The notes: generated from the letters alone by a model not told the origin. A stretch of DNA of 64,000 bases from an uncultured Candidatus Binatia bacterium (GCA_965213675.1 OZ243916.1:928001-992000), one strand, 5' to 3'; positions 1 to 64,000 are shown, numbered from the stretch's first letter. Numbers and translations: made by a program.

Positions 1-37
1 GCCGTTCGATGTCCTTCTGCTCCGCAACGCCTTCCAC
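1..37 (-). CDS. 5' end of next suf-operon gene (possibly SufT/DUF59), runs off window
   Basis: GTG at 37 preceded by GGAGAGGGA, open frame VEGVAEQKDIER; product guessed from position only. Confidence 0.35.
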   Translation of the reverse strand, partial: MEGVAEQKDIER

Positions 38-77
38 AAATCCCTCTCCGGTTCTGCTTCCGCACGGCTCCGCGACC

Positions 78-530
78 CTACTCGGTGCTCACGGCCTTGT
101 CCGCGCCGTCCAGGGCGGCGCACAATGTATGCCACGCCAGCGTAGCGCACTTTACGCGGGCCGGATAGTCGCGCACGCCGGCGAAGGCCGCCAGCTTGCC
201 CAGGCTCGCGCCGTCGATGTCCCCGCCGTCGTCGGCCGCCACCATCTGGTGGAAACGCTCGAAAAGCTCCCGGGCGTGAGCACAACTCCGATCCTTGAGG
301 CCCTCGGTCATGACCGAAGCCGAGGCGATGGAGATGGCGCAACCCTCGCCCTCGAAACGGACATCCCTCACCTGGTCGCCTTCCACGCGCAGGTGCACGG
401 CCACCTTGTCGCCGCACAGCGGATTGACGCCCCTGGCGCTGCGGTTGGCATCGGCCAGCGGTCCGAAGTTTCGCGGCTTGCGGTTATGGTCCAGGATCAG
501 CTCCTGGTAGAGGTCCCTCAGGTCAGACAC
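78..530 (-). CDS. sufU: SUF system NifU-like protein SufU
   Basis: LYQELILDH, NPLCGD, GCAISIAS, RVKCATLAWH motifs; GTG at 530 overlaps sufS stop. Confidence 0.93.
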   Translation of the reverse strand: MSDLRDLYQELILDHNRKPRNFGPLADANRSARGVNPLCGDKVAVHLRVEGDQVRDVRFEGEGCAISIASASVMTEGLKDRSCAHARELFERFHQMVAADDGGDIDGASLGKLAAFAGVRDYPARVKCATLAWHTLCAALDGADKAVSTE

Positions 531-1794
531 CGTCGAACAGCCTCCTTGCTTTTTCCAATCCTTCCGCAAGAGCCTCCACCTCGGCCTCGGTGTTGTAGCA
601 CGCGAACGACGCGCGCACGGTGGCGGGAACGCCGAACCGCTCCATCACGGGCATGGCGCAATGATGTCCGGCGCGCACGGCAATACCCTCCTGATCCAGA
701 ATGGTGCCGACGTCGTGGGCGTGCACGTTGCCCAGGGTGAACGACACCAGCGACGCCCGCCGGGCCGGCATGCCGATGAAGCGCAGGCCGGGAACATCCG
801 CCAGCCGCGCCACCGCGCCGGCCAACACCCGGTCCTCGTGGGCCGCCACCGCCTCGATGCCGAGATCGCTGAGGTATTCGACCGCCGCCCCCAGACCGAT
901 GACCCCGGCGATGTTCGGCGTGCCGGCCTCGAACTTGTACGGCAGCACGTTGTACTCGGTGGTCTCGAAGCTCACCGTGAGGATCATGTCGCCGCCCCCC
1001 TGATAGGGCGGCATGGCCTCCAGCAGTCCGGCCTTGCCGTAGAGCACGCCGATGCCGGTGGGGCCGTAGAGCTTGTGGCCGGAGAAAGCATAGAAGTCGC
1101 AGTCCAGATCCTGCACGTCCACGGCCGCATGGGGCGCTCCCTGGGCGCCGTCGATGAGCACCGGGATGCCCTCCCTGTGCGCGTCCGCGATCATCTCCTT
1201 GATGGGGTTCACCGTGCCGAGCGCGTTGGACACATGTGGCAACGCCACCATGCGGGTGCGGGGACCCAGGAGCCGGTGATACGCCTCCATGACGACGTCG
1301 CCGCGGTCGTCCACGGGGATGACCCGAAGCACCGCGCCCTTCTCCTGACAGATGAGCTGCCACGGCACGATGTTGGAGTGGTGCTCCATGGCCGAAATGA
1401 CCACTTCGTCCCCCGCCTCCAGGTTGGCGCCGCCGTAGCACCGGGCCACGAGATTGATGGCCTCGGTGGCGCCGCGCACGAACACGATCTCCCGTGGCTG
1501 CGCCGCATTGAGGAACCGCTGCACCGCCCCCCGGGCGTCTTCGTAAGCGCGGGTGGCCTGTTCGCTCAGCCGATGCACGCCTCGATGAATATTCGAGTTC
1601 TCGGTCTCGTAATAGCCTGTCACCCGCTCGACCACGGATCGCGGCTTCTGGGCCGTGGCCGCGTTGTCGAGGTACACCAAGGGCTTGCCGTGGACGCTCA
1701 CGCCAAGGATGGGGAAATCCTCGCGCACCCGCGCCACGTCGAACCCCTCACTTGGCCCGCTCCAGCCTTCGGTCTTGACCTGTTCCATGCTCAT
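523..1794 (-). CDS. sufS: Cysteine desulfurase SufS
   Basis: YLDNAAT, FSGHKLYGPTG (PLP Lys), RAGHHCA catalytic Cys; start approximate (1788-1815). Confidence 0.95.
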   Translation of the reverse strand: MSMEQVKTEGWSGPSEGFDVARVREDFPILGVSVHGKPLVYLDNAATAQKPRSVVERVTGYYETENSNIHRGVHRLSEQATRAYEDARGAVQRFLNAAQPREIVFVRGATEAINLVARCYGGANLEAGDEVVISAMEHHSNIVPWQLICQEKGAVLRVIPVDDRGDVVMEAYHRLLGPRTRMVALPHVSNALGTVNPIKEMIADAHREGIPVLIDGAQGAPHAAVDVQDLDCDFYAFSGHKLYGPTGIGVLYGKAGLLEAMPPYQGGGDMILTVSFETTEYNVLPYKFEAGTPNIAGVIGLGAAVEYLSDLGIEAVAAHEDRVLAGAVARLADVPGLRFIGMPARRASLVSFTLGNVHAHDVGTILDQEGIAVRAGHHCAMPVMERFGVPATVRASFACYNTEAEVEALAEGLEKARRLFDGV

Positions 1795-1829
1795 ACTCGA
1801 AGAAGAGAGTGTCATCGATGGCGCTGGCT

Positions 1830-1988
1830 TCCTTGGACTTCGTTCCGCCGAACTCAGGATGAACGCACGCAGCGCGCCTTCACCAGGCTCGCGTCGTGGA
1901 CCATCTGGATCAAGTTCGCGCAGCAGGGGTCTCTTGCCAAGCGTTGCGGGAATATCCCGTGGGGCCCGAGCTCTTCGACACGCTCAGG
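1830..1988. repeat. Degenerate REP-like intergenic elements
   Basis: 1830-1865 matches reverse complement of 55658-55693 at 25/36; related CTTCGACACGCTCAGG at 1973-1988. Confidence 0.5.
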
Positions 1989-2051
1989 CAAGCTTCGAAA
2001 ACGACGTCGAAGCGCGCCATTGTGTTCCTCGGCGACCCCGTGCGCTTGCCG

Positions 2052-3427
2052 TCACGCCCCCAGTTCCGCGAGCAACCGGTTCGTCAATCCGTCCCGCAAC
2101 GGCTCGATGGCCACGCCGTCCAGGATCTCGCTGGCGAAGCCGCGCACCAGCAGTTTCCGCGCCACCGTCTGATCCAGCCCGCGCGAGCGCAGGTAGAACA
2201 TCTCGTCCTCCCGCAATTGTCCGATGGTGGTGCCGTGGGCGCAGCGCACGTCGTCGGCCAGGATTTCCAACTGCGGCTTGCTGTTGATCTCCGCGTCCTT
2301 GGACAGCATCAGGTTCTTGTTGGACTGCTCGGCCGCGGTCTTCTGCGCGTCCTTGCGCACCACGATCTTGCCGTTGAAAACCGCCCGCGCCTGATCCGTG
2401 AGCACACCCTTGTACAGCTCCCTGCTGGTGCAGTGGGGCTTTGCGTGTACGATGGCCGTGCGGCTGTCCACGTGCTGGGAGCCCCCGGCCACGTAGAGCC
2501 CCTGGAGCAGGCAGTCGGCCCCTTCCCCGTCAAGCAGCGCGTTCAACTCCACGCGGGTGATGGCGCCGCCCGCGGTCACCGAATGCGACCGGTAGCGGCT
2601 GTTGCGCGCCTGACGTACCTGCACGGTGCCGATGTGAAAGGCCTCGTCGCCCTCGCGCACCAGGCGGTAGTGGTCCAGCTCGGCGTCGTCCTCCAGCACG
2701 ATCTCGGTGACGGCGTTGGTGCAGTAGGCCGCGCCCGCCGAACCCGCATAGGTTTCCACCAGCGTCAGACGGCTGCCCGCCCCGGCCACCACCAGTGTGC
2801 GCGGATGCACGATGCGGTTGGGCGTCCGGCCAAAGTCGGCAGAGTACCTCACGTGGATCGGGTGTTCGAGAATCCGTCCGCGACTCAGCCAGACGGCAGC
2901 GCCGTCCTCCAGGAACGACGTGTTGAGCGCGCGGAGCGCATGCGCCTCGTGGTCGGCGTGCCGTCCGAGATGCGCTTCAACCCAGGGGCGCCGTTGTTCC
3001 ACCGCGTCGGCCAGGCGGCCGACGAAGAGGTCCCCACCGCGCGCGTCCAGGATGTCCCGGAGCGGTTCCCCGCCGGGCGCGTGCGGAATCCCATCACTGT
3101 CGCCTCGGTCGCGGGAAGCCCCGGGCCCCTTGCCACCCCGCGGGAACGTCAACTCATGGCGTTTCCATCCGCCGGCATCGAAGGGATCAGGAGCACCGCC
3201 CGGCGTCGACGCCGGCGCCTCCGCGGTGCGCGGGCACGCTCGCCGCAACGCCTCCAGGCTCGTGTATTTCCACTCCTCGTCACGCGTCGTGGGAAACCCC
3301 AGGGAGCAAAAGCGGTCCATGGCCTTGCGGCGCATGTCGCCGAGCCAGGCGCTGCCGTTGCCCGAGGTCCGCGCCGCGAGCCTCTCGAAATCTTCGAGGT
3401 AGCCCTGCTGATCGGCGGCGGTCCCGG

Positions 3428-3431
<4 letters not shown>
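2052..3431 (-). CDS. sufD: Fe-S assembly protein SufD
   Basis: FPTTRDEEWKYT, KPQLEILADDVRCAHG, FYLRSRG. Confidence 0.93.
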
Positions 3432-4234
<803 letters not shown>

Positions 4235-4273
4235 TGTTTCAAGTCCCGTGGTCGGAATCGCCAGCAACGGCGG

Positions 4274-5740
<1,467 letters not shown>

Positions 5741-5786
5741 CCGTCCGAAGATGGACTCGAAGAGTCCGCCCTCGGCCTATCGAAAT

Positions 5787-6221
5787 TCAACTATGCAGCC
5801 CGTTCAAGCGCCCCTTCAGCCCCTCCCGGTCGGCAAGACTCCCGATGGAGACTCCGGCCAGGAATTCCACCAACAGCATCTGCGCCCGTTCCCACACGGA
5901 AATCTGCGTGCATACCGTGTCGTAGGGGCAGCAGTGATGATCCAGACACTCCATCAGGCTCAGTGGCTTCTCCACGGCTTCGTAGACTTCCTTGACGCTG
6001 ATGGACTCCGGAGGGCGCGCCAAGCTGAAGCCGCCCTTGCGGCCCATGTGGGACCGCACCAGCCCCGCCGCCGCGAGATCCTTCATGATCTTCGACATGT
6101 AATGCGTCGGAATGTCCTGTCGCGCGGCGATCTCCTTGCTGCCCACCACCCAACGGTGCGGCTGGGCCGCCAGATACGAAAGCGCCCGCACGGCATAGTC
6201 GACCTTCCTGCCGATATTCAT
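5787..6221 (-). CDS. Rrf2-family (IscR/SufR-like) transcriptional regulator
   Basis: DYAVRAL, GRKGGFSLARPPESISV, Cys cluster ECLDHHCCPYDTVC; heads suf operon. Confidence 0.88.
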   Translation of the reverse strand: MNIGRKVDYAVRALSYLAAQPHRWVVGSKEIAARQDIPTHYMSKIMKDLAAAGLVRSHMGRKGGFSLARPPESISVKEVYEAVEKPLSLMECLDHHCCPYDTVCTQISVWERAQMLLVEFLAGVSIGSLADREGLKGRLNGLHS

Positions 6222-6357
6222 CAGCGAGCTTCGGTCGGCCGTGACCCTGACGGAATTCACGGCGGATTCTTGCATGCTGGATCCCCTAACGAGATTGGTT
6301 CGGATCTTTGGCTCGGAACTCCTGCGAGTTCTCCCGTGCGTGGAACGTCGTGAGTCA

Positions 6358-6387
6358 AAAATAGACCTAAAGCGTCCATGTTGTCAA
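6358..6387 (-). promoter_or_regulatory. suf operon sigma70 promoter with overlapping Rrf2/IscR type-1-like operator
   Basis: Minus strand TTGACA-18-TATTTT; palindrome ATAGAC-N7-GTCCAT at 6361-6379. Confidence 0.6.
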
Positions 6388-6498
6388 ACCCCGATCCTGT
6401 CGCCCACAGGAACCGGGGGCTGCTGTGTTCAAGAAAGGCCTTGGCCGAACGGGCAACGCGGCTTGAAGGCGCCGAAATCCCCATGCTACCAAGGCCGC

Positions 6499-7032
6499 AT
6501 GGCCATTCTCAAGGTCGCCCGCCTAGGCAATCCCGTGCTGCGCAGGCCGGCCCGCGCGGTTCCCGCTGAAATCGTGGGAAAGGCAGATTTCCAGCGTTTC
6601 ATCGACGACATGGTCGTCACCATGCGCGAGTACCAGGGGGTAGGCCTCGCCGCGGTCCAGGTCCACGAATCCATGCAGGTGGCGGTTTTGGAAGTGGCGG
6701 ACAACGCCCGTTACCCCGGCAAGGACGCCGTGCCCCTGTCCGTCCTCGTCAACCCCGAGATCGTACCGCTGGATGACGAAACGGAAGACGATTGGGAAGG
6801 ATGCCTGAGCATTCCCGAGATCCGCGGCCGGGTGCCCCGCTACAAGCGCCTGCGGGTGACCGCGCTGGACCGCGAGGGCCATGCACTCGACTTCGTCGCC
6901 GAGGATTTCCACGCGCGCGTCATCCAGCACGAGGTGGACCACCTGCGCGGCCAAGTCTACATGGACCGCATGCCCGATCTCACGACGCTGACCTACCTCA
7001 CCGAGTTGGCACGGTATTGGACGGAAAGGTAA
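6499..7032 (+). CDS. def: Peptide deformylase
   Basis: GVGLAAVQ, EGCLS, QHEVDHL motifs. Confidence 0.95.
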   Translation: MAILKVARLGNPVLRRPARAVPAEIVGKADFQRFIDDMVVTMREYQGVGLAAVQVHESMQVAVLEVADNARYPGKDAVPLSVLVNPEIVPLDDETEDDWEGCLSIPEIRGRVPRYKRLRVTALDREGHALDFVAEDFHARVIQHEVDHLRGQVYMDRMPDLTTLTYLTELARYWTER

Positions 7033-7223
7033 GGGTGTTTTTGGCCCCTTGACACGTCGGCACTGACGGATGAGTTTACGATTGTCGGGTGCCCTTCATG
7101 GGCTCCATATGCTTCGCCCAGCCTGACATCACCTTCGCCTCATCCGCCTCTCCCCTTCTCATCCGCCCATGCCTTCCTCGCTGCTCCAACCAAGTGGGAC
7201 CACCTCAGCCACCTCCTATGCTC

Positions 7224-10200
7224 TCATCCGCGCCCATCCAAAACACTTCTCAACGTCTCCGTCTCCAGAAAATCATCCTCACCCTCGGCCACGAACTCCG
7301 GCGCCTTGAACAACGGATTGCCCGGTGACCAAAGCTCCACGCTTTCGGTGTGCTGCTCGTAGTATGCGGGGTCGGTGGTAACCCGCAGGCGTTTGGGCAT
7401 ACCCGGCGCGAGGAGGCTATATTCCCGCGTCCCCATGGTCTCGACCTCGACGCCCGGAGGCATCAAGGCCAGACAGGAAATGACGCGGTCCAGGTCTTCC
7501 ATGAGCACGGGGGACGGCGATCGTTGCGGCATGGTGAGGTCCTCGGTCAGGGCGGCGTCCAGGTCGAAGCCGCCGCGTTCCGCGTCGCTCGCCTGTTGTT
7601 CGATGGCTTCCACGACCTCCACGCGTCCTCGTTCTCGTCCAGAGAGCACCGTGTCGGCGATTGCACCCGGAAGCTGCGCCAGAATCGGTTGCAGGCGCCC
7701 CACTACCGTTTCGAACAGCCCAATGCGTTTACGCAGCGCGCGGTAGACGTCGGTCTCGACCGTGCCTTCGTAATGCAGATTGATGATCCGGATCACCGGA
7801 TAGTGCTGCCCGAGTCGGTCGATACGGCCAATGCGCTGCTCCACACGCATGGGGTTCCACGGCATGTCATAGTTCACCAACGCGCCGCAGAACTGAAAGT
7901 TCAACCCCTCGGCAGCAGCGTCCGTGCAGAGCAGCAGGTCTGCCTCACCGTCTCGGAAACGGCGCTTGGCGTCGTCCCGGCCGATGCGGCGCCAAGCGCC
8001 ATCGGTCCCAGGGAACTCGCCGCCGCGACCCGAGAAGCACAGCAGCCGCAGATTCGGATCCTGTCCGAGTTCCTCGCGAAGAAAATCCATGGTGTCGGTG
8101 TACTGGGTGAACACCATGATCTGCCGGTAGCCATCGGCGCGCAACGAGTCGAGGGCTTGCCTTAGACTGGCGAGCTTGCTGTCCGGCGGAAGACGGCGGA
8201 TGCTATCGAGCAGGCCTTGGATGTCGTCGGTTTCTTCCGCGGCCAGCACGTGCTGCTCCATGGCGACCATTTCTTCCGTGTCCGGTGCTTCGTCGAGCGT
8301 TTCGTCGTCCGGCGCGTCCTCGTCCAGCGTGGTCAACGTGCGGCCTACGGTGACGGCGTCCAGATGCCGCTGGAGCGTGCTGCCAAGTGCGCGGAAGCTG
8401 CTCGCCAAGCGGCGGCGATAGATGGTCATCACGAAGCCCACGGCGTTTCGCTCGGCCGCCGCTGCCTGATTGTAGGTTCCCGAGATGTAATCTTCCACCG
8501 CTTCGTAGAGAGCGCGCTCGCCAGCGCTCATCTTCACGAAATGATCTTCGACCCGGCGGTCGGCGATGGAGGTCGTCAGGGTTCCAGCCTTGAAGTAACG
8601 GCGCAACAACTCCCGCGTATGCCGTGAAACCAACTGCCGAATCGGGGTGTGCGCCTGCACGATCCTTACGGCCGCCTGGCGCTCTAACGTCTCCAACTGC
8701 CTGCGTGGAATGCTGGAACTGTCACGCAACGCTCGGAGAACCTTGTTGGCCTTGAGGCGCGATAGGTCGGCGAGGCCTTGCGCGTCCTCCGTCGTGACAG
8801 CACCGTAGCGATGCTCGACAGCCCGGAACAGACGCGCCATGCGCTCCGTGGCCTCGGGCGATGGGCTCGGCTGCTCCAGATCATCGAAGAAACGGAGGAA
8901 TGCTTCCGCAGTCCATTCCGGCGGAAGACCCAGGAGATCCAGCAGATCCCAGACTTCCACCGGATGTACCTGCATGGGAGTCGCGGTGAGCAGCACCAGG
9001 CCCTGAGTGCGCTCCTTCAACCCGCGCATGAGCCGAAGCAGGGCGTTCGGCCCGCCTTCGCTCTGGCTTCCCGCTCCGCGACGGCGGGCGTGGTGCGCCT
9101 CATCGAGCACCACGAGATCCCACGACTCTGCTTCCGTCAGCAGCGCCTCGGCGCGGTCGTGTCGCCGCATGAGCTGGCTCGACACGATCACCGCCGGCTC
9201 CTCGTGCCAGTCGGCATGGCCGACGTCACGCTCGTGGCGGCCGCGCTGTGCCGGCGACGGATACCAAGTGAGCTTGCGTCCGTCGTAGATGGGCCAGTTG
9301 AGGTTGAATTTCTCGCGTAGCTCGATTTGCCATTGCCTGAGCACGGCCTTGGGCGCGAGGATGAGAATCCGCTGCGCGCGTCCCGCAAGCCATGCCTGCC
9401 GCAGCAACAATCCCGCCTGGATGGTCTTGCCAAGCCCCACCTCGTCGGCAATCAGGAGTTTCGGCGGCCAATTTCCGTAAAGGCGCTCGAACGCGCGTAT
9501 CTGATGCGGCCACGGCGTGACCGCCGCGGTGGCCTCGCCGACGCGCGCACCGCCGCCGGGAAGGGTCGGGGCGCGCCGGATGAAAGCCCACACGAGCGTT
9601 CGCAAGTCGGCCGTTGAGACTATCGGTGGTTCAGGCCTTGGGCGGGCGGCTGACGGTGTATCCGTCTTCCCTTCCACCACTCCCTTCAATCGTTCCGGCA
9701 GCGCATCGGCGGAGGGCAGGAAGCGCAGCAGGTCGCTCCGTACCGCATCCGGCACGTCCAGCACGGAAAGGCGCGGAGTGCGGTTGGCCCAGATGCGCGC
9801 GAAGTTCGTCTCCTCAGCCACCACCCGCTCGGGTTGCGGTCCCCAACTCGTGTAGACGTTGATGCTCTCCCAGTTGGTGCGCCAGCCGGCGGCGGTCTCG
9901 TTCAGGCTGCCATTCCAAGCTATCTTCTCGCCCGTACGGTCCTCGATGACGCCAGCCTTCTCGTGGAAGATGCCGTCATCACTGACCGGCTTTCCGTTCG
10001 CGTCGCAAGGCACTGCTACCTTCACGTCGAGATGGCCGCGGGCGACCATCCAGGCCAGCAGCTCGAGAGCACCGGAAGCTCCCGCGTCCGGGGGCGCCAG
10101 GGGCAAGTCCGCCAGACGCTGCTCAACCCGTGCCCGCAACGCCTCGCCCCGCTCGATGGCCTCAATCTCGGGCGGGGCCAACGTACAGCCGACGATGAGC

Positions 10201-10388
10201 CGCATGCGCCCGCGGTTGCGCACCAGCCCCTCGATGCCGCGCGCCACCAGCGCGAGAGCTCCAGCATTGAAGTAGCCGGTCAGGCGGTCGTAACGCTCGG
10301 CGTCTTCCAGAGCCGGAACGTAGAAGAGCCGGACGAGGTCGCCGTCGTCCGGCGTGTACTTGAGCTTCCAATTGCGGTCCCGAAGCAT
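7224..10388 (-). CDS. SNF2-family helicase with N-terminal PLD-like nuclease domain
   Basis: FHEKAGVIED...GSLNET (HKD-like); LIADEVGLGKT, DEAHH, LLTATP, QRIGRIDR. Confidence 0.88.
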   Translation of the reverse strand: MLRDRNWKLKYTPDDGDLVRLFYVPALEDAERYDRLTGYFNAGALALVARGIEGLVRNRGRMRLIVGCTLAPPEIEAIERGEALRARVEQRLADLPLAPPDAGASGALELLAWMVARGHLDVKVAVPCDANGKPVSDDGIFHEKAGVIEDRTGEKIAWNGSLNETAAGWRTNWESINVYTSWGPQPERVVAEETNFARIWANRTPRLSVLDVPDAVRSDLLRFLPSADALPERLKGVVEGKTDTPSAARPRPEPPIVSTADLRTLVWAFIRRAPTLPGGGARVGEATAAVTPWPHQIRAFERLYGNWPPKLLIADEVGLGKTIQAGLLLRQAWLAGRAQRILILAPKAVLRQWQIELREKFNLNWPIYDGRKLTWYPSPAQRGRHERDVGHADWHEEPAVIVSSQLMRRHDRAEALLTEAESWDLVVLDEAHHARRRGAGSQSEGGPNALLRLMRGLKERTQGLVLLTATPMQVHPVEVWDLLDLLGLPPEWTAEAFLRFFDDLEQPSPSPEATERMARLFRAVEHRYGAVTTEDAQGLADLSRLKANKVLRALRDSSSIPRRQLETLERQAAVRIVQAHTPIRQLVSRHTRELLRRYFKAGTLTTSIADRRVEDHFVKMSAGERALYEAVEDYISGTYNQAAAAERNAVGFVMTIYRRRLASSFRALGSTLQRHLDAVTVGRTLTTLDEDAPDDETLDEAPDTEEMVAMEQHVLAAEETDDIQGLLDSIRRLPPDSKLASLRQALDSLRADGYRQIMVFTQYTDTMDFLREELGQDPNLRLLCFSGRGGEFPGTDGAWRRIGRDDAKRRFRDGEADLLLCTDAAAEGLNFQFCGALVNYDMPWNPMRVEQRIGRIDRLGQHYPVIRIINLHYEGTVETDVYRALRKRIGLFETVVGRLQPILAQLPGAIADTVLSGRERGRVEVVEAIEQQASDAERGGFDLDAALTEDLTMPQRSPSPVLMEDLDRVISCLALMPPGVEVETMGTREYSLLAPGMPKRLRVTTDPAYYEQHTESVELWSPGNPLFKAPEFVAEGEDDFLETETLRSVLDGRG

Positions 10389-12804
10389 GACTCAGCTATC
10401 GTCGTCCTGCCACAGCTTCAACTGCTCGGGCTCGTCGATGCGGTCGCTGTAGGCGAGCCGGGAGAGGTTGTAGAGCGTCTCGAAGTCCGTACCCGATGCC
10501 GCGGCCTCCCCCGTGAGATCGATTCCGGTGAAGGCGCGAGAGACGGGTAGCACCTCCAGCACAGCCTCCAGGGAAGCGAAGAAGCGCGTGTCCTTGTCCG
10601 CGAGTGTCGTAGCGAGCAACTCGCGCGCCGCGTCCAGGGACCGAAGGCGCGCCAGGTTGGCCGCGTGATGGATCGCGTCGATCATGCTTCGGGAGCCGTC
10701 AGCCGGACCGAGCGCCCCCTTGGCGGCTCGCCGTGCGCTGTCCCAGAGCCGGATGTCACTCCCCTTCTTCTCCGCAAGCCGGCCCACCACGTCCGTATCG
10801 AGATCGACGCCCACGGCCCGCGCCAGCCTGAGCGCCTCGTCGTACGAGAACACGGGCGCCTTGAAGGCATCCCATGCCAGAACGAAGAACGCCGTCGCGG
10901 GATCGAGATCGGCGTTGGCCTTGAGATGGGTCAACTGCTCCAGACGCCAGCGCTTGACCTCCCGCCGGGCGACCCCGAGGGCATCCTCCGGCGTGGCCTC
11001 GTAGGGGTCCCATTCCTCCTCGACAAGCACGTGCTGACGCCGTCGGCGGCGTTCCGCGGGAAGCTCGCGCGGCGTGCCCCGCTTGATCGGCCAGTGGCGG
11101 GAGAACTCCTCCAGCGCCGGCCCGAACGAAGCAAGGTAGAGATCGACCCCGGCAATGCCCGCCTCCTGGAACTCCCGCACCCGGGACCGCACCGCGGACG
11201 CAACCCGCGGCTCCACGTCCTCCCAGTAAAGCTCCGGCTCGTCTCTCACCAGAAACGGATCACGGACGCGCGGGCGGCACACCAGAAAGATGGTGCTGTT
11301 GGCCGCCGCCTTGTCCTTGATGTGCAGGCTCCCTTCCGCCTCCGTATTGATGGGCCAGGAGGCCGTGATGACGAAGCCCGCTTCGATCAACCCTTTGGTG
11401 AGGGCGTCCCAGGCTCCCGTGGCCTTGTGGGTGAACATCAGGGTCATGATGCCGTCGGGCTTCAGCACCCGGCGGCACTCCGCGAAGATCGCCGCCATGC
11501 GCTCCTGGTAGTCCTGACCGGCGAGCGCCCGCGCCCCTTTCTCTCCCTGAAACTTGGCCGGATTGGCTACCGCCTCGTTCTCCTTGTCGGTAAGCTGGCG
11601 GCGGAACAGCTCGGGAAAGACGTGCCCGGCCGTGCGCTTCAGCCAAACATAGAAGAAATCCGAAAGCTCCGCGTACATCACATTGTCGCAGTACGGGGGG
11701 TCCATAACCACGGCATCGATGGATGCGTCGCGGATGTGGTCAAGGCTATCGCCCGGCTTGCAGGTGATGGTGACAGGGGGCGGTTGCGAAATCTCGGCGG
11801 CGTCTTCAGGAACCCTATCGAAGAGATCAGGGCTGGCAGCAGTGACTCGGGCATCTGGACGAACGAGAGCGACGAGTTCGCCGATGCACTTGGCGGTCTG
11901 CTTGATGGCCCAGTCATATCCAAGGCCGGTAATCAACGGCGCCATCTCAGCATACGACCACTTGAACGAGAAATCATGCCGGTCGAAAGTATTGACCATC
12001 ACCTCGCGATTCGCGTGCCAACGGGTCATCCTGGAATTGTAGTCACGCAGCTTGTCCAGGGCCAGTGCAAGATACCCATAAGCCGCCTTCCGAACTTCGT
12101 CGAGCCGGCCCGCAGTTCGATCCTCGTCGAGCATTTCCCGGAAGAGTTCTACGCTCGTGCCGTGGCAAAGGAGTTGGCGAGGCGAGAACAGGTCACGCCA
12201 CATGCCCATACCATAGCGCTGCGGTTCGGTAGTCTTGTTCCCTTCGGGGACTCTCTCCCCCGGCACGATATCGAAAGCTTCCCACTCAGCCAATTTCTCG
12301 TCGAGCCGCGCCCGGATCTCCACGCCGTTGTCGTCCTCGGGACGCGGCGCGCGGTAGCCGCGCACCCACTTCACTCGAATTTGTCCCGTCTTGGTCTCGT
12401 ATTCGATCCGTTTCTTGTACACGACGGCGTAAAGCTGCTCGCCCATCCTCCCAACCTGCGCCTGAGCCTTGATGGTGTCACCGTCGATGATTCGCTGACA
12501 GTCCGGATAGGGGCAGTCACCCGTCCCGCGTGACACCGTACCTAGCGACTGCTCTGCGGCATTTCCCACAATTTCGAACCAGCACACACGCCCCCTCGAC
12601 CCTGGTCCGGCACCAAGTCCGGGCTTCAACCGGACGCCGGTCCCGTCGGGTGCCAGCCGCCAGTTGGGCGACAACGGAACCAGACCTTCGCAGTATGGAC
12701 AAGTGACGGTTCGAGCCCAGAGATAGGTTACATCGATTCGTTCCGGGAGGCCCCTTTGTGGGAACAATACGCCGAGACAGTCTTCGATCTGCCTGCGCCA
12801 CCTA

Positions 12805-14102
12805 GCAGGCCGTGGAAAAACGCCTAGATTTGAGCGTTTGTGAGTGATTCGATGGAAAATCCGGCTTCAGGGCATCGAGATAGACTTGTTTCACCGGCCA
12901 TTTCAGGCCAGCGGGCGCGGCGCAGACGCACTGAGGCCATGGACGCATGCTCAACCCCCGACTCCCAAGGTGCGCAGTCGTACCAGGTTGTAGGCGGCGA
13001 AGGTGAGGGTAAACTGGAAGTCGACCTTGGCCAAGCCCCGGTGCTTGAGTTTGCGCATGCCTCCGATGGTCTTGGCCCAGCCGAAGCCTTCCTCGATCCG
13101 TTTGCGGATGCGCTGGCTCACTGCGTAACCACCGTGACGGGTGGTGCGCCGGTCAATGGCGGAACGCCGGTGGGTATCGTTCTGGGCCACATGCGGACTG
13201 ACGTTGGCGCAGCGCAGTCCCTCCACAAAGTCTTTTGTATCGTATCCCTTGTCTGCCCCGAGGGTGAGCCGATCCGTGCCGGGACGCGCCGTCATCATCG
13301 CCAGGCCCGCCTCGCGCTCAGCCCGTCCGCCGGCTTCGGTGGTACGGGTATCGACGATCAGTCCATGGCGGTTATCCATCAACGCATGGCCCAGGTAGCA
13401 CAGCTTCGCTTCCTGCCCTTGGCCCTTGCGGTACAGCCGTGCCTGTGGATCGGTGCCCGACTGGTGGGTCGCATTGCTGCGCTTCTCGCCGTGGAAGTCC
13501 GCCTCGGCGTTGCGTCCACCGCCACCGCGCCGTCCGCCTCCATCTTTCGGCCGGAACGACTTCATCGACGCCCACGCCTCCAGCAACGTCCCGTCCACGC
13601 TGAAGTGTTCATCCGACAAAAGGCGTCCTTCACGGGCCTGACCCAGCACTTGCCCAAAAAAGGCCCGCGCGATGTCCGACCCGATCAACCGCTCCCGGTT
13701 CTTGGTGAACGTCGAGTGGTCCCACACCGGATCGTCCATCGACAGTCCCACAAACCACCTGAACAGCAAGTTGTAGTCCAGTTGCTCCACCAACAACCGT
13801 TCGCTACGGATCGAGTAAAGTACCTGAAGCAGCAACGCCCGCAGCAACTGCTCCGGCGCGATCGAAGGCCGCCCCGTGTGCGAGTACATCTCCTCAAACT
13901 CCCGCGTCAGTCCTTCAAGCGCCCTGTTCACCATTTTCCGTATCGCTCGCAACGGATGGTCCGCTGGCACTCGCGCCTCCGGCGACACATAACTGAACAT
14001 CCCTTCCTGACGCGGATCTGTTCCTCTCATCGTTTACTCCCTGTCCTTACGAATAGGATACTTACTGTTATCCGCGTCAGGCGGAGTTTTTCAACAACCT
14101 GC
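12805..14102 (-). mobile_element. IS5-family insertion sequence (~1.3 kb)
   Basis: Terminal inverted repeats GCAGGCCGTGGAAAAAC / GCAGGTTGTTGAAAAAC (14/17); TA (or CTA) duplicated at 12803-12804 and 14103-14104. Confidence 0.92.
12951..14030 (-). CDS. IS5-family DDE transposase
   Basis: VPADHPLR, GRPSIAPE, SVDGT, GADKGYD, RKRIEEGFGWAK; intact 359 aa. Confidence 0.93.
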   Translation of the reverse strand: MRGTDPRQEGMFSYVSPEARVPADHPLRAIRKMVNRALEGLTREFEEMYSHTGRPSIAPEQLLRALLLQVLYSIRSERLLVEQLDYNLLFRWFVGLSMDDPVWDHSTFTKNRERLIGSDIARAFFGQVLGQAREGRLLSDEHFSVDGTLLEAWASMKSFRPKDGGGRRGGGGRNAEADFHGEKRSNATHQSGTDPQARLYRKGQGQEAKLCYLGHALMDNRHGLIVDTRTTEAGGRAEREAGLAMMTARPGTDRLTLGADKGYDTKDFVEGLRCANVSPHVAQNDTHRRSAIDRRTTRHGGYAVSQRIRKRIEEGFGWAKTIGGMRKLKHRGLAKVDFQFTLTFAAYNLVRLRTLGVGG

Positions 14103-14650
14103 TAATGGCCAACCTGTAAAACTCTACCTCAATCTCATGAGTGTAGGCTGACGGCCACTCAACCGTCGCCTTGGTGATCAGAGTAGCGACAGGATTAAGG
14201 TCGTTGGCAAGTGGCGTCAAGGTCATGCGCATCGTTTCGAACGGAATACTGCCTCCGCCGGCGGTCGGATCAAGGACTGTACAGTCCTCTGTGGTACGCT
14301 TGATCGTCGCCCTAATCCATCCGATGTCGCGGTTGGTCAAGACGTGTTTGAACGCCCGAACATAGCCGTAGGGATCAGCCACGCGAACTCCAGTCCTGCG
14401 TGCGCGATCTATCGCATGTCGTGCAGCGATCGGGTCCCCGTGTATCCCGAGAACATGCAGAAACCGTTCCCGATCCGCGTCTGCCGGTAAGAGCGACGCC
14501 AGCACCGCCGCCCGTGACGCCACCAGCGGACGCCGCGCCCACCACACGTGGAGCCGGTTCGGAGCCGGGAACGGCGTCATCGGCGTCCGTTCTCGCAGGC
14601 TCTCCTCGCCGATTTCTGCTATCGGCAACCACCGCTCAATCAGGCGTGTG

Positions 14651-17530
14651 TTAGCCATCCTTCTGATCCGTCTGCACTGACGCGTGACTCGCCAACTTCT
14701 CCCTACTCAATGCCGCCGTGCGGGCCTCTTTCAACTTCACCAGATCCCGGCGGATATCCTGAGCGACTTCCTCGACCTCCTGTGCCACCCCGGGTTCAAG
14801 CCCGATCTCCCGCTCCAGGGCCGTAACGAGCGGCAATAGGAGCTTCACCGACGGTGACGCCTGAATGAGTTCGCGCATGTGCACCGGCCCAAGCTCAACG
14901 CTCAAATACATCAGTGCATCAAGAGCCTCATACGGGAGAGCTCCGATCTTCTGCAACAGCGCAAGAACGGTTTCGATGTCGAGTTCGCTTGCAGATCGTT
15001 TGCCGTCGGCAAGAGTCGCCTTGGCCCGAATCAGATGACCACGGACACGCCTCGCCAGTGATTCCGGTCCGAGTGCAGATAGAGCCCGACCCGCCGTCTC
15101 GACCGCTGCCTCATACCGCAGGCATTTGAACTCCATACCGGCTTTTCGAAGAAGCGCTTCCCCCATCCATTCACCGGGCACGGCAGACGCGTCTCTTGCA
15201 ATTCGGTGAACCGCCTCGTCAAAGGCAGCGAGTGCGTCCCGGAGCCGGCCCACTCGGTCGAGTATTGCACCCTTGACAACAAGGGCCTGTGTAACCCACC
15301 CGAAGACATCCCCGTTCTGACTCTCCCCAAAACGACGAACTGCCCCGTCCCAGACGGCCAACGCATCTTCGTGTCGGTTCATATCAACCAGTACATCTCC
15401 TTTGTTGAAGAGAGCCTTGGCTACTACCTCAGCAACAGTTGGGTCCTCACTCTCCGCGAAGCGACGAACTACCTCCTCCCAAGTGGCCACGGCATCCTGA
15501 GGCCTGTGCAATTCACGCAGTGCACACCCCTTGTTGAAGAGGGTCTTCGCTACCCACCCAAGAATTTCTGGATTGTTGTTCTGGCCGAAGAAATGCAGCA
15601 TCTCGTCACAGGCGGCCAGTCCGTCCTGCGGCCGATTCAATCGAGCGAACAGAGCCCCTTTGTTGACGAAGGCAATCGCTACTTGCTCAAGAAGAGTTTG
15701 ATTTTCACTCTGTCCGAACCGGAGTAACAAGTCATCCCATGCAGCCAGTGCGTCCTCCGGCCGATTCAATCTGTCGAGTGCATCTCCTTTGTAGACGATG
15801 ACATTCGCCACCAGTTCAAGAAGGGCCGTGTTAGTGCTCTGCCCAAAGCGACTGACGACCTCTTCCAGGGCGTCCAACGCATCTTGGAACTGGTTCATTC
15901 CGCCGAGTATCATCCCTTTGTAGAAAAGGGCCTTGGCGACCGACTCAAGAACAGCCAAGTTCTTGCTCTGCCCGAATCGACGCACCACTCCGTCGTAGGC
16001 ACATAGCGCATCCTCGGATCGGTCCATTCTGCCGAGCGTGACGCCTTTATTGAAGAGAGCCGTCGCAACCGGCTCAAGCAACGTCGGGTTCGTGCTCTCT
16101 CCGAATCGAAGCAGCAACTGGTCCCACACGGCCAGTGCGTCCGCTGCTCGATTCTGATTGTTCAGGGTAGCCGCTTTGGCGAACAGATCCATCGCTTCCT
16201 GCTTTGCCGCCTCGTCCGTACCGGCGTGAAGCGTCTGCAACTCGCCTCGGTGCTTGCTCAGCGCCGGTGACTCCAGAAACCGTGGGATGGCGATCCGGTA
16301 GAGCGACTGCATCTCCCCGTTGGAGCTTCCCGCCTCGCGGATGAGGCGAGCAACGATGTCCTTCAGTTCGGCGGGCGAGTAATATGTCTCCATGAACTGG
16401 ACAATGGCTTCGACCAAGCTACCCGGCCCGCGGGACCGTCGCATCAGGTAATAGATGTTGTACAAGCGCTCGGTCAGGTAGTACTGCTTGCGCCGAGCCG
16501 TGCCGCCCTTGACCTGAACGACCCCTCGTTCGATGAGGCGCGCGAGTTGAGCGCTGCATTTACTCGTCTCCAGCCGGGATCGATCCGCGATTTCCCTCGT
16601 GGTCGCCGGTTTCCACAATTCAGCAAGCGCAAGATAGACCCGCCGTTCCTGTGGCGGAAGCGATTCGATATGGCTTTTGAAATACTCCGTATGGTCATCG
16701 ACCAGATCGAGCAGTTCGACCATGAGTTCGCGGAAGGACCTGCCCCCGCCGAAACGGGCCACGATCGCCAACAGTCGCGGGCTTCCGCCGGTGAGGATCT
16801 CCAACGACCGAATCGTCTTGGGCGCAGGGCACCGACCGGACACCGTTTCCCAAAGAACCGCGCACTCTTTCGTGTTGAGGGGGCGCAGGGTGTGCACCCT
16901 GAAGAGATCGTAAAGTGCATGCTCCGGGTTGTCGATCTCCTCGAAACGGCTGGTGGCGCTCGCAAGCATGACGACCCGGGGCTCGGTCTGGAGGGTGTGT
17001 CTCAGCCGCCAACCCGCGTCCGGGTCCGCCATGTCCCTGAACATCATGTTGAGGTTCTCGACTATCAAAACCAGCCGTTTACCCTCCCGGTCCGAGAAGT
17101 CCAACAGGGAGGCGCGACAACGCTCAGCAAGAGTCTGGTCGTCACTATTGGTTCGCAGGTCTTCGACGGTGCGTTGCAGATCGGGACCGCCCTCTCGGCG
17201 AGGCACCTGCGCCGCCAGGCGAGACAGGCATTCGAGCCAGAACTCCCCAGCGGTGGTGACCTCGTAGCTTTCCTCTGCAAAGACGATCGGAAAGAATCGG
17301 GACGACAACCCGACATCCCTGCGCACCTCGGCCGCGATCCGCAGGAGGAGGCTCGTCTTCCCGCTGCCGCGGGCGCCGATCACGATCTGATGCGGGTTTG
17401 AGCTTCCGGTGCAATCGCGCAGCATCTCGACCATCGACTCGAACTCGACCGTCCGCACACAGAATGATTCCACCAACTCATCGTCGGTTAGGAAGCCTGG
17501 GTTGTACTTCCTAGCGACGGTCACGGCCAT
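14651..17530 (-). CDS. STAND-like P-loop NTPase + winged helix + 43-aa TPR-like repeats
   Basis: GARGSGKT, LVLIVENLN, TGGSPR, HTH region; about 7-8 repeats with 129-bp period; GGAG before ATG 17530. Confidence 0.8.
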   Translation of the reverse strand: MAVTVARKYNPGFLTDDELVESFCVRTVEFESMVEMLRDCTGSSNPHQIVIGARGSGKTSLLLRIAAEVRRDVGLSSRFFPIVFAEESYEVTTAGEFWLECLSRLAAQVPRREGGPDLQRTVEDLRTNSDDQTLAERCRASLLDFSDREGKRLVLIVENLNMMFRDMADPDAGWRLRHTLQTEPRVVMLASATSRFEEIDNPEHALYDLFRVHTLRPLNTKECAVLWETVSGRCPAPKTIRSLEILTGGSPRLLAIVARFGGGRSFRELMVELLDLVDDHTEYFKSHIESLPPQERRVYLALAELWKPATTREIADRSRLETSKCSAQLARLIERGVVQVKGGTARRKQYYLTERLYNIYYLMRRSRGPGSLVEAIVQFMETYYSPAELKDIVARLIREAGSSNGEMQSLYRIAIPRFLESPALSKHRGELQTLHAGTDEAAKQEAMDLFAKAATLNNQNRAADALAVWDQLLLRFGESTNPTLLEPVATALFNKGVTLGRMDRSEDALCAYDGVVRRFGQSKNLAVLESVAKALFYKGMILGGMNQFQDALDALEEVVSRFGQSTNTALLELVANVIVYKGDALDRLNRPEDALAAWDDLLLRFGQSENQTLLEQVAIAFVNKGALFARLNRPQDGLAACDEMLHFFGQNNNPEILGWVAKTLFNKGCALRELHRPQDAVATWEEVVRRFAESEDPTVAEVVAKALFNKGDVLVDMNRHEDALAVWDGAVRRFGESQNGDVFGWVTQALVVKGAILDRVGRLRDALAAFDEAVHRIARDASAVPGEWMGEALLRKAGMEFKCLRYEAAVETAGRALSALGPESLARRVRGHLIRAKATLADGKRSASELDIETVLALLQKIGALPYEALDALMYLSVELGPVHMRELIQASPSVKLLLPLVTALEREIGLEPGVAQEVEEVAQDIRRDLVKLKEARTAALSREKLASHASVQTDQKDG

Positions 17531-17738
17531 TGCTCCGTTGTCCGGTCGGACTCGACGCCGAACTCTCAGGACGACACCGTTCACACAGCACGACGGTCAC
17601 GCTGTTGTTATCCCCTGACACGCTAACCTGAGAGGATGCTGGAGGCGGCTGGTTTCGGGACCTCAAGTTCCGCAGAATCCACAGGCCCGCTACGCCGAGG
17701 AATCCCTCCGTCCAGAACTGGTTGATGAAATCATTCAT
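17511..17738 (-). CDS. Small hypothetical protein with short hydrophobic N-terminal segment
   Basis: 75-aa ORF directly behind a near-consensus promoter, overlapping the STAND gene start. Confidence 0.4.
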   Translation of the reverse strand: MNDFINQFWTEGFLGVAGLWILRNLRSRNQPPPASSQVSVSGDNNSVTVVLCERCRPESSASSPTGQRSNGRDRR

Positions 17739-17771
17739 GGGACATCCATGCTTCCAACAATCTCGTTGCTA

Positions 17772-17800
17772 ACGATACTGTTGGGACAATAGAATGTCAA
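17772..17800 (-). promoter_or_regulatory. sigma70 promoter for small ORF-STAND-methylase-helicase unit
   Basis: TTGACA-17 bp-TATCGT on minus strand. Confidence 0.65.
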
Positions 17801-17861
17801 GCCGTTTTTCAGTATTTCTGTTGGGAACACTCGACGCCACCCCAGAATTGCTTGTCAGAAC

Positions 17862-17899
17862 TTGTAACCCGTTACGTGACATGTGATACTCTGTCACGT
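17862..17899 (+). promoter_or_regulatory. higBA promoter with two operator palindromes
   Basis: TTGTAA-17-GATACT with TGn extension; GTAAC-CC-GTTAC and ACGTGACA-N10-TGTCACGT. Confidence 0.65.
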
Positions 17900-18176
17900 G
17901 ATTAAAGGCTTCAAGCACAAAGGGTTACAGACGTTCTTCGAGACCGGAAACAAGAAGGGTATACAGCCGAGGCACGCCAACCAGTTGAGAGATATCTTGG
18001 CTGCTCTGGACGCCGCAACATCTCCAAGGGACATGCGTGCACCCAGTTTCCGTTTGCATCTACTGGAGCCTCGTGGCGCCAATATCTGGTCGGTGTATGT
18101 CGCCAAGAACTGGAGTGTGGACTTTCGTTTCGTTAGCGGGCACGCCGAAGCAGTGAATTACGTGGATCACCATTAG
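17898..18176 (+). CDS. higB: HigB/RelE-family toxin
   Basis: MIKGFKHKGL, RLHLL, WSVYVAKNW, C-terminal VDHH; upstream of antitoxin. Confidence 0.88.
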   Translation: MIKGFKHKGLQTFFETGNKKGIQPRHANQLRDILAALDAATSPRDMRAPSFRLHLLEPRGANIWSVYVAKNWSVDFRFVSGHAEAVNYVDHH

Positions 18177-18268
18177 ACTGTGATATCTCGACAACATGAC
18201 AAAGAACTGCTTGTCGACCAGCCTCTGGTTCCGGCTACGCCAGATTGGATACAGGTCAGGAGACACTC

Positions 18269-18556
18269 ATGAGAATGCACAACCCACCTCATCCCGGCGG
18301 AGTGCTGTTTAGACAGTGGATTTCGCCTTTGGGTATCTCCATTACCCAGACTGCCAAGCACCTCGGCGTTTCCCGGAAGGCGCTTTCCGAGATCGTCAAC
18401 GAGCACACCGGGATCAGTCCCGAGATGGCGGTGAGACTCTCCATAGCCCTGGGAACCAGCTCCGAGCTATGGCTGAACATGCAGTCCAATTACGACTTGT
18501 GGCACGCCGAGCAGCGCAGGAAGGAGCTAAGGGTAGAGTCTATCATTGCAGCGTAG
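18269..18556 (+). CDS. higA: HigA-family HTH antitoxin
   Basis: [28 protein letters not shown]; AGGAGA RBS. Confidence 0.92.
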
Positions 18557-19040
18557 GGGTTCTCGGCGGCTTCGGCTCCGTCAGCAGGAAACGCAGCGCC
18601 GTCAGCACTCGGCGCGGGTGTCTGCGGTGCATGGCCATGCCGAGCCAGTAGGCTGCCTCCTCACGCCCCATGGCCTCGATGCCTTCGGCGACGGCGCGCA
18701 TGTTGTCGCGGCTTCGCATGGGAGCGAGGGTGCGGAACAGAAGGCCGAGCGTCAGGGCCAGGTCCTCAGAGACGGCATATCCCTGCTTCTGTTGGTTGCC
18801 GAGGACGGGCTTTACGCCCGCCTGTGACAGCCGCTTCAGAACCCTGTGTTCCACCAGTTGCAGGTTGCGGCCTTTCAGGCCAGCGACGCGGGCCGCTATG
18901 CTCAGGTGCGGAGTTGCGGGGCTTGGCATCTGCCAGATCTCGTACTCCGTGTCGGCGGGGCCGTGGCGTCCGATGCGAAGCTCGTAACGCGGCGCCGATT
19001 CCGGCGTGTCGATCTGGACAACCCGTTTGAGACGCGCCAT
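18543..19040 (-). CDS. Small DUF499-associated protein (DUF3780/DUF7680-like)
   Basis: TGATG coupling to DUF499 gene; C-terminal [11 protein letters not shown]...[11 protein letters not shown]; family assignment tentative. Confidence 0.65.
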
Positions 19041-22000
19041 CAGGCTCCAGCCTCCCTGGCGGTAGCCATGACGAATGCCGCGCCGCTGGCGAAGCGCGAC
19101 AATCGCTCGGTCATCTTCTCCGCGGCGTCGCCCTGCATGGGCAGTCCTTCGGTGAACGTCAATTCGAAGCCGACCTCCAAGGTCCGGGATGCGGCGTCGC
19201 GAAGCTGCGGTTCGAGAAACTCCCGAACCGGCTGGGCGTCGGACACGGGTCCCCGGAACTCCAACTCGAACGAGCCCTGGTCGCGGGTTTCGTAACCGCC
19301 GGTCAGGGTCACGAGCTTATCGGCCCCTGAAACCGCGCCCACGGCTCCGAGCAGGCGAAAGGCGTCGCCGGCTTCGAACAGGCGGATGGTGAGGACGCCG
19401 ATCTTCTCGATGTTGCGGGCGCGGGCCTGTTCCCAGAGTCTGGCCAAGGCTTCGGTCAGCAGGCCTTCGGCCGACAACCCACCGAGTGAAGGTTGCTCCT
19501 CGGGCGTTGGCTCCACGACCTGACCTCCGCCCTCGTCAATGGGCTCGACGTACTCGTTCCCTCCGCCGGGCGGCTCCGGTTGCTTTCGCGGCCAGATCCC
19601 CTTGTTTCTGGCGTAGGCCATGGTGAAGACCGCGGACTGCTCGTCGATGACGATGGTGGGCAGCGGATCGCCCGGACCGCACAACAGGTCGCCGCGCTGG
19701 TAGACGTACTCCTCCCGCTCGATGCCGCGCAGGATGCCGCGGATGAATATGTCGTCGCCGCACAGCATGGGCAGCGCGGGATCCCGGCGGAACTCCTCAC
19801 GCAAGGCCAGAGTCGTGATCTGGCCCTTGCGGAGCGGCGTACGGTCGCGCACGTAGGCGGGTGAGTTCGGCTCGTCCTCGGACATGCGTAGCTTCGGCAG
19901 GTCGCGGAGCGCCCGCACCACTTGTCGTTGTCCCGAACCCGGCCGGTCCGATGTCGATTGGACGTCGATGGCGGTGTGCGCCAGATCGACATCGCTCCCG
20001 CCGATACGGTTTCGCGACGGGTAGAACACGTGGCGGTAACACTGCTGGACGGCTATCGCCAACTCCTGCTCGGAGCGCGCTTCCAGCTCGCGGATCTTGT
20101 CCTGCTGGTGTTCGGCGAGATCCACAAGGCGCTCGGGCTTCTTGAGATCCTGCAACGCCAGCCGCCGTTGCGCCTTGCGCCGCATTTCCTCCTTGCGGGC
20201 GTCTTCCGCAGCCAGGAACACCAGATTGTTGCGCAGTGCCCGCAGGGCCGAGCCTTCCGAGCCCTTGCGGGAGTGGATGCGCGCGATCAGTTCGGGAACC
20301 CTCTCCACGGCGCTGCCGATGGCGACGCCGTCGTAGGCGAGCACGATCAGTCTTGGGCGGCCGTCGCCGACCTCGTCTGGCACGTCGAAGGGACCGCCGG
20401 GAAAGGGAATGGCCTCGAAGGCGCCGCCCGCGCCGCCGCTGAAGATACCGCGAATGCTGTCGTCCAGATGCGCGCGGGTCTCGCCGGCATCGACGTGTTG
20501 CTCCTCGCGGCGGATGATCTGGCTGAGGTTCGCTTCGGCAAGAAAGCGCATGGACGCGCCCGGCCGGTCGTCGAGATAGGCCGATTCGGCGACGAACTTT
20601 CGACGCGCCTCCTCGATGAAGCTCACGTCCGTGGCCGGCGCCAGCACCGAGTACCGCAGTTGATGAGGCGACAGGCCCTTCAGCGGGTCGTTGAAGGCCA
20701 GGCTGTGCAAAAAAATCGTGCGCGCTACATACGTGGCGTAAGGTGGCAAGCCGCGGTGATGCTCGGCGTCGATCTCCCCGGCAAGCGCCTTCTTCTCCGT
20801 ACCGGCCACGTCACTGGCGATGGCCGGCAGGTACGCCGTCTGGCCGAGACGGGTAACGATCTCCTGCCGGATCGGCTCGTAGCCGGGATCGATATGGTGG
20901 AGATGGATCGCGGCGGCGTCCGCGGGTTGCTGTTGCCACAGATGGACGATGGTGCGGGCCAGGAGCCGCAGCATGCCGCGCACGCGCTGGAAGTTGCCCA
21001 GGGTTGCAGTCTTGCCCGTCAAGGTCGCCAACACTTCGGGATGCAGCGGGTAGCTGGCGAGAAATGACTCCGTGGTCTCGGGTCGGGCGGCCTCTCTCGA
21101 CAGGGCTTCGCCGGCGGCAGTCCAAAGGTCGCGGTATGTGGCGACCACCGAAGACGCTTGGAAATCGTCAATCGATTCGAAAAGGCGGCGGCGCAACACC
21201 TGCGCCGTCTCGTCTTCTTCCGTGGGATTCAGTAGGGTAGCCTTCCGGGCGGAGACGCTTTCGGCTTCAGCCATCCGGTCGGCGATGAACTGGTTCTCCG
21301 CGCTATAGGCGTCGGTGGCGCGGCCGTCCTTACCGATAGCGAGAGTGTAGACGAGGGCCGCATTGGGCGCACCCTCCACGGCCTTGAACAAGGATGTCAG
21401 GAAAGCCGTCAACTGGTCGTGGGCATCATCGAATTGCCGTACCTTACGCAGGTATACCGAAAGCTCGTCTAGCAGGATCAGGACAGGCTCGCCCCCGAAC
21501 AGTTCCCGCAAAGTTTCCGCTCCCGGCGCGACCTGGTGCTCGTCGCTGTTGCGGACCCGTTCGTATCCTTCCCGTCCGGCGAGAGCGTAGGCGATCTCGC
21601 CCCAAGGTGTGCAAGCCAGTACGCCGTCACCCATCGCCCGCCCATTGGCCGGGTCCGCGTTCTCCCCATCAAACGCGGCAACGCGGACGGGGCCTTGCGG
21701 CAGCAGATCAGGTTCGACGAACTCCGCGGCGTTGGGCACGTTCGCCATGCCACGGGCTGCGTGCGCAAGCGCGATCAGGCCGTGGGTCTTGCCGCCACCG
21801 TATGAGGTGTCGAGTCGAAAGATCGCGGCGACCTCGCCACCCGAACCGCTCAAGCGCCGACATACATTGGCCAGAAGGTTCTTGATACCCCGTGTGGGCC
21901 ACGTATGGGCAAAGAACCTCACGGGGTCCAAGTACTCGGCGCTGCCTTCTCCGACGATGACCTGAGCCAAGTCGGCCGCGAAATCCGCTTCAGCAATGGC

Positions 22001-22057
22001 TCCCTTGAGAACGTCCTCCCGAGGACTACATGTATCGAATATCGTCGGGACCGTCAT
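19040..22057 (-). CDS. DUF499-family AAA+ ATPase (BrxC/PglY-related)
   Basis: DFAADL, TSYGGGKTH Walker A, ILLDEL Walker B, LRRRLF, SYPLHPE, FQRVRGMLRLL. Confidence 0.87.
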   Translation of the reverse strand: MTVPTIFDTCSPREDVLKGAIAEADFAADLAQVIVGEGSAEYLDPVRFFAHTWPTRGIKNLLANVCRRLSGSGGEVAAIFRLDTSYGGGKTHGLIALAHAARGMANVPNAAEFVEPDLLPQGPVRVAAFDGENADPANGRAMGDGVLACTPWGEIAYALAGREGYERVRNSDEHQVAPGAETLRELFGGEPVLILLDELSVYLRKVRQFDDAHDQLTAFLTSLFKAVEGAPNAALVYTLAIGKDGRATDAYSAENQFIADRMAEAESVSARKATLLNPTEEDETAQVLRRRLFESIDDFQASSVVATYRDLWTAAGEALSREAARPETTESFLASYPLHPEVLATLTGKTATLGNFQRVRGMLRLLARTIVHLWQQQPADAAAIHLHHIDPGYEPIRQEIVTRLGQTAYLPAIASDVAGTEKKALAGEIDAEHHRGLPPYATYVARTIFLHSLAFNDPLKGLSPHQLRYSVLAPATDVSFIEEARRKFVAESAYLDDRPGASMRFLAEANLSQIIRREEQHVDAGETRAHLDDSIRGIFSGGAGGAFEAIPFPGGPFDVPDEVGDGRPRLIVLAYDGVAIGSAVERVPELIARIHSRKGSEGSALRALRNNLVFLAAEDARKEEMRRKAQRRLALQDLKKPERLVDLAEHQQDKIRELEARSEQELAIAVQQCYRHVFYPSRNRIGGSDVDLAHTAIDVQSTSDRPGSGQRQVVRALRDLPKLRMSEDEPNSPAYVRDRTPLRKGQITTLALREEFRRDPALPMLCGDDIFIRGILRGIEREEYVYQRGDLLCGPGDPLPTIVIDEQSAVFTMAYARNKGIWPRKQPEPPGGGNEYVEPIDEGGGQVVEPTPEEQPSLGGLSAEGLLTEALARLWEQARARNIEKIGVLTIRLFEAGDAFRLLGAVGAVSGADKLVTLTGGYETRDQGSFELEFRGPVSDAQPVREFLEPQLRDAASRTLEVGFELTFTEGLPMQGDAAEKMTERLSRFASGAAFVMATAREAGA

Positions 22058-22377
22058 GGCTATGCTGTCCCCTCCTTCCCTCGTCGCCGGCCGCGTTTTG
22101 GTCTGTTGGGCGCGCGAGTAGGTCCTAGTGCGACCACTGCAGGTCCAAGACCACCTCAGCGTATCCTCCCTCAGTCCGTGGAATACACCTTGGCAACCTG
22201 TCCGATTCTCCGGGACCACCTCACCATGCACTGGAGTACAATATCAACGACCTGCCGGTGTACTTGTACACCGACTGAAGGTAGCCCCGCCGTACACCGT
22301 CAAAGTCTGGCCCGGAACCGCTTGGCGCGCGGCTCGCATGGAGTTCTTTCAGAATCGCGCCCCAAGTAGGCAAGGCG

Positions 22378-22557
22378 TCATCCCGAGTTGGTGGAGTTGG
22401 AAGTGCGGGAAACCTGGGGGTTCGTGAGGGATACGTTTGCTGCCACGTCTATTTCTTCAGCGCGCATATAGAGTTCGATGGATTCGGTCACTCCGGCCTC
22501 TTTCGAGGTCGGTATAACATTCATCTCTACGCGACCTTTTGGTACCGGATCGGCCAT
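22378..22557 (-). CDS. 59-aa hypothetical protein or gene remnant
   Basis: GGAGGT 5 nt before ATG 22557; MADPVPKGRVEMNVIP... Confidence 0.4.
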   Translation of the reverse strand: MADPVPKGRVEMNVIPTSKEAGVTESIELYMRAEEIDVAANVSLTNPQVSRTSNSTNSG

Positions 22558-22643
22558 TGCCCACCTCCGAAGGACCTCTTTATGCATGCGCGGAAAGACT
22601 GCCGCAAGCCGGCGTTCGGCACGCCGCGAGTTCCCAGCCTCGT

Positions 22644-24440
22644 CTAGTCCCCGGCCAACGTCCTGATCTGCAACTCCCCAAGCTGCCTTGCATCCACCGT
22701 GGTGGGCGCTTCCGTCAGCATGCATACGGCGCGCTGGCTCTTGGGAAAGGCGATGACGTCGCGGATGGCGGGGGCGTCGCTCAGGAGCATGGCAAGGCGG
22801 TCGACGCCGAAGGCGATGCCGCCGTGGGGGGGCGCGCCGAGGTCCAGGGCTTCGAGGAGGAAACCGAACTGTTCCTCGACGGTGTCGGGGTTCACGTCCA
22901 GGAGCGCCAGCACCTGCCGTTGCAGTTCCGGGGAGTGGATCCGTATGCTGCCGCCGCCCAGCTCCATGCCGTTCAAAACCAGGTCGTAGGCGCGGGACTT
23001 GACCCGGGTGGGATCGGTTTCCAGCAGCGGCAGGTCTTCTTCCCGCGGGGCGGTGAAGGGATGGTGCACGGCGGTGTAGCGCCCCTCGGCTTTCCGCCAC
23101 TCCACCAGCGGGAAGTCCAGGACCCAGGTGAAGGCGTGAACGCCGTCCGGCACAAGGCCGAGCCGCCGGGCCATTTCCAGCCGCAGGTTGGCGAGGCCCT
23201 CGTTGACGATGTCGAAATCGTCGGCGAGCATGAAGAGAATGTCGCCGGGCCGTACACCGGCGAGGTCGCGCAGGGCGTCTTTCTCGGCCGCGCTCAGGAA
23301 CTTGGTGAGCGGCGACTGCCACTCGCTGTCCGTGACCTTGATCCAGGCGAGCCCCTTGGCGCCGTAGCGTCCCACCAGACCAGTGAGATCATCGAGGTCC
23401 TTGCGCGACAGATCGCCGGCGCCGGGCGCCCGCAGGCCCTTGACGATGCCGCCGCCCGCCAGCGCGCGCGTGAAGATGGCCACCCTGGAATCGCGGAATG
23501 TGTCCGAAAGCTCCACCAGCTCCAGGCCGAAACGGAGGTCGGGCTTGTCCGTGCCGTAGCGACCCATGGCCTCTTCCCAGGTCAGGCGCCGGAACGGCGT
23601 CTCCAGCTCCACCCCACGGACCTCCCGGAACACCCGCGCCATCATGCCCTCGACCATGTCGAAGATGTCCTCGGGCCGCACGAAAGACATCTCGATGTCG
23701 AGCTGGGTGAACTCGGGTTGGCGGTCCATGCGCAGGTCCTCGTCACGAAAGCAGCGCACCACCTGGAAATAGCGGTCCACGCCGCCCACCATGAGGATCT
23801 GCTTGAAGAGCTGGGGCGACTGCGGCAACGCATAGAACTTGCCCGGGTGCATGCGGCTGGGCACCAGGTAATCGCGGGCACCCTCGGGCGTGCTCTTGGT
23901 GAGCACCGGAGTCTCCACCTCCATGAACGCCAGGCCGTTCAGGTGTTCGCGCACGGCGGACAGCATGCGGTGGCGGATCTCCAGGGGGCGCAGGCTGCGC
24001 GGCCGCCGCAGGTCAAGGTAGCGGTAGCGGTAGCGGCTGGTCTCGGTGGGCTCCACATCGTCGTCAACCGGGAAGGGCGGCACCCGCGAGGGGTTGAGCA
24101 CGCGCAGTTCCAGGGCCATCAGTTCGACGGCGCCGGTGGCGATGCTGGTGTTCACGGTCTCCTCGGAACGGTGCACCAGGGTTCCGCGCACGGCCAGCAC
24201 GTCTTCGGAGCGCACGCGCTTGGCCTTTTCGTGGGCCTCGGGCGTCACCTCGGGGTTCAACACCACCTGCACCGCGCCGGACCGATCCCGCAGGTCGATG
24301 AACAGCAGGCCGCCGTGATCCCGCACGGACTGCGTCCATCCCATCAGGATCATCTCCCGGCCCACGTCGCCCTCGCCCGGCTCCCCGCAGCGGCAGCTTC
24401 GCTGCCAGTCGCCCATCAGATCCACATTCCGCTCGTTCAC
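22644..24440 (-). CDS. aspS: Aspartate--tRNA ligase
   Basis: [41 protein letters not shown]. Confidence 0.96.
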
Positions 24441-24444
24441 GTGT

Positions 24445-25698
24445 TCACCCGAGACTTTCCTCGACATCCGCGAAATCCACCTCGGTCTGTTCCTTGGTCG
24501 CCATATGGCGCACCAGCGCCCTGCCCTTGTCCATCTCGTCGGGGCCGACGATGAGCACCACGCTTGCCCCTTGCTTGTCCGCCCGCCGCATCTGGCTCTT
24601 GAGACTCCGGTCCTCGCCCTCCAGGTCCACCCGCCGGCCGCGCCGGCGCAGACGATGGGCCAAGGCAAACGTCCACCGTTGCGCTTCCTCGCCCATCCAG
24701 GCGAGATAGAGTAGCGGCGCGCCGCTTTCGGCCGTTTCCCCTTCCGACAGCAGCAACGCCAGGCGCTCCACCCCCAAGGCGAAGCCCACGCCCGCCACCG
24801 CCGGTCCCCCCAGGGAGCGCGCCAGCCCGTCGTAGCGGCCGCCCGCGGCCACGGTGTTCTGGCTTCCCAGGCCCGCGCCGGCCTTCCATTCGAAAGTGGT
24901 GCGGCAATAGTAGTCCAGGCCGCGCACCAGGCGCGGGTTCACCACCGGCTCCGGCCGGAGGTTCCGGAGCAGCTCCAGCACGGTGTCGAAGTGTCTCCGG
25001 CAGTCATCGCAAAGATGGGACCGCATCGACGGCGCCGCGCTGACGATGCCGCCGCAGGACGGACGCTTGCAGTCCAGCACGCGCAGCGGATTGTTCTCCA
25101 GCCGGCGGTCGCAGTCGGCGCACAGTTCGGACCGGCGCTCCTCCAGGAACGCCACCAGCGACGCGCGGAAGCCCGGGCGGCAATCGGCGCAGCCGATGGA
25201 ATTCACCTCCAGCACCGTGTCGCCCACACCGAGATCCTCCCACAGGTCCCGCAGCAACAGCAGCAACTCGGCGTCGATGTAGGGATCGGTGCGGCCGAAA
25301 ACCTCGGCGCCGATCTGGTGGAACTGGCGCAATCGCCCCTTTTGGGGGCGCTCGCGGCGAAACATGGGACCCAGGTAATAGAGCTTGCGCACCGGCTCCA
25401 CCTGGTGCAGCTTGCCCTCCCCGTACGCCCGCACCACCCCCGCGGTCCCCTCGGGCCGCAGGCTCAGGAGGGTCGCCTTGGAGTCCCGGTCGGCGAAGGT
25501 GTACATCTCCTTCTCGATGACGTCGGTGGACTCGCCCAGGGAACGCGAAAACAATTCCGACTTCTCCAGCACGGGTATGCGAATCTCTTTGAAGTTGTAG
25601 CTCGCAAACACCCGTTCCGCCGCCCTCTCGATGCGCTGCCACGTCTCCACGTCCCCGGGCAGAACGTCGGCGAAGCCCTTGATACGGGTCAGGTTCAC
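24445..25698 (-). CDS. hisS: Histidine--tRNA ligase
   Basis: [35 protein letters not shown]; start approximate. Confidence 0.96.
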
Positions 25699-26052
25699 AG
25701 GCACCACCCAACGGGCGCCCAAGCCACGGTCGTCATGGTTCGAATTCAATCTACAGGGGAGTCGTGATCGACAGCAGGAGGACTGACGCACGTGCTGCCA
25801 GAATGGCTACGAGCTAACAGAGGCTCGGTGGAATGTCAAACAAACGCACCGTCCACAAAGCTCCCCTCACAAGTTCATTCGCCCGATGTCACACCTGCCC
25901 CGCCTTGCCCGAAAGGCGCCCCTCGTCGTCCATCCGTGCCACGCGCGCCGGCCGATCACCGCCCCAGATCCAAAGTGCCAGGAGCTTGCGCCGCAGGAAT
26001 TCGCGAAAGGGAAAATTCGCTATCGCGCATCCCTGCGGGCAAGCTCCCAGGC

Positions 26053-27645
26053 TCACCGAAGGAGCCGGTGGACGATGGCGGCCAGTGTCAGGATGAATCC
26101 GTAGCATGCCGCCACCATCCCCCAACCCGGACGCGGGAACGAGAGCGCCGCCATGGGAAGGCCTGCCAGAAGGTCGACAGCCCACAGAAACAACGCCGCC
26201 ACGGGCTCGACGGCGGCCGCCAGGAGCATCGAGCCGGCGGGGTTGAATAGGCACAGAAAGCCGGTCAGGAGCCCGGCGGGCACGATGAAGAAGCCCACCA
26301 GCGGCACCAGCAGCGGGTTGGCGACGAAGCCGGCCAGGGAGAGAGTGCCGAAGTGGTATGCCACCACCGGCCCGGTGCCAAGGGTGGCGAACACGGGGAC
26401 GAGGACCGACAACAGGATGGCGCGCCCATACCGTTGCAGGCGGCTTTCCCGGGCGCCTTCGGTCGGCTGCATGAAGCGCGCCTTGCCCAGCATTCGTATC
26501 CCCCCGGCGATGGACAACACGGCCAGGAAGGAAAGCTGGAAGGATGCCTCCATGACGGCGCCGGGCCATACCAGCGCGGCGACGAATGCGGCCAGCGCCA
26601 GGCTCCTGAACAGGCCTGAGCCGCGCCCGGTCAGCACCGCCACCTGGTACAGACCGATCATGAGGGCGGCGCGCACCGTGGGTATCCGCGCCCCGGCAAC
26701 AGCGGCGTAGAGCAGCACCGGCGCCAGCGAGCCCAGGGCCGTCAGCTTGTGGACTGGAAAACGCAGGAGCAGCCACGTGCTGCGGCCCGCCAGCGCGCGG
26801 CACAGGAACCACACCGCGAAGCTCAGCATGCCCACGTGCAGTCCCGATATGGACAGCACATGAGACATGCCCACGGCGACGAAGCGCTCCCGCACCGCCG
26901 CGGTCAGGCCGCCGCGATCCCCCACCACCAGCGCCTTGAGCAGCCCCGCGGTGGCCGGGTCGAACACGCGCTCCAGGAACCGCCCGATGCGCCGCCGCCC
27001 GGTCTCGATCCAGCCGCGGACGCCGCCGCCTTCGCGCCGCACCAGACGCACATCGAAATCGTTGTGCAGATACGCCACATGGTAGATGCCGCGGCGCGCC
27101 AGGTAAGCCGTGTAGTCGAACTGTTCGTCCCAGTTCTTCGGTTCGCGCAGGCGCAACGGCAACCGCACCACATCTCCGTAGCGCCAGTGCCGGTAGGCGT
27201 TGCGGACGGTCACCCGCACATTGCCGCTGGCGCTGCGCGCGCCTTCCGGCGTCCACTCCCGCTCCGCCGAGAAGTACCAGCGGCTCCGTCCGCCAAGACT
27301 TTCCGGTTCTCGGTAGAGGCGTCCTTCAATGACCGCGCGTTTCCCCTGATCCAGATGCCGAAGGTGGTCGGAGGGCAGCCGCGGATGAAGCAGCCCGTGG
27401 TGCGCGGTGAAACCCCAGTGAAAAGCGAGTGTGCAGGCTAGCCCGAGAAGCCCCCAACGGGGCCTGGCGAAGCAAAGAGCCAGGGAAGACGCCGCCAGAG
27501 CCACGGTGAACGCCCCGGCGGCGTCGGCCATGACAGCCACGGCTTGCCCGCCGAGCAGGGCCAGTAGCGGAAAGACGAGGACGGCCGTGGGATGAGCGAG
27601 GCCCATGCTCAAGCCCGGAAACTCAAGCCGAGAATGTCCAAGCAC
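26053..27645 (-). CDS. comEC: ComEC/Rec2 competence membrane protein lacking C-terminal MBL domain
   Basis: HVLSISGLHVG, SFQLSFLAV, OB-like region, many TM segments; start approximate. Confidence 0.85.
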   Translation of the reverse strand: MLGHSRLEFPGLSMGLAHPTAVLVFPLLALLGGQAVAVMADAAGAFTVALAASSLALCFARPRWGLLGLACTLAFHWGFTAHHGLLHPRLPSDHLRHLDQGKRAVIEGRLYREPESLGGRSRWYFSAEREWTPEGARSASGNVRVTVRNAYRHWRYGDVVRLPLRLREPKNWDEQFDYTAYLARRGIYHVAYLHNDFDVRLVRREGGGVRGWIETGRRRIGRFLERVFDPATAGLLKALVVGDRGGLTAAVRERFVAVGMSHVLSISGLHVGMLSFAVWFLCRALAGRSTWLLLRFPVHKLTALGSLAPVLLYAAVAGARIPTVRAALMIGLYQVAVLTGRGSGLFRSLALAAFVAALVWPGAVMEASFQLSFLAVLSIAGGIRMLGKARFMQPTEGARESRLQRYGRAILLSVLVPVFATLGTGPVVAYHFGTLSLAGFVANPLLVPLVGFFIVPAGLLTGFLCLFNPAGSMLLAAAVEPVAALFLWAVDLLAGLPMAALSFPRPGWGMVAACYGFILTLAAIVHRLLR

Positions 27646-27707
27646 GGAATCCGGTCACACCAGGGGCATTCCGGTGTTGGCGGGAGAGACGCGACCATGA
27701 CAGCCTC

Positions 27708-29555
27708 TTACTCCGCGGCCTGGAACGATGCCAGGATGCGCTCGGCCACGGGGCGGCTCATGGACGGGACTTCCAGCAGTTCCTCCAGGGAGGCGTCCCG
27801 CAGCCGCTTCATGCTGCCGAAACGGCGCAGCAGGGCCTTGCGGCGCGCCGGCCCGATCCCGGGGATGCCGTCGAGGCCCGAGCGCAGGGTCTCGCGCTTG
27901 CGGATGCTCCGGTGATAGGTGATGGCGAAGCGGTGGGCCTCGTCGCGCAGGCGCTGGAGCAGGAACAGCGCGTTGGAGTTGCGCCGCAGCACCACGGGGT
28001 TGCTGCGGTAGGGCAGGAAGAGGCGCTCCTCCGAGCGCTCGATCTCGGCGGCGCGCGGCGACGCGGCCACGCGCATCTTCGCCATGGCCACCACGTCCAC
28101 GCCGGTGATCCGCAGGTCCGCCAGGGCGGTCAACGCCACCTGCAACTGCCCCTTGCCCCCGTCCACCACCATCAGGTCCGGCAGATCGGTCTCCTGGAGG
28201 CCGCGCTGGAAGCGCCGCTTGATGACCTCGTACATCATGGCGAAGTCGTCGCCGCGGGTCTCGGGGGCCACGGTGCGCACCCGGTAGCGGCGGTAGTTCG
28301 ACTTGTCCGGTTCGCCGTCGAAGAACGCCACCCGGGAGCCCACGGCGTGGGTCCCCTGGATCATGGAGATGTCGTAACACTCGATGCGCTGGGGATAGCG
28401 CCGGAGCCGCAGCTTCTGCTGCAGCTCGCGCAGCATCTTCTCGCGCTCCCGCTCCTGATCGTGGCGTTCGTTGAAGCCCTGGCGGGCGTTGTTCATGGCC
28501 ATCTCCAGGAGTTGGCGCTTCTCGCCCCGCTGCGGCTGGTGCAGCGTCACCCGCCGGCCCTTGCGCTCGCCCAGGTACTCCTCGTGGACGTCGCGGTCGT
28601 CCAACGCCACCGGCACCAGGACTTCCTCCGGTACGAAGCGGTTGCCCTGGTAGAACTGGGTCAACAGCGCCCCGACGATGTCCTCGTCGTCGAAGTGATG
28701 GTCTTCCAGGGAATAAGCCTGGTTGCCGGTGAGCTTGCCCTGACGCACGAAGATGATCTGGACCTCGATGAAGCCCCCTTCCCGGTACAGGCCGAAGATA
28801 TCCTGGTCGGCTCCCCAGTGGGACACCATGCGCTGCTTCTCCAGGGTCTTCTCCACCGCATGAATCCGGTCCCGCAGCCTGGCGGCCTGCTCGAACTCCA
28901 GGGCGTCGGCGCGCTCGCGCATGCGCGCCCTCAGTTGCCCCAGCAGGTCGGCGCTCTTGCCCTCGATGAACCACACCGCCTGACGCAGATTGCCGGCGTA
29001 CTCGTCCGGGTTCACCGGATGGACGCAGGGCGCCGGGCAGCGCTTGATCTGGTATTGCAGGCACGGGCGATCGCGGTTGCGGAAGTTGTAGTCGGTGCAG
29101 CTCCGCAGCAGGAAATGCTTCTCGATGACCTCCAGTGTCTCGCGCACGGCGATGGCCGAGGCGTAGGGGCCGAAATAGCGGCTGCCGTCCCTGACGATGC
29201 TGCGGGTGGCGAGAATGCGCGGCCAGTCGCCGGCCGTGACCTTGATGCTCAGGTAGCTCTTGTCGTCCTTGAGGCGGATGTTGTAGCGCGGCTTGTACTG
29301 CTTGATGAGGTTGTTCTCGAGGATCAGGGCTTCCTTCTCGTTGCTCGTCACCAGGGTCTCGATGTCCGCCACCTGACGCATGAGGAAGGCCACGTGCGGA
29401 CGCCCGTCGCCGCCCCGCAGGTAGGAGCGCACGCGCGCGCGCAATTCCTTGGCCTTGCCCACGTACACGACCTTGCCGCCGCCGTCCCGCATCAGGTAGA
29501 CGCCGGGTCCGGCGGGCAGCGTGTCGAGATGGTCCTTGAGTTCTTCGACGTGCAT
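27708..29555 (-). CDS. uvrC: Excinuclease ABC subunit C
   Basis: GVYLM/YVGKAK GIY-YIG, RIECYDIS, DGGKGQL, RDEAHRFA, HhH. Confidence 0.96.
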   Translation of the reverse strand: MHVEELKDHLDTLPAGPGVYLMRDGGGKVVYVGKAKELRARVRSYLRGGDGRPHVAFLMRQVADIETLVTSNEKEALILENNLIKQYKPRYNIRLKDDKSYLSIKVTAGDWPRILATRSIVRDGSRYFGPYASAIAVRETLEVIEKHFLLRSCTDYNFRNRDRPCLQYQIKRCPAPCVHPVNPDEYAGNLRQAVWFIEGKSADLLGQLRARMRERADALEFEQAARLRDRIHAVEKTLEKQRMVSHWGADQDIFGLYREGGFIEVQIIFVRQGKLTGNQAYSLEDHHFDDEDIVGALLTQFYQGNRFVPEEVLVPVALDDRDVHEEYLGERKGRRVTLHQPQRGEKRQLLEMAMNNARQGFNERHDQEREREKMLRELQQKLRLRRYPQRIECYDISMIQGTHAVGSRVAFFDGEPDKSNYRRYRVRTVAPETRGDDFAMMYEVIKRRFQRGLQETDLPDLMVVDGGKGQLQVALTALADLRITGVDVVAMAKMRVAASPRAAEIERSEERLFLPYRSNPVVLRRNSNALFLLQRLRDEAHRFAITYHRSIRKRETLRSGLDGIPGIGPARRKALLRRFGSMKRLRDASLEELLEVPSMSRPVAERILASFQAAE

Positions 29556-29684
29556 GGAAAAACTCGATTCAGTCGCCCTCGTGAAGAACCGCGCCCTTCG
29601 ACAAGCGCCAGGCAAGCGTAGAGAAACGAAGTCCAAGGGCTGCACACTGATCGAGCGACGCCGTCATCGCCAGCGGCAACCGTT

Positions 29685-31721
29685 TCAAGCCCGCCCGGCC
29701 GCCGCGCCGCGCGACACATACGGGCCGGACAGCTCTTTTTCCTGCAGCTCGCGGATGCGGTCCCGGACCTCCGCCGCCTTCTCGAACTCCAGCCGGTCGG
29801 ACGCCTGCTTCATTTCCTTCCTGAGCTTCTCGACCATGCGCGGGATCTCGCTGGGCGGCGGGCCGTCGTCGGCCACCAGCGGCACCTCCACGTAGTCGGC
29901 GTCGTAGGCCTGGATCAACGGCTCGTCGATCTGCTTGACCACGCTCCGGGGCACGATGCCGTGCTCCTCGTTGAAGGCCTGCTGGACCCCGCGCCGGCGC
30001 TCGGTCTCGCCGATGGCGAGTTTCATGGAATCGGTCATGACGTCGGCGTACAGGATCACGGTGCCGTCCACGTTGCGCGCGGCGCGGCCGATGGTCTGGA
30101 TCAGCGAGCGCTCCGAGCGCAGAAACCCTTCCTTGTCCGCATCGAGGATGGCCACCAGCGACACCTCCGGCAGATCCAGCCCTTCGCGCAGGAGGTTGAT
30201 GCCCACCAGCACGTCGAACACCCCCTTGCGCAGGTCCCGGATGATCTCCACCCGCTCGATGGCGTCGATGTCCGAGTGCAGGTAGCGGACCTTGACGTCA
30301 AGGTCCTGGTAGTAGTCGGTCAGGTCTTCGGCCATGCGCTTGGTCAACGTCGTCACCAGCACGCGGGCGTTCGCCGCGGTGCGCTGGCGGATCTCCTCCA
30401 GCAGGTCGTCCACCTGGGTGCCCGCGGGCCGCACCTGGATCTCCGGGTCGGTGAGGCCGGTGGGGCGGATCAACTGTTCCACGCGGACGTTGCCGCTCCT
30501 CATCAATTCATAATCGGCCGGGGTCGCGGAAACATAAACCGTCTGGCTGATTGCCTCCTCGAATTCCTCGAAGTTGAGCGGGCGGTTGTCCAGCGCCGAG
30601 GGCAGGCGGAAGCCGAACTCCACCAGAGTTTCCTTGCGCGACCGGTCGCCTCGGTACATGCCGCCGATCTGCGGCACGGTGACGTGGCTCTCGTCCACGA
30701 ACAGGACGAAGTCCTCGGGGAAGTAGTTGAGCAGCGTGGGCGGCGGCTCTCCGGGGCGCCGCCCGGTGAGGTGGCGGGAGTAGTTTTCCAGCCCAGGGCA
30801 GTAGCCCATCTCCTCCAGCAGTTCCAGGTCGTAGAGGGTTCGCTGGCGCAGCCGCTGGGCCTCCAGGAGCTTGTTGTCGCGCTTCAACTCCGCCAGCCGT
30901 TCCCGCAACTCCTCCCGGATGGCCGCCACCGCCGCCTTCATGCGATCCGCGGTGGTGACGTAGTGACTCGCGGGATAGATGGTGGCCTTGTCCACGCGCC
31001 GGCGCACCTTGCCGCGCATGGGGTCCACCTCCACGAGCGACTCCACCACGTCGTCGAAGAACTCGATGCGCAGCGCCGACTTGTCCTCGTAGGCCGGGAA
31101 CACCTCCACTGTGTCGCCCCGCACCCGGAAGGTGCCGCGGTGGAAGTCGTAGTCGACGCGCTCGTACTGGATGTCCACGAGCTTGCGCAACATGCGGTCG
31201 CGGTCGATGCGCATGCCCTCCTCCAGGTACACCATGAGGTCGAAGTAGGCTTCCGGCGAGCCCAGGCCGTAGATGCACGAGACGCTGGCGACGATGACCA
31301 CGTCCCGGCGCTCCAGCAACGCCATGGTGGCGGCGTGGCGCAGCTTGTCGATCTCGTCGTTGATGGAGGCGTCCTTGGCGATGTAGGTGTCGGTGGAGGG
31401 GACGTAGGCCTCGGGTTGGTAGTAATCGTAGTAGCTGATGAAATAACGCACCGCGTTGTCCGGCAGCAGCAGCCGGAACTCGTTGTAGAGTTGCGCGGCG
31501 AGAGTCTTGTTGGGCGCGATCACCAGCGTCGGCCGGTTGATGCGGCTGATGACGTTGGCCATGGTGAAGGTCTTGCCCGAGCCCGTGACCCCCAGCAGCA
31601 CCTGGTGCCGCCGGCCCGCGTCCAACCCCTCCACCAGTTCGTCGATGGCCCGGGGCTGGTCCCCCTGGGGCTGGAAGTCGGCGACCAGGCGAAACCGGCC
31701 GGATTTGCGCTCCTTCAGCAT
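29685..31721 (-). CDS. uvrB: Excinuclease ABC subunit B
   Basis: [31 protein letters not shown]. Confidence 0.97.
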
Positions 31722-31885
31722 GTCCAAGGAATAACACCGCGGGCGCGGAGTGCGCAAAACCGCGGCGGGGCGTCCACGCCGGTTCCGGTTCCCTGGACAC
31801 ACGCGCGCCGAAGCTGGTAAGGATCAGTCTGCTGTCTCGGGGCGCCCGTTATGACTGCAAAGCGGCGGTAGCTCACTGCACCCCC

Positions 31886-33118
31886 ATGGAAACGTTCGAT
31901 CTCACCATCATCGGCGGCGGCATCGTCGGCTTGGCCACGGCCATGCGCATGGCGCGGGAGCATCCCGGGTTGCGCTGCGCCGTGCTGGAGAAGGAGCCGG
32001 AACTGGGCATGCACCAGACCGGCCACAACAGCGGCGTGCTCCATTCGGGCATCTACTACAGGCCTGGATCGGTGAAGGCGCGCACTTGCGTGGCGGGGAA
32101 GAAGGCGTTGCTGGAGTTCTGCGACGAGCACGGCATCCATTACGACCTGTGCGGCAAGGTCATCGTCGCGACCCGCCCGGAGGAATTGCCGCGCCTGGAT
32201 GAGTTGAACCGGCGCGCCGAGGCCAACGGCGTCGAGGGCGTGCGCATGATCGGACCGGAGGAGTTGCGGGAGATCGAGCCCCACTGCACGGGCCTCAAGG
32301 CGCTGCACGCTCCGTTCACCGGCATCATCGACTTCGGCGACGTAGCGCGCGCCTATGCACGGCTGTTCGAGGGGGCCGGGGGCGCCATCCGCACCTCCTG
32401 CGAAGTGACCGGCATGACCCGGTCGGGCAACGGGTTCGTCATCGAGACTTCCCGGGACGTGCTGGAGACACGCACGCTTATCAATTGCGCGGGGCTCTTC
32501 GTCGACCGGGTGGCCGCCATGACGCCGGGGTTCGCGGAAAGCGTGAGGGACGGCATCGAGGAGCCGGTGCGCATCGTTCCGTTCCGGGGCGAGTACCACC
32601 GGCTCAAGCCCGACAAGCAGGGATTCATCAAGGGGCTCGTGTACCCGGTGCCCGATCCCCAGTTTCCCTTCCTCGGGGTTCATTTCACGCCCACGGTCCA
32701 CGGCCAGGTGGAGGTGGGTCCCAACGCGGTGCTGGCCTTTGCGCGCCAGGGCTACCGCCAGAGCGACGTCAACGTGCGGGACCTGTTCCAGGTCTTCACC
32801 TACGGCGGGTTCTGGGCCATGGCGCGGAAGCACTGGAAAACCTCGTTGCCGGAGCTGCGCCGATCCTTCGACAAGCGCGCGTTCACCCGCGAGCTTCAGC
32901 GCTTGATTCCCACCGTTCAATCGGACGACCTGGTGTACAGCGGCGCGGGGGTGCGCGCCCAGGCGGTATCGGCCAGCGGCAAGCTGGTGGACGACTTCGT
33001 CATCGCCGATTCCGAGGGCGCCGTGCACGTGCTCAACGCGCCCTCCCCCGGCGCCACGTCCTCTCTGGGCATCGCCGACACCATATGCCGCGCCGCGTCG
33101 CAGCACTTGGCATCGTGA
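31886..33118 (+). CDS. lhgO: L-2-hydroxyglutarate oxidase-like FAD enzyme
   Basis: GGGIVG, HQTGHNSGVLHSG, PFLGVHFT, NAPSPGATS. Confidence 0.88.
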   Translation: METFDLTIIGGGIVGLATAMRMAREHPGLRCAVLEKEPELGMHQTGHNSGVLHSGIYYRPGSVKARTCVAGKKALLEFCDEHGIHYDLCGKVIVATRPEELPRLDELNRRAEANGVEGVRMIGPEELREIEPHCTGLKALHAPFTGIIDFGDVARAYARLFEGAGGAIRTSCEVTGMTRSGNGFVIETSRDVLETRTLINCAGLFVDRVAAMTPGFAESVRDGIEEPVRIVPFRGEYHRLKPDKQGFIKGLVYPVPDPQFPFLGVHFTPTVHGQVEVGPNAVLAFARQGYRQSDVNVRDLFQVFTYGGFWAMARKHWKTSLPELRRSFDKRAFTRELQRLIPTVQSDDLVYSGAGVRAQAVSASGKLVDDFVIADSEGAVHVLNAPSPGATSSLGIADTICRAASQHLAS

Positions 33119-33251
33119 AATCCCGCAAGAATCATCCTCGAACGACCCAGCGATGACCCATGGGGACGCGGGTTCCGACAATTGGACGGTCGCAGGCCCC
33201 GTTGCTCGGGAACTCGCTGAGCCGAAACACATCCAACCCAAGGAGACAGCC

Positions 33252-33779
33252 ATGCTCATCCAGTACAAGGGGCAGCGCCCCAAGGTTTCGCCGGAGGCGT
33301 TCATCGCTCCCACGGCCGTGTTGATCGGCGACGTCACCGTGGAAGCCGGAGCCAGCATCTGGTTCGGCGCCGTGCTCCGCTCCGACGAGAACCAGAACCC
33401 CATCGTCATCGGCGCCAGAACCAGCATCCAGGACAACTGCGTCCTCCATTCCGGCGAAGGCGCGGTCCTCATCCACGAGGACGTGACCGTGGGGCACGCC
33501 GCCATCATGGAAGGCGCCACCATCCGGCGCTCCGCCATCATCGGCATGAACTCGACCCTGCTGGAGGACACGGAGATCGGCGAGGAGTCGCTCATCGCCG
33601 CCGGCAGCGTGGTGGTGCCGCACACGCGCATCCCGCCGCGCTGCCTGGCGGCCGGCACCCCGGCCAAGGTCAAGAAGGAGATCAGCGGCGAGGCCTTGAA
33701 CTGGATCAAGATGGGCTCGGCCACCTACACGGAACTGTGCCGGAGCTACCTGGGGGGCGACTACAGGGTCGTCGGCTGA
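33252..33779 (+). CDS. Gamma carbonic anhydrase family (YrdA/PaaY-like) protein
   Basis: Hexapeptide repeats, IWFGAVLRSD, IQDNCVLH; AAGGAG RBS. Confidence 0.88.
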   Translation: MLIQYKGQRPKVSPEAFIAPTAVLIGDVTVEAGASIWFGAVLRSDENQNPIVIGARTSIQDNCVLHSGEGAVLIHEDVTVGHAAIMEGATIRRSAIIGMNSTLLEDTEIGEESLIAAGSVVVPHTRIPPRCLAAGTPAKVKKEISGEALNWIKMGSATYTELCRSYLGGDYRVVG

Positions 33780-33901
33780 CGTTTCGAAACCCACCGGCCT
33801 TGCCCAGGACCATCCCGCGCCGCCGATTCCCACGGAAATCGGAGGTCCGGGCGCCGCCTTGTTGACGGAACGAGGCTTCCGCCCCACGGGAGCGCCTGAT
33901 G

Positions 33902-34723
33902 CTACCGCTGGCACCGGGGACAGTAGAACACCCCGCGGTTGCCCAGCCCAATGCGTTTGATGGGCGTCGCGCAGGCGTGGCAGGGAGCGCCCTTGCGGTC
34001 GTAGACCCGCAGGCGCCACTGGAAGCCGCCGCGATGATCGTTGCCGTCGCGGTAGTCGGACACGGAACTGCCACGCCAGCGGATGGCCTCGCGCAGCAGC
34101 GCGGGAATGGCGCGCACGAGTTCCTCGGTGAGCGCCCGCGAGACGCGATTTCCCCGGCGGGTGGGTCGTACCCGCGTGCGGTGGAGCACCTCGTTGATGT
34201 AGATGTTGCCGAGGCCGCAAACGATGCGTTGATCCAGCAACAAGTCGCGCACGGTGCGACGCGAGCGGTGCAGCAACGGGTAAAGGTAGTCGGCGGTGAA
34301 GCCCCGCTCCAGGGGGTCCATTCCGAGGCTCGCCAGAGGGGGCCACGCGGCGACCGCTCCTTCCGGCAGAACCACGCACATGCCGAAACGGCGCGGGTCG
34401 TGGTATCGCAGTTCGCCCCCGTCACTCAGCCCGAAAACGATGTGATCGTGCTTCTCCAGCGACGCGCCACGCGGCCGGAACACCAGCTTTCCCGACATTC
34501 CAAGATGGGATACCCAGATCCAGCCGCGGTCCAGCGTCACCAGGATGTACTTGCCGCGCCGGTTCACCGCCACCACCCGCCGGCCTTCCAACCGGGAAGC
34601 GAAATCCGCGGCCACTCGCCGCCGCAGGCGCTCTTCGATGACCCGAACCTCGAGGATGCGCACGCCGTCGAGCCGCTGGTGCAGGGTACGGCAGACGGTC
34701 TCCACCTCGGGCAACTCAGGCAT
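33902..34723 (-). CDS. mutM: Formamidopyrimidine-DNA glycosylase
   Basis: MPELPEVE, HLGMSG, GLGNIY, C-terminal zinc finger. Confidence 0.96.
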   Translation of the reverse strand: MPELPEVETVCRTLHQRLDGVRILEVRVIEERLRRRVAADFASRLEGRRVVAVNRRGKYILVTLDRGWIWVSHLGMSGKLVFRPRGASLEKHDHIVFGLSDGGELRYHDPRRFGMCVVLPEGAVAAWPPLASLGMDPLERGFTADYLYPLLHRSRRTVRDLLLDQRIVCGLGNIYINEVLHRTRVRPTRRGNRVSRALTEELVRAIPALLREAIRWRGSSVSDYRDGNDHRGGFQWRLRVYDRKGAPCHACATPIKRIGLGNRGVFYCPRCQR

Positions 34724-34837
34724 GGCCTCTGGTCCTCTCCGTGGTCCGCCTGCAAGCGACGACGCCGCCCCGGGCGGCGCGGACGCATCGCCGGGTTCGC
34801 GCGCCAGCGAGCCGCCGCAACCAGATGCGATCCTTGT

Positions 34838-35677
34838 TCAACGAACCGTTTCCTTCATGTCGCGAAAGGCCTTGGCCAGCCGCCCGAACTCGTGCAGGTC
34901 CAGCGTCTCGGCGCGCCTCCGGGAGTCGATGCCGGCCTCCACGAAGATCGTCCCGGCCGCGCTCCCGAACAGGCCCGCGAGTGCGTTGCCCAGCATCTTC
35001 CGTCTCTGACCGAAGCCGGCCCGAACCACCGCGCGCAAACCCGGCACCTCCGCCGGGGGAAGCGCCGGTGGGTCCAGCAACTCGATGCGCAGTAGCGTGG
35101 AATCGACCTTGGGCCTGGGCGTGAACGCCTCGGACGCCACCGCCACCTTTTCAGTCACGCGACCGTAAAGCTGCGACCACACCGAAAGCGCGCCGTAGGA
35201 GGGCGTGCCCGGCGCGGCGGTCAAGCGGCGCGCCACTTCCTTTTGCAACATCACCACGAGAAGCGAGAAACGCCGCCCTTCTTCGAACAATCGCAGCAAC
35301 ACCGGCGCGGCCACGCTATAAGGGAGGTTGGCCACTACCTTGACCCTGCCGCCGGGCAGAAAGCCGTCAAAGTCGGTCTCCAGGATGTCGCCGTGCAGCA
35401 AGTGAAAGCCCGGGCGCGTGCCTAGCGGGCCGTCGTCCAGCCAGCGCACCAGAAGAGGGTCCACTTCCACCGCCCACACTTGCCGCTCCGCCCCCACCAG
35501 GCGTCGCGTGACGAAACCCAGTCCGGGGCCCACCTCAAGAATGCGGTCCCGTTCGCCGGGTTGCACGAGCCGCAGGATGGCGTCGATGACGCGCTCGTGA
35601 ACGAGAAAGTTCTGGCCCCGCGCCTTGCTGGGAGTGAACCCCAACTCCCGCGAGGCGGCTCTGGCTTCCTGATACAA
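34838..35677 (-). CDS. rsmA: 16S rRNA m6,2A dimethyltransferase
   Basis: GQNFL, EVGPGLG, ANLPY, QRRKML. Confidence 0.94.
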   Translation of the reverse strand: MYQEARAASRELGFTPSKARGQNFLVHERVIDAILRLVQPGERDRILEVGPGLGFVTRRLVGAERQVWAVEVDPLLVRWLDDGPLGTRPGFHLLHGDILETDFDGFLPGGRVKVVANLPYSVAAPVLLRLFEEGRRFSLLVVMLQKEVARRLTAAPGTPSYGALSVWSQLYGRVTEKVAVASEAFTPRPKVDSTLLRIELLDPPALPPAEVPGLRAVVRAGFGQRRKMLGNALAGLFGSAAGTIFVEAGIDSRRRAETLDLHEFGRLAKAFRDMKETVR

Positions 35678-35696
35678 CGTCGCGATGGAGATGTCC

Positions 35697-36692
35697 TCAG
35701 AGGATCAGGGCCGGGTCGGCGTTGAGGCGGGGGCCGTCGCGGCGGCCGCCGGCCAACCGATGGCTGCCCACCAGCGCCACCATGGCGCCGTTGTCGGTGC
35801 AGAAGCGCAGGGCGGGGTAGTACAGCTCGGCGCCGATCTCCCGAACTTTCTCGGTCATCTTGCCGCGCAGCCGGCTGTTGGCGGACACGCCGCCGCCCAG
35901 CACGACGCGGCGGATGCCGGTTTCGCCCACCGCTCTCAGGGTGGGCGCGATGAGCATGTCCACCGCGGCTTCCTGAAAGCTCGCCGCGATGTCCGCCATC
36001 TCGTCGCGCCAGTGGTCCTTCCGCTTGCGCGTCAAATAGTGCCACACGGAGGTCTTGAGGCCGCTGAAGCTGAAATCGTAGGGCGTGCGCAGGCGCGCGC
36101 GGGGAAAGGCCACCGCCCGTGGGTCGCCCTGCCCGGCGAGCTCATCGATGACCCTGCCGCCGGGGAACCCGAGGCCCATCATTTTGGCTACTTTATCGTA
36201 GGCCTCCCCGGCGGCGTCGTCCAGGGTGCCGCCGAGATGCTCGTACTCGCCGAACGCGCGCACGACGTAGAGCAACGTATGCCCTCCGGAGGCCACCAGC
36301 GCGAGATAGGGAAAGCCCACTTCCTCCTCCAGGAATATGGACATCACGTGCGCTTCCAGGTGGTTGACCCCGACGTAGGGAATACCCGAGCGGAAGGACC
36401 ACGCCTTCACGAACGACAGGCCCACCAGCAGGGAACCGGTGAGCCCGGGGCCGCAGGTGACGGCGAGGCCATCGATGTCCTCGGGCGCGACGCCGGCCTG
36501 GGTGAGCGCCTTGTCCACCATCGGCTGAATCGCGTGGATGTGCTGGCGCGAGGCCATCTCCGGGACGATGCCGCCATAGGGCGCGTGCACCGCGTCCTGG
36601 GACGATACCAGATTGGCCCGCACCGCCCTGCCGTCTTCGAGCACGGCTGCCGCCGTGTCATCGCACGATGTCTCAACGCCCAGTACGATCAC
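35697..36692 (-). CDS. tsaD: tRNA t6A threonylcarbamoyltransferase
   Basis: ETSCDDT, NHLEAH, SGGHT, CTDNGAM. Confidence 0.96.
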   Translation of the reverse strand: MIVLGVETSCDDTAAAVLEDGRAVRANLVSSQDAVHAPYGGIVPEMASRQHIHAIQPMVDKALTQAGVAPEDIDGLAVTCGPGLTGSLLVGLSFVKAWSFRSGIPYVGVNHLEAHVMSIFLEEEVGFPYLALVASGGHTLLYVVRAFGEYEHLGGTLDDAAGEAYDKVAKMMGLGFPGGRVIDELAGQGDPRAVAFPRARLRTPYDFSFSGLKTSVWHYLTRKRKDHWRDEMADIAASFQEAAVDMLIAPTLRAVGETGIRRVVLGGGVSANSRLRGKMTEKVREIGAELYYPALRFCTDNGAMVALVGSHRLAGGRRDGPRLNADPALIL

Positions 36693-36786
36693 GATGAAAC
36701 CTCCATGAATTCCGCGAGCGTTCGGTCCGCCTGCCTGTTCCGGACCGTGCCCGGCGCTCCAGCGTCCGACGGTTTCCTTCGACAGC

Positions 36787-37389
36787 CTACCATGACGACG
36801 CCTTGGAGCGTTGCCGTGCCCACTGGAGCCCGCGATGCGCCGGCGGGTCCGCGGGGTCCAGGGACAGCGCCTTGCGGTAGGCGGCCTGTGCGCGACCGAA
36901 ACGTCCCAAGGCCCGCAGGTTGTCGCCGCGCAGGACCAGAGTCCGCACGAGCCAGGGGCGGCTCGATCCCGGCACGGCCTCCGCCACCTCCAGAAAGTCC
37001 AGTGAAGCCGTGAAGTTTCCCAACCGGTAGTGGCTCAGCGCGATGTAGTAGTGCGCGTACGGATTGGAGCCGTCCACGGAGAGACTCTTCTCCAACTCCG
37101 TCAAGGCCAGGGTGTACTGGCCGGACCGGAGCAGTTGCCGCGCGTGTTCCGTCCGACTTACGGAAGCCACCCGCCGTGGCGTCGAACCCCGTTGCATGGG
37201 CAACTCGGAGCGTTGGGCGCCCGCGTCCGGGGGCAGTACCGTTGAACCGCTGGCTCCCGAGCCGGGCTTCGCCAGTGCCAGCGGGCGCTCCGCACCGCTC
37301 GAAGGAACGCGTCTCGCGGGGGTTCCGCAGCCCGACAGCAGCACGGCGAGGGACAGCCAGGCGAACCCGTGAAGCCAACGCGAGGTCAT
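36787..37389 (-). CDS. TPR lipoprotein (LpoP-like)
   Basis: Lipobox LLSGC, low-complexity linker, TPR helices; directly downstream of PBP1b. Confidence 0.75.
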   Translation of the reverse strand: MTSRWLHGFAWLSLAVLLSGCGTPARRVPSSGAERPLALAKPGSGASGSTVLPPDAGAQRSELPMQRGSTPRRVASVSRTEHARQLLRSGQYTLALTELEKSLSVDGSNPYAHYYIALSHYRLGNFTASLDFLEVAEAVPGSSRPWLVRTLVLRGDNLRALGRFGRAQAAYRKALSLDPADPPAHRGLQWARQRSKASSW

Positions 37390-37417
37390 GGACCGGGATG
37401 CTCCGCTCGACCCGTCG

Positions 37418-39673
37418 TCACCGGGACGCCGCCAGCGCGTTCCCGCCCGCGCCGGAAACCGCCCCGGAACGCCGGGGCGGACCTTTGGCCGAGACCCCGG
37501 GAGGAGCGCGGAAGTCCGTGAACGGCACACGGCTGGTGGCCTGTTTCATGAACGCCGTCCAGATCGGCAGGGCCGCGCTGGAGCCGGACAGTCCCAGTTC
37601 CGACTGCCGGTCGAAGCCGACCCAGACCAGCGCCAGCAGGTCCGGCGTGTATCCGGCGAACCACGCGTCGCGCGAGTCGTTGGTGGTGCCGGTCTTCCCC
37701 GCTGCCGGACGGGTGAAGCCCAGCGCGCGCACACGTTGGGCAGTGCCCCGCTCGACCACACCCCGGAGCATCTCGTGCATGTCGAACGCCACCCGCGGCG
37801 ACAGGACGCGCTTCACCCGGATATTGCGCTTCTCCAGCACATCGCCTTCACGCTCCAGCACGTTCTTGATGGAGAGCAGATGGGTGCGCACGCCGTTGTT
37901 CGCCAGCGCCGAATAGGCGCCGGCCAACTCCAGAGGCGTCACTTCCACGGCGCCCAGCGACAACGACGGCAGCAACGGCAGACGGCTCTGAATGCCCATC
38001 CGGTAGGCCATCTCGCGCACCTTCTTGATGCCCACGTCCTGAGCGATGCGGGCCGTGGCGGCGTTGAGAGACTTCTCCATGGCCTCACGCAGGGTCACCC
38101 AACCCTCGTAGGAACGGTTGTAGTTCTGCGGCGTCCACTCATCCGCGCCATAGCTCCACGTGAACGGCGTGTCCTCCACGTACGTCGTGCTGTCATAGGA
38201 ACCCGAGCCCTGCGCCGATCCGTGCGTGAGCGCCGCCAGAAAGACGAAGGGCTTGAAGACAGAGCCCGGTTGACGCTTGGCTTGCGCCACTCGGTTGAAT
38301 TGGGACTTGCCGTAATCGCGCCCGCCCACCATGGCCTTGATCTCGCCTGTCTGCGGCTTGATCACCACCATGGCGCCTTCGAGATCGTCCTGCCTGGCGG
38401 TCTTTCTGAGATGGCCGTAATTCTTCTCAAGCGTGGTCAGGCCTTCGGACAGAGCCTTCTCCGCCGCCCGCTGAAGCTCCAGGTCGAGACTCGTGAAGAT
38501 GCGCAGGCCCTCGGCGGTCAGCGTGTCCTCGCTGTAGTGCTCAGCCAGTTCGTTCTTGACGTAGTCGGTGAAGTAAGGCGCGCTGTTGGTCAATCGAACG
38601 GGCGCGCGCTTCTGGAAAACCTCCTGAAGGGCGTTCTCGTAGGCGCGGCGCGTGATGATGCCGTCGCTCACCAACTTGGCCAGCACGACGTTGCGCCGCC
38701 GGTTGGCGTCTTCCACGCTCCGGTAGGGAGAGTAGCGATTGGGGGCGCGGATCAATCCGGCCAGCAGCGCGGTCTCGCCCACGGTGAGCTGCTCCGGCTC
38801 CTTGACGAAGTAGAACCGCGCCGCCTCCCAGATGCCGAAGATGCCCTGGGCGCCATTCTGGCCGAGATAGATCTCGTTGAGGTAGTTCTCCAGAATCTGG
38901 TCCTTGGTGTACATCCACTCCGTGACGAGCGCCATCAGCGCTTCCTTGACCTTGCGCTCGAGGGTGCGCTTGCTGTCCAGGAAGAAGTTCTTCATCAACT
39001 GCTGGGTCAGCGTGCTGCCTCCCTGCACCACGCCGCCGCGGCGCACGTTGGCCAGGAAGGCGCGCATCACCGCCACCGGGTCCACGCCTCTGTGGTAATA
39101 GAAACGCTCGTCCTCCACCGCCAGCACCGTCTTCCGCACCCGCGCCGGCACCTCGTCCAGGCGCACCACCCGCCGTTGTTCCCGCACCCGGTCGTAGAAG
39201 CCGGTCACCACTTCGGGTTCCAGCTCGAGGGAGGGCAACACGTCGTTGTTATCCAGCCGCTGAATGCGGTGGATGGTGCCGGACTTGAGGGAAATGCGCA
39301 CGGGGAAGCCGCGAAAATCGCGCAGCGGGTAGCGGAAGTCGTGCAGATAAATCTCGATGCCAGCATCCTTGCCGAGAATCCGATACTCACCCTTGTCGCG
39401 GGGCCGGGCCTTGGAGATACGATAGCCCAGCCGGCGCAGCTTCTCGCGCATCCCAGCCACGGAGATATACATGCCCGGATAGATGATCTTGCTGTCGGCG
39501 TAGATCTTGGACGGGAACTCCCACTTGCGGCCCTCGAACTTGGCCTTGACCACGTCGCTCAAATGCGACACATACCAGGCGCCCAGCCCGGCCCCGGCCA
39601 GACCCAGCAATACGGACAGCACCGCCAGGATCTTGAGCAGGCGAATGAGAAATCGCTTGAGGCGGCGCTTCAT
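37418..39673 (-). CDS. mrcB: Class A penicillin-binding protein, PBP1b type with UB2H domain
   Basis: TM anchor, UB2H-like insert, EDERFYYH, GGSTLTQQ, SVFK, SLN, KTG. Confidence 0.88.
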   Translation of the reverse strand: MKRRLKRFLIRLLKILAVLSVLLGLAGAGLGAWYVSHLSDVVKAKFEGRKWEFPSKIYADSKIIYPGMYISVAGMREKLRRLGYRISKARPRDKGEYRILGKDAGIEIYLHDFRYPLRDFRGFPVRISLKSGTIHRIQRLDNNDVLPSLELEPEVVTGFYDRVREQRRVVRLDEVPARVRKTVLAVEDERFYYHRGVDPVAVMRAFLANVRRGGVVQGGSTLTQQLMKNFFLDSKRTLERKVKEALMALVTEWMYTKDQILENYLNEIYLGQNGAQGIFGIWEAARFYFVKEPEQLTVGETALLAGLIRAPNRYSPYRSVEDANRRRNVVLAKLVSDGIITRRAYENALQEVFQKRAPVRLTNSAPYFTDYVKNELAEHYSEDTLTAEGLRIFTSLDLELQRAAEKALSEGLTTLEKNYGHLRKTARQDDLEGAMVVIKPQTGEIKAMVGGRDYGKSQFNRVAQAKRQPGSVFKPFVFLAALTHGSAQGSGSYDSTTYVEDTPFTWSYGADEWTPQNYNRSYEGWVTLREAMEKSLNAATARIAQDVGIKKVREMAYRMGIQSRLPLLPSLSLGAVEVTPLELAGAYSALANNGVRTHLLSIKNVLEREGDVLEKRNIRVKRVLSPRVAFDMHEMLRGVVERGTAQRVRALGFTRPAAGKTGTTNDSRDAWFAGYTPDLLALVWVGFDRQSELGLSGSSAALPIWTAFMKQATSRVPFTDFRAPPGVSAKGPPRRSGAVSGAGGNALAASR

Positions 39674-39685
39674 GAGTGGCGTTCT

Positions 39686-41083
39686 TCAGCGAGGAAGGCG
39701 CAACGCCAGGAACAGCGTTGTATCCTCGCGCCGCACCAGCAACAGGATGCCGGTTCCCTCGTCCAGACCGGCCACCACCCGCCGGAAGTCCCGTACGCTG
39801 CCGATGCGCTCGCGATCGATCTCCAGAATGATGTCCCCCACTTGTATGCCCGCGGTCTCCGCTGGACTGCGCGATGCCACAGCGGTCACCACCACCCCCT
39901 CGCGGCGGCGGGCGCCGGGGCTGAACCGCGCCTGCGCATCTCTCACCGTGAGGCCGAGATCGTTGCCGTCCTCCAGCGCCGCGACTACTTCGTCGTCCCC
40001 CAGCTTCGCCACCGTCACGCGCAACGCCGCCGGCTGGCCGTCACGCTGGATCACCACGTCCACGGCCTTCCCCACCGGGGTGCGGGCTACCATCAGCGGC
40101 AGCTCGCTGGAAGCGTTCACCGGGGAGCCGTCGAAACGGACGATGACGTCACCCACCTGCATTCCGGCGGCTTCGGCCGGGCTCCCTTGCGACACGTTGG
40201 TGACCAGCGCCCCCGCGGCCTTCTCCATGCCCAACGCCTCGGCCATGTCGGCGTTGACCTCCTGGATGACCACCCCCAGCCAGCCTCGGGTAACCTTGCC
40301 CTCATCCCTGAGTTGGGACAGCAGTGGCTTCACGAGGTTGATGGGTATCGCGAAGCCGATTCCGATGTTGCCCCCGCCCCGGCTGAAGATCGCGGTATTG
40401 ACCCCCACCACCTCGCCGCGCAGGTTCATGAGCGGCCCGCCCGAATTGCCCGGGTTGATGGACGCATCGGTCTGAATAAAATTGTCGTAGGGGCCCGCGC
40501 CGATGCGCCGGCCCTTGGCGCTGACGATCCCCGAAGTCACGGTGTGTTCGAGGCCGAAGGGATTGCCGATGGCCAGCACCCACTCGCCCACCTCGAGAGC
40601 TGCCGAATCTCCCAGCCGGGCCACCGGCAGTTCACGCCCGGTCTCGATCTTCACGAGCGCGATGTCGGTCTTGGGGTCGCGTCCGGCGACGCGCGCCCGA
40701 TGCTCCGATCCGTCCGCGAGCTTCACCGTGAGGTCCAGACCGTCCTCGATCACGTGGTCGTTGGTGAGGATGTAGCCCGTGGGATCCACGATGAAACCGG
40801 AACCCACGCTCCGGGACGGTCGCGGTGTGGGGCTTTGCGGCATGCGCTCGCCGAAAAAACGTCGCCAGAAGTCGCTGAAGGGATCGTCTTCCCGGAACGC
40901 GCTGGAACTCGACGCCGCCGACGCGGAGATGTGCACCACCATCGGGCGGGCCTCTTTGGAGAGCGTGACGAAGTCCGGCAGGTTGAGCTTGGCGGCCGCA
41001 TGCGACCATCCGGTCCCCAGCAACGCGGCCGCCAGACAGGCCAGGAACCACGTCCGCCTGCGTTTTCGCTGAACGGGCCTCAT
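39686..41083 (-). CDS. DegP/DegQ serine protease with two PDZ domains
   Basis: Signal peptide, TNDHV, DIAL, GNSGGP. Confidence 0.92.
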   Translation of the reverse strand: MRPVQRKRRRTWFLACLAAALLGTGWSHAAAKLNLPDFVTLSKEARPMVVHISASAASSSSAFREDDPFSDFWRRFFGERMPQSPTPRPSRSVGSGFIVDPTGYILTNDHVIEDGLDLTVKLADGSEHRARVAGRDPKTDIALVKIETGRELPVARLGDSAALEVGEWVLAIGNPFGLEHTVTSGIVSAKGRRIGAGPYDNFIQTDASINPGNSGGPLMNLRGEVVGVNTAIFSRGGGNIGIGFAIPINLVKPLLSQLRDEGKVTRGWLGVVIQEVNADMAEALGMEKAAGALVTNVSQGSPAEAAGMQVGDVIVRFDGSPVNASSELPLMVARTPVGKAVDVVIQRDGQPAALRVTVAKLGDDEVVAALEDGNDLGLTVRDAQARFSPGARRREGVVVTAVASRSPAETAGIQVGDIILEIDRERIGSVRDFRRVVAGLDEGTGILLLVRREDTTLFLALRLPR

Positions 41084-41511
41084 GCGTTCCGCACCGCCTC
41101 CACGTAGCGCATCCTGAGATTGTAGAGAATCTCCTGCATCAGCCGTTCCTCGGTCTCGTCGAGATTGCCCTTGCTCTTCTCGTTCAGCATGGCGATGATG
41201 TCGATGGTCTGCTTGGCCACGGCCACGTCCTTCTCCACCTGACCCGTCGCCGGATCGCCGATTTCGCCGAGCTGCATCAGCGCCTGGGTGCTCAGGCTCA
41301 TGATGAAGGTGGAGAAATCGATGGGCGGGAAGTCCCGCGTGGCGGACGCTTCCGGTGGCGGTTCCCCATGCGTTTCCGCCGTTGCTGCCGGCGCATCCCC
41401 GGCCAAGGCCTCGTCACGGCCTGCCTGTGGTTCACGCGCCTCGCCCTCGTCGGTGAACCGGCGCTTGTCGTGAACCTTGAACCCTTTCTGCGTATCGGAT
41501 TCCTCCGCCAT
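41080..41511 (-). CDS. DUF1844-family protein
   Basis: FKVHDKRRF, IDFSTFIMSL, AKQTIDII, KGNL. Confidence 0.8.
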   Translation of the reverse strand: MAEESDTQKGFKVHDKRRFTDEGEAREPQAGRDEALAGDAPAATAETHGEPPPEASATRDFPPIDFSTFIMSLSTQALMQLGEIGDPATGQVEKDVAVAKQTIDIIAMLNEKSKGNLDETEERLMQEILYNLRMRYVEAVRNA

Positions 41512-41792
41512 GAACGCTCCTCCGCGGTGTTTCCTCGGTCGTGCCTGGTCCGGCCTCGTTTGTCCGGCATTTGTCGGGCAAACCCTATTGTCCGGCAGAC
41601 TCGTGCAACGAACCCCTACAATCAATTATTGATGCGCCCATCCGGGGTGTCAAGATGCAACGGCGCCGCCAGGGTCACTCAAAGGCCGCGTCTGCCAGTG
41701 TGTCCGCCAATCCGAGTGGACTTCGCGTTGACTTGGCCGGCGCGTCCCCCTATCCTGCCTTGATTCCAACTGCACCGCATTCTCACCCCGGC

Positions 41793-42710
41793 ATGAAGAC
41801 CCATCCACCCGGCGCGCGATCCATCCTCGATCTCATCGGCTCCACGCCCGTGGTGCGCCTCACCAGACTACCGGCCGAAGACAGCGCCGAGGTCTGGGGC
41901 AAGCTGGAGTCCCTCAATCCCGGGGGCTCGGTGAAGGACCGCATCTGCCGCGCCATGATCGAGGACGCCGAACGCAAGGGCCTGCTGAAGCCCGGCGGGA
42001 CCATCGTCGAACCCACCAGCGGCAACACCGGCATCGGTCTCGCGCTGGCAGCCGCGGTCAAGGGATACCGTCTCGTTCTTGCCATGCCCGACACCATGAG
42101 CGAGGAGCGCCGCAGCCTGCTGGCTGCCTACGGCGCGCGCCTGATCCTCACGCCCGACACCCGGGGGATGGGCGGAGCCATTCGCCGGGCTGAAGAATTG
42201 GCCAACGAGCACCCCGACTTCTTCATGCCGCAACAGTTCACCAATCCCGCCAACCCCGCCGCCCACCGAAACACGACAGCGGTGGAACTCGTGAGCCAGT
42301 TCGGACCCATGGACGCCTTCGTCTGCGGGGTGGGCACCGGCGGCACCATCACCGGCGTGGGCGAGGTCCTGCGAAAAGAGTTTCCCGCCGTTCGCATCTA
42401 CGCCGTCGAGCCGGCCGCGTCGCCGGTATTGTCCGGTGGCGAGCCCGGGTTCCACAAGATCCAGGGCATCGGTGCGGGCTTCATACCGCCGATCCTCAAT
42501 ACCGGGATTTACGACGAAATCATCACCGTCAGCGATGAGGACGCGGCCGCCACCATGCACCGGTTGGCAGTGGAAGAAGGCATCTTCGTCGGCATCTCGT
42601 CCGGCGCCAACTGCTTCGCCGCCATGACGGTGGCCCGAACCATGGGCAAGGGCCGCCGGGTCGTGACCATGCTGTGCGATAGCGGTGAACGCTACTTGAG
42701 CACAGCCTGA
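41793..42710 (+). CDS. cysK: Cysteine synthase A
   Basis: [33 protein letters not shown]. Confidence 0.93.
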
Positions 42711-42782
42711 GACCCGCCCCCTACACAGCAGCCGGGTTTTCTGTTAGGAATAAAGACCCTGCCCATGTTTCGATCAACGCAC

Positions 42783-42860
42783 GTCCCCGTCGTCTAGGCT
42801 GGCCCAGGACACCGGCCTTTCACGCCGGCAACACGGGTTCAAATCCCGTCGGGGACGCCA
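42783..42860 (+). tRNA. tRNA-Glu (TTC)
   Basis: Acceptor GTCCCCG/CGGGGAC, anticodon arm CCGGC-CTTTCAC-GCCGG, GGTTCAAATCC, CCA end. Confidence 0.96.
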
Positions 42861-42879
42861 ATCCTGTCATGTATGCTTT

Positions 42880-43569
42880 TCATGGGACGCCGTTGGCCAC
42901 CAGGGCTTTCGCATAGAGGATGTCCTCGGGATAGGTGACCTTGATGTTGGTGGTGGATCCCTCCACGATCCCCACCGGCAGGCCCAGCCGTTCCACCAGC
43001 ATGGCGTCGTCCGTCGCTTCCACCCCATCCCGTTCTGCCCTTGCGTAGGCGTCCCGCAGCACGCGCACGGGAAAGGCTTGAGGGGTCTGGATCTCCCACA
43101 GGCTTTGTCGCGGGAGCGTTTGCCGAACCTGTCCACGCAGCACCGTCTTGATCGTATTGCGCGCCGGCACCGCGGCCGTGACCGAACGGCCCCGGCGCGC
43201 CTCCCGCGCGCAACGGTCGATGAGGTCCGGCGCGGCAAAGGGCCGCGCCCCGTCGTGGACCACCACGAAAACACAGTCGGGGTCCAATCCCGCGAGCCCG
43301 GACCGGACCGAGTCCTGCCTGCGCTCCCCGCCGGGCCGAAGCGCGATCTCCAGGGACGCCGGCCGCGCCGGCTCAAGCAACGCCTCGTAGTCCGCCACCG
43401 CCCCCGGGGGCACCACCAGCACCGCCTTGCCAACTTCACGGGAACGACCGAAGCGCTCCAACGTATGGACAATCAGCGGCCGCCCGCCCACCGGCAGCAG
43501 CACCTTCGAGTTACGGCCCCCAACGCGGGTACCGCGGCCCGCGGCCAGAATGATGGCGTTGATTTCCAC
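42880..43569 (-). CDS. ispD: 2-C-methyl-D-erythritol 4-phosphate cytidylyltransferase
   Basis: LAAGRGTR, RQDSV, VHDGARP, QTPQAF, NIKVT. Confidence 0.93.
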   Translation of the reverse strand: MEINAIILAAGRGTRVGGRNSKVLLPVGGRPLIVHTLERFGRSREVGKAVLVVPPGAVADYEALLEPARPASLEIALRPGGERRQDSVRSGLAGLDPDCVFVVVHDGARPFAAPDLIDRCAREARRGRSVTAAVPARNTIKTVLRGQVRQTLPRQSLWEIQTPQAFPVRVLRDAYARAERDGVEATDDAMLVERLGLPVGIVEGSTTNIKVTYPEDILYAKALVANGVP

Positions 43570-43613
43570 GAACCACTCCCGATGGCTTCCCCTCGACGCC
43601 ATGCCGGAACCAC

Positions 43614-43648
43614 AAAAAAGAGCTGGAGGCATCCCTCCAGCTCTTTTT
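43614..43648. terminator. Bidirectional intrinsic terminator after carD
   Basis: AAAAAGAGCTGGAGG-CATC-CCTCCAGCTCTTTTT. Confidence 0.85.
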
Positions 43649-43670
43649 CACCTTGCCTGGAACACAAGAG

Positions 43671-44156
43671 TTATTGGGTGAAAATGTGACTCAACTCCTC
43701 CATGATCTTCTCTTCCGTATGCGACCTGGCGATGGACAGCTCCTTGACGAGAAGGTTTCTGGCGGTGTCGAGCACTTTTCTTTCTCCGAAGGATAGTTCC
43801 TTGTCGCCCTTCAACAGGAACAGATCCCGCAGCACGGCGGCGATTTCGATGACCGAGCCGGTCTTGATCTTCTCTGTGTACTCGCGATAGCGGCGGTTCC
43901 AGGTCTGTTGGTCGACGGGCGCCTTCTTCTTTTCCCGCAGAATGCGGTATACGCGTGACACGGTTGTCTTGTCGATGATCTTCCTCAGGCCCACGGCGAC
44001 GGCGTTGTCCACCGGCACCATGATTTTCATATCCGTATCGAGAATGCGCAACATGTAGAACTTTTTCTCGGTGCCGGATATCGCCTGACTGCGTACTGCT
44101 TCGATTTCACCGACTCCATGGGCAGGATAGACAACCTTCTCTCCGACCTTGAACAT
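43671..44156 (-). CDS. carD: CarD/CdnL family RNA polymerase-binding regulator
   Basis: VVYPAHGVG, WNRRYRE, LSFGERK. Confidence 0.93.
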   Translation of the reverse strand: MFKVGEKVVYPAHGVGEIEAVRSQAISGTEKKFYMLRILDTDMKIMVPVDNAVAVGLRKIIDKTTVSRVYRILREKKKAPVDQQTWNRRYREYTEKIKTGSVIEIAAVLRDLFLLKGDKELSFGERKVLDTARNLLVKELSIARSHTEEKIMEELSHIFTQ

Positions 44157-44302
44157 TCATTCCTCCTTGAGTGTCAGAACCCGTAAGCGGAACAGGGGCA
44201 AGAAGTCCGGTAAATCCGGAGGAAGGTATTTCCAGAGGGGTGGGCGAGGATTTGAAATACACGTTTCAACGACTGTTCTCTTCCAGAATCAATAGCTCTT
44301 CC

Positions 44303-44332
44303 TTTATACATCGGTGAGGACGAAAACGTCAA
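44303..44332 (-). promoter_or_regulatory. Probable carD promoter
   Basis: TTGACG-18-TATAAA on minus strand in AT-rich intergenic region. Confidence 0.55.
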
Positions 44333-44398
44333 GCAACGGACGAACAAATTAAACGTTCATAATATTCGCATGTTGCATCCATATATTCAATCAGAGCA

Positions 44399-44899
44399 TT
44401 AAGGTAAACCTTGGCGGTGAAGCTTGCGATCCATCAGCCACGCGTCCTCACCGTTGTCCGAATAGTACCCACGGCGCTGGCCACAGAACTCGAACCCAAG
44501 TGATCGGTAAAGCGCCTGCGCCGCATCGTTGGACTTCCGGACCTCCAGTGTCACGCGCCGGAACCCGCGCTCGGCCGCCCGGTCGATGAGATCCTCGAGC
44601 ATGGCCCGGGCGACTCCGCGACGGCGATATCCTGGATGCACGGCGACATTGTGGATATCCAACTCGTCGACAACTTCCCAGTAAATGACGTAACCGACGG
44701 GCTCGCCGTCGGATTGGCACAGGAGGGAGCGCGCGTTGGCGGCCTGCAATTCCTGAAGGAAGAACTGCCGGCTCCACGGACTCGCGAACGCGGCGCGCTC
44801 GATGGCCATGACGGTCTCGATGTCCGCCACGGTCATGGACCGGAATTCAAGCTGTCCGCTGGCGCTCGCCGACATGTCCCGGAGGGGCGTGGGCGGCAC
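44399..44899 (-). CDS. rimI: RimI-like GNAT acetyltransferase
   Basis: NVAVHPGYRRRG, LEVRKSN, RRGYY..GEDA; start uncertain. Confidence 0.88.
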   Translation of the reverse strand: MPPTPLRDMSASASGQLEFRSMTVADIETVMAIERAAFASPWSRQFFLQELQAANARSLLCQSDGEPVGYVIYWEVVDELDIHNVAVHPGYRRRGVARAMLEDLIDRAAERGFRRVTLEVRKSNDAAQALYRSLGFEFCGQRRGYYSDNGEDAWLMDRKLHRQGLP

Positions 44900-46258
44900 T
44901 TAGTTGACCCAACCCAATCGCGCTGCGCTTTCCTTGAGGAGGAGCACGTCCAGAACCTTGCTCCCAAGTTGGTGGGCGAATCCGTAGACGCGATCCTGGA
45001 GCGGTATGACCGTGGTGAACTCGGGTGGGAAGGCGCCGACGCTCGACGAGATCCTGCGTACGCGCTCGTCCAGCAGGCGGCCCCTGACGATAAGTTGGCC
45101 TCCCTTCAAAAGCAGATCGTAGTCGTAGTCGGGCATGTGCCGGGGCAGCCTGGCGGGGATGGCGATGCCGAGGCGCGGGAGTTGCGTGGGGAACTCAAGG
45201 CGCAGGTGATAGGCCTTGCCCAGGTCCTGCACGGTGTAGGCGTGACCGTAGCGGCGCTCGCGTTCCAGCTTCTCGACGAACCGGGAATCGTAGAATCCCT
45301 CCACCGGCACCGGAATCCGGCGCAGAAGCTTGCCCTCACGTGACAGGAAGGGCCGCAACACAAAGGCCAGCGGCACGCCGTACAGGGCCGCGCTCACCGT
45401 GACCTGCTCGACCGGCACGGCGCGGAATACGCTGTGCCGCAAGCGATAGAGCACTTCCGCCAACGCCACGAGGAAGCCCACCAGAATGTACATGTTGACG
45501 CCCTTGCCGAACGCCAGCCCGAGCCCTTCCACCGAAACGCCGATGACGATGAACACCAGCGGATAGAGGAGCAGATTCAGCGTCATGTTGAGGGCCGTGG
45601 CGGCCGCACCGAGAAAGTAGGGCCACCCCACCAACTCGGCCACATCATCACGCGACTCGGGCGGCAAAGCGCCAAGCAGCGGCTGCAACAGCATCACCGC
45701 GACGCGTAGCGCACCCGACTCGCTGGTCTGGATGCGCTGCACCAGCTCGTCGAAGCCCATGGGCAGTTGTCCGGGAAAAACCTTTGGGGGGCGCGCCGGC
45801 TCCGGTTCCTCGTCAGGCTCTTCCACGGGCATCGGAACCGGCGCGGCGATGACGGGTGCGGGCGGCGGCGCCGCTGCGGGTGCGGGAGCCACCGCCGGTG
45901 CCGTGGTGCCGTTGGCGGCCGCGGCCGGCGCGGCGGCCTCGGCGGGCGCCGCCGCCTCGCCCGCACCTTCTCCGGTACGGAAGCGGGACTCGAACTCCTG
46001 GCCGAAGTCGACGTCCGTGTGCAGCACCCGTGCCCGGTCGATCAGCACTCCTTCGGATTCGACGTTGTTGGGGTCGGTCACACAGCAGTCCACCGGACAG
46101 ACCGCGGCGCACGCCTCGTAGTCGTGGAACCCGACGCATTCGGTACACAGTACCGGGTCGATGACGTAGATCTCATCGTTCTGGGTGATGGCTTCGTTGG
46201 GACACTCCGGCTCACAAGCGCCGCAATTGATGCAGTCGCTGGTTATCATCGTAGCCAT
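44900..46258 (-). CDS. YfhL-type 2[4Fe-4S] ferredoxin fused to membrane segment and Hsp20-like domain
   Basis: CINCGACEPECP and CTECVGFHDYEACAAVCP; Ala/Pro linker; hydrophobic helices; beta-rich C-terminus. Confidence 0.8.
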   Translation of the reverse strand: MATMITSDCINCGACEPECPNEAITQNDEIYVIDPVLCTECVGFHDYEACAAVCPVDCCVTDPNNVESEGVLIDRARVLHTDVDFGQEFESRFRTGEGAGEAAAPAEAAAPAAAANGTTAPAVAPAPAAAPPPAPVIAAPVPMPVEEPDEEPEPARPPKVFPGQLPMGFDELVQRIQTSESGALRVAVMLLQPLLGALPPESRDDVAELVGWPYFLGAAATALNMTLNLLLYPLVFIVIGVSVEGLGLAFGKGVNMYILVGFLVALAEVLYRLRHSVFRAVPVEQVTVSAALYGVPLAFVLRPFLSREGKLLRRIPVPVEGFYDSRFVEKLERERRYGHAYTVQDLGKAYHLRLEFPTQLPRLGIAIPARLPRHMPDYDYDLLLKGGQLIVRGRLLDERVRRISSSVGAFPPEFTTVIPLQDRVYGFAHQLGSKVLDVLLLKESAARLGWVN

Positions 46259-46457
46259 GGAAACAACGCTCCTGAAAACGCTCCTGAATCACATCCGGCC
46301 GCCGGATGACCGCGACCGATCCCTGCCGTTCCGCGCAACGGTTTACAGCCCGGGTTTACAGCCCGTGACGGTCAAAATAGTTGATTTTTCGAGTTTCTTC
46401 AACGTGTTGGCGCCGCCTTGAACAACCCCGAAGCCGTATGTTAAACGTAATGCTTCC

Positions 46458-46533
46458 GGCGGCGTACCCAAGTGGTTAAGGGAGAGGTCTGCAAAACCTC
46501 GATGCGGCGGTTCGAATCCGCCCGCCGCCTCCA
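46458..46533 (+). tRNA. tRNA-Cys (GCA)
   Basis: Acceptor GGCGGCG/CGCCGCC, GAGGT-CTGCAAA-ACCTC, GGTTCGAATCC, TCCA end. Confidence 0.96.
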
Positions 46534-46636
46534 TGTCCAGAACACCCCTGTCCAGAGCACCCTTTTCCAGAAGCCACACCTTCCCGACTGACAGCACACG
46601 GCCGCGTCTTGTCTTGCCCTGCCCCCGCGCGCTGCC

Positions 46637-48433
46637 TCAACCGCGTTGCAGCATCTCGTCGATGAGGTCGCCGTAGCGCTCCATCACGATCCGGCGCTTG
46701 AGCTTGAGGCTCGGCGTCAACTCCCCGGTGCCGGTGGAGAAGTCTCCGGGCAGGACGCGAAAGTCCCGCACCGCCTCGAACGGCGCCAGTTCCCGGTTAC
46801 GTTCGCGGATGCGTTGGCGGAGAAAGTCGGCGAGCCGCGCATCGGCGGCCGCATCCTCGGGCTCGGCCCACTCGACACCTTCCTTCTCCGCCCAGCGTCG
46901 GGCCTCCCCCGCGTCCAGCGTGATCAGAGCCACCAGGTGGCTGGTGTTGTCGCCCCACACCATGGCCTGGCTGATGAGCGGTTCCTTGCGCAGATGGTTT
47001 TCGATCATTTGCGGCGCGACGTTCTTGCCCCCGGAGGTCACGATGAGTTCTTTCTTGCGGTCGGTGATGCGCAGGAAACCGCCGTCCTCGATGCGTCCCA
47101 CGTCGCCGGTGTGAAACCAGCCGTCCTCGTCGATGACGTCGCGCGTCGCCGCGGGATCCTCGTAGTAGCCCTTCATCACGTTGGCGCCCCGGATCAGGAT
47201 TTCGCCGTCATCGGCAATGCGGCACTCCACTCCGTCCATGGCCAGGCCCACCGTGCCGATGCGATAGCGGTCGATGCGGTTCACGTGGGTCACGGTGGAG
47301 GTCTCGGTGAGGCCGTAGCCCTCCACGATCCACACCCCCAGGGCCTGAAAGAAATCGGCGATGGCGTCCGCCAGCGGCGCGCCGCCGGAAACGGCCATAC
47401 GGAGCCGGCCGCCCAAACCGGCGCGGACCTTCGACAGCACCAGGGAATCGGCCAGCCGGTAGCACAGCCGCAGACACGGATTGCACGCCTCGCCCCGGCG
47501 CGCCCGGTCATTGTAACGCTGGCCCACGGACACCGCCCAGCGGAACAGGCGTTGGCGCAGCGGGCTGGAGCTCTCCACCCGGTTGAGGATGCGCCGGTGG
47601 GCGTTCTCGTACACCCGGGGCACCGAGAAGAGCATGGTGGGGCGGACCGTCTGCAAGTCCGCGGACAAGGTCTCGATGGCGCGCGCGAAGGCACACTCAT
47701 AGCCCCGGCCCACGACGATGAAATGCTCGAGACGGCCGAAGGAGTGCGCCAGCGGCAGGAACTGCAGCGCCACGTCGTCCTCGCTCACCGATATGGCGCC
47801 CAAGGCGGACGTGATGATGAACAGGTAATGGCCGTGGGTGGTGAGGACCCCCTTGGGCTCGCCGGTGGTGCCCGACGTGTAGATGATGGTGAGGTCGTCG
47901 TCCGGCCCCAGAGCCCCGGCCAGCTCCCGGAACGTCTCCGGGTGGGCGCCACGGTATTCCCGCCCCATCTCCTTCAGGCCCTCAAGAGACAGAACATGCG
48001 CATCCGATGGCGCGGCCTCGCCGTCCAGCAACACCACGGTCCGCACCGCCGCCAGACCCGCCCTCGACCGATCCAGGCGCGCCAGCGCCACGGGCGAGTC
48101 CACCACCAGGACTGTCGCCCCGGAATGCGCGACGATGTATTCCACTTGTGCGGGAGTGTTCGACGGGTAGACCGGGACCGTGAGAGCGCCGATGCAGATG
48201 CCGGCCCAATCCAGCAGGCACCACTCCACCCGGTTGGCGGCGAAGAGGGCCACCCGATCCCCCTTCTTCACGCCCGCCGCCACCAGTCCGAGGGCGATCT
48301 CCTCCACTTCGGCGGACGCCTCCGCCCATGTCTGGCTGCGCCAGACGCCTTCACGCCAGAAGCGGTAGAGGACGCGCTCGCGCTGAGCCTCAGCTTGACG
48401 GAGAAAAAGGTCGGCAAGGCTCCGGTACGCCAT
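46637..48433 (-). CDS. Long-chain fatty acid--CoA ligase
   Basis: YTSGTTGEPKG, EGYGLTE, WFHTGD, ITDRKKELIVTSGGKN. Confidence 0.9.
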   Translation of the reverse strand: MAYRSLADLFLRQAEAQRERVLYRFWREGVWRSQTWAEASAEVEEIALGLVAAGVKKGDRVALFAANRVEWCLLDWAGICIGALTVPVYPSNTPAQVEYIVAHSGATVLVVDSPVALARLDRSRAGLAAVRTVVLLDGEAAPSDAHVLSLEGLKEMGREYRGAHPETFRELAGALGPDDDLTIIYTSGTTGEPKGVLTTHGHYLFIITSALGAISVSEDDVALQFLPLAHSFGRLEHFIVVGRGYECAFARAIETLSADLQTVRPTMLFSVPRVYENAHRRILNRVESSSPLRQRLFRWAVSVGQRYNDRARRGEACNPCLRLCYRLADSLVLSKVRAGLGGRLRMAVSGGAPLADAIADFFQALGVWIVEGYGLTETSTVTHVNRIDRYRIGTVGLAMDGVECRIADDGEILIRGANVMKGYYEDPAATRDVIDEDGWFHTGDVGRIEDGGFLRITDRKKELIVTSGGKNVAPQMIENHLRKEPLISQAMVWGDNTSHLVALITLDAGEARRWAEKEGVEWAEPEDAAADARLADFLRQRIRERNRELAPFEAVRDFRVLPGDFSTGTGELTPSLKLKRRIVMERYGDLIDEMLQRG

Positions 48434-48573
48434 GCTTGAACTATAGCACAAGGGACTCATTGCGTGCCTCCCGCCAGAATGCCGCGACGTCGCCCGTGAA
48501 CGTCCCAAGCTTCCGCGAGCCATGGAAGGGGTCCGTGCAGGGGCAACCCGGCAAGGGCCAGCGCCGGCCGCCC

Positions 48574-49695
48574 CTACACGGACTCTGCGCCGTAGAACCG
48601 GCGGATATGCGCGGCGACGTATTGCTGCTGCGCCGCTGTCAACTCAGGGTAGTTGGGCAGTGCCAGGGAGGACCGGGCCGCGGCTTCGGCCTCGGGGAAC
48701 TCGCCGGCACGGTAGCCCAGGCCCTGGAAGCATTCCTGCTGGTGCAGCGCCAGCGGGTAGTAGATTTCGGTGGCGACGCCGCGCTCCTCCATGAAAGCAC
48801 GCAGGCGGTCGCGCTCGGGCGCGCGGATCACGAACTGATTGTAGACGTGGCCGGGACAGTCGCCGGGCAGGGTGACCCGGTTTTCCGACGCCACAGGTTC
48901 CAGGAGTTCCCGGTAGCCTCGCGCATTGCGCCGCCGCCCCTCCACCCATGCCCGGAGATGCTTCAGTTTCACCCGCAGCACGGCGGCCTGCAGGCTGTCC
49001 AGCCGGAAGTTTCCTCCCACCAGGCGGTGATGGTACTTGGGCTCCTCGCCGTGGACACGAAGCAGCCGGACGCGCCGGGCCAGCGCCTCGTCGTCGGTGA
49101 CAACCATGCCGCCGTCGCCGAAAGCGCCCAGGTTCTTGCTCGGGTAGAAGGAGAAGCAACCCAGGGCGCCGGTCGTGCCGGCGCTCCGGCCGCGGGAATC
49201 CACCGCGCCGAAGGACTGTGCCGCGTCCTCGACCACGGCGACGCCGCGCGCGGCAGCCGCTTGCAGAATGGGATCCAGGTCCGTGCAGCGCCCGAACAGA
49301 TGCACCGGCAGGACCGCGCGGGTACGCGGGCCCAGGCGCGCCGCCACCGCTTCCGGGTCCATGTTGAAGGTGTCGGGGTCGATGTCGACCAACACCGGCC
49401 GCGCCCCCAGCCGCGCGATGACGCCGGCGCTGGCAAAGAAGGAATAGGCCGTGGTGACGATCTCGTCTCCCGGCCCCACGTCCAGCGCCATCAATGAAGC
49501 CAGCAGCGCATCGGTGCCGGACGAGACGCCCACCGCGAAACGCGCCCCGGTAAAGGCCGCGGCATCCTCCTCGAATCCGGTCACTTCAGGCCCGAGGATG
49601 AAACGCTGCGACGCACACACGCGCAGCACCGCTTCCTGGATTTCTTCCCTAATGGTTTCGTACTGTGCTTTCAGGTCCAGCAACGGCACTTGCAT
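48574..49695 (-). CDS. DegT/DnrJ/EryC1/StrS sugar aminotransferase
   Basis: SSGTDAL, EDAAQS, SFYPSKNLG, GNFRLDSLQAA. Confidence 0.92.
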   Translation of the reverse strand: MQVPLLDLKAQYETIREEIQEAVLRVCASQRFILGPEVTGFEEDAAAFTGARFAVGVSSGTDALLASLMALDVGPGDEIVTTAYSFFASAGVIARLGARPVLVDIDPDTFNMDPEAVAARLGPRTRAVLPVHLFGRCTDLDPILQAAAARGVAVVEDAAQSFGAVDSRGRSAGTTGALGCFSFYPSKNLGAFGDGGMVVTDDEALARRVRLLRVHGEEPKYHHRLVGGNFRLDSLQAAVLRVKLKHLRAWVEGRRRNARGYRELLEPVASENRVTLPGDCPGHVYNQFVIRAPERDRLRAFMEERGVATEIYYPLALHQQECFQGLGYRAGEFPEAEAAARSSLALPNYPELTAAQQQYVAAHIRRFYGAESV

Positions 49696-49817
49696 GCGAG
49701 TCACCACGCGCGTCCTGATGTCCTGCGGCGGCCGTGGAACTTGCCGCCGCAACGGGAAGTTGGTACCAAACCAGCCAGCGGCGCCCCGACGGCGCCAGCT
49801 CCGAGCCCGAGACCACC

Positions 49818-50471
49818 ATGACCAGAGTTATCGGATTGACCGGGGGCATCGCCACCGGAAAGAGCACGGTATCGCGGATATTGAGTGATCGCGCCGCCAT
49901 CGTCGACGCCGACCGGCTGGCGCGCGAAATCGTCGAACCCGGCCAGGAAGCCTGGCGGGAGATCGTCGACCTTTTCGGCCGCGCCGCGCTCCGCGAGGAC
50001 GAGACCCTGGACCGCGCGTACCTCCGCGGCATCGTCTTCAAGGAGCCCGCCAAGCGCCGGCGTCTCGAGGAGATCACCCACCCGCGCATCCGCGCCCTTG
50101 CGCGGCAGCGCATCGTCGAGCGGTCGCGCGATCACGCTTTCGTCATCTACGACGCGCCGCTTCTGTTCGAGGCCAGGATCCATCACTGGCTCCGTCCGGT
50201 CCTGCTGGTGGCATGCGCGCGCCCTGCCCAGGAGCAACGGCTGCGCCGCCGCGACGGACTCACCGAGGCCGACGTCGCAAGGCACCTGAAGGCACAAATG
50301 TCCATGGACGAAAAGCGCCGGCTGGCCGACTTCGTCGTCGACAACAACGGCACCCTGGCGGAACTCGAACGGAACGTGGCGCAGGCTTGGCAAGCCGTCC
50401 TGGCTACTTCGCCCGCTCGATATATTTTCCTTCCGACGGATCCACCCGAATCCGATCCCCCACCTGAATGA
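49818..50471 (+). CDS. coaE: Dephospho-CoA kinase
   Basis: IGLTGGIATGKS, DADRLAR, ITHPRI, DAPLLFE. Confidence 0.93.
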   Translation: MTRVIGLTGGIATGKSTVSRILSDRAAIVDADRLAREIVEPGQEAWREIVDLFGRAALREDETLDRAYLRGIVFKEPAKRRRLEEITHPRIRALARQRIVERSRDHAFVIYDAPLLFEARIHHWLRPVLLVACARPAQEQRLRRRDGLTEADVARHLKAQMSMDEKRRLADFVVDNNGTLAELERNVAQAWQAVLATSPARYIFLPTDPPESDPPPE

Positions 50472-50964
50472 ACGGCGGTACCTGCACCGTCACGCCGGTC
50501 TCCAGCCGGGCGGGCTTGTAGGACGCGGACGCGGTGGCTCCCTTCATCGAAGGCTCGGTCTCCACCACCTCCAACTCCACGGCGGAGGCAAGGCTGACCC
50601 CGACGGGGCTGCCGTCGTACAACTCCACGTTCACCACCTGATTGGGCAGCAGAAACGGCAGGATGTCGCCCACTTCCTCGGACGAAAGCTCCGTCTGCTC
50701 GTAGCTCTCGGTATCCATGAAGTTGTGCCGGTCCTCCTCGGCGTAGAGGTACTGCATCTCGCGACTTTCCAGGATGGCGCGGTCCACCCGGTCGTCGGAG
50801 CGGAACTTGTGCTCGGTGCCCACGCCGCTGCGCAGGTTCTTGAGCTTCGTCTGCATGAAGCCGTGGCCCTTTCCGGGGGTGAGATGCTTCACGGCGGTGA
50901 CGCGGTAGAGGTCGTCGTCGTAAAGGATGACCATGCCGGGCCGAAGCTGTGTCGCGTTGATCAT
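50404..50964 (-). CDS. efp: Elongation factor P
   Basis: TPGKG loop, MQYLY, KGATAS, KPARLETG, VPPFI. Confidence 0.95.
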   Translation of the reverse strand: MINATQLRPGMVILYDDDLYRVTAVKHLTPGKGHGFMQTKLKNLRSGVGTEHKFRSDDRVDRAILESREMQYLYAEEDRHNFMDTESYEQTELSSEEVGDILPFLLPNQVVNVELYDGSPVGVSLASAVELEVVETEPSMKGATASASYKPARLETGVTVQVPPFIQVGDRIRVDPSEGKYIERAK

Positions 50965-51098
50965 GTCGTCGCTTGTCCTTTCGTAGGCGCGCATCGAGCG
51001 CGCAGGCCGAGCCGCCCGATGGATGTCTTGATGCAATGGTTCGTTGCCGCGTACCCGGCCCTCGCGCCGGGTCCATCGCCCGGTGCCGCGCCATTCCG

Positions 51099-51443
51099 TT
51101 ATCCCGGCGGCCACCCCAGTGCCCGTCCGCCGAGAAGGTGGAGATGCACATGGCCGACACTCTGGGCCGCGTCCGCTCCGGTGTTCACCACCAGACGAAA
51201 ACCGCTCCCGGCCACGCCCTGGTCCACTGCGACCTGCCGGGCCACCTCCATGGCGCGCCCCAGCACGGCGCCATCCCCGGGCTCCAGTTCCGCAAGGCTG
51301 CCGATATGCCGGACGGGAATGATCAGGATATGCACCGGCGCCTTGGGGTCGATGTCCCTGAACGCCTGTACCGAGTCGTCCCGGTACACGATGTCGGCGG
51401 GGATTTCCCCCCTCGCGATGCCGCAGAAGAGGCAGTCGGCCAC
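51099..51443 (-). CDS. Histidine triad (HinT-like) protein
   Basis: CLFC, HVHLHLLGGR, WPPG; GGAGGTG RBS. Confidence 0.92.
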   Translation of the reverse strand: MADCLFCGIARGEIPADIVYRDDSVQAFRDIDPKAPVHILIIPVRHIGSLAELEPGDGAVLGRAMEVARQVAVDQGVAGSGFRLVVNTGADAAQSVGHVHLHLLGGRALGWPPG

Positions 51444-51460
51444 GATCCGTTCACCTCCCG

Positions 51461-51820
51461 TCAATCGTCTTCCGGGCAAAAGGCCCGCACCGTCCCCTCC
51501 TCCACCTTGAGCGGGACCCTTTGCAGCCACTCGCCGTAGCACGGCCCCCAGAGGCATTCTCCGGTGGTGGGCTCATACAGCGCGCCGTGGTTGGCGCAGA
51601 GCAGGTAGCGTTCGTCCTCGGTGAAGAACTGGCTGTCCACCCAATCCAACGGCAAGGGCACGTGCCGGCAACGGTTGACGTAGGCGTACAACTCGCCCTC
51701 GAAGCCGAACACGAACCCTTCGAGACTCTCTCCGCGGCAACGGAGCGTGAATTTCCGGGCCGCGCCGTCGGTAAACTCCTCCCGGCGGCCCACCCGCTTG
51801 CCCACAGATCGTCGCGCCAT
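51461..51820 (-). CDS. Rieske [2Fe-2S] protein
   Basis: CRH...CANH, GPC. Confidence 0.88.
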   Translation of the reverse strand: MARRSVGKRVGRREEFTDGAARKFTLRCRGESLEGFVFGFEGELYAYVNRCRHVPLPLDWVDSQFFTEDERYLLCANHGALYEPTTGECLWGPCYGEWLQRVPLKVEEGTVRAFCPEDD

Positions 51821-51848
51821 GATGCCAGTGCGGGGCCTGGTGTCGAGT

Positions 51849-52337
51849 TCAGTCCGCCATCTCGTGCAGAAAGGAAAGGTCCCCGGCCGGACAACGTACA
51901 ACGATGTCGCCTCCGTCCACAACCACCGGCAGGGAATGGAGCGAGAGTCCCTTGCAGGGACCGTCCACGCACACCCCCGTATCAGGCTCGTAAAGAGCGC
52001 CGTGGGTGGCGCACATCAGGTGCCGTCCGTCGTCGGTGAAGAACTGGTAGCGGACGAAGTCCAGCGGCGTCACCAGATGACGGCAACTGTTGATATAGGC
52101 ATGGAAGCGTCCCTGGTGATTGATCGCGAAGCACGCGATCCGGTACTTGCCGCAGATGAGCCAGAACTTCTTCACCGTTCCCGCCGGCAGTTCGTCCACC
52201 CTCGCCACCACCTTGCCGCCGGCCCGCGCCTCGCTGTGCATGCGCATGCGGTCGCGCCGAAAGCGTATCCGGCGCACGGCCAACGCCACGAGATACACGG
52301 CCAGGAACACGGCCGATGCGTAAAGGGTCAGTTCCAT
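51849..52337 (-). CDS. Membrane-anchored Rieske [2Fe-2S] protein
   Basis: N-terminal hydrophobic helix plus basic stretch; CRH...CATH. Confidence 0.86.
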   Translation of the reverse strand: MELTLYASAVFLAVYLVALAVRRIRFRRDRMRMHSEARAGGKVVARVDELPAGTVKKFWLICGKYRIACFAINHQGRFHAYINSCRHLVTPLDFVRYQFFTDDGRHLMCATHGALYEPDTGVCVDGPCKGLSLHSLPVVVDGGDIVVRCPAGDLSFLHEMAD

Positions 52338-52387
52338 GACGCGGGTTGCCCTCGCAGTCCAAGGGCGCTCGATTCCCCCGGCGGAGA

Positions 52388-52732
52388 CTAATCGGAGTTT
52401 CCCTGGTCCGGTCTCGGGGGCTTCTCGGTTACTTCGCGAACGCGCTGGACATCATCGGGGGTCTGACGCTCGTTGATGCCCATGACCTGCAAGAGATCAT
52501 TGGTCATGTCCGCGGTGAGACGGTCGCGCACGCTGCCGCGTCCGTCGGGGTTGGCCTTCAGAAAGCGCATGATCTTCTCCGGCGGGGCGCCGGTCTCTTC
52601 CAGCCGGTCCAGCAACTCGCTGAAGCCCACCTGACCGGCACAAGCCTGGACGGTTTCCGCCAGCCGCCGGCACTCGTGGCAGCTTCGGGCAAACAGTCCG
52701 GCGCGTGCGCCGCAGTAGATGCACGCGGCCAT
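52388..52732 (-). CDS. Hypothetical protein with N-terminal CxxC..CxxC zinc ribbon
   Basis: CIYC...CHEC; starts 1 bp after upstream stop. Confidence 0.7.
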   Translation of the reverse strand: MAACIYCGARAGLFARSCHECRRLAETVQACAGQVGFSELLDRLEETGAPPEKIMRFLKANPDGRGSVRDRLTADMTNDLLQVMGINERQTPDDVQRVREVTEKPPRPDQGNSD

Positions 52733-52733
52733 C

Positions 52734-53597
52734 TCAAGCCTTGCCCTGCAAGCGCGCCAGCAGCGCCTGAATCCTGTGATTGGACGACTCGCTTCCGGCC
52801 ACGAGCCGCTGCAATACCGGCTCCGGCCGGTTGAACACGGGGCGTTCCCCTTGCCCGGTGGCGATCCGGCCCCCGGCCTCCTCCACGAGAACGATGCCCG
52901 CGCAAACGTCCCACTCCTTGACCCGGCGGAACGTCACGGTGGCATCGGCGCGCCCCCGCGCCACTGAGGCAAGGCGCCAGGCGATGCTGCCCATGGGCGT
53001 CAGCTCGAACTCGCGGGCCAGTTCACTCAGGCGCCGGCGCGGTTCCGACCGGCTGATGAGCAAGGAGGGGCGACGGCCATCACCGTCGCGTGTCACGCGC
53101 ACGGGCGCAGGGGCGCCCCCCGTGTTCAACCATGCGCCGCCGCCCGCCACCGCCGTGAAAAGCTCCCCATGCAGCGGATGGTAGACCACCCCCAGGACGG
53201 CGACCCCGTCCACGGCCAGGCCGATGGACACGCAGAATTCGGGTATGCCGCGAATGAACTCACGCGTGCCGTCCAGCGGGTCGACGATCCACACACGGCG
53301 CTTGTCCAGCCGCTCCGGGTTGTCCACGTCCTCCTCCGAAAGCCACGCGTCGTCGGGAAAACGCTTCTCCAGGGTTTCGCGAATAACCCGGTTGGCCGCG
53401 AGGTCGGCGGTGGTCACCGGGTCGCCGCGCGACTTCTCCGCAACCTGATATTCGCCGCCGTAGAGCCGGGCGATGATGCCACCGGCCTCCCGCGCCGCAT
53501 CCGACGCCGCGCGACACTCCTCCGCGAGGGCCGGCGGCGTGCCGGACCCCGTGCTGGACAAAGCTCCTGCCGAGGGTCCATAATGAAGATCTGCCAT
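52734..53597 (-). CDS. CysQ/inositol monophosphatase family
   Basis: PVTTAD, LSEE, VDPLDGTREF, EWDVCAG; start approximate. Confidence 0.88.
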   Translation of the reverse strand: MADLHYGPSAGALSSTGSGTPPALAEECRAASDAAREAGGIIARLYGGEYQVAEKSRGDPVTTADLAANRVIRETLEKRFPDDAWLSEEDVDNPERLDKRRVWIVDPLDGTREFIRGIPEFCVSIGLAVDGVAVLGVVYHPLHGELFTAVAGGGAWLNTGGAPAPVRVTRDGDGRRPSLLISRSEPRRRLSELAREFELTPMGSIAWRLASVARGRADATVTFRRVKEWDVCAGIVLVEEAGGRIATGQGERPVFNRPEPVLQRLVAGSESSNHRIQALLARLQGKA

Positions 53598-53648
53598 CGG
53601 TTCAACTATAACAGAACGCCCGTAGAACACGCGAAAGCAGTGCCATCC

Positions 53649-54365
53649 ATGACAGCCCCCGACCCGGCCCCGACAACCAAGGCGGTGTTCCTCGACGCCG
53701 CCGGAACCCTGTTCGAGTCCGTCAAGCCCGTCGCCGTGACTTATGCGGAGATGGCGCGGCAGTTTGGCAAGGACGTGCCGTTCGAGGAGGTGTCGCGGCG
53801 CTTCGGCGAGTGCTTCGCCAGCGCCCCGCCCATGGCGTTCCCGCGCGCCAGCGGCAAGAAGCTGGCGGCGCTGGAGCGCGCCTGGTGGCGCGACGTGGTC
53901 TGGAACGTGTTCGGCGCCGCTGGACCGTTCCCGCGCTTCGACGACTACTTCGCCGCGCTGTTCGCCTACTTCGCCCGCGCCGATTCATGGTCGCTCTTCG
54001 ACGACACGGAGGCGGTCCTGAAATCGCTCAAGACGCGCGGCCTGATCCTGGTGATGATTTCGAACTTCGACTCGCGCGTGCTCGGGATCTGCCGCGGGCT
54101 GGGCATCGCGGACTACTTCGACTCGGTATTCATTTCCAGCAGCGCGGGTTTCGCCAAACCCGCGCCCGGCATCTTCCAGCTCGCGCTGGAGCGCCACGGC
54201 CTCGCCCCGTGCGACGCCGTACATGTGGGCGACAGCCCCGAAACCGACATCGAGGGGGCGCGCAACGCCGGTGTCCGCCCCGTGTTGCTGGACCGGAGCG
54301 GCAGGCTCGAAAGCGGCGGCGCCGCGCGCATCCGCGGCCTCGGTGAGTTGATGGGCCTGCTGTAG
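53649..54365 (+). CDS. HAD-IA family hydrolase
   Basis: FLDAAGTL, ISNFD, KP, HVGDSPETD. Confidence 0.88.
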   Translation: MTAPDPAPTTKAVFLDAAGTLFESVKPVAVTYAEMARQFGKDVPFEEVSRRFGECFASAPPMAFPRASGKKLAALERAWWRDVVWNVFGAAGPFPRFDDYFAALFAYFARADSWSLFDDTEAVLKSLKTRGLILVMISNFDSRVLGICRGLGIADYFDSVFISSSAGFAKPAPGIFQLALERHGLAPCDAVHVGDSPETDIEGARNAGVRPVLLDRSGRLESGGAARIRGLGELMGLL

Positions 54366-54423
54366 TCGTCTAAGTCATGACGACGGCGATGGGGAAGCGG
54401 AAAGCATGGAGAATCGGCCTTTC

Positions 54424-54450
54424 CGGAGTCCCGCTTGCGCGGGAATGACG
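54424..54450. repeat. REP-like hairpin element
   Basis: GGAGTCCCGC-TTGC-GCGGGAATGAC hairpin in intergenic region. Confidence 0.5.
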
Positions 54451-54553
54451 TTTCGCAGGGCGGGTTTCGGATCGTTCTTGACGAACTTGTTTTGCAGCAG
54501 CGGGAGGACCGTCGCACCCGTTGCGAACCCGACATTTCATCGGAGGTAGGACC

Positions 54554-55582
54554 ATGGCGATCATCGACGCAGACGCGCACGTGCTGGAGACCCAAAAGAC
54601 CTGGGAATACATGGAGGGTGCGGAAAAAGCTTACCGCCCCCGGATCGTCACCGCCCAGAACGGCACGGGCGGCGAAGGCGAATACTGGCTGGTGGATGGA
54701 CGACTCCATCTCAAGTCGGACAATGTCGGCAAGGACACGCCGGCGGAATCTCGCGAAATGGCGGACGTGTCCTCCCGGTTGCAGCACATGGACGAGATGG
54801 GGGTATCCGTCCAGGTGCTCTACCCCACCATCTTTCTGCGCCCCGTCACGGACAAGCCCGAGGTGGAGCGGGCGCTCTTCAAAAGCTACAACCGCTGGCT
54901 GTGCGACATCTGGAAGCAGGGCCAGAACCGCCTGCGCTGGGTCGCGACCCTGCCGTTGATGAGCATGGACGAGGCGCTGAAGGAGCTGGACTTCGTGCTT
55001 CAAAACGGCGCCTGCGGGGTGTTCGTCCCCGGTCTTGTCGGCAACCGGCGCCTGAGCGACCCGTACTTCACGCCGCTCTATGAAGCGCTGAGCGACGCCG
55101 GCACCCCCCTGTGCGTCCACTCCGCCACCGGCAGCTTCACCCAGCACGACCTCTTCTTCGACGAGCCTGGCTTCAACAAGTTCAAGCTCGCGGTGGTGGG
55201 ATCGTTCCACTCGGTGATCTGGGACCGCGTCCCGGAACGCTTCCCGCGACTGCGCATCGGGTTCATCGAGGTGAGCGCGCAATGGGTTCCGTACGTATTC
55301 CACGACCTCGCCAAACGTTTCCGCCAGAAGCGCGGCATCGAGCTCTCGCGCAGCTTCCTCAAGGACAGCCGCATCTACGTGGCCTGCCAGACCGACGACG
55401 ACCTCGACTACGTGCTCGAATACGCGGGCGACGACAGCATCGTCATTGGCACGGACTACGGCCACAACGACACTTCCAGCGAGATCGAGGCACTGCAGAA
55501 ACTCCAGGACGACGGCAAGGTGAGCCCCGCGGCCGTCGCCAAGATCCTCGACGACAACCCCCGGGCGCTGTACGGCCTGTAG
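54554..55582 (+). CDS. Amidohydrolase_2 family protein
   Basis: IIDADAHV, CVH, ERFPRLRIGFIE, GTDYGH; GGAGG RBS. Confidence 0.87.
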   Translation: MAIIDADAHVLETQKTWEYMEGAEKAYRPRIVTAQNGTGGEGEYWLVDGRLHLKSDNVGKDTPAESREMADVSSRLQHMDEMGVSVQVLYPTIFLRPVTDKPEVERALFKSYNRWLCDIWKQGQNRLRWVATLPLMSMDEALKELDFVLQNGACGVFVPGLVGNRRLSDPYFTPLYEALSDAGTPLCVHSATGSFTQHDLFFDEPGFNKFKLAVVGSFHSVIWDRVPERFPRLRIGFIEVSAQWVPYVFHDLAKRFRQKRGIELSRSFLKDSRIYVACQTDDDLDYVLEYAGDDSIVIGTDYGHNDTSSEIEALQKLQDDGKVSPAAVAKILDDNPRALYGL

Positions 55583-55711
55583 ACGCGGGACGCCAGGAAA
55601 TAGCGGGGCGCGGCGGCGTTTGTCGCATTCCCGTTTGTTGCAATCCCATGACCGCGCCGTTCGTTCCGAGCGTCGCGAAGCGAAGTGGAAGGACACCGGA
55701 TCCAAGGTAAT

Positions 55712-57937
55712 ATGATGGCGAATCGTCAACTGAAGTATGTCGGCGCCAACACCCCGCGGGTGGACGGCTACGACAAGGTCACGGGGCAGGCCAAGTACAC
55801 CGGGGACCTAGAAATCCCGGGAATGTCCTACGGCCACGTGCTGCGCAGCCTGCACGCGCACGCGCGCCTCGTGGACATCGACACGAGCGCGGCGGAGCGG
55901 CTGCCGGGCGTCGCCGGCGTGCTCACCGGACGGGACGTGGACGATCTCGACCCCCACTACGGCGGCCGCCCGCTTATCGCGCTGGAGCGAGTGCGTTACG
56001 TCGGCGAGCCCGTGGCGGTGGTGGCCGCGGACGATCCGCTGACCGCCGAGCAGGCCGCCGCCCTGGTGGAGGTCCGATACGAGCCCCTGTCCGCGGCGGT
56101 GGGGCTCGACGCGGCGCTGGCGCCGGACGCGCCGCGCGTGCACGAGGACCGTGAAGGCAACATCTGCGCCCACGACAAGGTGCGGCGCGGCGACATCGTC
56201 CGAGGGTTCGCCGAGTCGGACCAAATCTTCGAGCACCACTTCACCTTTCCCATGATCTACCACTACTCCATGGAACCCCATGGGGTCATCGCAGACTACC
56301 GGGACGACGGCATTACCTTGTGGTCCTCGGCCCAGCATCCGTTCCTGGTGCAGGCGGATCTGGCGCGCATCTTCGGGTTTCCCGAAAGCAGGGTGAGTCT
56401 CCACGTGCCCTACCTAGGAGGCGGCTTCGGCGGCAAGTCCTACGCCAAGATCGAGCCGCTGGTGGTGGCGGCATCGCGCAAGGTGGGGCGCCCGGTGCGG
56501 GTGTGCCTGTCGGTGTCGGAAGCGATGGTGACGGTGCGGCGGCACAGCGCCAGGGTTCGGGTCAAGACCGGCGTCAAGAACGACGGCACCCTCATGGCGC
56601 GGGAGGCGGAGATCTACCTCGACACCGGCGCGTACATGGACAACGGCCCTCAGGTCGCCACACGCGCCGCCACCCGTGTGCTCGGCCCCTACCGCATCCC
56701 GCACATCCACACCGACGCCTACGCGGTCTATACCCACGCCGGCGGAGCCGGCTCGTTCCGATCCATCGGCGGCCCGCAGTCCATCTTCGCGGGCGAAAGC
56801 CAGATGAACATGATCGCGGCGCGCCTGGGCATGGACCCCGCGGCGCTGCGACTCAAGAACCTGCTCAAGCGCGGCGAGGTGCTGCGGCCGGGTCTGCGCC
56901 CCTTGGACGTGAACCTCGCCGGGACCCTGAAGCGCCTGCTGAGCGCCAGCCGCTGGAAAGGGCGCACAGCCCGGGCGCACGCGCCGGCAGGCCTGGCCTG
57001 CGGCATGACCAATGCCGGCGGCCAGCCCATCACGGTGGCCATGGTGCGTCTCCAGGCCGACGGCGCCGCCACCATCATGGCCGGCAGCACCGAGATGGGC
57101 CAGGGCGTGCGCACGGTGCTGTCCCAGTTCGTGGGCGAGGAACTGCAACTGCCGCTGGAACGCATCCGCATGTCCGGCGCGGATACGGCCATCACCCCCT
57201 ACGACCGCTCCACCGGCTCCAGCCGTTCCACCACCCTCATGGGGCGGGCGGTGCAGCAGGCGGCGCGCGATGTGAAGCGCCAGCTCCTCAAGATCGGCGC
57301 CGCGGCGTTCGGCGCGCGCGCCAGGGAGGTCCGGCTGATGGACGGCTCGCTGGTGTGTGGCGAGGCGCGCATGTCCTTCGCCGAAGCCATGGAAAAACGT
57401 TTCGGCGCCGCCGCCGGCGAACTGATCGGAACCGGCACCGTCGGACCGGAGATCATCCAGAACGTCCTGCCCGTGGTCTGGGAAGTAGGCATGGGTGCGG
57501 TGGAGTTGGACATCGACCGCGACACTGGCGCCGTGTCGGTGGCGGACTACCTGTCCGTGGCTGATGTCGGCAAGGCCATCAACCCCATCCAGTGCGAGGG
57601 ACAGGAAGAAGGCGCCGCCATGATGGGCTTGGGGCACGCGCTGTTCGAGGAGATGATCTACGAGGGCGGCCAACTCGTGAACTCGAACCTGGTGGACTAC
57701 CGGGTCCCTTCCTTCACGGACATGCCCCGGGGCTTCCACACGGTGCTGGTGGAGAACGGCGACGGCCTCGGCCCCTACGGCAGCCGCGGCATGGGCGAAG
57801 GCGGCATCTTCTCGGTGGCGCCGGCCATCACCGGCGCGCTGGCCCATGCCACCGGCGTGCAGATCTGCGACCTGCCGCTCACCCCGGAGCGGGTATGGCG
57901 CGCCCTGCGCGCCGCTGGAGCTACGGACGAGGCATGA
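55712..57937 (+). CDS. Xanthine dehydrogenase-family molybdopterin-binding subunit
   Basis: KVTGQAKY, LGGGFGGK, SFRSIGGPQ, EMGQG, GMGEGG. Confidence 0.9.
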   Translation: MMANRQLKYVGANTPRVDGYDKVTGQAKYTGDLEIPGMSYGHVLRSLHAHARLVDIDTSAAERLPGVAGVLTGRDVDDLDPHYGGRPLIALERVRYVGEPVAVVAADDPLTAEQAAALVEVRYEPLSAAVGLDAALAPDAPRVHEDREGNICAHDKVRRGDIVRGFAESDQIFEHHFTFPMIYHYSMEPHGVIADYRDDGITLWSSAQHPFLVQADLARIFGFPESRVSLHVPYLGGGFGGKSYAKIEPLVVAASRKVGRPVRVCLSVSEAMVTVRRHSARVRVKTGVKNDGTLMAREAEIYLDTGAYMDNGPQVATRAATRVLGPYRIPHIHTDAYAVYTHAGGAGSFRSIGGPQSIFAGESQMNMIAARLGMDPAALRLKNLLKRGEVLRPGLRPLDVNLAGTLKRLLSASRWKGRTARAHAPAGLACGMTNAGGQPITVAMVRLQADGAATIMAGSTEMGQGVRTVLSQFVGEELQLPLERIRMSGADTAITPYDRSTGSSRSTTLMGRAVQQAARDVKRQLLKIGAAAFGARAREVRLMDGSLVCGEARMSFAEAMEKRFGAAAGELIGTGTVGPEIIQNVLPVVWEVGMGAVELDIDRDTGAVSVADYLSVADVGKAINPIQCEGQEEGAAMMGLGHALFEEMIYEGGQLVNSNLVDYRVPSFTDMPRGFHTVLVENGDGLGPYGSRGMGEGGIFSVAPAITGALAHATGVQICDLPLTPERVWRALRAAGATDEA

Positions 57938-58800
57938 AGATCCGGGATCGCTTCAATGAGAAACAGCCGCTCTTTTCCTTCGAGTTCTTCCCGCCGAAGG
58001 ATGACCAGGGCGTGGATGCGCTGTTCGAGACCGTCGCGAACCTGAAGGCCTTGGGACCGGCCTTCGTATCCGTCACCTACGGCGCCGGCGGCAGCACGCG
58101 CGAGAAGACCGTGGCCATCACCCGGCGCATCAAGCGTGAGACCGGCATCGAGGCCATGGCGCACCTGACCTGCGTGGGGCACGGACGCCATGACATCGCC
58201 GCGCTCCTCGAGGATTACGAGGCCGCGGGCATCGAAAACATCATGGCGCTGCGCGGGGACCCGCCGCGGGGAGACACGACTTTCACGCCCCATCCGGACG
58301 GCTTCTCCCACGCCGACCAACTCATCGGCTTCATCCGGGAACGCAAGGACTTCTGCCTCGGCGGCGCGGGTTACCCGGAGACTCATCCCGAGGCGCCCAG
58401 CCCGGAAACCGACCTGGAAAACCTCAAGCGCAAGATCGACGCCGGCTGCGATTTCGTCGTCACCCAGCTCTTTTTCGACGAGCGCGACTACTTCGACTTC
58501 GCAGCCCGCGCCCGGGGAGCTTGTATCGACGTCCCCATCGTCCCCGGCATCATGCCCGTCACCAACACCGCCCAGATCAAACGCTTCACGCAGATGTGCG
58601 GCGCCACCATCCCGGCGCCGTTGCTGGCAAGGCTCGAGACGGCCGCCGGCGACGCCGAGGCGGTGGCCCAGGTCGGCATCGAGCACGCCACCCGCCAGTG
58701 CCGCGCCCTGCTCGACGGCGGCGCCCCCGGCATCCACTTCTACACCCTCAACCGCTCCCTCTCCACGAGGCGGATCGTCGCCAACCTGCGGGAGCCGTAG
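57934..58800 (+). CDS. metF: Methylenetetrahydrofolate reductase
   Basis: SFEFFPPK, SVTYGAGGS, AHLTC, ALRGDPP, TQLFF, HFYTLNR; ATGA overlap. Confidence 0.94.
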   Translation: MKIRDRFNEKQPLFSFEFFPPKDDQGVDALFETVANLKALGPAFVSVTYGAGGSTREKTVAITRRIKRETGIEAMAHLTCVGHGRHDIAALLEDYEAAGIENIMALRGDPPRGDTTFTPHPDGFSHADQLIGFIRERKDFCLGGAGYPETHPEAPSPETDLENLKRKIDAGCDFVVTQLFFDERDYFDFAARARGACIDVPIVPGIMPVTNTAQIKRFTQMCGATIPAPLLARLETAAGDAEAVAQVGIEHATRQCRALLDGGAPGIHFYTLNRSLSTRRIVANLREP

Positions 58801-58832
58801 AGTCCGCAACGCCTGGGAATCGCCGAAGGAAC

Positions 58833-58871
58833 AAAAAAAGGGCCGGGAGCTTGGTGCTCCCGGCCCTTTTT
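58833..58871. terminator. Bidirectional intrinsic terminator between metF and ubiD-like gene
   Basis: AAAAAAAGGGCCGGGAGC-TTGGT-GCTCCCGGCCCTTTTT. Confidence 0.9.
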
Positions 58872-58893
58872 GCTTGCAGCGGCCAACGGCGCG

Positions 58894-60381
58894 CTACCCC
58901 TCAATGACGTGGCGCCACTTGTCGTAAACCTTCTTCTTGAGTTCGGGGGTGGACTCGGCCACGGGCGGGAAGTCCTTCATCCACTCGAAGGGGCGGGTGG
59001 CGTCGATGATGGCGCGGGAGTTGAAGCCCTTCTTGCCCGGCTCGATGCGCGGGTCGAGGGGGCCGCTCCAGCAGCGCCGCAGGATGTCGATGGAATCCAC
59101 CGGATCGGAGCGGGTGGCCAGGGCCCAGAGCACGTCGAAGGTCTTGGTGGGGTCGATGTCCTCGTCCACCACGATGACGTAGCGTCCGAGATAGGCGCCC
59201 GCATGCACCTGGGAGGCCACGAAGCCGGCCTGGCGCGCGTGGCCCGGGTAGCGTTGTTTGATGGAAATGATGTTCAGCAGACGGCCGCCGCCCGCCTCAT
59301 GGCACCACACGCCCTTCACGTCGGGCACGCCGGCCTTTTCCACCTGGTCCCAGATGAGCGCGGCCTTCACCATGCACTTGGCGATGGAGTAGTCCGAAGG
59401 CGGCCGCCCGGGCCGGGCCGCGGTGAGAATGGGATTGTTGCGGTGGTAGATGCGCTCCACCCGGATCAGCGGCTCGGGGCGGCTGTTGCTGGCGTAGTAG
59501 CCGGTCCACTCGCCGAACGGCCCTTCCGTGCGCCGCTCCTCGGGATCCATGTAGCCCTCGATGACGATCTCGGCTTGGGCCGGGAACGGCAACCCCGTGA
59601 CCTCGCCCTGGATGACGTCGATGGGGGCGCCCTTGAGCCCGCCGGCGTAGTCGTACTCGGACACGCCGTAGTCCACCTCGTTGCCGGACACCATGAACAG
59701 CACCGGATCCTGTCCCACGCACACGATGACCGGGCACTTCTCGCCGCGGTCGAACCATTTGTCTCGCTGGATGCGGCCGTGCTTTCCAGGCGAGATGTAG
59801 ACGTTCATGCTCTGCTCGTCCTGAACCATGCCGCGATAGGTGCCGAAATTCACCCAGCCCTCGTCCGGGTCCTTGGTGACCACGAGGCAGCCCGTGCCGA
59901 TGTAGCGTCCGCCGTCCAGCTCATGAACGAACGGCACCGGGAACTTCAACAGGTTGATGTCCTCACCCTTGAGCACGTTCTCCATCACCGGACCGCTGTC
60001 GACGACGCGATGGGGGATCGGGTTGTGTTCGGAGATCTTGTCGCGGGTGGCGCGGACGAGATCCAGGTCGGTGAGGTCGATGGGCAGCCCCAAGGCCAGC
60101 GCCATGCGCTTGAACGAGGCGTTCTGCGCGAACAGCACCCGGAAGCCCTCGGGGTAGTCCTTGATCTTGTCATAGAGCACCGCGGGCACGGGTCCGTTGC
60201 TCCCTTGGGCGATGAGTTCCGACAGGGTCCCCATCTCCAGGTTCCAGTCGACTCCATCCACCCGCTTCAACTGTCCGAAGCTGTCAACGATCTCCAGCCA
60301 CTCCCGCAGATCGGTATAGCTGGGCGCGGCCCCGGCGCGGATCTCCTTCTCAACGATCTTGGTTGCCTCTACTGCGGCCAT
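58894..60381 (-). CDS. UbiD-family (de)carboxylase
   Basis: DGGRYIGT, NFGTYRG, EGPFGEWTGYY, VDEDID, IIDAT. Confidence 0.9.
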   Translation of the reverse strand: MAAVEATKIVEKEIRAGAAPSYTDLREWLEIVDSFGQLKRVDGVDWNLEMGTLSELIAQGSNGPVPAVLYDKIKDYPEGFRVLFAQNASFKRMALALGLPIDLTDLDLVRATRDKISEHNPIPHRVVDSGPVMENVLKGEDINLLKFPVPFVHELDGGRYIGTGCLVVTKDPDEGWVNFGTYRGMVQDEQSMNVYISPGKHGRIQRDKWFDRGEKCPVIVCVGQDPVLFMVSGNEVDYGVSEYDYAGGLKGAPIDVIQGEVTGLPFPAQAEIVIEGYMDPEERRTEGPFGEWTGYYASNSRPEPLIRVERIYHRNNPILTAARPGRPPSDYSIAKCMVKAALIWDQVEKAGVPDVKGVWCHEAGGGRLLNIISIKQRYPGHARQAGFVASQVHAGAYLGRYVIVVDEDIDPTKTFDVLWALATRSDPVDSIDILRRCWSGPLDPRIEPGKKGFNSRAIIDATRPFEWMKDFPPVAESTPELKKKVYDKWRHVIEG

Positions 60382-60600
60382 AGGATTACAGGCTCCTTCC
60401 TTGGGGTTTCTTTCCTCAGTGCCACGTGACATCCCGTGGTTTCAACGCAATATCCGTTGTTATTTCCTGGTGTTTATATCGGGTAACCGCGACATTTGCC
60501 AGTGCGCACCGCACAGCCAAACCCCCGGAACAACCCGCGATCACTTGGCGCGGCGGGCTCGCGCCCGTGCCGAATCCGAGGGACCGCCCCTGTCGCGCGG

Positions 60601-61749
60601 TCAATCGCCCAGCATCGTGTCGTCCATGCCCTCGGTGTCGTCCGCGGGCAAACCGTTGCAACTCTCCGGATCGAGGGCGAGATAGACGCCGGTGCCCACC
60701 GGCACGGCGTTGGCGGGATGCGTGTGCACGCGGACGAGTTGCTCCCGGACCTTCACTTGGCAATGATAGGCATCACCCATGAAAACGGCGTCGTGCAGCG
60801 TCCCGTGCAACACGTTGTCGGCGCCGTCCGGCGCCTCCTTCGTCACCGTGATGTTCTCGGGCCGGATCGAGAGCACCACGCTGGCGCCCTTCTCCATGGG
60901 CACGGCGGGACTGAACGACAGCATCCCGAACTCGGTGTCGAGGCGGCTGGGATGGGAGTTGGCGCCGACCTCCGCGACCTTGCCGTTGATGAGGTTGGTC
61001 AACCCCAGGAACGTGGCGGTGAACTTGCGCTTGGGCTTGGCATAGAGCTGGTGCGGGTCGCCCACCTCGATCAGCTTGCCGCCGTGCATGACCGCGATCT
61101 GGTCGGAAATGGCCAGCGCTTCAGCCTGATCGTGGGTGACGTAGATGGTAGTGATGTTCACACGCCGCTGCAACGCCTTGATCTCGAAGCGCATCTGTTC
61201 CCGCAGCTTGGCGTCGAGGTTGCTCAATGGCTCGTCCAGCAACATCACCTTGGGCTCGTTGATCAGCGCCCGGGCGAAGGCCACCCGCTGCTGCTGTCCA
61301 CCGGAAAGCTTGGGGGCGGGCCGGTCTTCCAGGCCGGCAAGCCCGACGATCTTGAGCACATCCTCCACGCGGCTGCGGATCTCGGTCTTGGGGCGCCGCC
61401 GGATGGTCAGCGGATAACCCACGTTCTCCGCCACGCTCATGTGCGGCCAGATGGCATAGGACTGGAACACCATGCCGATGGGCCGGTGGTTCGGCGGCAC
61501 GTAGGCGCCGCCGGCGGAGTTGAACACCGCCTTCTCGTCGATGTCGATGACCCCGCTCTCCGGCCGCTCGAGCCCGGCGACGCAACGCAGCGTCGTTGTC
61601 TTGCCGCAGCCGCTGGGGCCCAGGAACGTGTACAGGGATCCTTCCGGGATGCTCAGCGAGACTCCCTTGAGAACGTGGACCCGCTCCGGCCCTTCTCCGA
61701 AGTATTTCTCAAGGTTCTGAATCTCGACCATGACTCTGTCATCGCTCAC
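60601..61749 (-). CDS. ABC importer ATP-binding protein with TOBE domain
   Basis: GPSGCGKT, LSGGQQQR, LLDEPLSNLD, VTHDQ. Confidence 0.92.
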   Translation of the reverse strand: MSDDRVMVEIQNLEKYFGEGPERVHVLKGVSLSIPEGSLYTFLGPSGCGKTTTLRCVAGLERPESGVIDIDEKAVFNSAGGAYVPPNHRPIGMVFQSYAIWPHMSVAENVGYPLTIRRRPKTEIRSRVEDVLKIVGLAGLEDRPAPKLSGGQQQRVAFARALINEPKVMLLDEPLSNLDAKLREQMRFEIKALQRRVNITTIYVTHDQAEALAISDQIAVMHGGKLIEVGDPHQLYAKPKRKFTATFLGLTNLINGKVAEVGANSHPSRLDTEFGMLSFSPAVPMEKGASVVLSIRPENITVTKEAPDGADNVLHGTLHDAVFMGDAYHCQVKVREQLVRVHTHPANAVPVGTGVYLALDPESCNGLPADDTEGMDDTMLGD

Positions 61750-62036
61750 CGGCAACCTCCGTTCGCGAGCCGTACCGCCCGGATGATCGACCATCGAAAC
61801 GACCAAGGACACGACCAAGGAAGACGGCCGTCCAACTCGACCATTGAGCGCCCCGCACGCGCCTGTTCCGCCACTGGATTGAGCCACCTATCGCACACAA
61901 GACGGGGGATTTCAACATCCCGCGCAGGCTTGCTTTCACGCGGGATTTTTCCTAACAAACAACCTGTCGTGCGCACTCGTTCCACCCGCGCCCCCCGCGT
62001 CCATGGGTACGGCGCATCCATGCGAAGGGAGCACCC

Positions 62037-63410
62037 ATGAAAGCAGATCTGGTGATCAGGAACGGCACCGTCGTGACCCCGGAGTCCACCTTCGACGGTG
62101 GCGTGGCGATTCACGAAGGCAAGTTCGTGGCCATCGGCACCAATGCCTCGCTCCCGGACGGGACCGAGGAGATCGACGCCACCGGCAAGCACATTCTTCC
62201 CGGACTGATCGATGCCCATGTGCACTTCCGCGAGCCGGGCATGACCCACAAGGAAGACTTTGGCACGGGCTCGCGCGCGGCCATCGCCGGCGGCATCACC
62301 TGCGTGGTGGACATGCCCAATACCATCCCGCCGGTCACCCACCCCGAGCAGGTGCACGAAAAGAAGCGCATGGCGGAGGAGAAGTCCCTGGTGGACTTCG
62401 CGCTGCTGGGCGTCGTGGTGCAGACCAACGCCGATCAGATCCTGCCCATGGCCGGAGCCGGCGCGGTAGGCTACAAGATCTTCTTCGGCGAAACCATCGG
62501 CAACCTTCCGTTTCCGGACGACGGCGTGTGCCAGGACGTGTTCCGCAACATCACCGAGTCCCGGCTGCCGCTGTGCATTCACGCCGAGAACCGCCAGATC
62601 ATGTACCACCACCTGAACCGCATCAAGGAGGAGGGCAAGACCGCACCAGTGAACTGGGAATCCACTCGCCCGGCCATCTGCGAGGCCGAGTCCGTGCACC
62701 ATGCGCTGTTCTTCGCCGAGACCTTCGGCACCAAGATGCACGTGCTGCACATGAGCTCCAGGCAGGCCGCCGGCATGGTGCGGGACGCCAAGGCCCGCGG
62801 ACTGCGGATCACCGCGGAAACCGGCCCTCATTACCTCCTGCGGGAACCCGGGGACATGGAGGAGGCGGGGCCGCTGCTCAAGATGAACCCTCCGGTACGC
62901 ACCCGTGACCACGGCGAGGCGTTGTGGGACGGTCTGCTCAACGGCTACGTGGACATGATCGCCACCGATCACTCGCCCCACACCCTGGAGGAAAAGGGAG
63001 CGGATGTGCACGGCCACATGCTGAAGCCCGCCATCTGGGAATGCATTTCGGGGTTCTGCGGCGTGGAGACCGGCGTCCCGCTCATGCTTACGGAGGTCAA
63101 CAAGGGGCGCATGAGCCTCAATCACTACGTGAGGCTGGCGTCGGAAAACCCCGCCAGGGTCTGGCAGATCCATCCTCAGAAAGGTGCGCTCCGGGTGGGC
63201 TCCGACGGCGACGTCACCATCGTGGACATGGACAAGGAAGGCGCCATCGACATCCACGGCCTGCACAGCAAGAACAACCCCTCGCCGTGGCACGGCTGGA
63301 AGATCAAGGGCATGCCCGTCACCGCCATCGTTCGCGGACACGTGCAGATGCAGGACGGCGAACCGGTGGGCGCGCCCATCGGACGCATGGTCTACCCGAC
63401 ACCAGACTGA
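62037..63410 (+). CDS. Allantoinase/dihydroorotase-like cyclic amidohydrolase
   Basis: DAHVHFREPG, GYKIF, HAEN, KMNPPVR, ATDHSPH. Confidence 0.88.
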   Translation: MKADLVIRNGTVVTPESTFDGGVAIHEGKFVAIGTNASLPDGTEEIDATGKHILPGLIDAHVHFREPGMTHKEDFGTGSRAAIAGGITCVVDMPNTIPPVTHPEQVHEKKRMAEEKSLVDFALLGVVVQTNADQILPMAGAGAVGYKIFFGETIGNLPFPDDGVCQDVFRNITESRLPLCIHAENRQIMYHHLNRIKEEGKTAPVNWESTRPAICEAESVHHALFFAETFGTKMHVLHMSSRQAAGMVRDAKARGLRITAETGPHYLLREPGDMEEAGPLLKMNPPVRTRDHGEALWDGLLNGYVDMIATDHSPHTLEEKGADVHGHMLKPAIWECISGFCGVETGVPLMLTEVNKGRMSLNHYVRLASENPARVWQIHPQKGALRVGSDGDVTIVDMDKEGAIDIHGLHSKNNPSPWHGWKIKGMPVTAIVRGHVQMQDGEPVGAPIGRMVYPTPD

Positions 63411-63425
63411 GGGACGAGGAGAAGA

Positions 63426-64000
63426 ATGAAGCGCACCGAGCCACTCGAATTCCATCAGCCCACGAGCCTCGCGGAAGCCACCCGCATCATGCTGGATGGC
63501 GGACCCGGCGGACACTTCCTGGCGGGCGGCACCGACCTGGTCATCGCCATGAAGGAAAAGGGGCTCGTGCCCAAATACCTGGTGGACCTGAAGCGCATCC
63601 CGTCGCTCTCGGGAATCCACGAGAACGATGACGGCGGCGTCACCATCGGCGCCCTGACCACCATGCGGGAAGTGGAGACGTCCCCGCTCATCGTCGGACG
63701 CTACCCCTTCCTGGCGCAGAGCGCCGCCGAGGTGGGCTCCATCCAGATCCGCAACCGCGCCACCGTTGGCGGCAACATGGCCAACGCCACGCCCTCTGCG
63801 GACGTGGCGCCGGCATTGCTCGCCCTGGACGCCACCGCCAGGCTGGAGGGCGCCGGCGGCGAGAGGATTCTGGACCTCGCGGATTTCTTTCGCGGACCCG
63901 GACAGACCGTGGCCGAGTCCGGGGAGATTCTCACCGAGCTACGGATTCCGCCGCGGGACCCGCGCCTCGTAGGGGAATACATCAAGTTTTCGCCGCGCGA
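63426..64000 (+). CDS. Xanthine dehydrogenase-family FAD-binding (CoxM-like) subunit, runs off window
   Basis: Own translation: PTSLAEA, LAGGTDL, IGALTT, QIRNRATVGGN..NATPSAD. Confidence 0.9.
   Translation, partial: MKRTEPLEFHQPTSLAEATRIMLDGGPGGHFLAGGTDLVIAMKEKGLVPKYLVDLKRIPSLSGIHENDDGGVTIGALTTMREVETSPLIVGRYPFLAQSAAEVGSIQIRNRATVGGNMANATPSADVAPALLALDATARLEGAGGERILDLADFFRGPGQTVAESGEILTELRIPPRDPRLVGEYIKFSPR

Follow-up and report, generated by a model that had tools for sequence, protein, structure and literature searches.

An Hma defence island with an IS-split methylase gene and embedded HigBA and STAND-TPR genes in an uncultured Candidatus Binatia bacterium

A 64,000-nucleotide stretch of DNA from an uncultured Candidatus Binatia bacterium (hereafter, the window) contains a ca. 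15-kb island between the def and aspS genes. Analysis of its genes and of related loci leads us to conclude that the island represents a damaged Hma system to which two guest modules have been added. In the reading that we favor, and to which we assign a probability of about three in four, an Hma system resembling the Type-2 BREX-related (BR) systems was acquired horizontally, a HigBA pair and a STAND-TPR NTPase are independent guests lodged in a slot of its operon, and the Hma part is off, with its methylase gene split by an insertion sequence (IS).

Genomic setting and the interrupted methylase gene

The island is flanked by an ORF with a def Pfam domain (6241–7032) on one side and by aspS (22644–24668) on the other, as the initial annotation had placed it. 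Of 11 genomes of the same genus that were inspected, 10 have def and aspS ca. 20–1400 nt apart, so the 15.6-kb spacing observed here is an insertion; homology with the congeners stops at ca. 7192 and restarts at ca. 22223–22380. The core ORFs are all located on the minus strand. ORF calling recovered the large genes previously described, with their coordinates: a DUF499 ATPase (longest ORF, 19040–22231), a DUF7680 protein (18543–19040), a STAND NTPase (14651–17584), the N-terminal and C-terminal parts of a methylase (14077–14658 and 10392–12767, the latter in a frame that stays open as far as the IS edge, 12802), and a PLD-SNF2 helicase (7224–10388). The tight junctions are also real. The ATPase and DUF7680 genes are joined by a TGATG (19042–19038), the STAND and methylase genes overlap by 8 nt (14651–14658), and a gap of 3 nt (10389–10391) separates the methylase from the helicase. 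Pfam domains found across the island (DUF499; DUF7680; AAA_16 with winged HTH and TPR; DUF1156; DDE transposase; SNF2, Helicase_C, and PLDc_2) agree with the domain calls made earlier. The proposed layout is amended as follows: HigBA lies on the opposite (plus) strand, and an IS (12803–14104) breaks up the methylase gene.

The IS, located on the minus strand, encodes a transposase (12951–14030) with DUF772 and DDE_Tnp_1 domains that matches the NCBIfam model transpos_IS5_4 (NF033581; 299.5 bits, cut-off 140). It is bounded by imperfect 22-nt terminal inverted repeats (12803–12824 and 14083–14104), with TA/TAG at both ends. Taking out 1297 nt restores a single methylase frame of 989 codons. Elsewhere in the genome, there is a second copy that is 100% identical, three copies at 93–95% identity, and one partial copy; contigs of four runs of one sample cross each IS junction by 27–28 nt, and no IS-free joint was seen in them. 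We therefore conclude that the methylase was split between its SAM-binding motif and DPPY by an active IS5-family element and that the hit is recent, given the complete identity with another copy. Methylation would be abolished by such a split, and restriction, too, would probably be abolished, via polarity or methylase dependence. The Hma part is thus probably off at present.

Core operon and its relation to known systems

The core genes form a single operon in the order DUF499 ATPase, DUF7680, DUF1156 adenine methylase, and PLD-SNF2 helicase. For the AAA+ ATPase, ATG 22057, the start chosen in the initial annotation, is most likely (19040–22057; 1005 aa); in the long ORF, residue 68 is the first one aligned to the PADLOC model. 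The protein matches Pfam DUF499 (1.1e-34) and, in the 2023 copy of the PADLOC models used throughout, HmaC (PDLC00662; 4e-97, residues 68–760 of the long ORF) and DUF499 (1.9e-42); it carries a Walker A motif, GGGKTH (residues 86–91), and a Walker B motif, LLDE (ca. 195–199). The 165-aa DUF7680 protein (18543–19040) is encoded by a core gene that is conserved and placed between those of the ATPase and methylase. The N-terminal part of the methylase (14105–14658) contains the DUF1156 domain (Pfam, 3.1e-17; PADLOC HmaB, 1.2e-22) and SAM-binding motif I (DPTAGGGS), while the C-terminal part (10392–12802; HmaB, 4.6e-50; DUF1156_MTase, 2e-28) contains a catalytic DPPY of the N6-adenine/N4 type, at residue 356 of a 791-aa ORF. 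An intact homologue of 985 aa is present in a related locus (L002:12545–15502). The helicase (7224–10388; 1054 aa), the presumed restriction effector, matches Pfam SNF2-rel_dom, Helicase_C, ResIII, and PLDc_2. Its PLDc_2 domain (residues 137–200) has a single HxK (H142, K144) followed by GSLN, and its SNF2 part starts at ca. residue 290 and has DEAH at residue 429. Apart from that of the methylase, all reading frames are intact and retain their catalytic motifs, and dN/dS for HmaC is 0.08 against the metagenome locus L045.

By its profile matches, the core is the already named Hma system, equivalent to the DUF499-centered BR systems. Payne et al. (2021, PMC8565338) defined Hma by its helicase, methylase, and ATPase, and all three core proteins match its models, the helicase matching HmaA at 7.3e-59 alongside the HmaC (4e-97) and HmaB (4.6e-50) matches of the other two. 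The view of the composite as unrecognized is therefore not upheld, since the core matches the existing PADLOC models HmaC, HmaB, and HmaA/PLD_Helicase, and embedded extra genes are the published norm. Several models outscore HmaA on the helicase, including BrxH (BrxHI/BrxHII, 3e-76), PLD_Helicase (1.7e-71), PbeA (3.6e-69, residues 2–435), and DrmD. Matches to the NCBIfam anti-phage trio of equivalogs (NF042962-4) all fall far under the curated cut-offs: the ATPase reaches 215 bits (2.1e-63) with DUF499_antiphage, whose cut-off is 1200, the intact methylase homologue of L002 209 bits with the DUF1156 anti-phage model (cut-off 1000), and the helicase 363 bits with phospholipD_antiphage (cut-off 1100). 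The island also differs from Hma as described. Its helicase has an N-terminal PLD/HKD nuclease, whereas the tested Halomonas HmaA has a C-terminal PD-(D/E)xK (PMC11232893, which reports T4 protection by Type-1 HmaA), and DUF7680 is a fourth conserved core gene outside the three-gene definition.

Gene order and domains correspond to those of Type-2 BR systems, which combine an HKD-SNF2 helicase with a standalone small DUF3780 protein (Rakesh & Krishnan 2026, PMC12839542). Shared with them are the DUF499 ATPase, the DUF1156-type N6 methylase, the HKD-endoDNase N-terminal to the Swi2/Snf2 helicase, and, between the ATPase and methylase genes, a gene for a small alpha+beta protein that stands alone. 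In the island, however, this small protein belongs to Pfam DUF7680, which takes the usual place of DUF3780, a family reported in 98% of Type-2 BR taxa (PMC12839542). DUF3780 gave no Pfam match in the island at E ≤ 10 and none in the genome, and profile-profile comparison of DUF7680 with DUF3780 (hhalign) returned a probability of ca. 1% (E 0.057). The predicted order of secondary structure elements in DUF7680, E-E-E-H-E-H-H-H-H, is nevertheless that of a DUF3780 model. The term DUF7680 occurs 0 times in the main text of PMC12839542.

The ATPase, methylase, and helicase are also homologous to those of Type-3 BREX (BrxC, PglXI, BrxHII, PglZ, and others; PMC12839542), with PADLOC matches in the island to PglX/PglXI (1.4e-19) and BrxHI/BrxHII. 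Unlike in Type-3 BREX, the nuclease of the island is a PLD domain fused to the helicase. PglZ, BrxL, BrxA, and BrxB are absent among the PADLOC matches listed for the island (for the helicase, the best 25 of 44 families), and a search of the genome, which is 97.7% complete, with Pfam PglZ gave no match, two control genomes being positive; the reported absence of PglZ and BrxL is thus supported. PbeA of the DndCDEA-PbeABCD phosphorothioate system (Xiong et al. 2019, PMC6459918) has the same PLD plus ResIII/helicase architecture and is a modification-dependent antiviral effector, but Pbe goes with phosphorothioation and an AAA_23-type PbeC, whereas the partners of the island helicase are a methylase of the DUF1156 type and an ATPase of the DUF499 type. 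Taken together, the Hma/BR matches and domains support the earlier view that the system is related to BREX, is linked to methylation, and has a PLD-helicase as its effector. By domain content and the published class model, the methylase would mark host DNA, the DUF499 ATPase and the small protein would scan DNA and recognize that which is unmarked, and the PLD-SNF2 protein would translocate along invading DNA and restrict it.

Probable guest modules between DUF7680 and the methylase

To place the genes located between DUF7680 and the methylase, 80 DUF7680-anchored metagenome loci (74 informative and six uninformative) were surveyed. The same four-gene order recurs elsewhere. The methylase lies directly beside DUF7680 (≤200 nt) in 45 of the 80 loci; the gap exceeds 200 nt in 11, other content of at least 700 nt is found in 12, and in the remaining six informative loci the methylase and helicase are divergent and located upstream of the ATPase. 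The interval is occupied by Septu PtuAB in one locus (L027; PADLOC 6.7e-118 and 2.4e-51), by NsnBC in another (L014; 3.6e-100 and 3.9e-108), and by an M78-HTH and DUF4411 pair in a third (L040). Such embedding of guest genes between core genes of one operon is as published for Hma: embedded genes are reported in 62.7% of 1,485 Hma systems, and seven of nine tested embedded candidates defend (bioRxiv 10.1101/2024.01.29.577857); a second published share is 66.5%. We conclude that the DUF7680-methylase interval is a guest-gene slot, which here holds two independent guests, HigBA and STAND-TPR.

The HigB-like toxin of the RelE family (17883–18176, plus strand; 97 aa) matches Pfam HigB-like_toxin (PF05015; 3.8e-20, 72.6 bits, cut-off 27) and no PADLOC model. 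It is followed, 68 nt downstream on the same strand, by the 103-aa HTH antitoxin HigA (18245–18556; TIGR02607 antidote_HigA, 3.4e-33, 113.3 bits, cut-off 47.7; HTH_3), which is convergent with DUF7680 and overlaps its 3' end by 14 nt. The toxin-antitoxin order is that of HigBA type II modules, but the pair sits within a defence operon, in antisense orientation to it. The spacer between HigB and STAND contains divergent promoter-like sites (17766–17800), which are consensus matches only: a σ70-like site on the minus strand (17800–17772; 10/12, the best of the region) and another on the plus strand (17766–17795; 9/12). HigA homologues 82–91% identical to that of the window were found in L001, L002, L028, L045, and L046, while HigB homologues among the fetched loci were limited to L045 and L046 (84% identity); against L045, dN/dS is 0.14 for HigA and 0.17 for HigB. 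Locus L002 has lost the coding part of HigB but still has HigA, the promoter region, and a STAND gene with its partner ATPase, a pattern that indicates two independent guests decaying separately. HigBA, which had been counted as a part of the system, thus behaves as a guest.

The STAND-like NTPase (14651–17584, minus strand; probable start ATG 17530) consists of an AAA_16 P-loop domain (2e-9; Walker A, GARGSGKTS), a winged helix (TrmB/wHTH, 1.3e-6), and about eight TPR-type 43-aa repeats, six of which were recovered by motif search, with matches to many TPR families. No effector domain was recognized by Pfam at either end, the best PADLOC family is no better than 1.5e-4, with no Avs model among the matches, and there is no sequence relative in PDB. 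More than 3,000 homologues exist, for which the sole source name is "tetratricopeptide repeat protein". In 28 of 30 homologue loci, an ATPase of ca. 430 aa is encoded directly upstream; it is divergent in one locus and missing in one. The window and two metagenome loci (L045 and L046) lack this partner, and all carry HigBA in the same layout, with 81% DNA identity across 1.8 kb; no trace of the partner was seen in the window, nor was it found in the genome with the query used. The STAND gene of the window is the surviving half of a widespread two-gene cassette (an ATPase_2-like protein of ca. 430 aa and STAND-TPR), and its dN/dS (0.21 versus L045) indicates that it is under purifying selection despite the missing partner.

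In 22 of the 30 STAND homologue loci, STAND is intact, and no Hma gene in intact form lies within 9 kb. Eight of these 22 retain short Hma remnants exactly at the cassette edges, namely, a 3' fragment of DUF7680 (L008, L018, L023, L025, L028, and L029) or methylase fragments (L001 and L010). The ATPase-STAND pair thus persists after Hma loss. Among 10 non-Hma cassette neighbors scanned, three match PADLOC (TmtA, PDC-S01, and Type III REase). Judging from its sequence features, the cassette is most likely an autonomous NLR-like defence candidate with the variable TPR array as a sensor: like Avs/AVAST proteins, it has a P-loop STAND NTPase, a winged helix, and a C-terminal TPR array of variable length, but no fused effector was recognized in the island protein, and the ancestral pairing is with a second, smaller ATPase. 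Undescribed so far are the subtype with DUF7680, the guest cassette of two ATPases, and the short DUF7680 or methylase remnants that flank this cassette outside Hma.

Alternative views of the island

The initial annotation viewed STAND as a built-in sensor. In its developed form, STAND-TPR, ancestrally with its partner ATPase, would be an integral infection sensor of one Hma subclade, gating methylation or PLD-SNF2 restriction and thereby paralleling the BrxB-type STAND components of BREX and iSTAND of Type-3 BR; recruitment of STAND to BREX-related systems has been described (PMC12839542). All 12 STAND-positive rows of the HmaC tree fall into one DUF7680-type clade of 23 rows (SH-aLRT 98), with none among the 43 rows outside, but nine of the 12 had been fetched by STAND similarity, which inflates the share. 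STAND immediately precedes the methylase in every case, the other guests (Septu, Nsn, an MBL pair, and HigBA) being located upstream of it, and in the window, L002, L027, and L045, the two genes overlap at stop and start, which could reflect functional integration rather than mere lodging. Purifying selection on STAND persists after loss of the partner in loci that still have Hma genes (in L045, these are the ATPase, DUF7680, and the methylase start, the contig ending before any helicase). Against this, the pair stands intact with no Hma gene nearby in 22 of 30 loci, eight of them scarred; the cassette was lost or replaced at least three to four times within the subclade; 45 of the 74 informative DUF7680-type loci are guest-free, and only three contain a STAND gene. 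We consider an integral role unlikely. What survives of the built-in view is the confinement of the cassette, among Hma systems, to one subclade and the retained overlapping junction; absence from 71 of 74 loci, Hma-free occurrence, and the missing usual partner speak against the rest.

Two further views are less probable. That the whole island is a dead remnant, with every part heading for loss, would fit the split methylase, the missing partner ATPase, and an isolated DUF7680 fragment at another place in the genome, a sign that systems of this kind decay in the lineage. We regard it as improbable, since the other frames and catalytic motifs are intact, the IS hit is recent, the methylase frame is otherwise open across 989 codons, and dN/dS values are well below 1. 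Least probable by our estimate, and hardly to be expected, is a single sensor-toxin unit in the lineage of the window, in which the RelE-type toxin would replace the partner ATPase as the output and be released upon infection sensing. The ATPase-less order DUF7680, HigA, HigB, STAND, methylase is common to the window, L045, and L046, dN/dS is 0.14–0.21 for HigA, HigB, and STAND, and the HigB/STAND spacer carries divergent promoter-like sites. However, the three loci are closely related (HmaC is 90% identical), so their common layout may reflect one event; L002 keeps HigA, the HigB promoter region, and the ATPase-STAND pair without the HigB coding part; no homologue of HigA or HigB reaches E ≤ 1e-5 in 26 of 30 STAND loci, a lone 53-aa HTH match (32% identity) 5 kb from the cassette in L016 being recovered only at E ≤ 0.05; and HigBA is, by family models, a complete, ordinary type II pair.

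An Hma-type operon between def and aspS

In the window, def (ORF 6241-7032, plus strand; Pfam Pep_deformylase) and aspS (22644-24668, minus strand) are separated by a 15.6-kb block, all large genes of which lie on the minus strand in the operon order ATPase, DUF7680, STAND, methylase (two pieces), helicase. The DUF499 ATPase gene (19040-22057) codes for a Walker A motif, GGGKTH, and a Walker B motif, LLDE, and is followed by genes for a 165-aa DUF7680 protein (18543-19040) and a 977-aa AAA_16/winged-helix/TPR (STAND) protein (14651-17584). An IS5-family element (12803-14104) splits the DUF1156 methylase gene into an N-piece with motif I, DPTAGGGS (14105-14658), and a C-piece with DPPY (10392-12802). 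The last gene (7224-10388) encodes a PLD-SNF2 helicase with a PLDc_2 domain (residues 137-200), a single H142-x-K144 followed by GSLN, and a DEAH motif at residue 429. The genes for HigB (17883-18176) and HigA (18245-18556) are located between the DUF7680 and STAND genes on the plus strand, opposite to the operon. The genes and junctions reported in the initial annotation were real and correctly placed. A further 75-aa ORF upstream of the STAND gene (17511-17738) was treated as a non-gene, since it had no Pfam family and matched the window's own DNA only.

Of 11 same-genus genomes examined, 10 have def next to aspS, about 20-1400 nt away, and homology to these congeners stops near position 7192 and restarts near 22223-22380. 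We therefore conclude that the block is an insertion made up of the operon alone. No tRNA gene that could mark the insertion was found in 1-30000, no integrase accompanies the block, the IS carrying the sole mobility gene of the island, and no Rfam family reached its gathering score over 6000-23500. No def or aspS homologue, which would place the island at the same site elsewhere, was present in any of the related loci fetched for comparison (30 by STAND homology and 80 by DUF7680). The def-aspS spacer itself differs in length from congener to congener, from about 20 nt up to 1.4 kb, and one genome lacks aspS within 1.5 kb; the two pieces of spacer on either side of the window's island, A (7045-7192) and B (22380-22571), are found side by side in reversed order (def - B - A - aspS) in comparison locus L125.

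PADLOC models identified the ATPase as HmaC (4e-97) and the methylase as HmaB (4.6e-50), while the helicase matched BrxHI|BrxHII (3e-76), PLD_Helicase (1.7e-71), PbeA (3.6e-69, N-terminal 435 residues) and HmaA (7.3e-59). Hma was defined in 2021 as a candidate helicase-methylase-ATPase system found in 26 phyla (PMC8565338), and a Type-1 HmaA, which carries a C-terminal PD-(D/E)xK nuclease, is reported to protect against T4 (PMC11232893). A 2026 survey renames Hma "DUF499-centred BREX-related (BR) systems", describes three types, and gives as marks of Type-2 an HKD endonuclease at the N-terminus of a Swi2/Snf2 helicase and a small standalone DUF3780 protein in 98% of taxa (PMC12839542). The window helicase is of the same build, with an N-terminal PLDc_2 domain containing H142-x-K144 and an SNF2/DEAH part. 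PglZ was not among the PADLOC hits listed for the island's proteins, nor did a Pfam search find it in the genome, which is 97.7% complete, and so the system is BREX-related yet not BREX, as the initial annotation had proposed; its assignment to a methylation-linked class with a PLD-helicase effector was likewise right. NCBIfam "anti-phage-associated" equivalog models for DUF499, DUF1156 and phospholipase-D proteins were matched with scores far under their cut-offs, which makes the window system a divergent relative of the modelled set. The same annotation had not recognised the composite as a characterised system; the HmaC, HmaB and HmaA matches show that its core has a name, and no new category is necessary. 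We conclude that the island is a DUF7680-bearing, Type-2-like Hma/BR operon, disabled at present by an IS and carrying two guests.

The IS has 22-nt imperfect terminal inverted repeats, TA/TAG at both flanks and a transposase scoring over the NCBIfam IS5 cut-off. Removal of 1297 nt restores a single open methylase frame of 989 codons, intact homologues being 977-1060 aa long. With its SAM-binding motif and DPPY parted by the element, the enzyme cannot be active. Copies of the IS occur at five further places in the genome (G000:C1), one 100% identical, three 93-95% identical and one partial, which points to a recent hit by an active IS family. No RNA run was listed among those that contain the region. 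In contigs from four runs of one sample, probably the source, only 27-28 nt were read across both IS junctions and no IS-free joint was seen, though rare variants could go unseen in contigs; other loose contig ends at 12801-12802 and 14101-14108 correspond to other IS copies. The helicase gene begins 3 nt after the methylase gene, and the IS is therefore probably polar on it too. In BREX-type systems, the methylase is needed for restriction as well as for modification. Either polarity or such dependence would explain why loss of the methylase is tolerated. The split gene is a natural example of switching such a system off.

DUF7680 and the guest slot

A scan of metagenome contigs anchored on DUF7680 confirmed at least 296 stretches, the best 80 of which were kept for locus analysis; in nearly all of these 80, an HmaC-like gene lies directly upstream of DUF7680. 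DUF7680 is a conserved core gene. It takes the place of the expected DUF3780, which is likewise found immediately 5' of a DUF1156-type methylase gene. No Pfam DUF3780 signal was detected in the DUF7680 protein even at E<=10, and a profile-profile comparison of 41 DUF7680 with 13 DUF3780 sequences was not significant (probability about 1%, E 0.057). In AlphaFold models, the order of elements is identical and their boundaries are nearly equal: E18-27, E30-38, E50-56, H57-73, E86-90, H92-105, H111-122, H126-138 and H142-154 for DUF7680 (pLDDT 88.4), and E15-20, E28-33, E46-52, H54-74, E85-89, H91-104, H109-121, H124-137 and H147-156 for DUF3780 (pLDDT 79.6). The order in both models fits the published description of DUF3780 as a four-stranded sheet with five helices behind it (PMC12839542). 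Position and predicted element order nevertheless link DUF7680 to DUF3780 despite the lack of a sequence signal.

Neither Foldseek nor VIA-align returned a convincing solved relative of DUF7680. The name appears in no paper of the literature searched and is absent from the main text of PMC12839542, whose supplementary tables may place loci of this kind in Type-2. Of 401 genomes sampled from the window's phylum, 7 had DUF7680 and 13 had DUF3780. Twenty-two longer, fused-looking DUF7680 proteins, mostly single-member clusters, resemble read-through calls into DUF499, DUF1156 or PtuA and were rejected as true fusions; none of them showed a fusion to a reader domain, as has been reported for DUF3780. 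The DUF7680 loci define a widespread four-gene Hma/BR subtype that is unnamed in the literature searched. In six loci (L059, L062, L071, L076, L082 and L086) the system is rearranged: the genes for the methylase and the PLD-helicase are divergent from the ATPase-DUF7680 pair and located upstream of it. These six group together in a single supported clade of the HmaC tree.

The space between DUF7680 and the methylase gene serves as a slot for guests. Among the 80 anchored loci, the methylase gene lies within 200 nt of DUF7680 in 45, methylase and helicase genes are divergent and upstream of the ATPase gene in 6, a gap of more than 200 nt is present in 11, other content extends for at least 700 nt in 12, and 6 are too short to tell. 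Guests are thus present in at least 23 of 74 informative loci. They include Septu PtuAB (L027, L030, L017, L049), NsnBC (L014, L030), a metallo-beta-lactamase pair (L004) and an M78-HTH/DUF4411 pair (L040). Such guests follow the "embedding" pattern already in the literature: embedded genes are reported in 62.7% of 1,485 Hma systems, with Septu the most frequent and with defence observed for 7 of 9 candidates tested (bioRxiv 10.1101/2024.01.29.577857), and another study gives insertions in 66.5% of hma systems (PMC11232893).

The two-ATPase cassette and its relation to Hma

Thirty loci, 47-72% identical to the query and bearing at least seven phylum- or class-level labels, came from a genome-wide scan with the STAND protein. 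A co-oriented gene of 418-460 aa lies directly 5' of the STAND gene in 28 of these; of the other two, one shows no more than a partial, divergent match and the other shows none. The product of this gene is an ATPase_2/AAA_16-like protein that has a P-loop and both Walker motifs, A and B. For the two proteins, PADLOC (2023 models) gave no family better than 1e-4, NCBIfam gave no name, and PDB sequence searches gave no match (E<=0.01 for the STAND protein, E<=1 for the partner); in the ESM Atlas, the partner fell only into generic "ATP-binding / archaeal ATPase" clusters. The STAND family has more than 3,000 matches, is 943-1589 aa long among the best 120, and bears "tetratricopeptide repeat protein" as its sole source name. 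Its TPR part consists of highly regular 43-aa units detectable in the protein only, Tandem Repeats Finder having found no DNA-level repeat in the gene, and across the loci the protein ranges from 667 to 1745 aa. Such regularity and length variation are what one would expect a sensor array to show. In three loci (L003:12237-18857, L017:12117-13832 and L020:13159-14358), a second, diverged paralogue of STAND stands tail to tail with the first on the opposite strand; in L003 the second ATPase-STAND pair is complete and its STAND protein is 1745 aa long.

The pair lies between DUF7680 and the methylase gene in 6 of the 30 loci (L002, L004, L005, L014, L020, L027) and beside Hma genes in two more (L017, L030); in the remaining 22, no intact Hma gene was found within 9 kb. 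Among 10 neighbours of the pair scanned at non-Hma loci, three were PADLOC defence proteins (TmtA, PDC-S01 and a Type III restriction enzyme), and Septu follows the pair in L023 and L025. Short Hma remnants are present precisely at the cassette edges in 8 of the 22 non-Hma loci. A DUF7680 C-terminus fragment of 16-29 residues lies just 5' of the ATPase gene in L008, L018, L023, L025 and L029, and upstream of an intervening HigA gene in L028 (E from 1e-10 to 2e-3 for the six), while L001 and L010 have methylase fragments just 3' of their STAND genes. Counting loci both in and outside Hma operons, in-frame pieces of the DUF7680 C-terminus were located at L008:7543-7629, L018:7559-7606, L023:7594-7677, L025:7575-7658, L029:6014-6061, L028:7238-7303, L027:5438-5533 and L030:5441-5602; these are 16-54 residues long, 52-86% identical, and directly 5' of the ATPase-STAND pair or Septu. 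In the protein database there are also gene calls in which a DUF7680 fragment is joined to PtuA (P0136, P0141). The remnants suggest that guest cassettes are swapped via recombination in the conserved ends of flanking core genes, and provide a concrete, testable clue to guest movement in and out of Hma operons. Since the pair outlives Hma loss with intact reading frames, it can arguably work alone. By "guilt-by-embedding" the cassette is a defence candidate, missing from the 2023 PADLOC models and belonging to a large unnamed family.

The initial annotation had regarded the STAND protein as a built-in sensor. An HmaC tree (C-terminal roughly 465 residues; quick IQ-TREE, LG+G4) was built, in which 66 rows had an informative slot state, from 70 with an HSP of at least 400 aa (89 candidate loci and the window). 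All 12 STAND-positive rows fell in one 23-row clade (SH-aLRT 98) and none among the 43 rows outside; nine of the 12 had been fetched by STAND similarity, so that their share is inflated, while the confinement to one clade is not a sampling effect. The STAND stop codon overlaps the methylase start in the window, L002, L027 and L045, and other guests are always upstream of the pair. Thus, the cassette has long resided in a single Hma subclade and is tightly fitted there. Against its being an integral sensor, the pair stays intact without Hma, it is missing from most DUF7680-type systems, and within the 23-row clade at least 3-4 changes of cassette state are required. We therefore consider an integral sensor improbable.

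Also unlikely (a probability of about 15%) is the reading that the STAND-TPR NTPase, ancestrally with its ~430-aa ATPase, is an undescribed NLR-like module without a recognisable effector that entered one Hma subclade a single time. Translationally coupled to the methylase gene, it would act there as an infection sensor that licenses Hma; the cassette would also be viable and working alone after Hma loss, with the DUF7680 and methylase pieces as scars. A licensing sensor of this kind would be the counterpart, with an active STAND, to the STAND components that are inactive in BREX, and the mode of cassette exchange between Hma operons, recombination in conserved core-gene ends, would be revealed.

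Outside the window, its own genome contains a lone, apparently frameshifted DUF7680 fragment (G000:C1:2859611-2859945; L043:9627-9941) with no ATPase, methylase or helicase gene nearby. Downstream of the fragment come a 230-aa ORF and then the same gene pair, for a 202-aa protein and a metallo-beta-lactamase, as is embedded in the L004 Hma operon. This locus looks like a guest cassette remaining after the Hma system was lost.

The STAND gene and HigBA in the window

The STAND gene is single-copy in the genome, and no homologue of the partner ATPase was detectable in the window or, with the same query, in the genome. A remnant of the partner in the window spacer was sought and rejected: the sole hit at E<=0.01 was 17 residues that align with the beginning of the L001 ORF (E 0.006 against a very small database). 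Loci L045 and L046 have the same layout as the window (DUF7680 - HigA - HigB - STAND - methylase) and are colinear with it across 1.8 kb, where the DNA is 81% identical. For the window compared with L045, dS was about 0.33-0.65, and dN/dS was 0.21 for STAND, 0.17 for HigB, 0.14 for HigA, 0.12 for DUF7680 and 0.08 for HmaC. These values indicate that the lone STAND gene and the toxin-antitoxin pair are kept by selection, without drift. We conclude that this guest is the half that remains of an uncharacterised two-ATPase cassette, and that the cassette deserves to be tested as a candidate for defence.

A HigA homologue (71-86% identical) without HigB was found 5' of the ATPase-STAND pair in L002, L001, L028 and L044. 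The DNA match of L002 to the window runs through HigA, skips the coding part of HigB and resumes at the HigB start/promoter region. In the simplest scenario, HigBA and the ATPase-STAND pair were both present in an ancestor, and the toxin gene was then lost in one branch and the ATPase gene in the other. Separate losses favour two independent guests over a sensor-toxin unit. The earlier view of the STAND and toxin-antitoxin genes as parts of one machine was not borne out. Across the HigB start region, near a plus-strand promoter-like site, the window contains an imperfect inverted repeat (17860-17925; CACGTGACA ... TGTCACGT), which may be a HigA operator.
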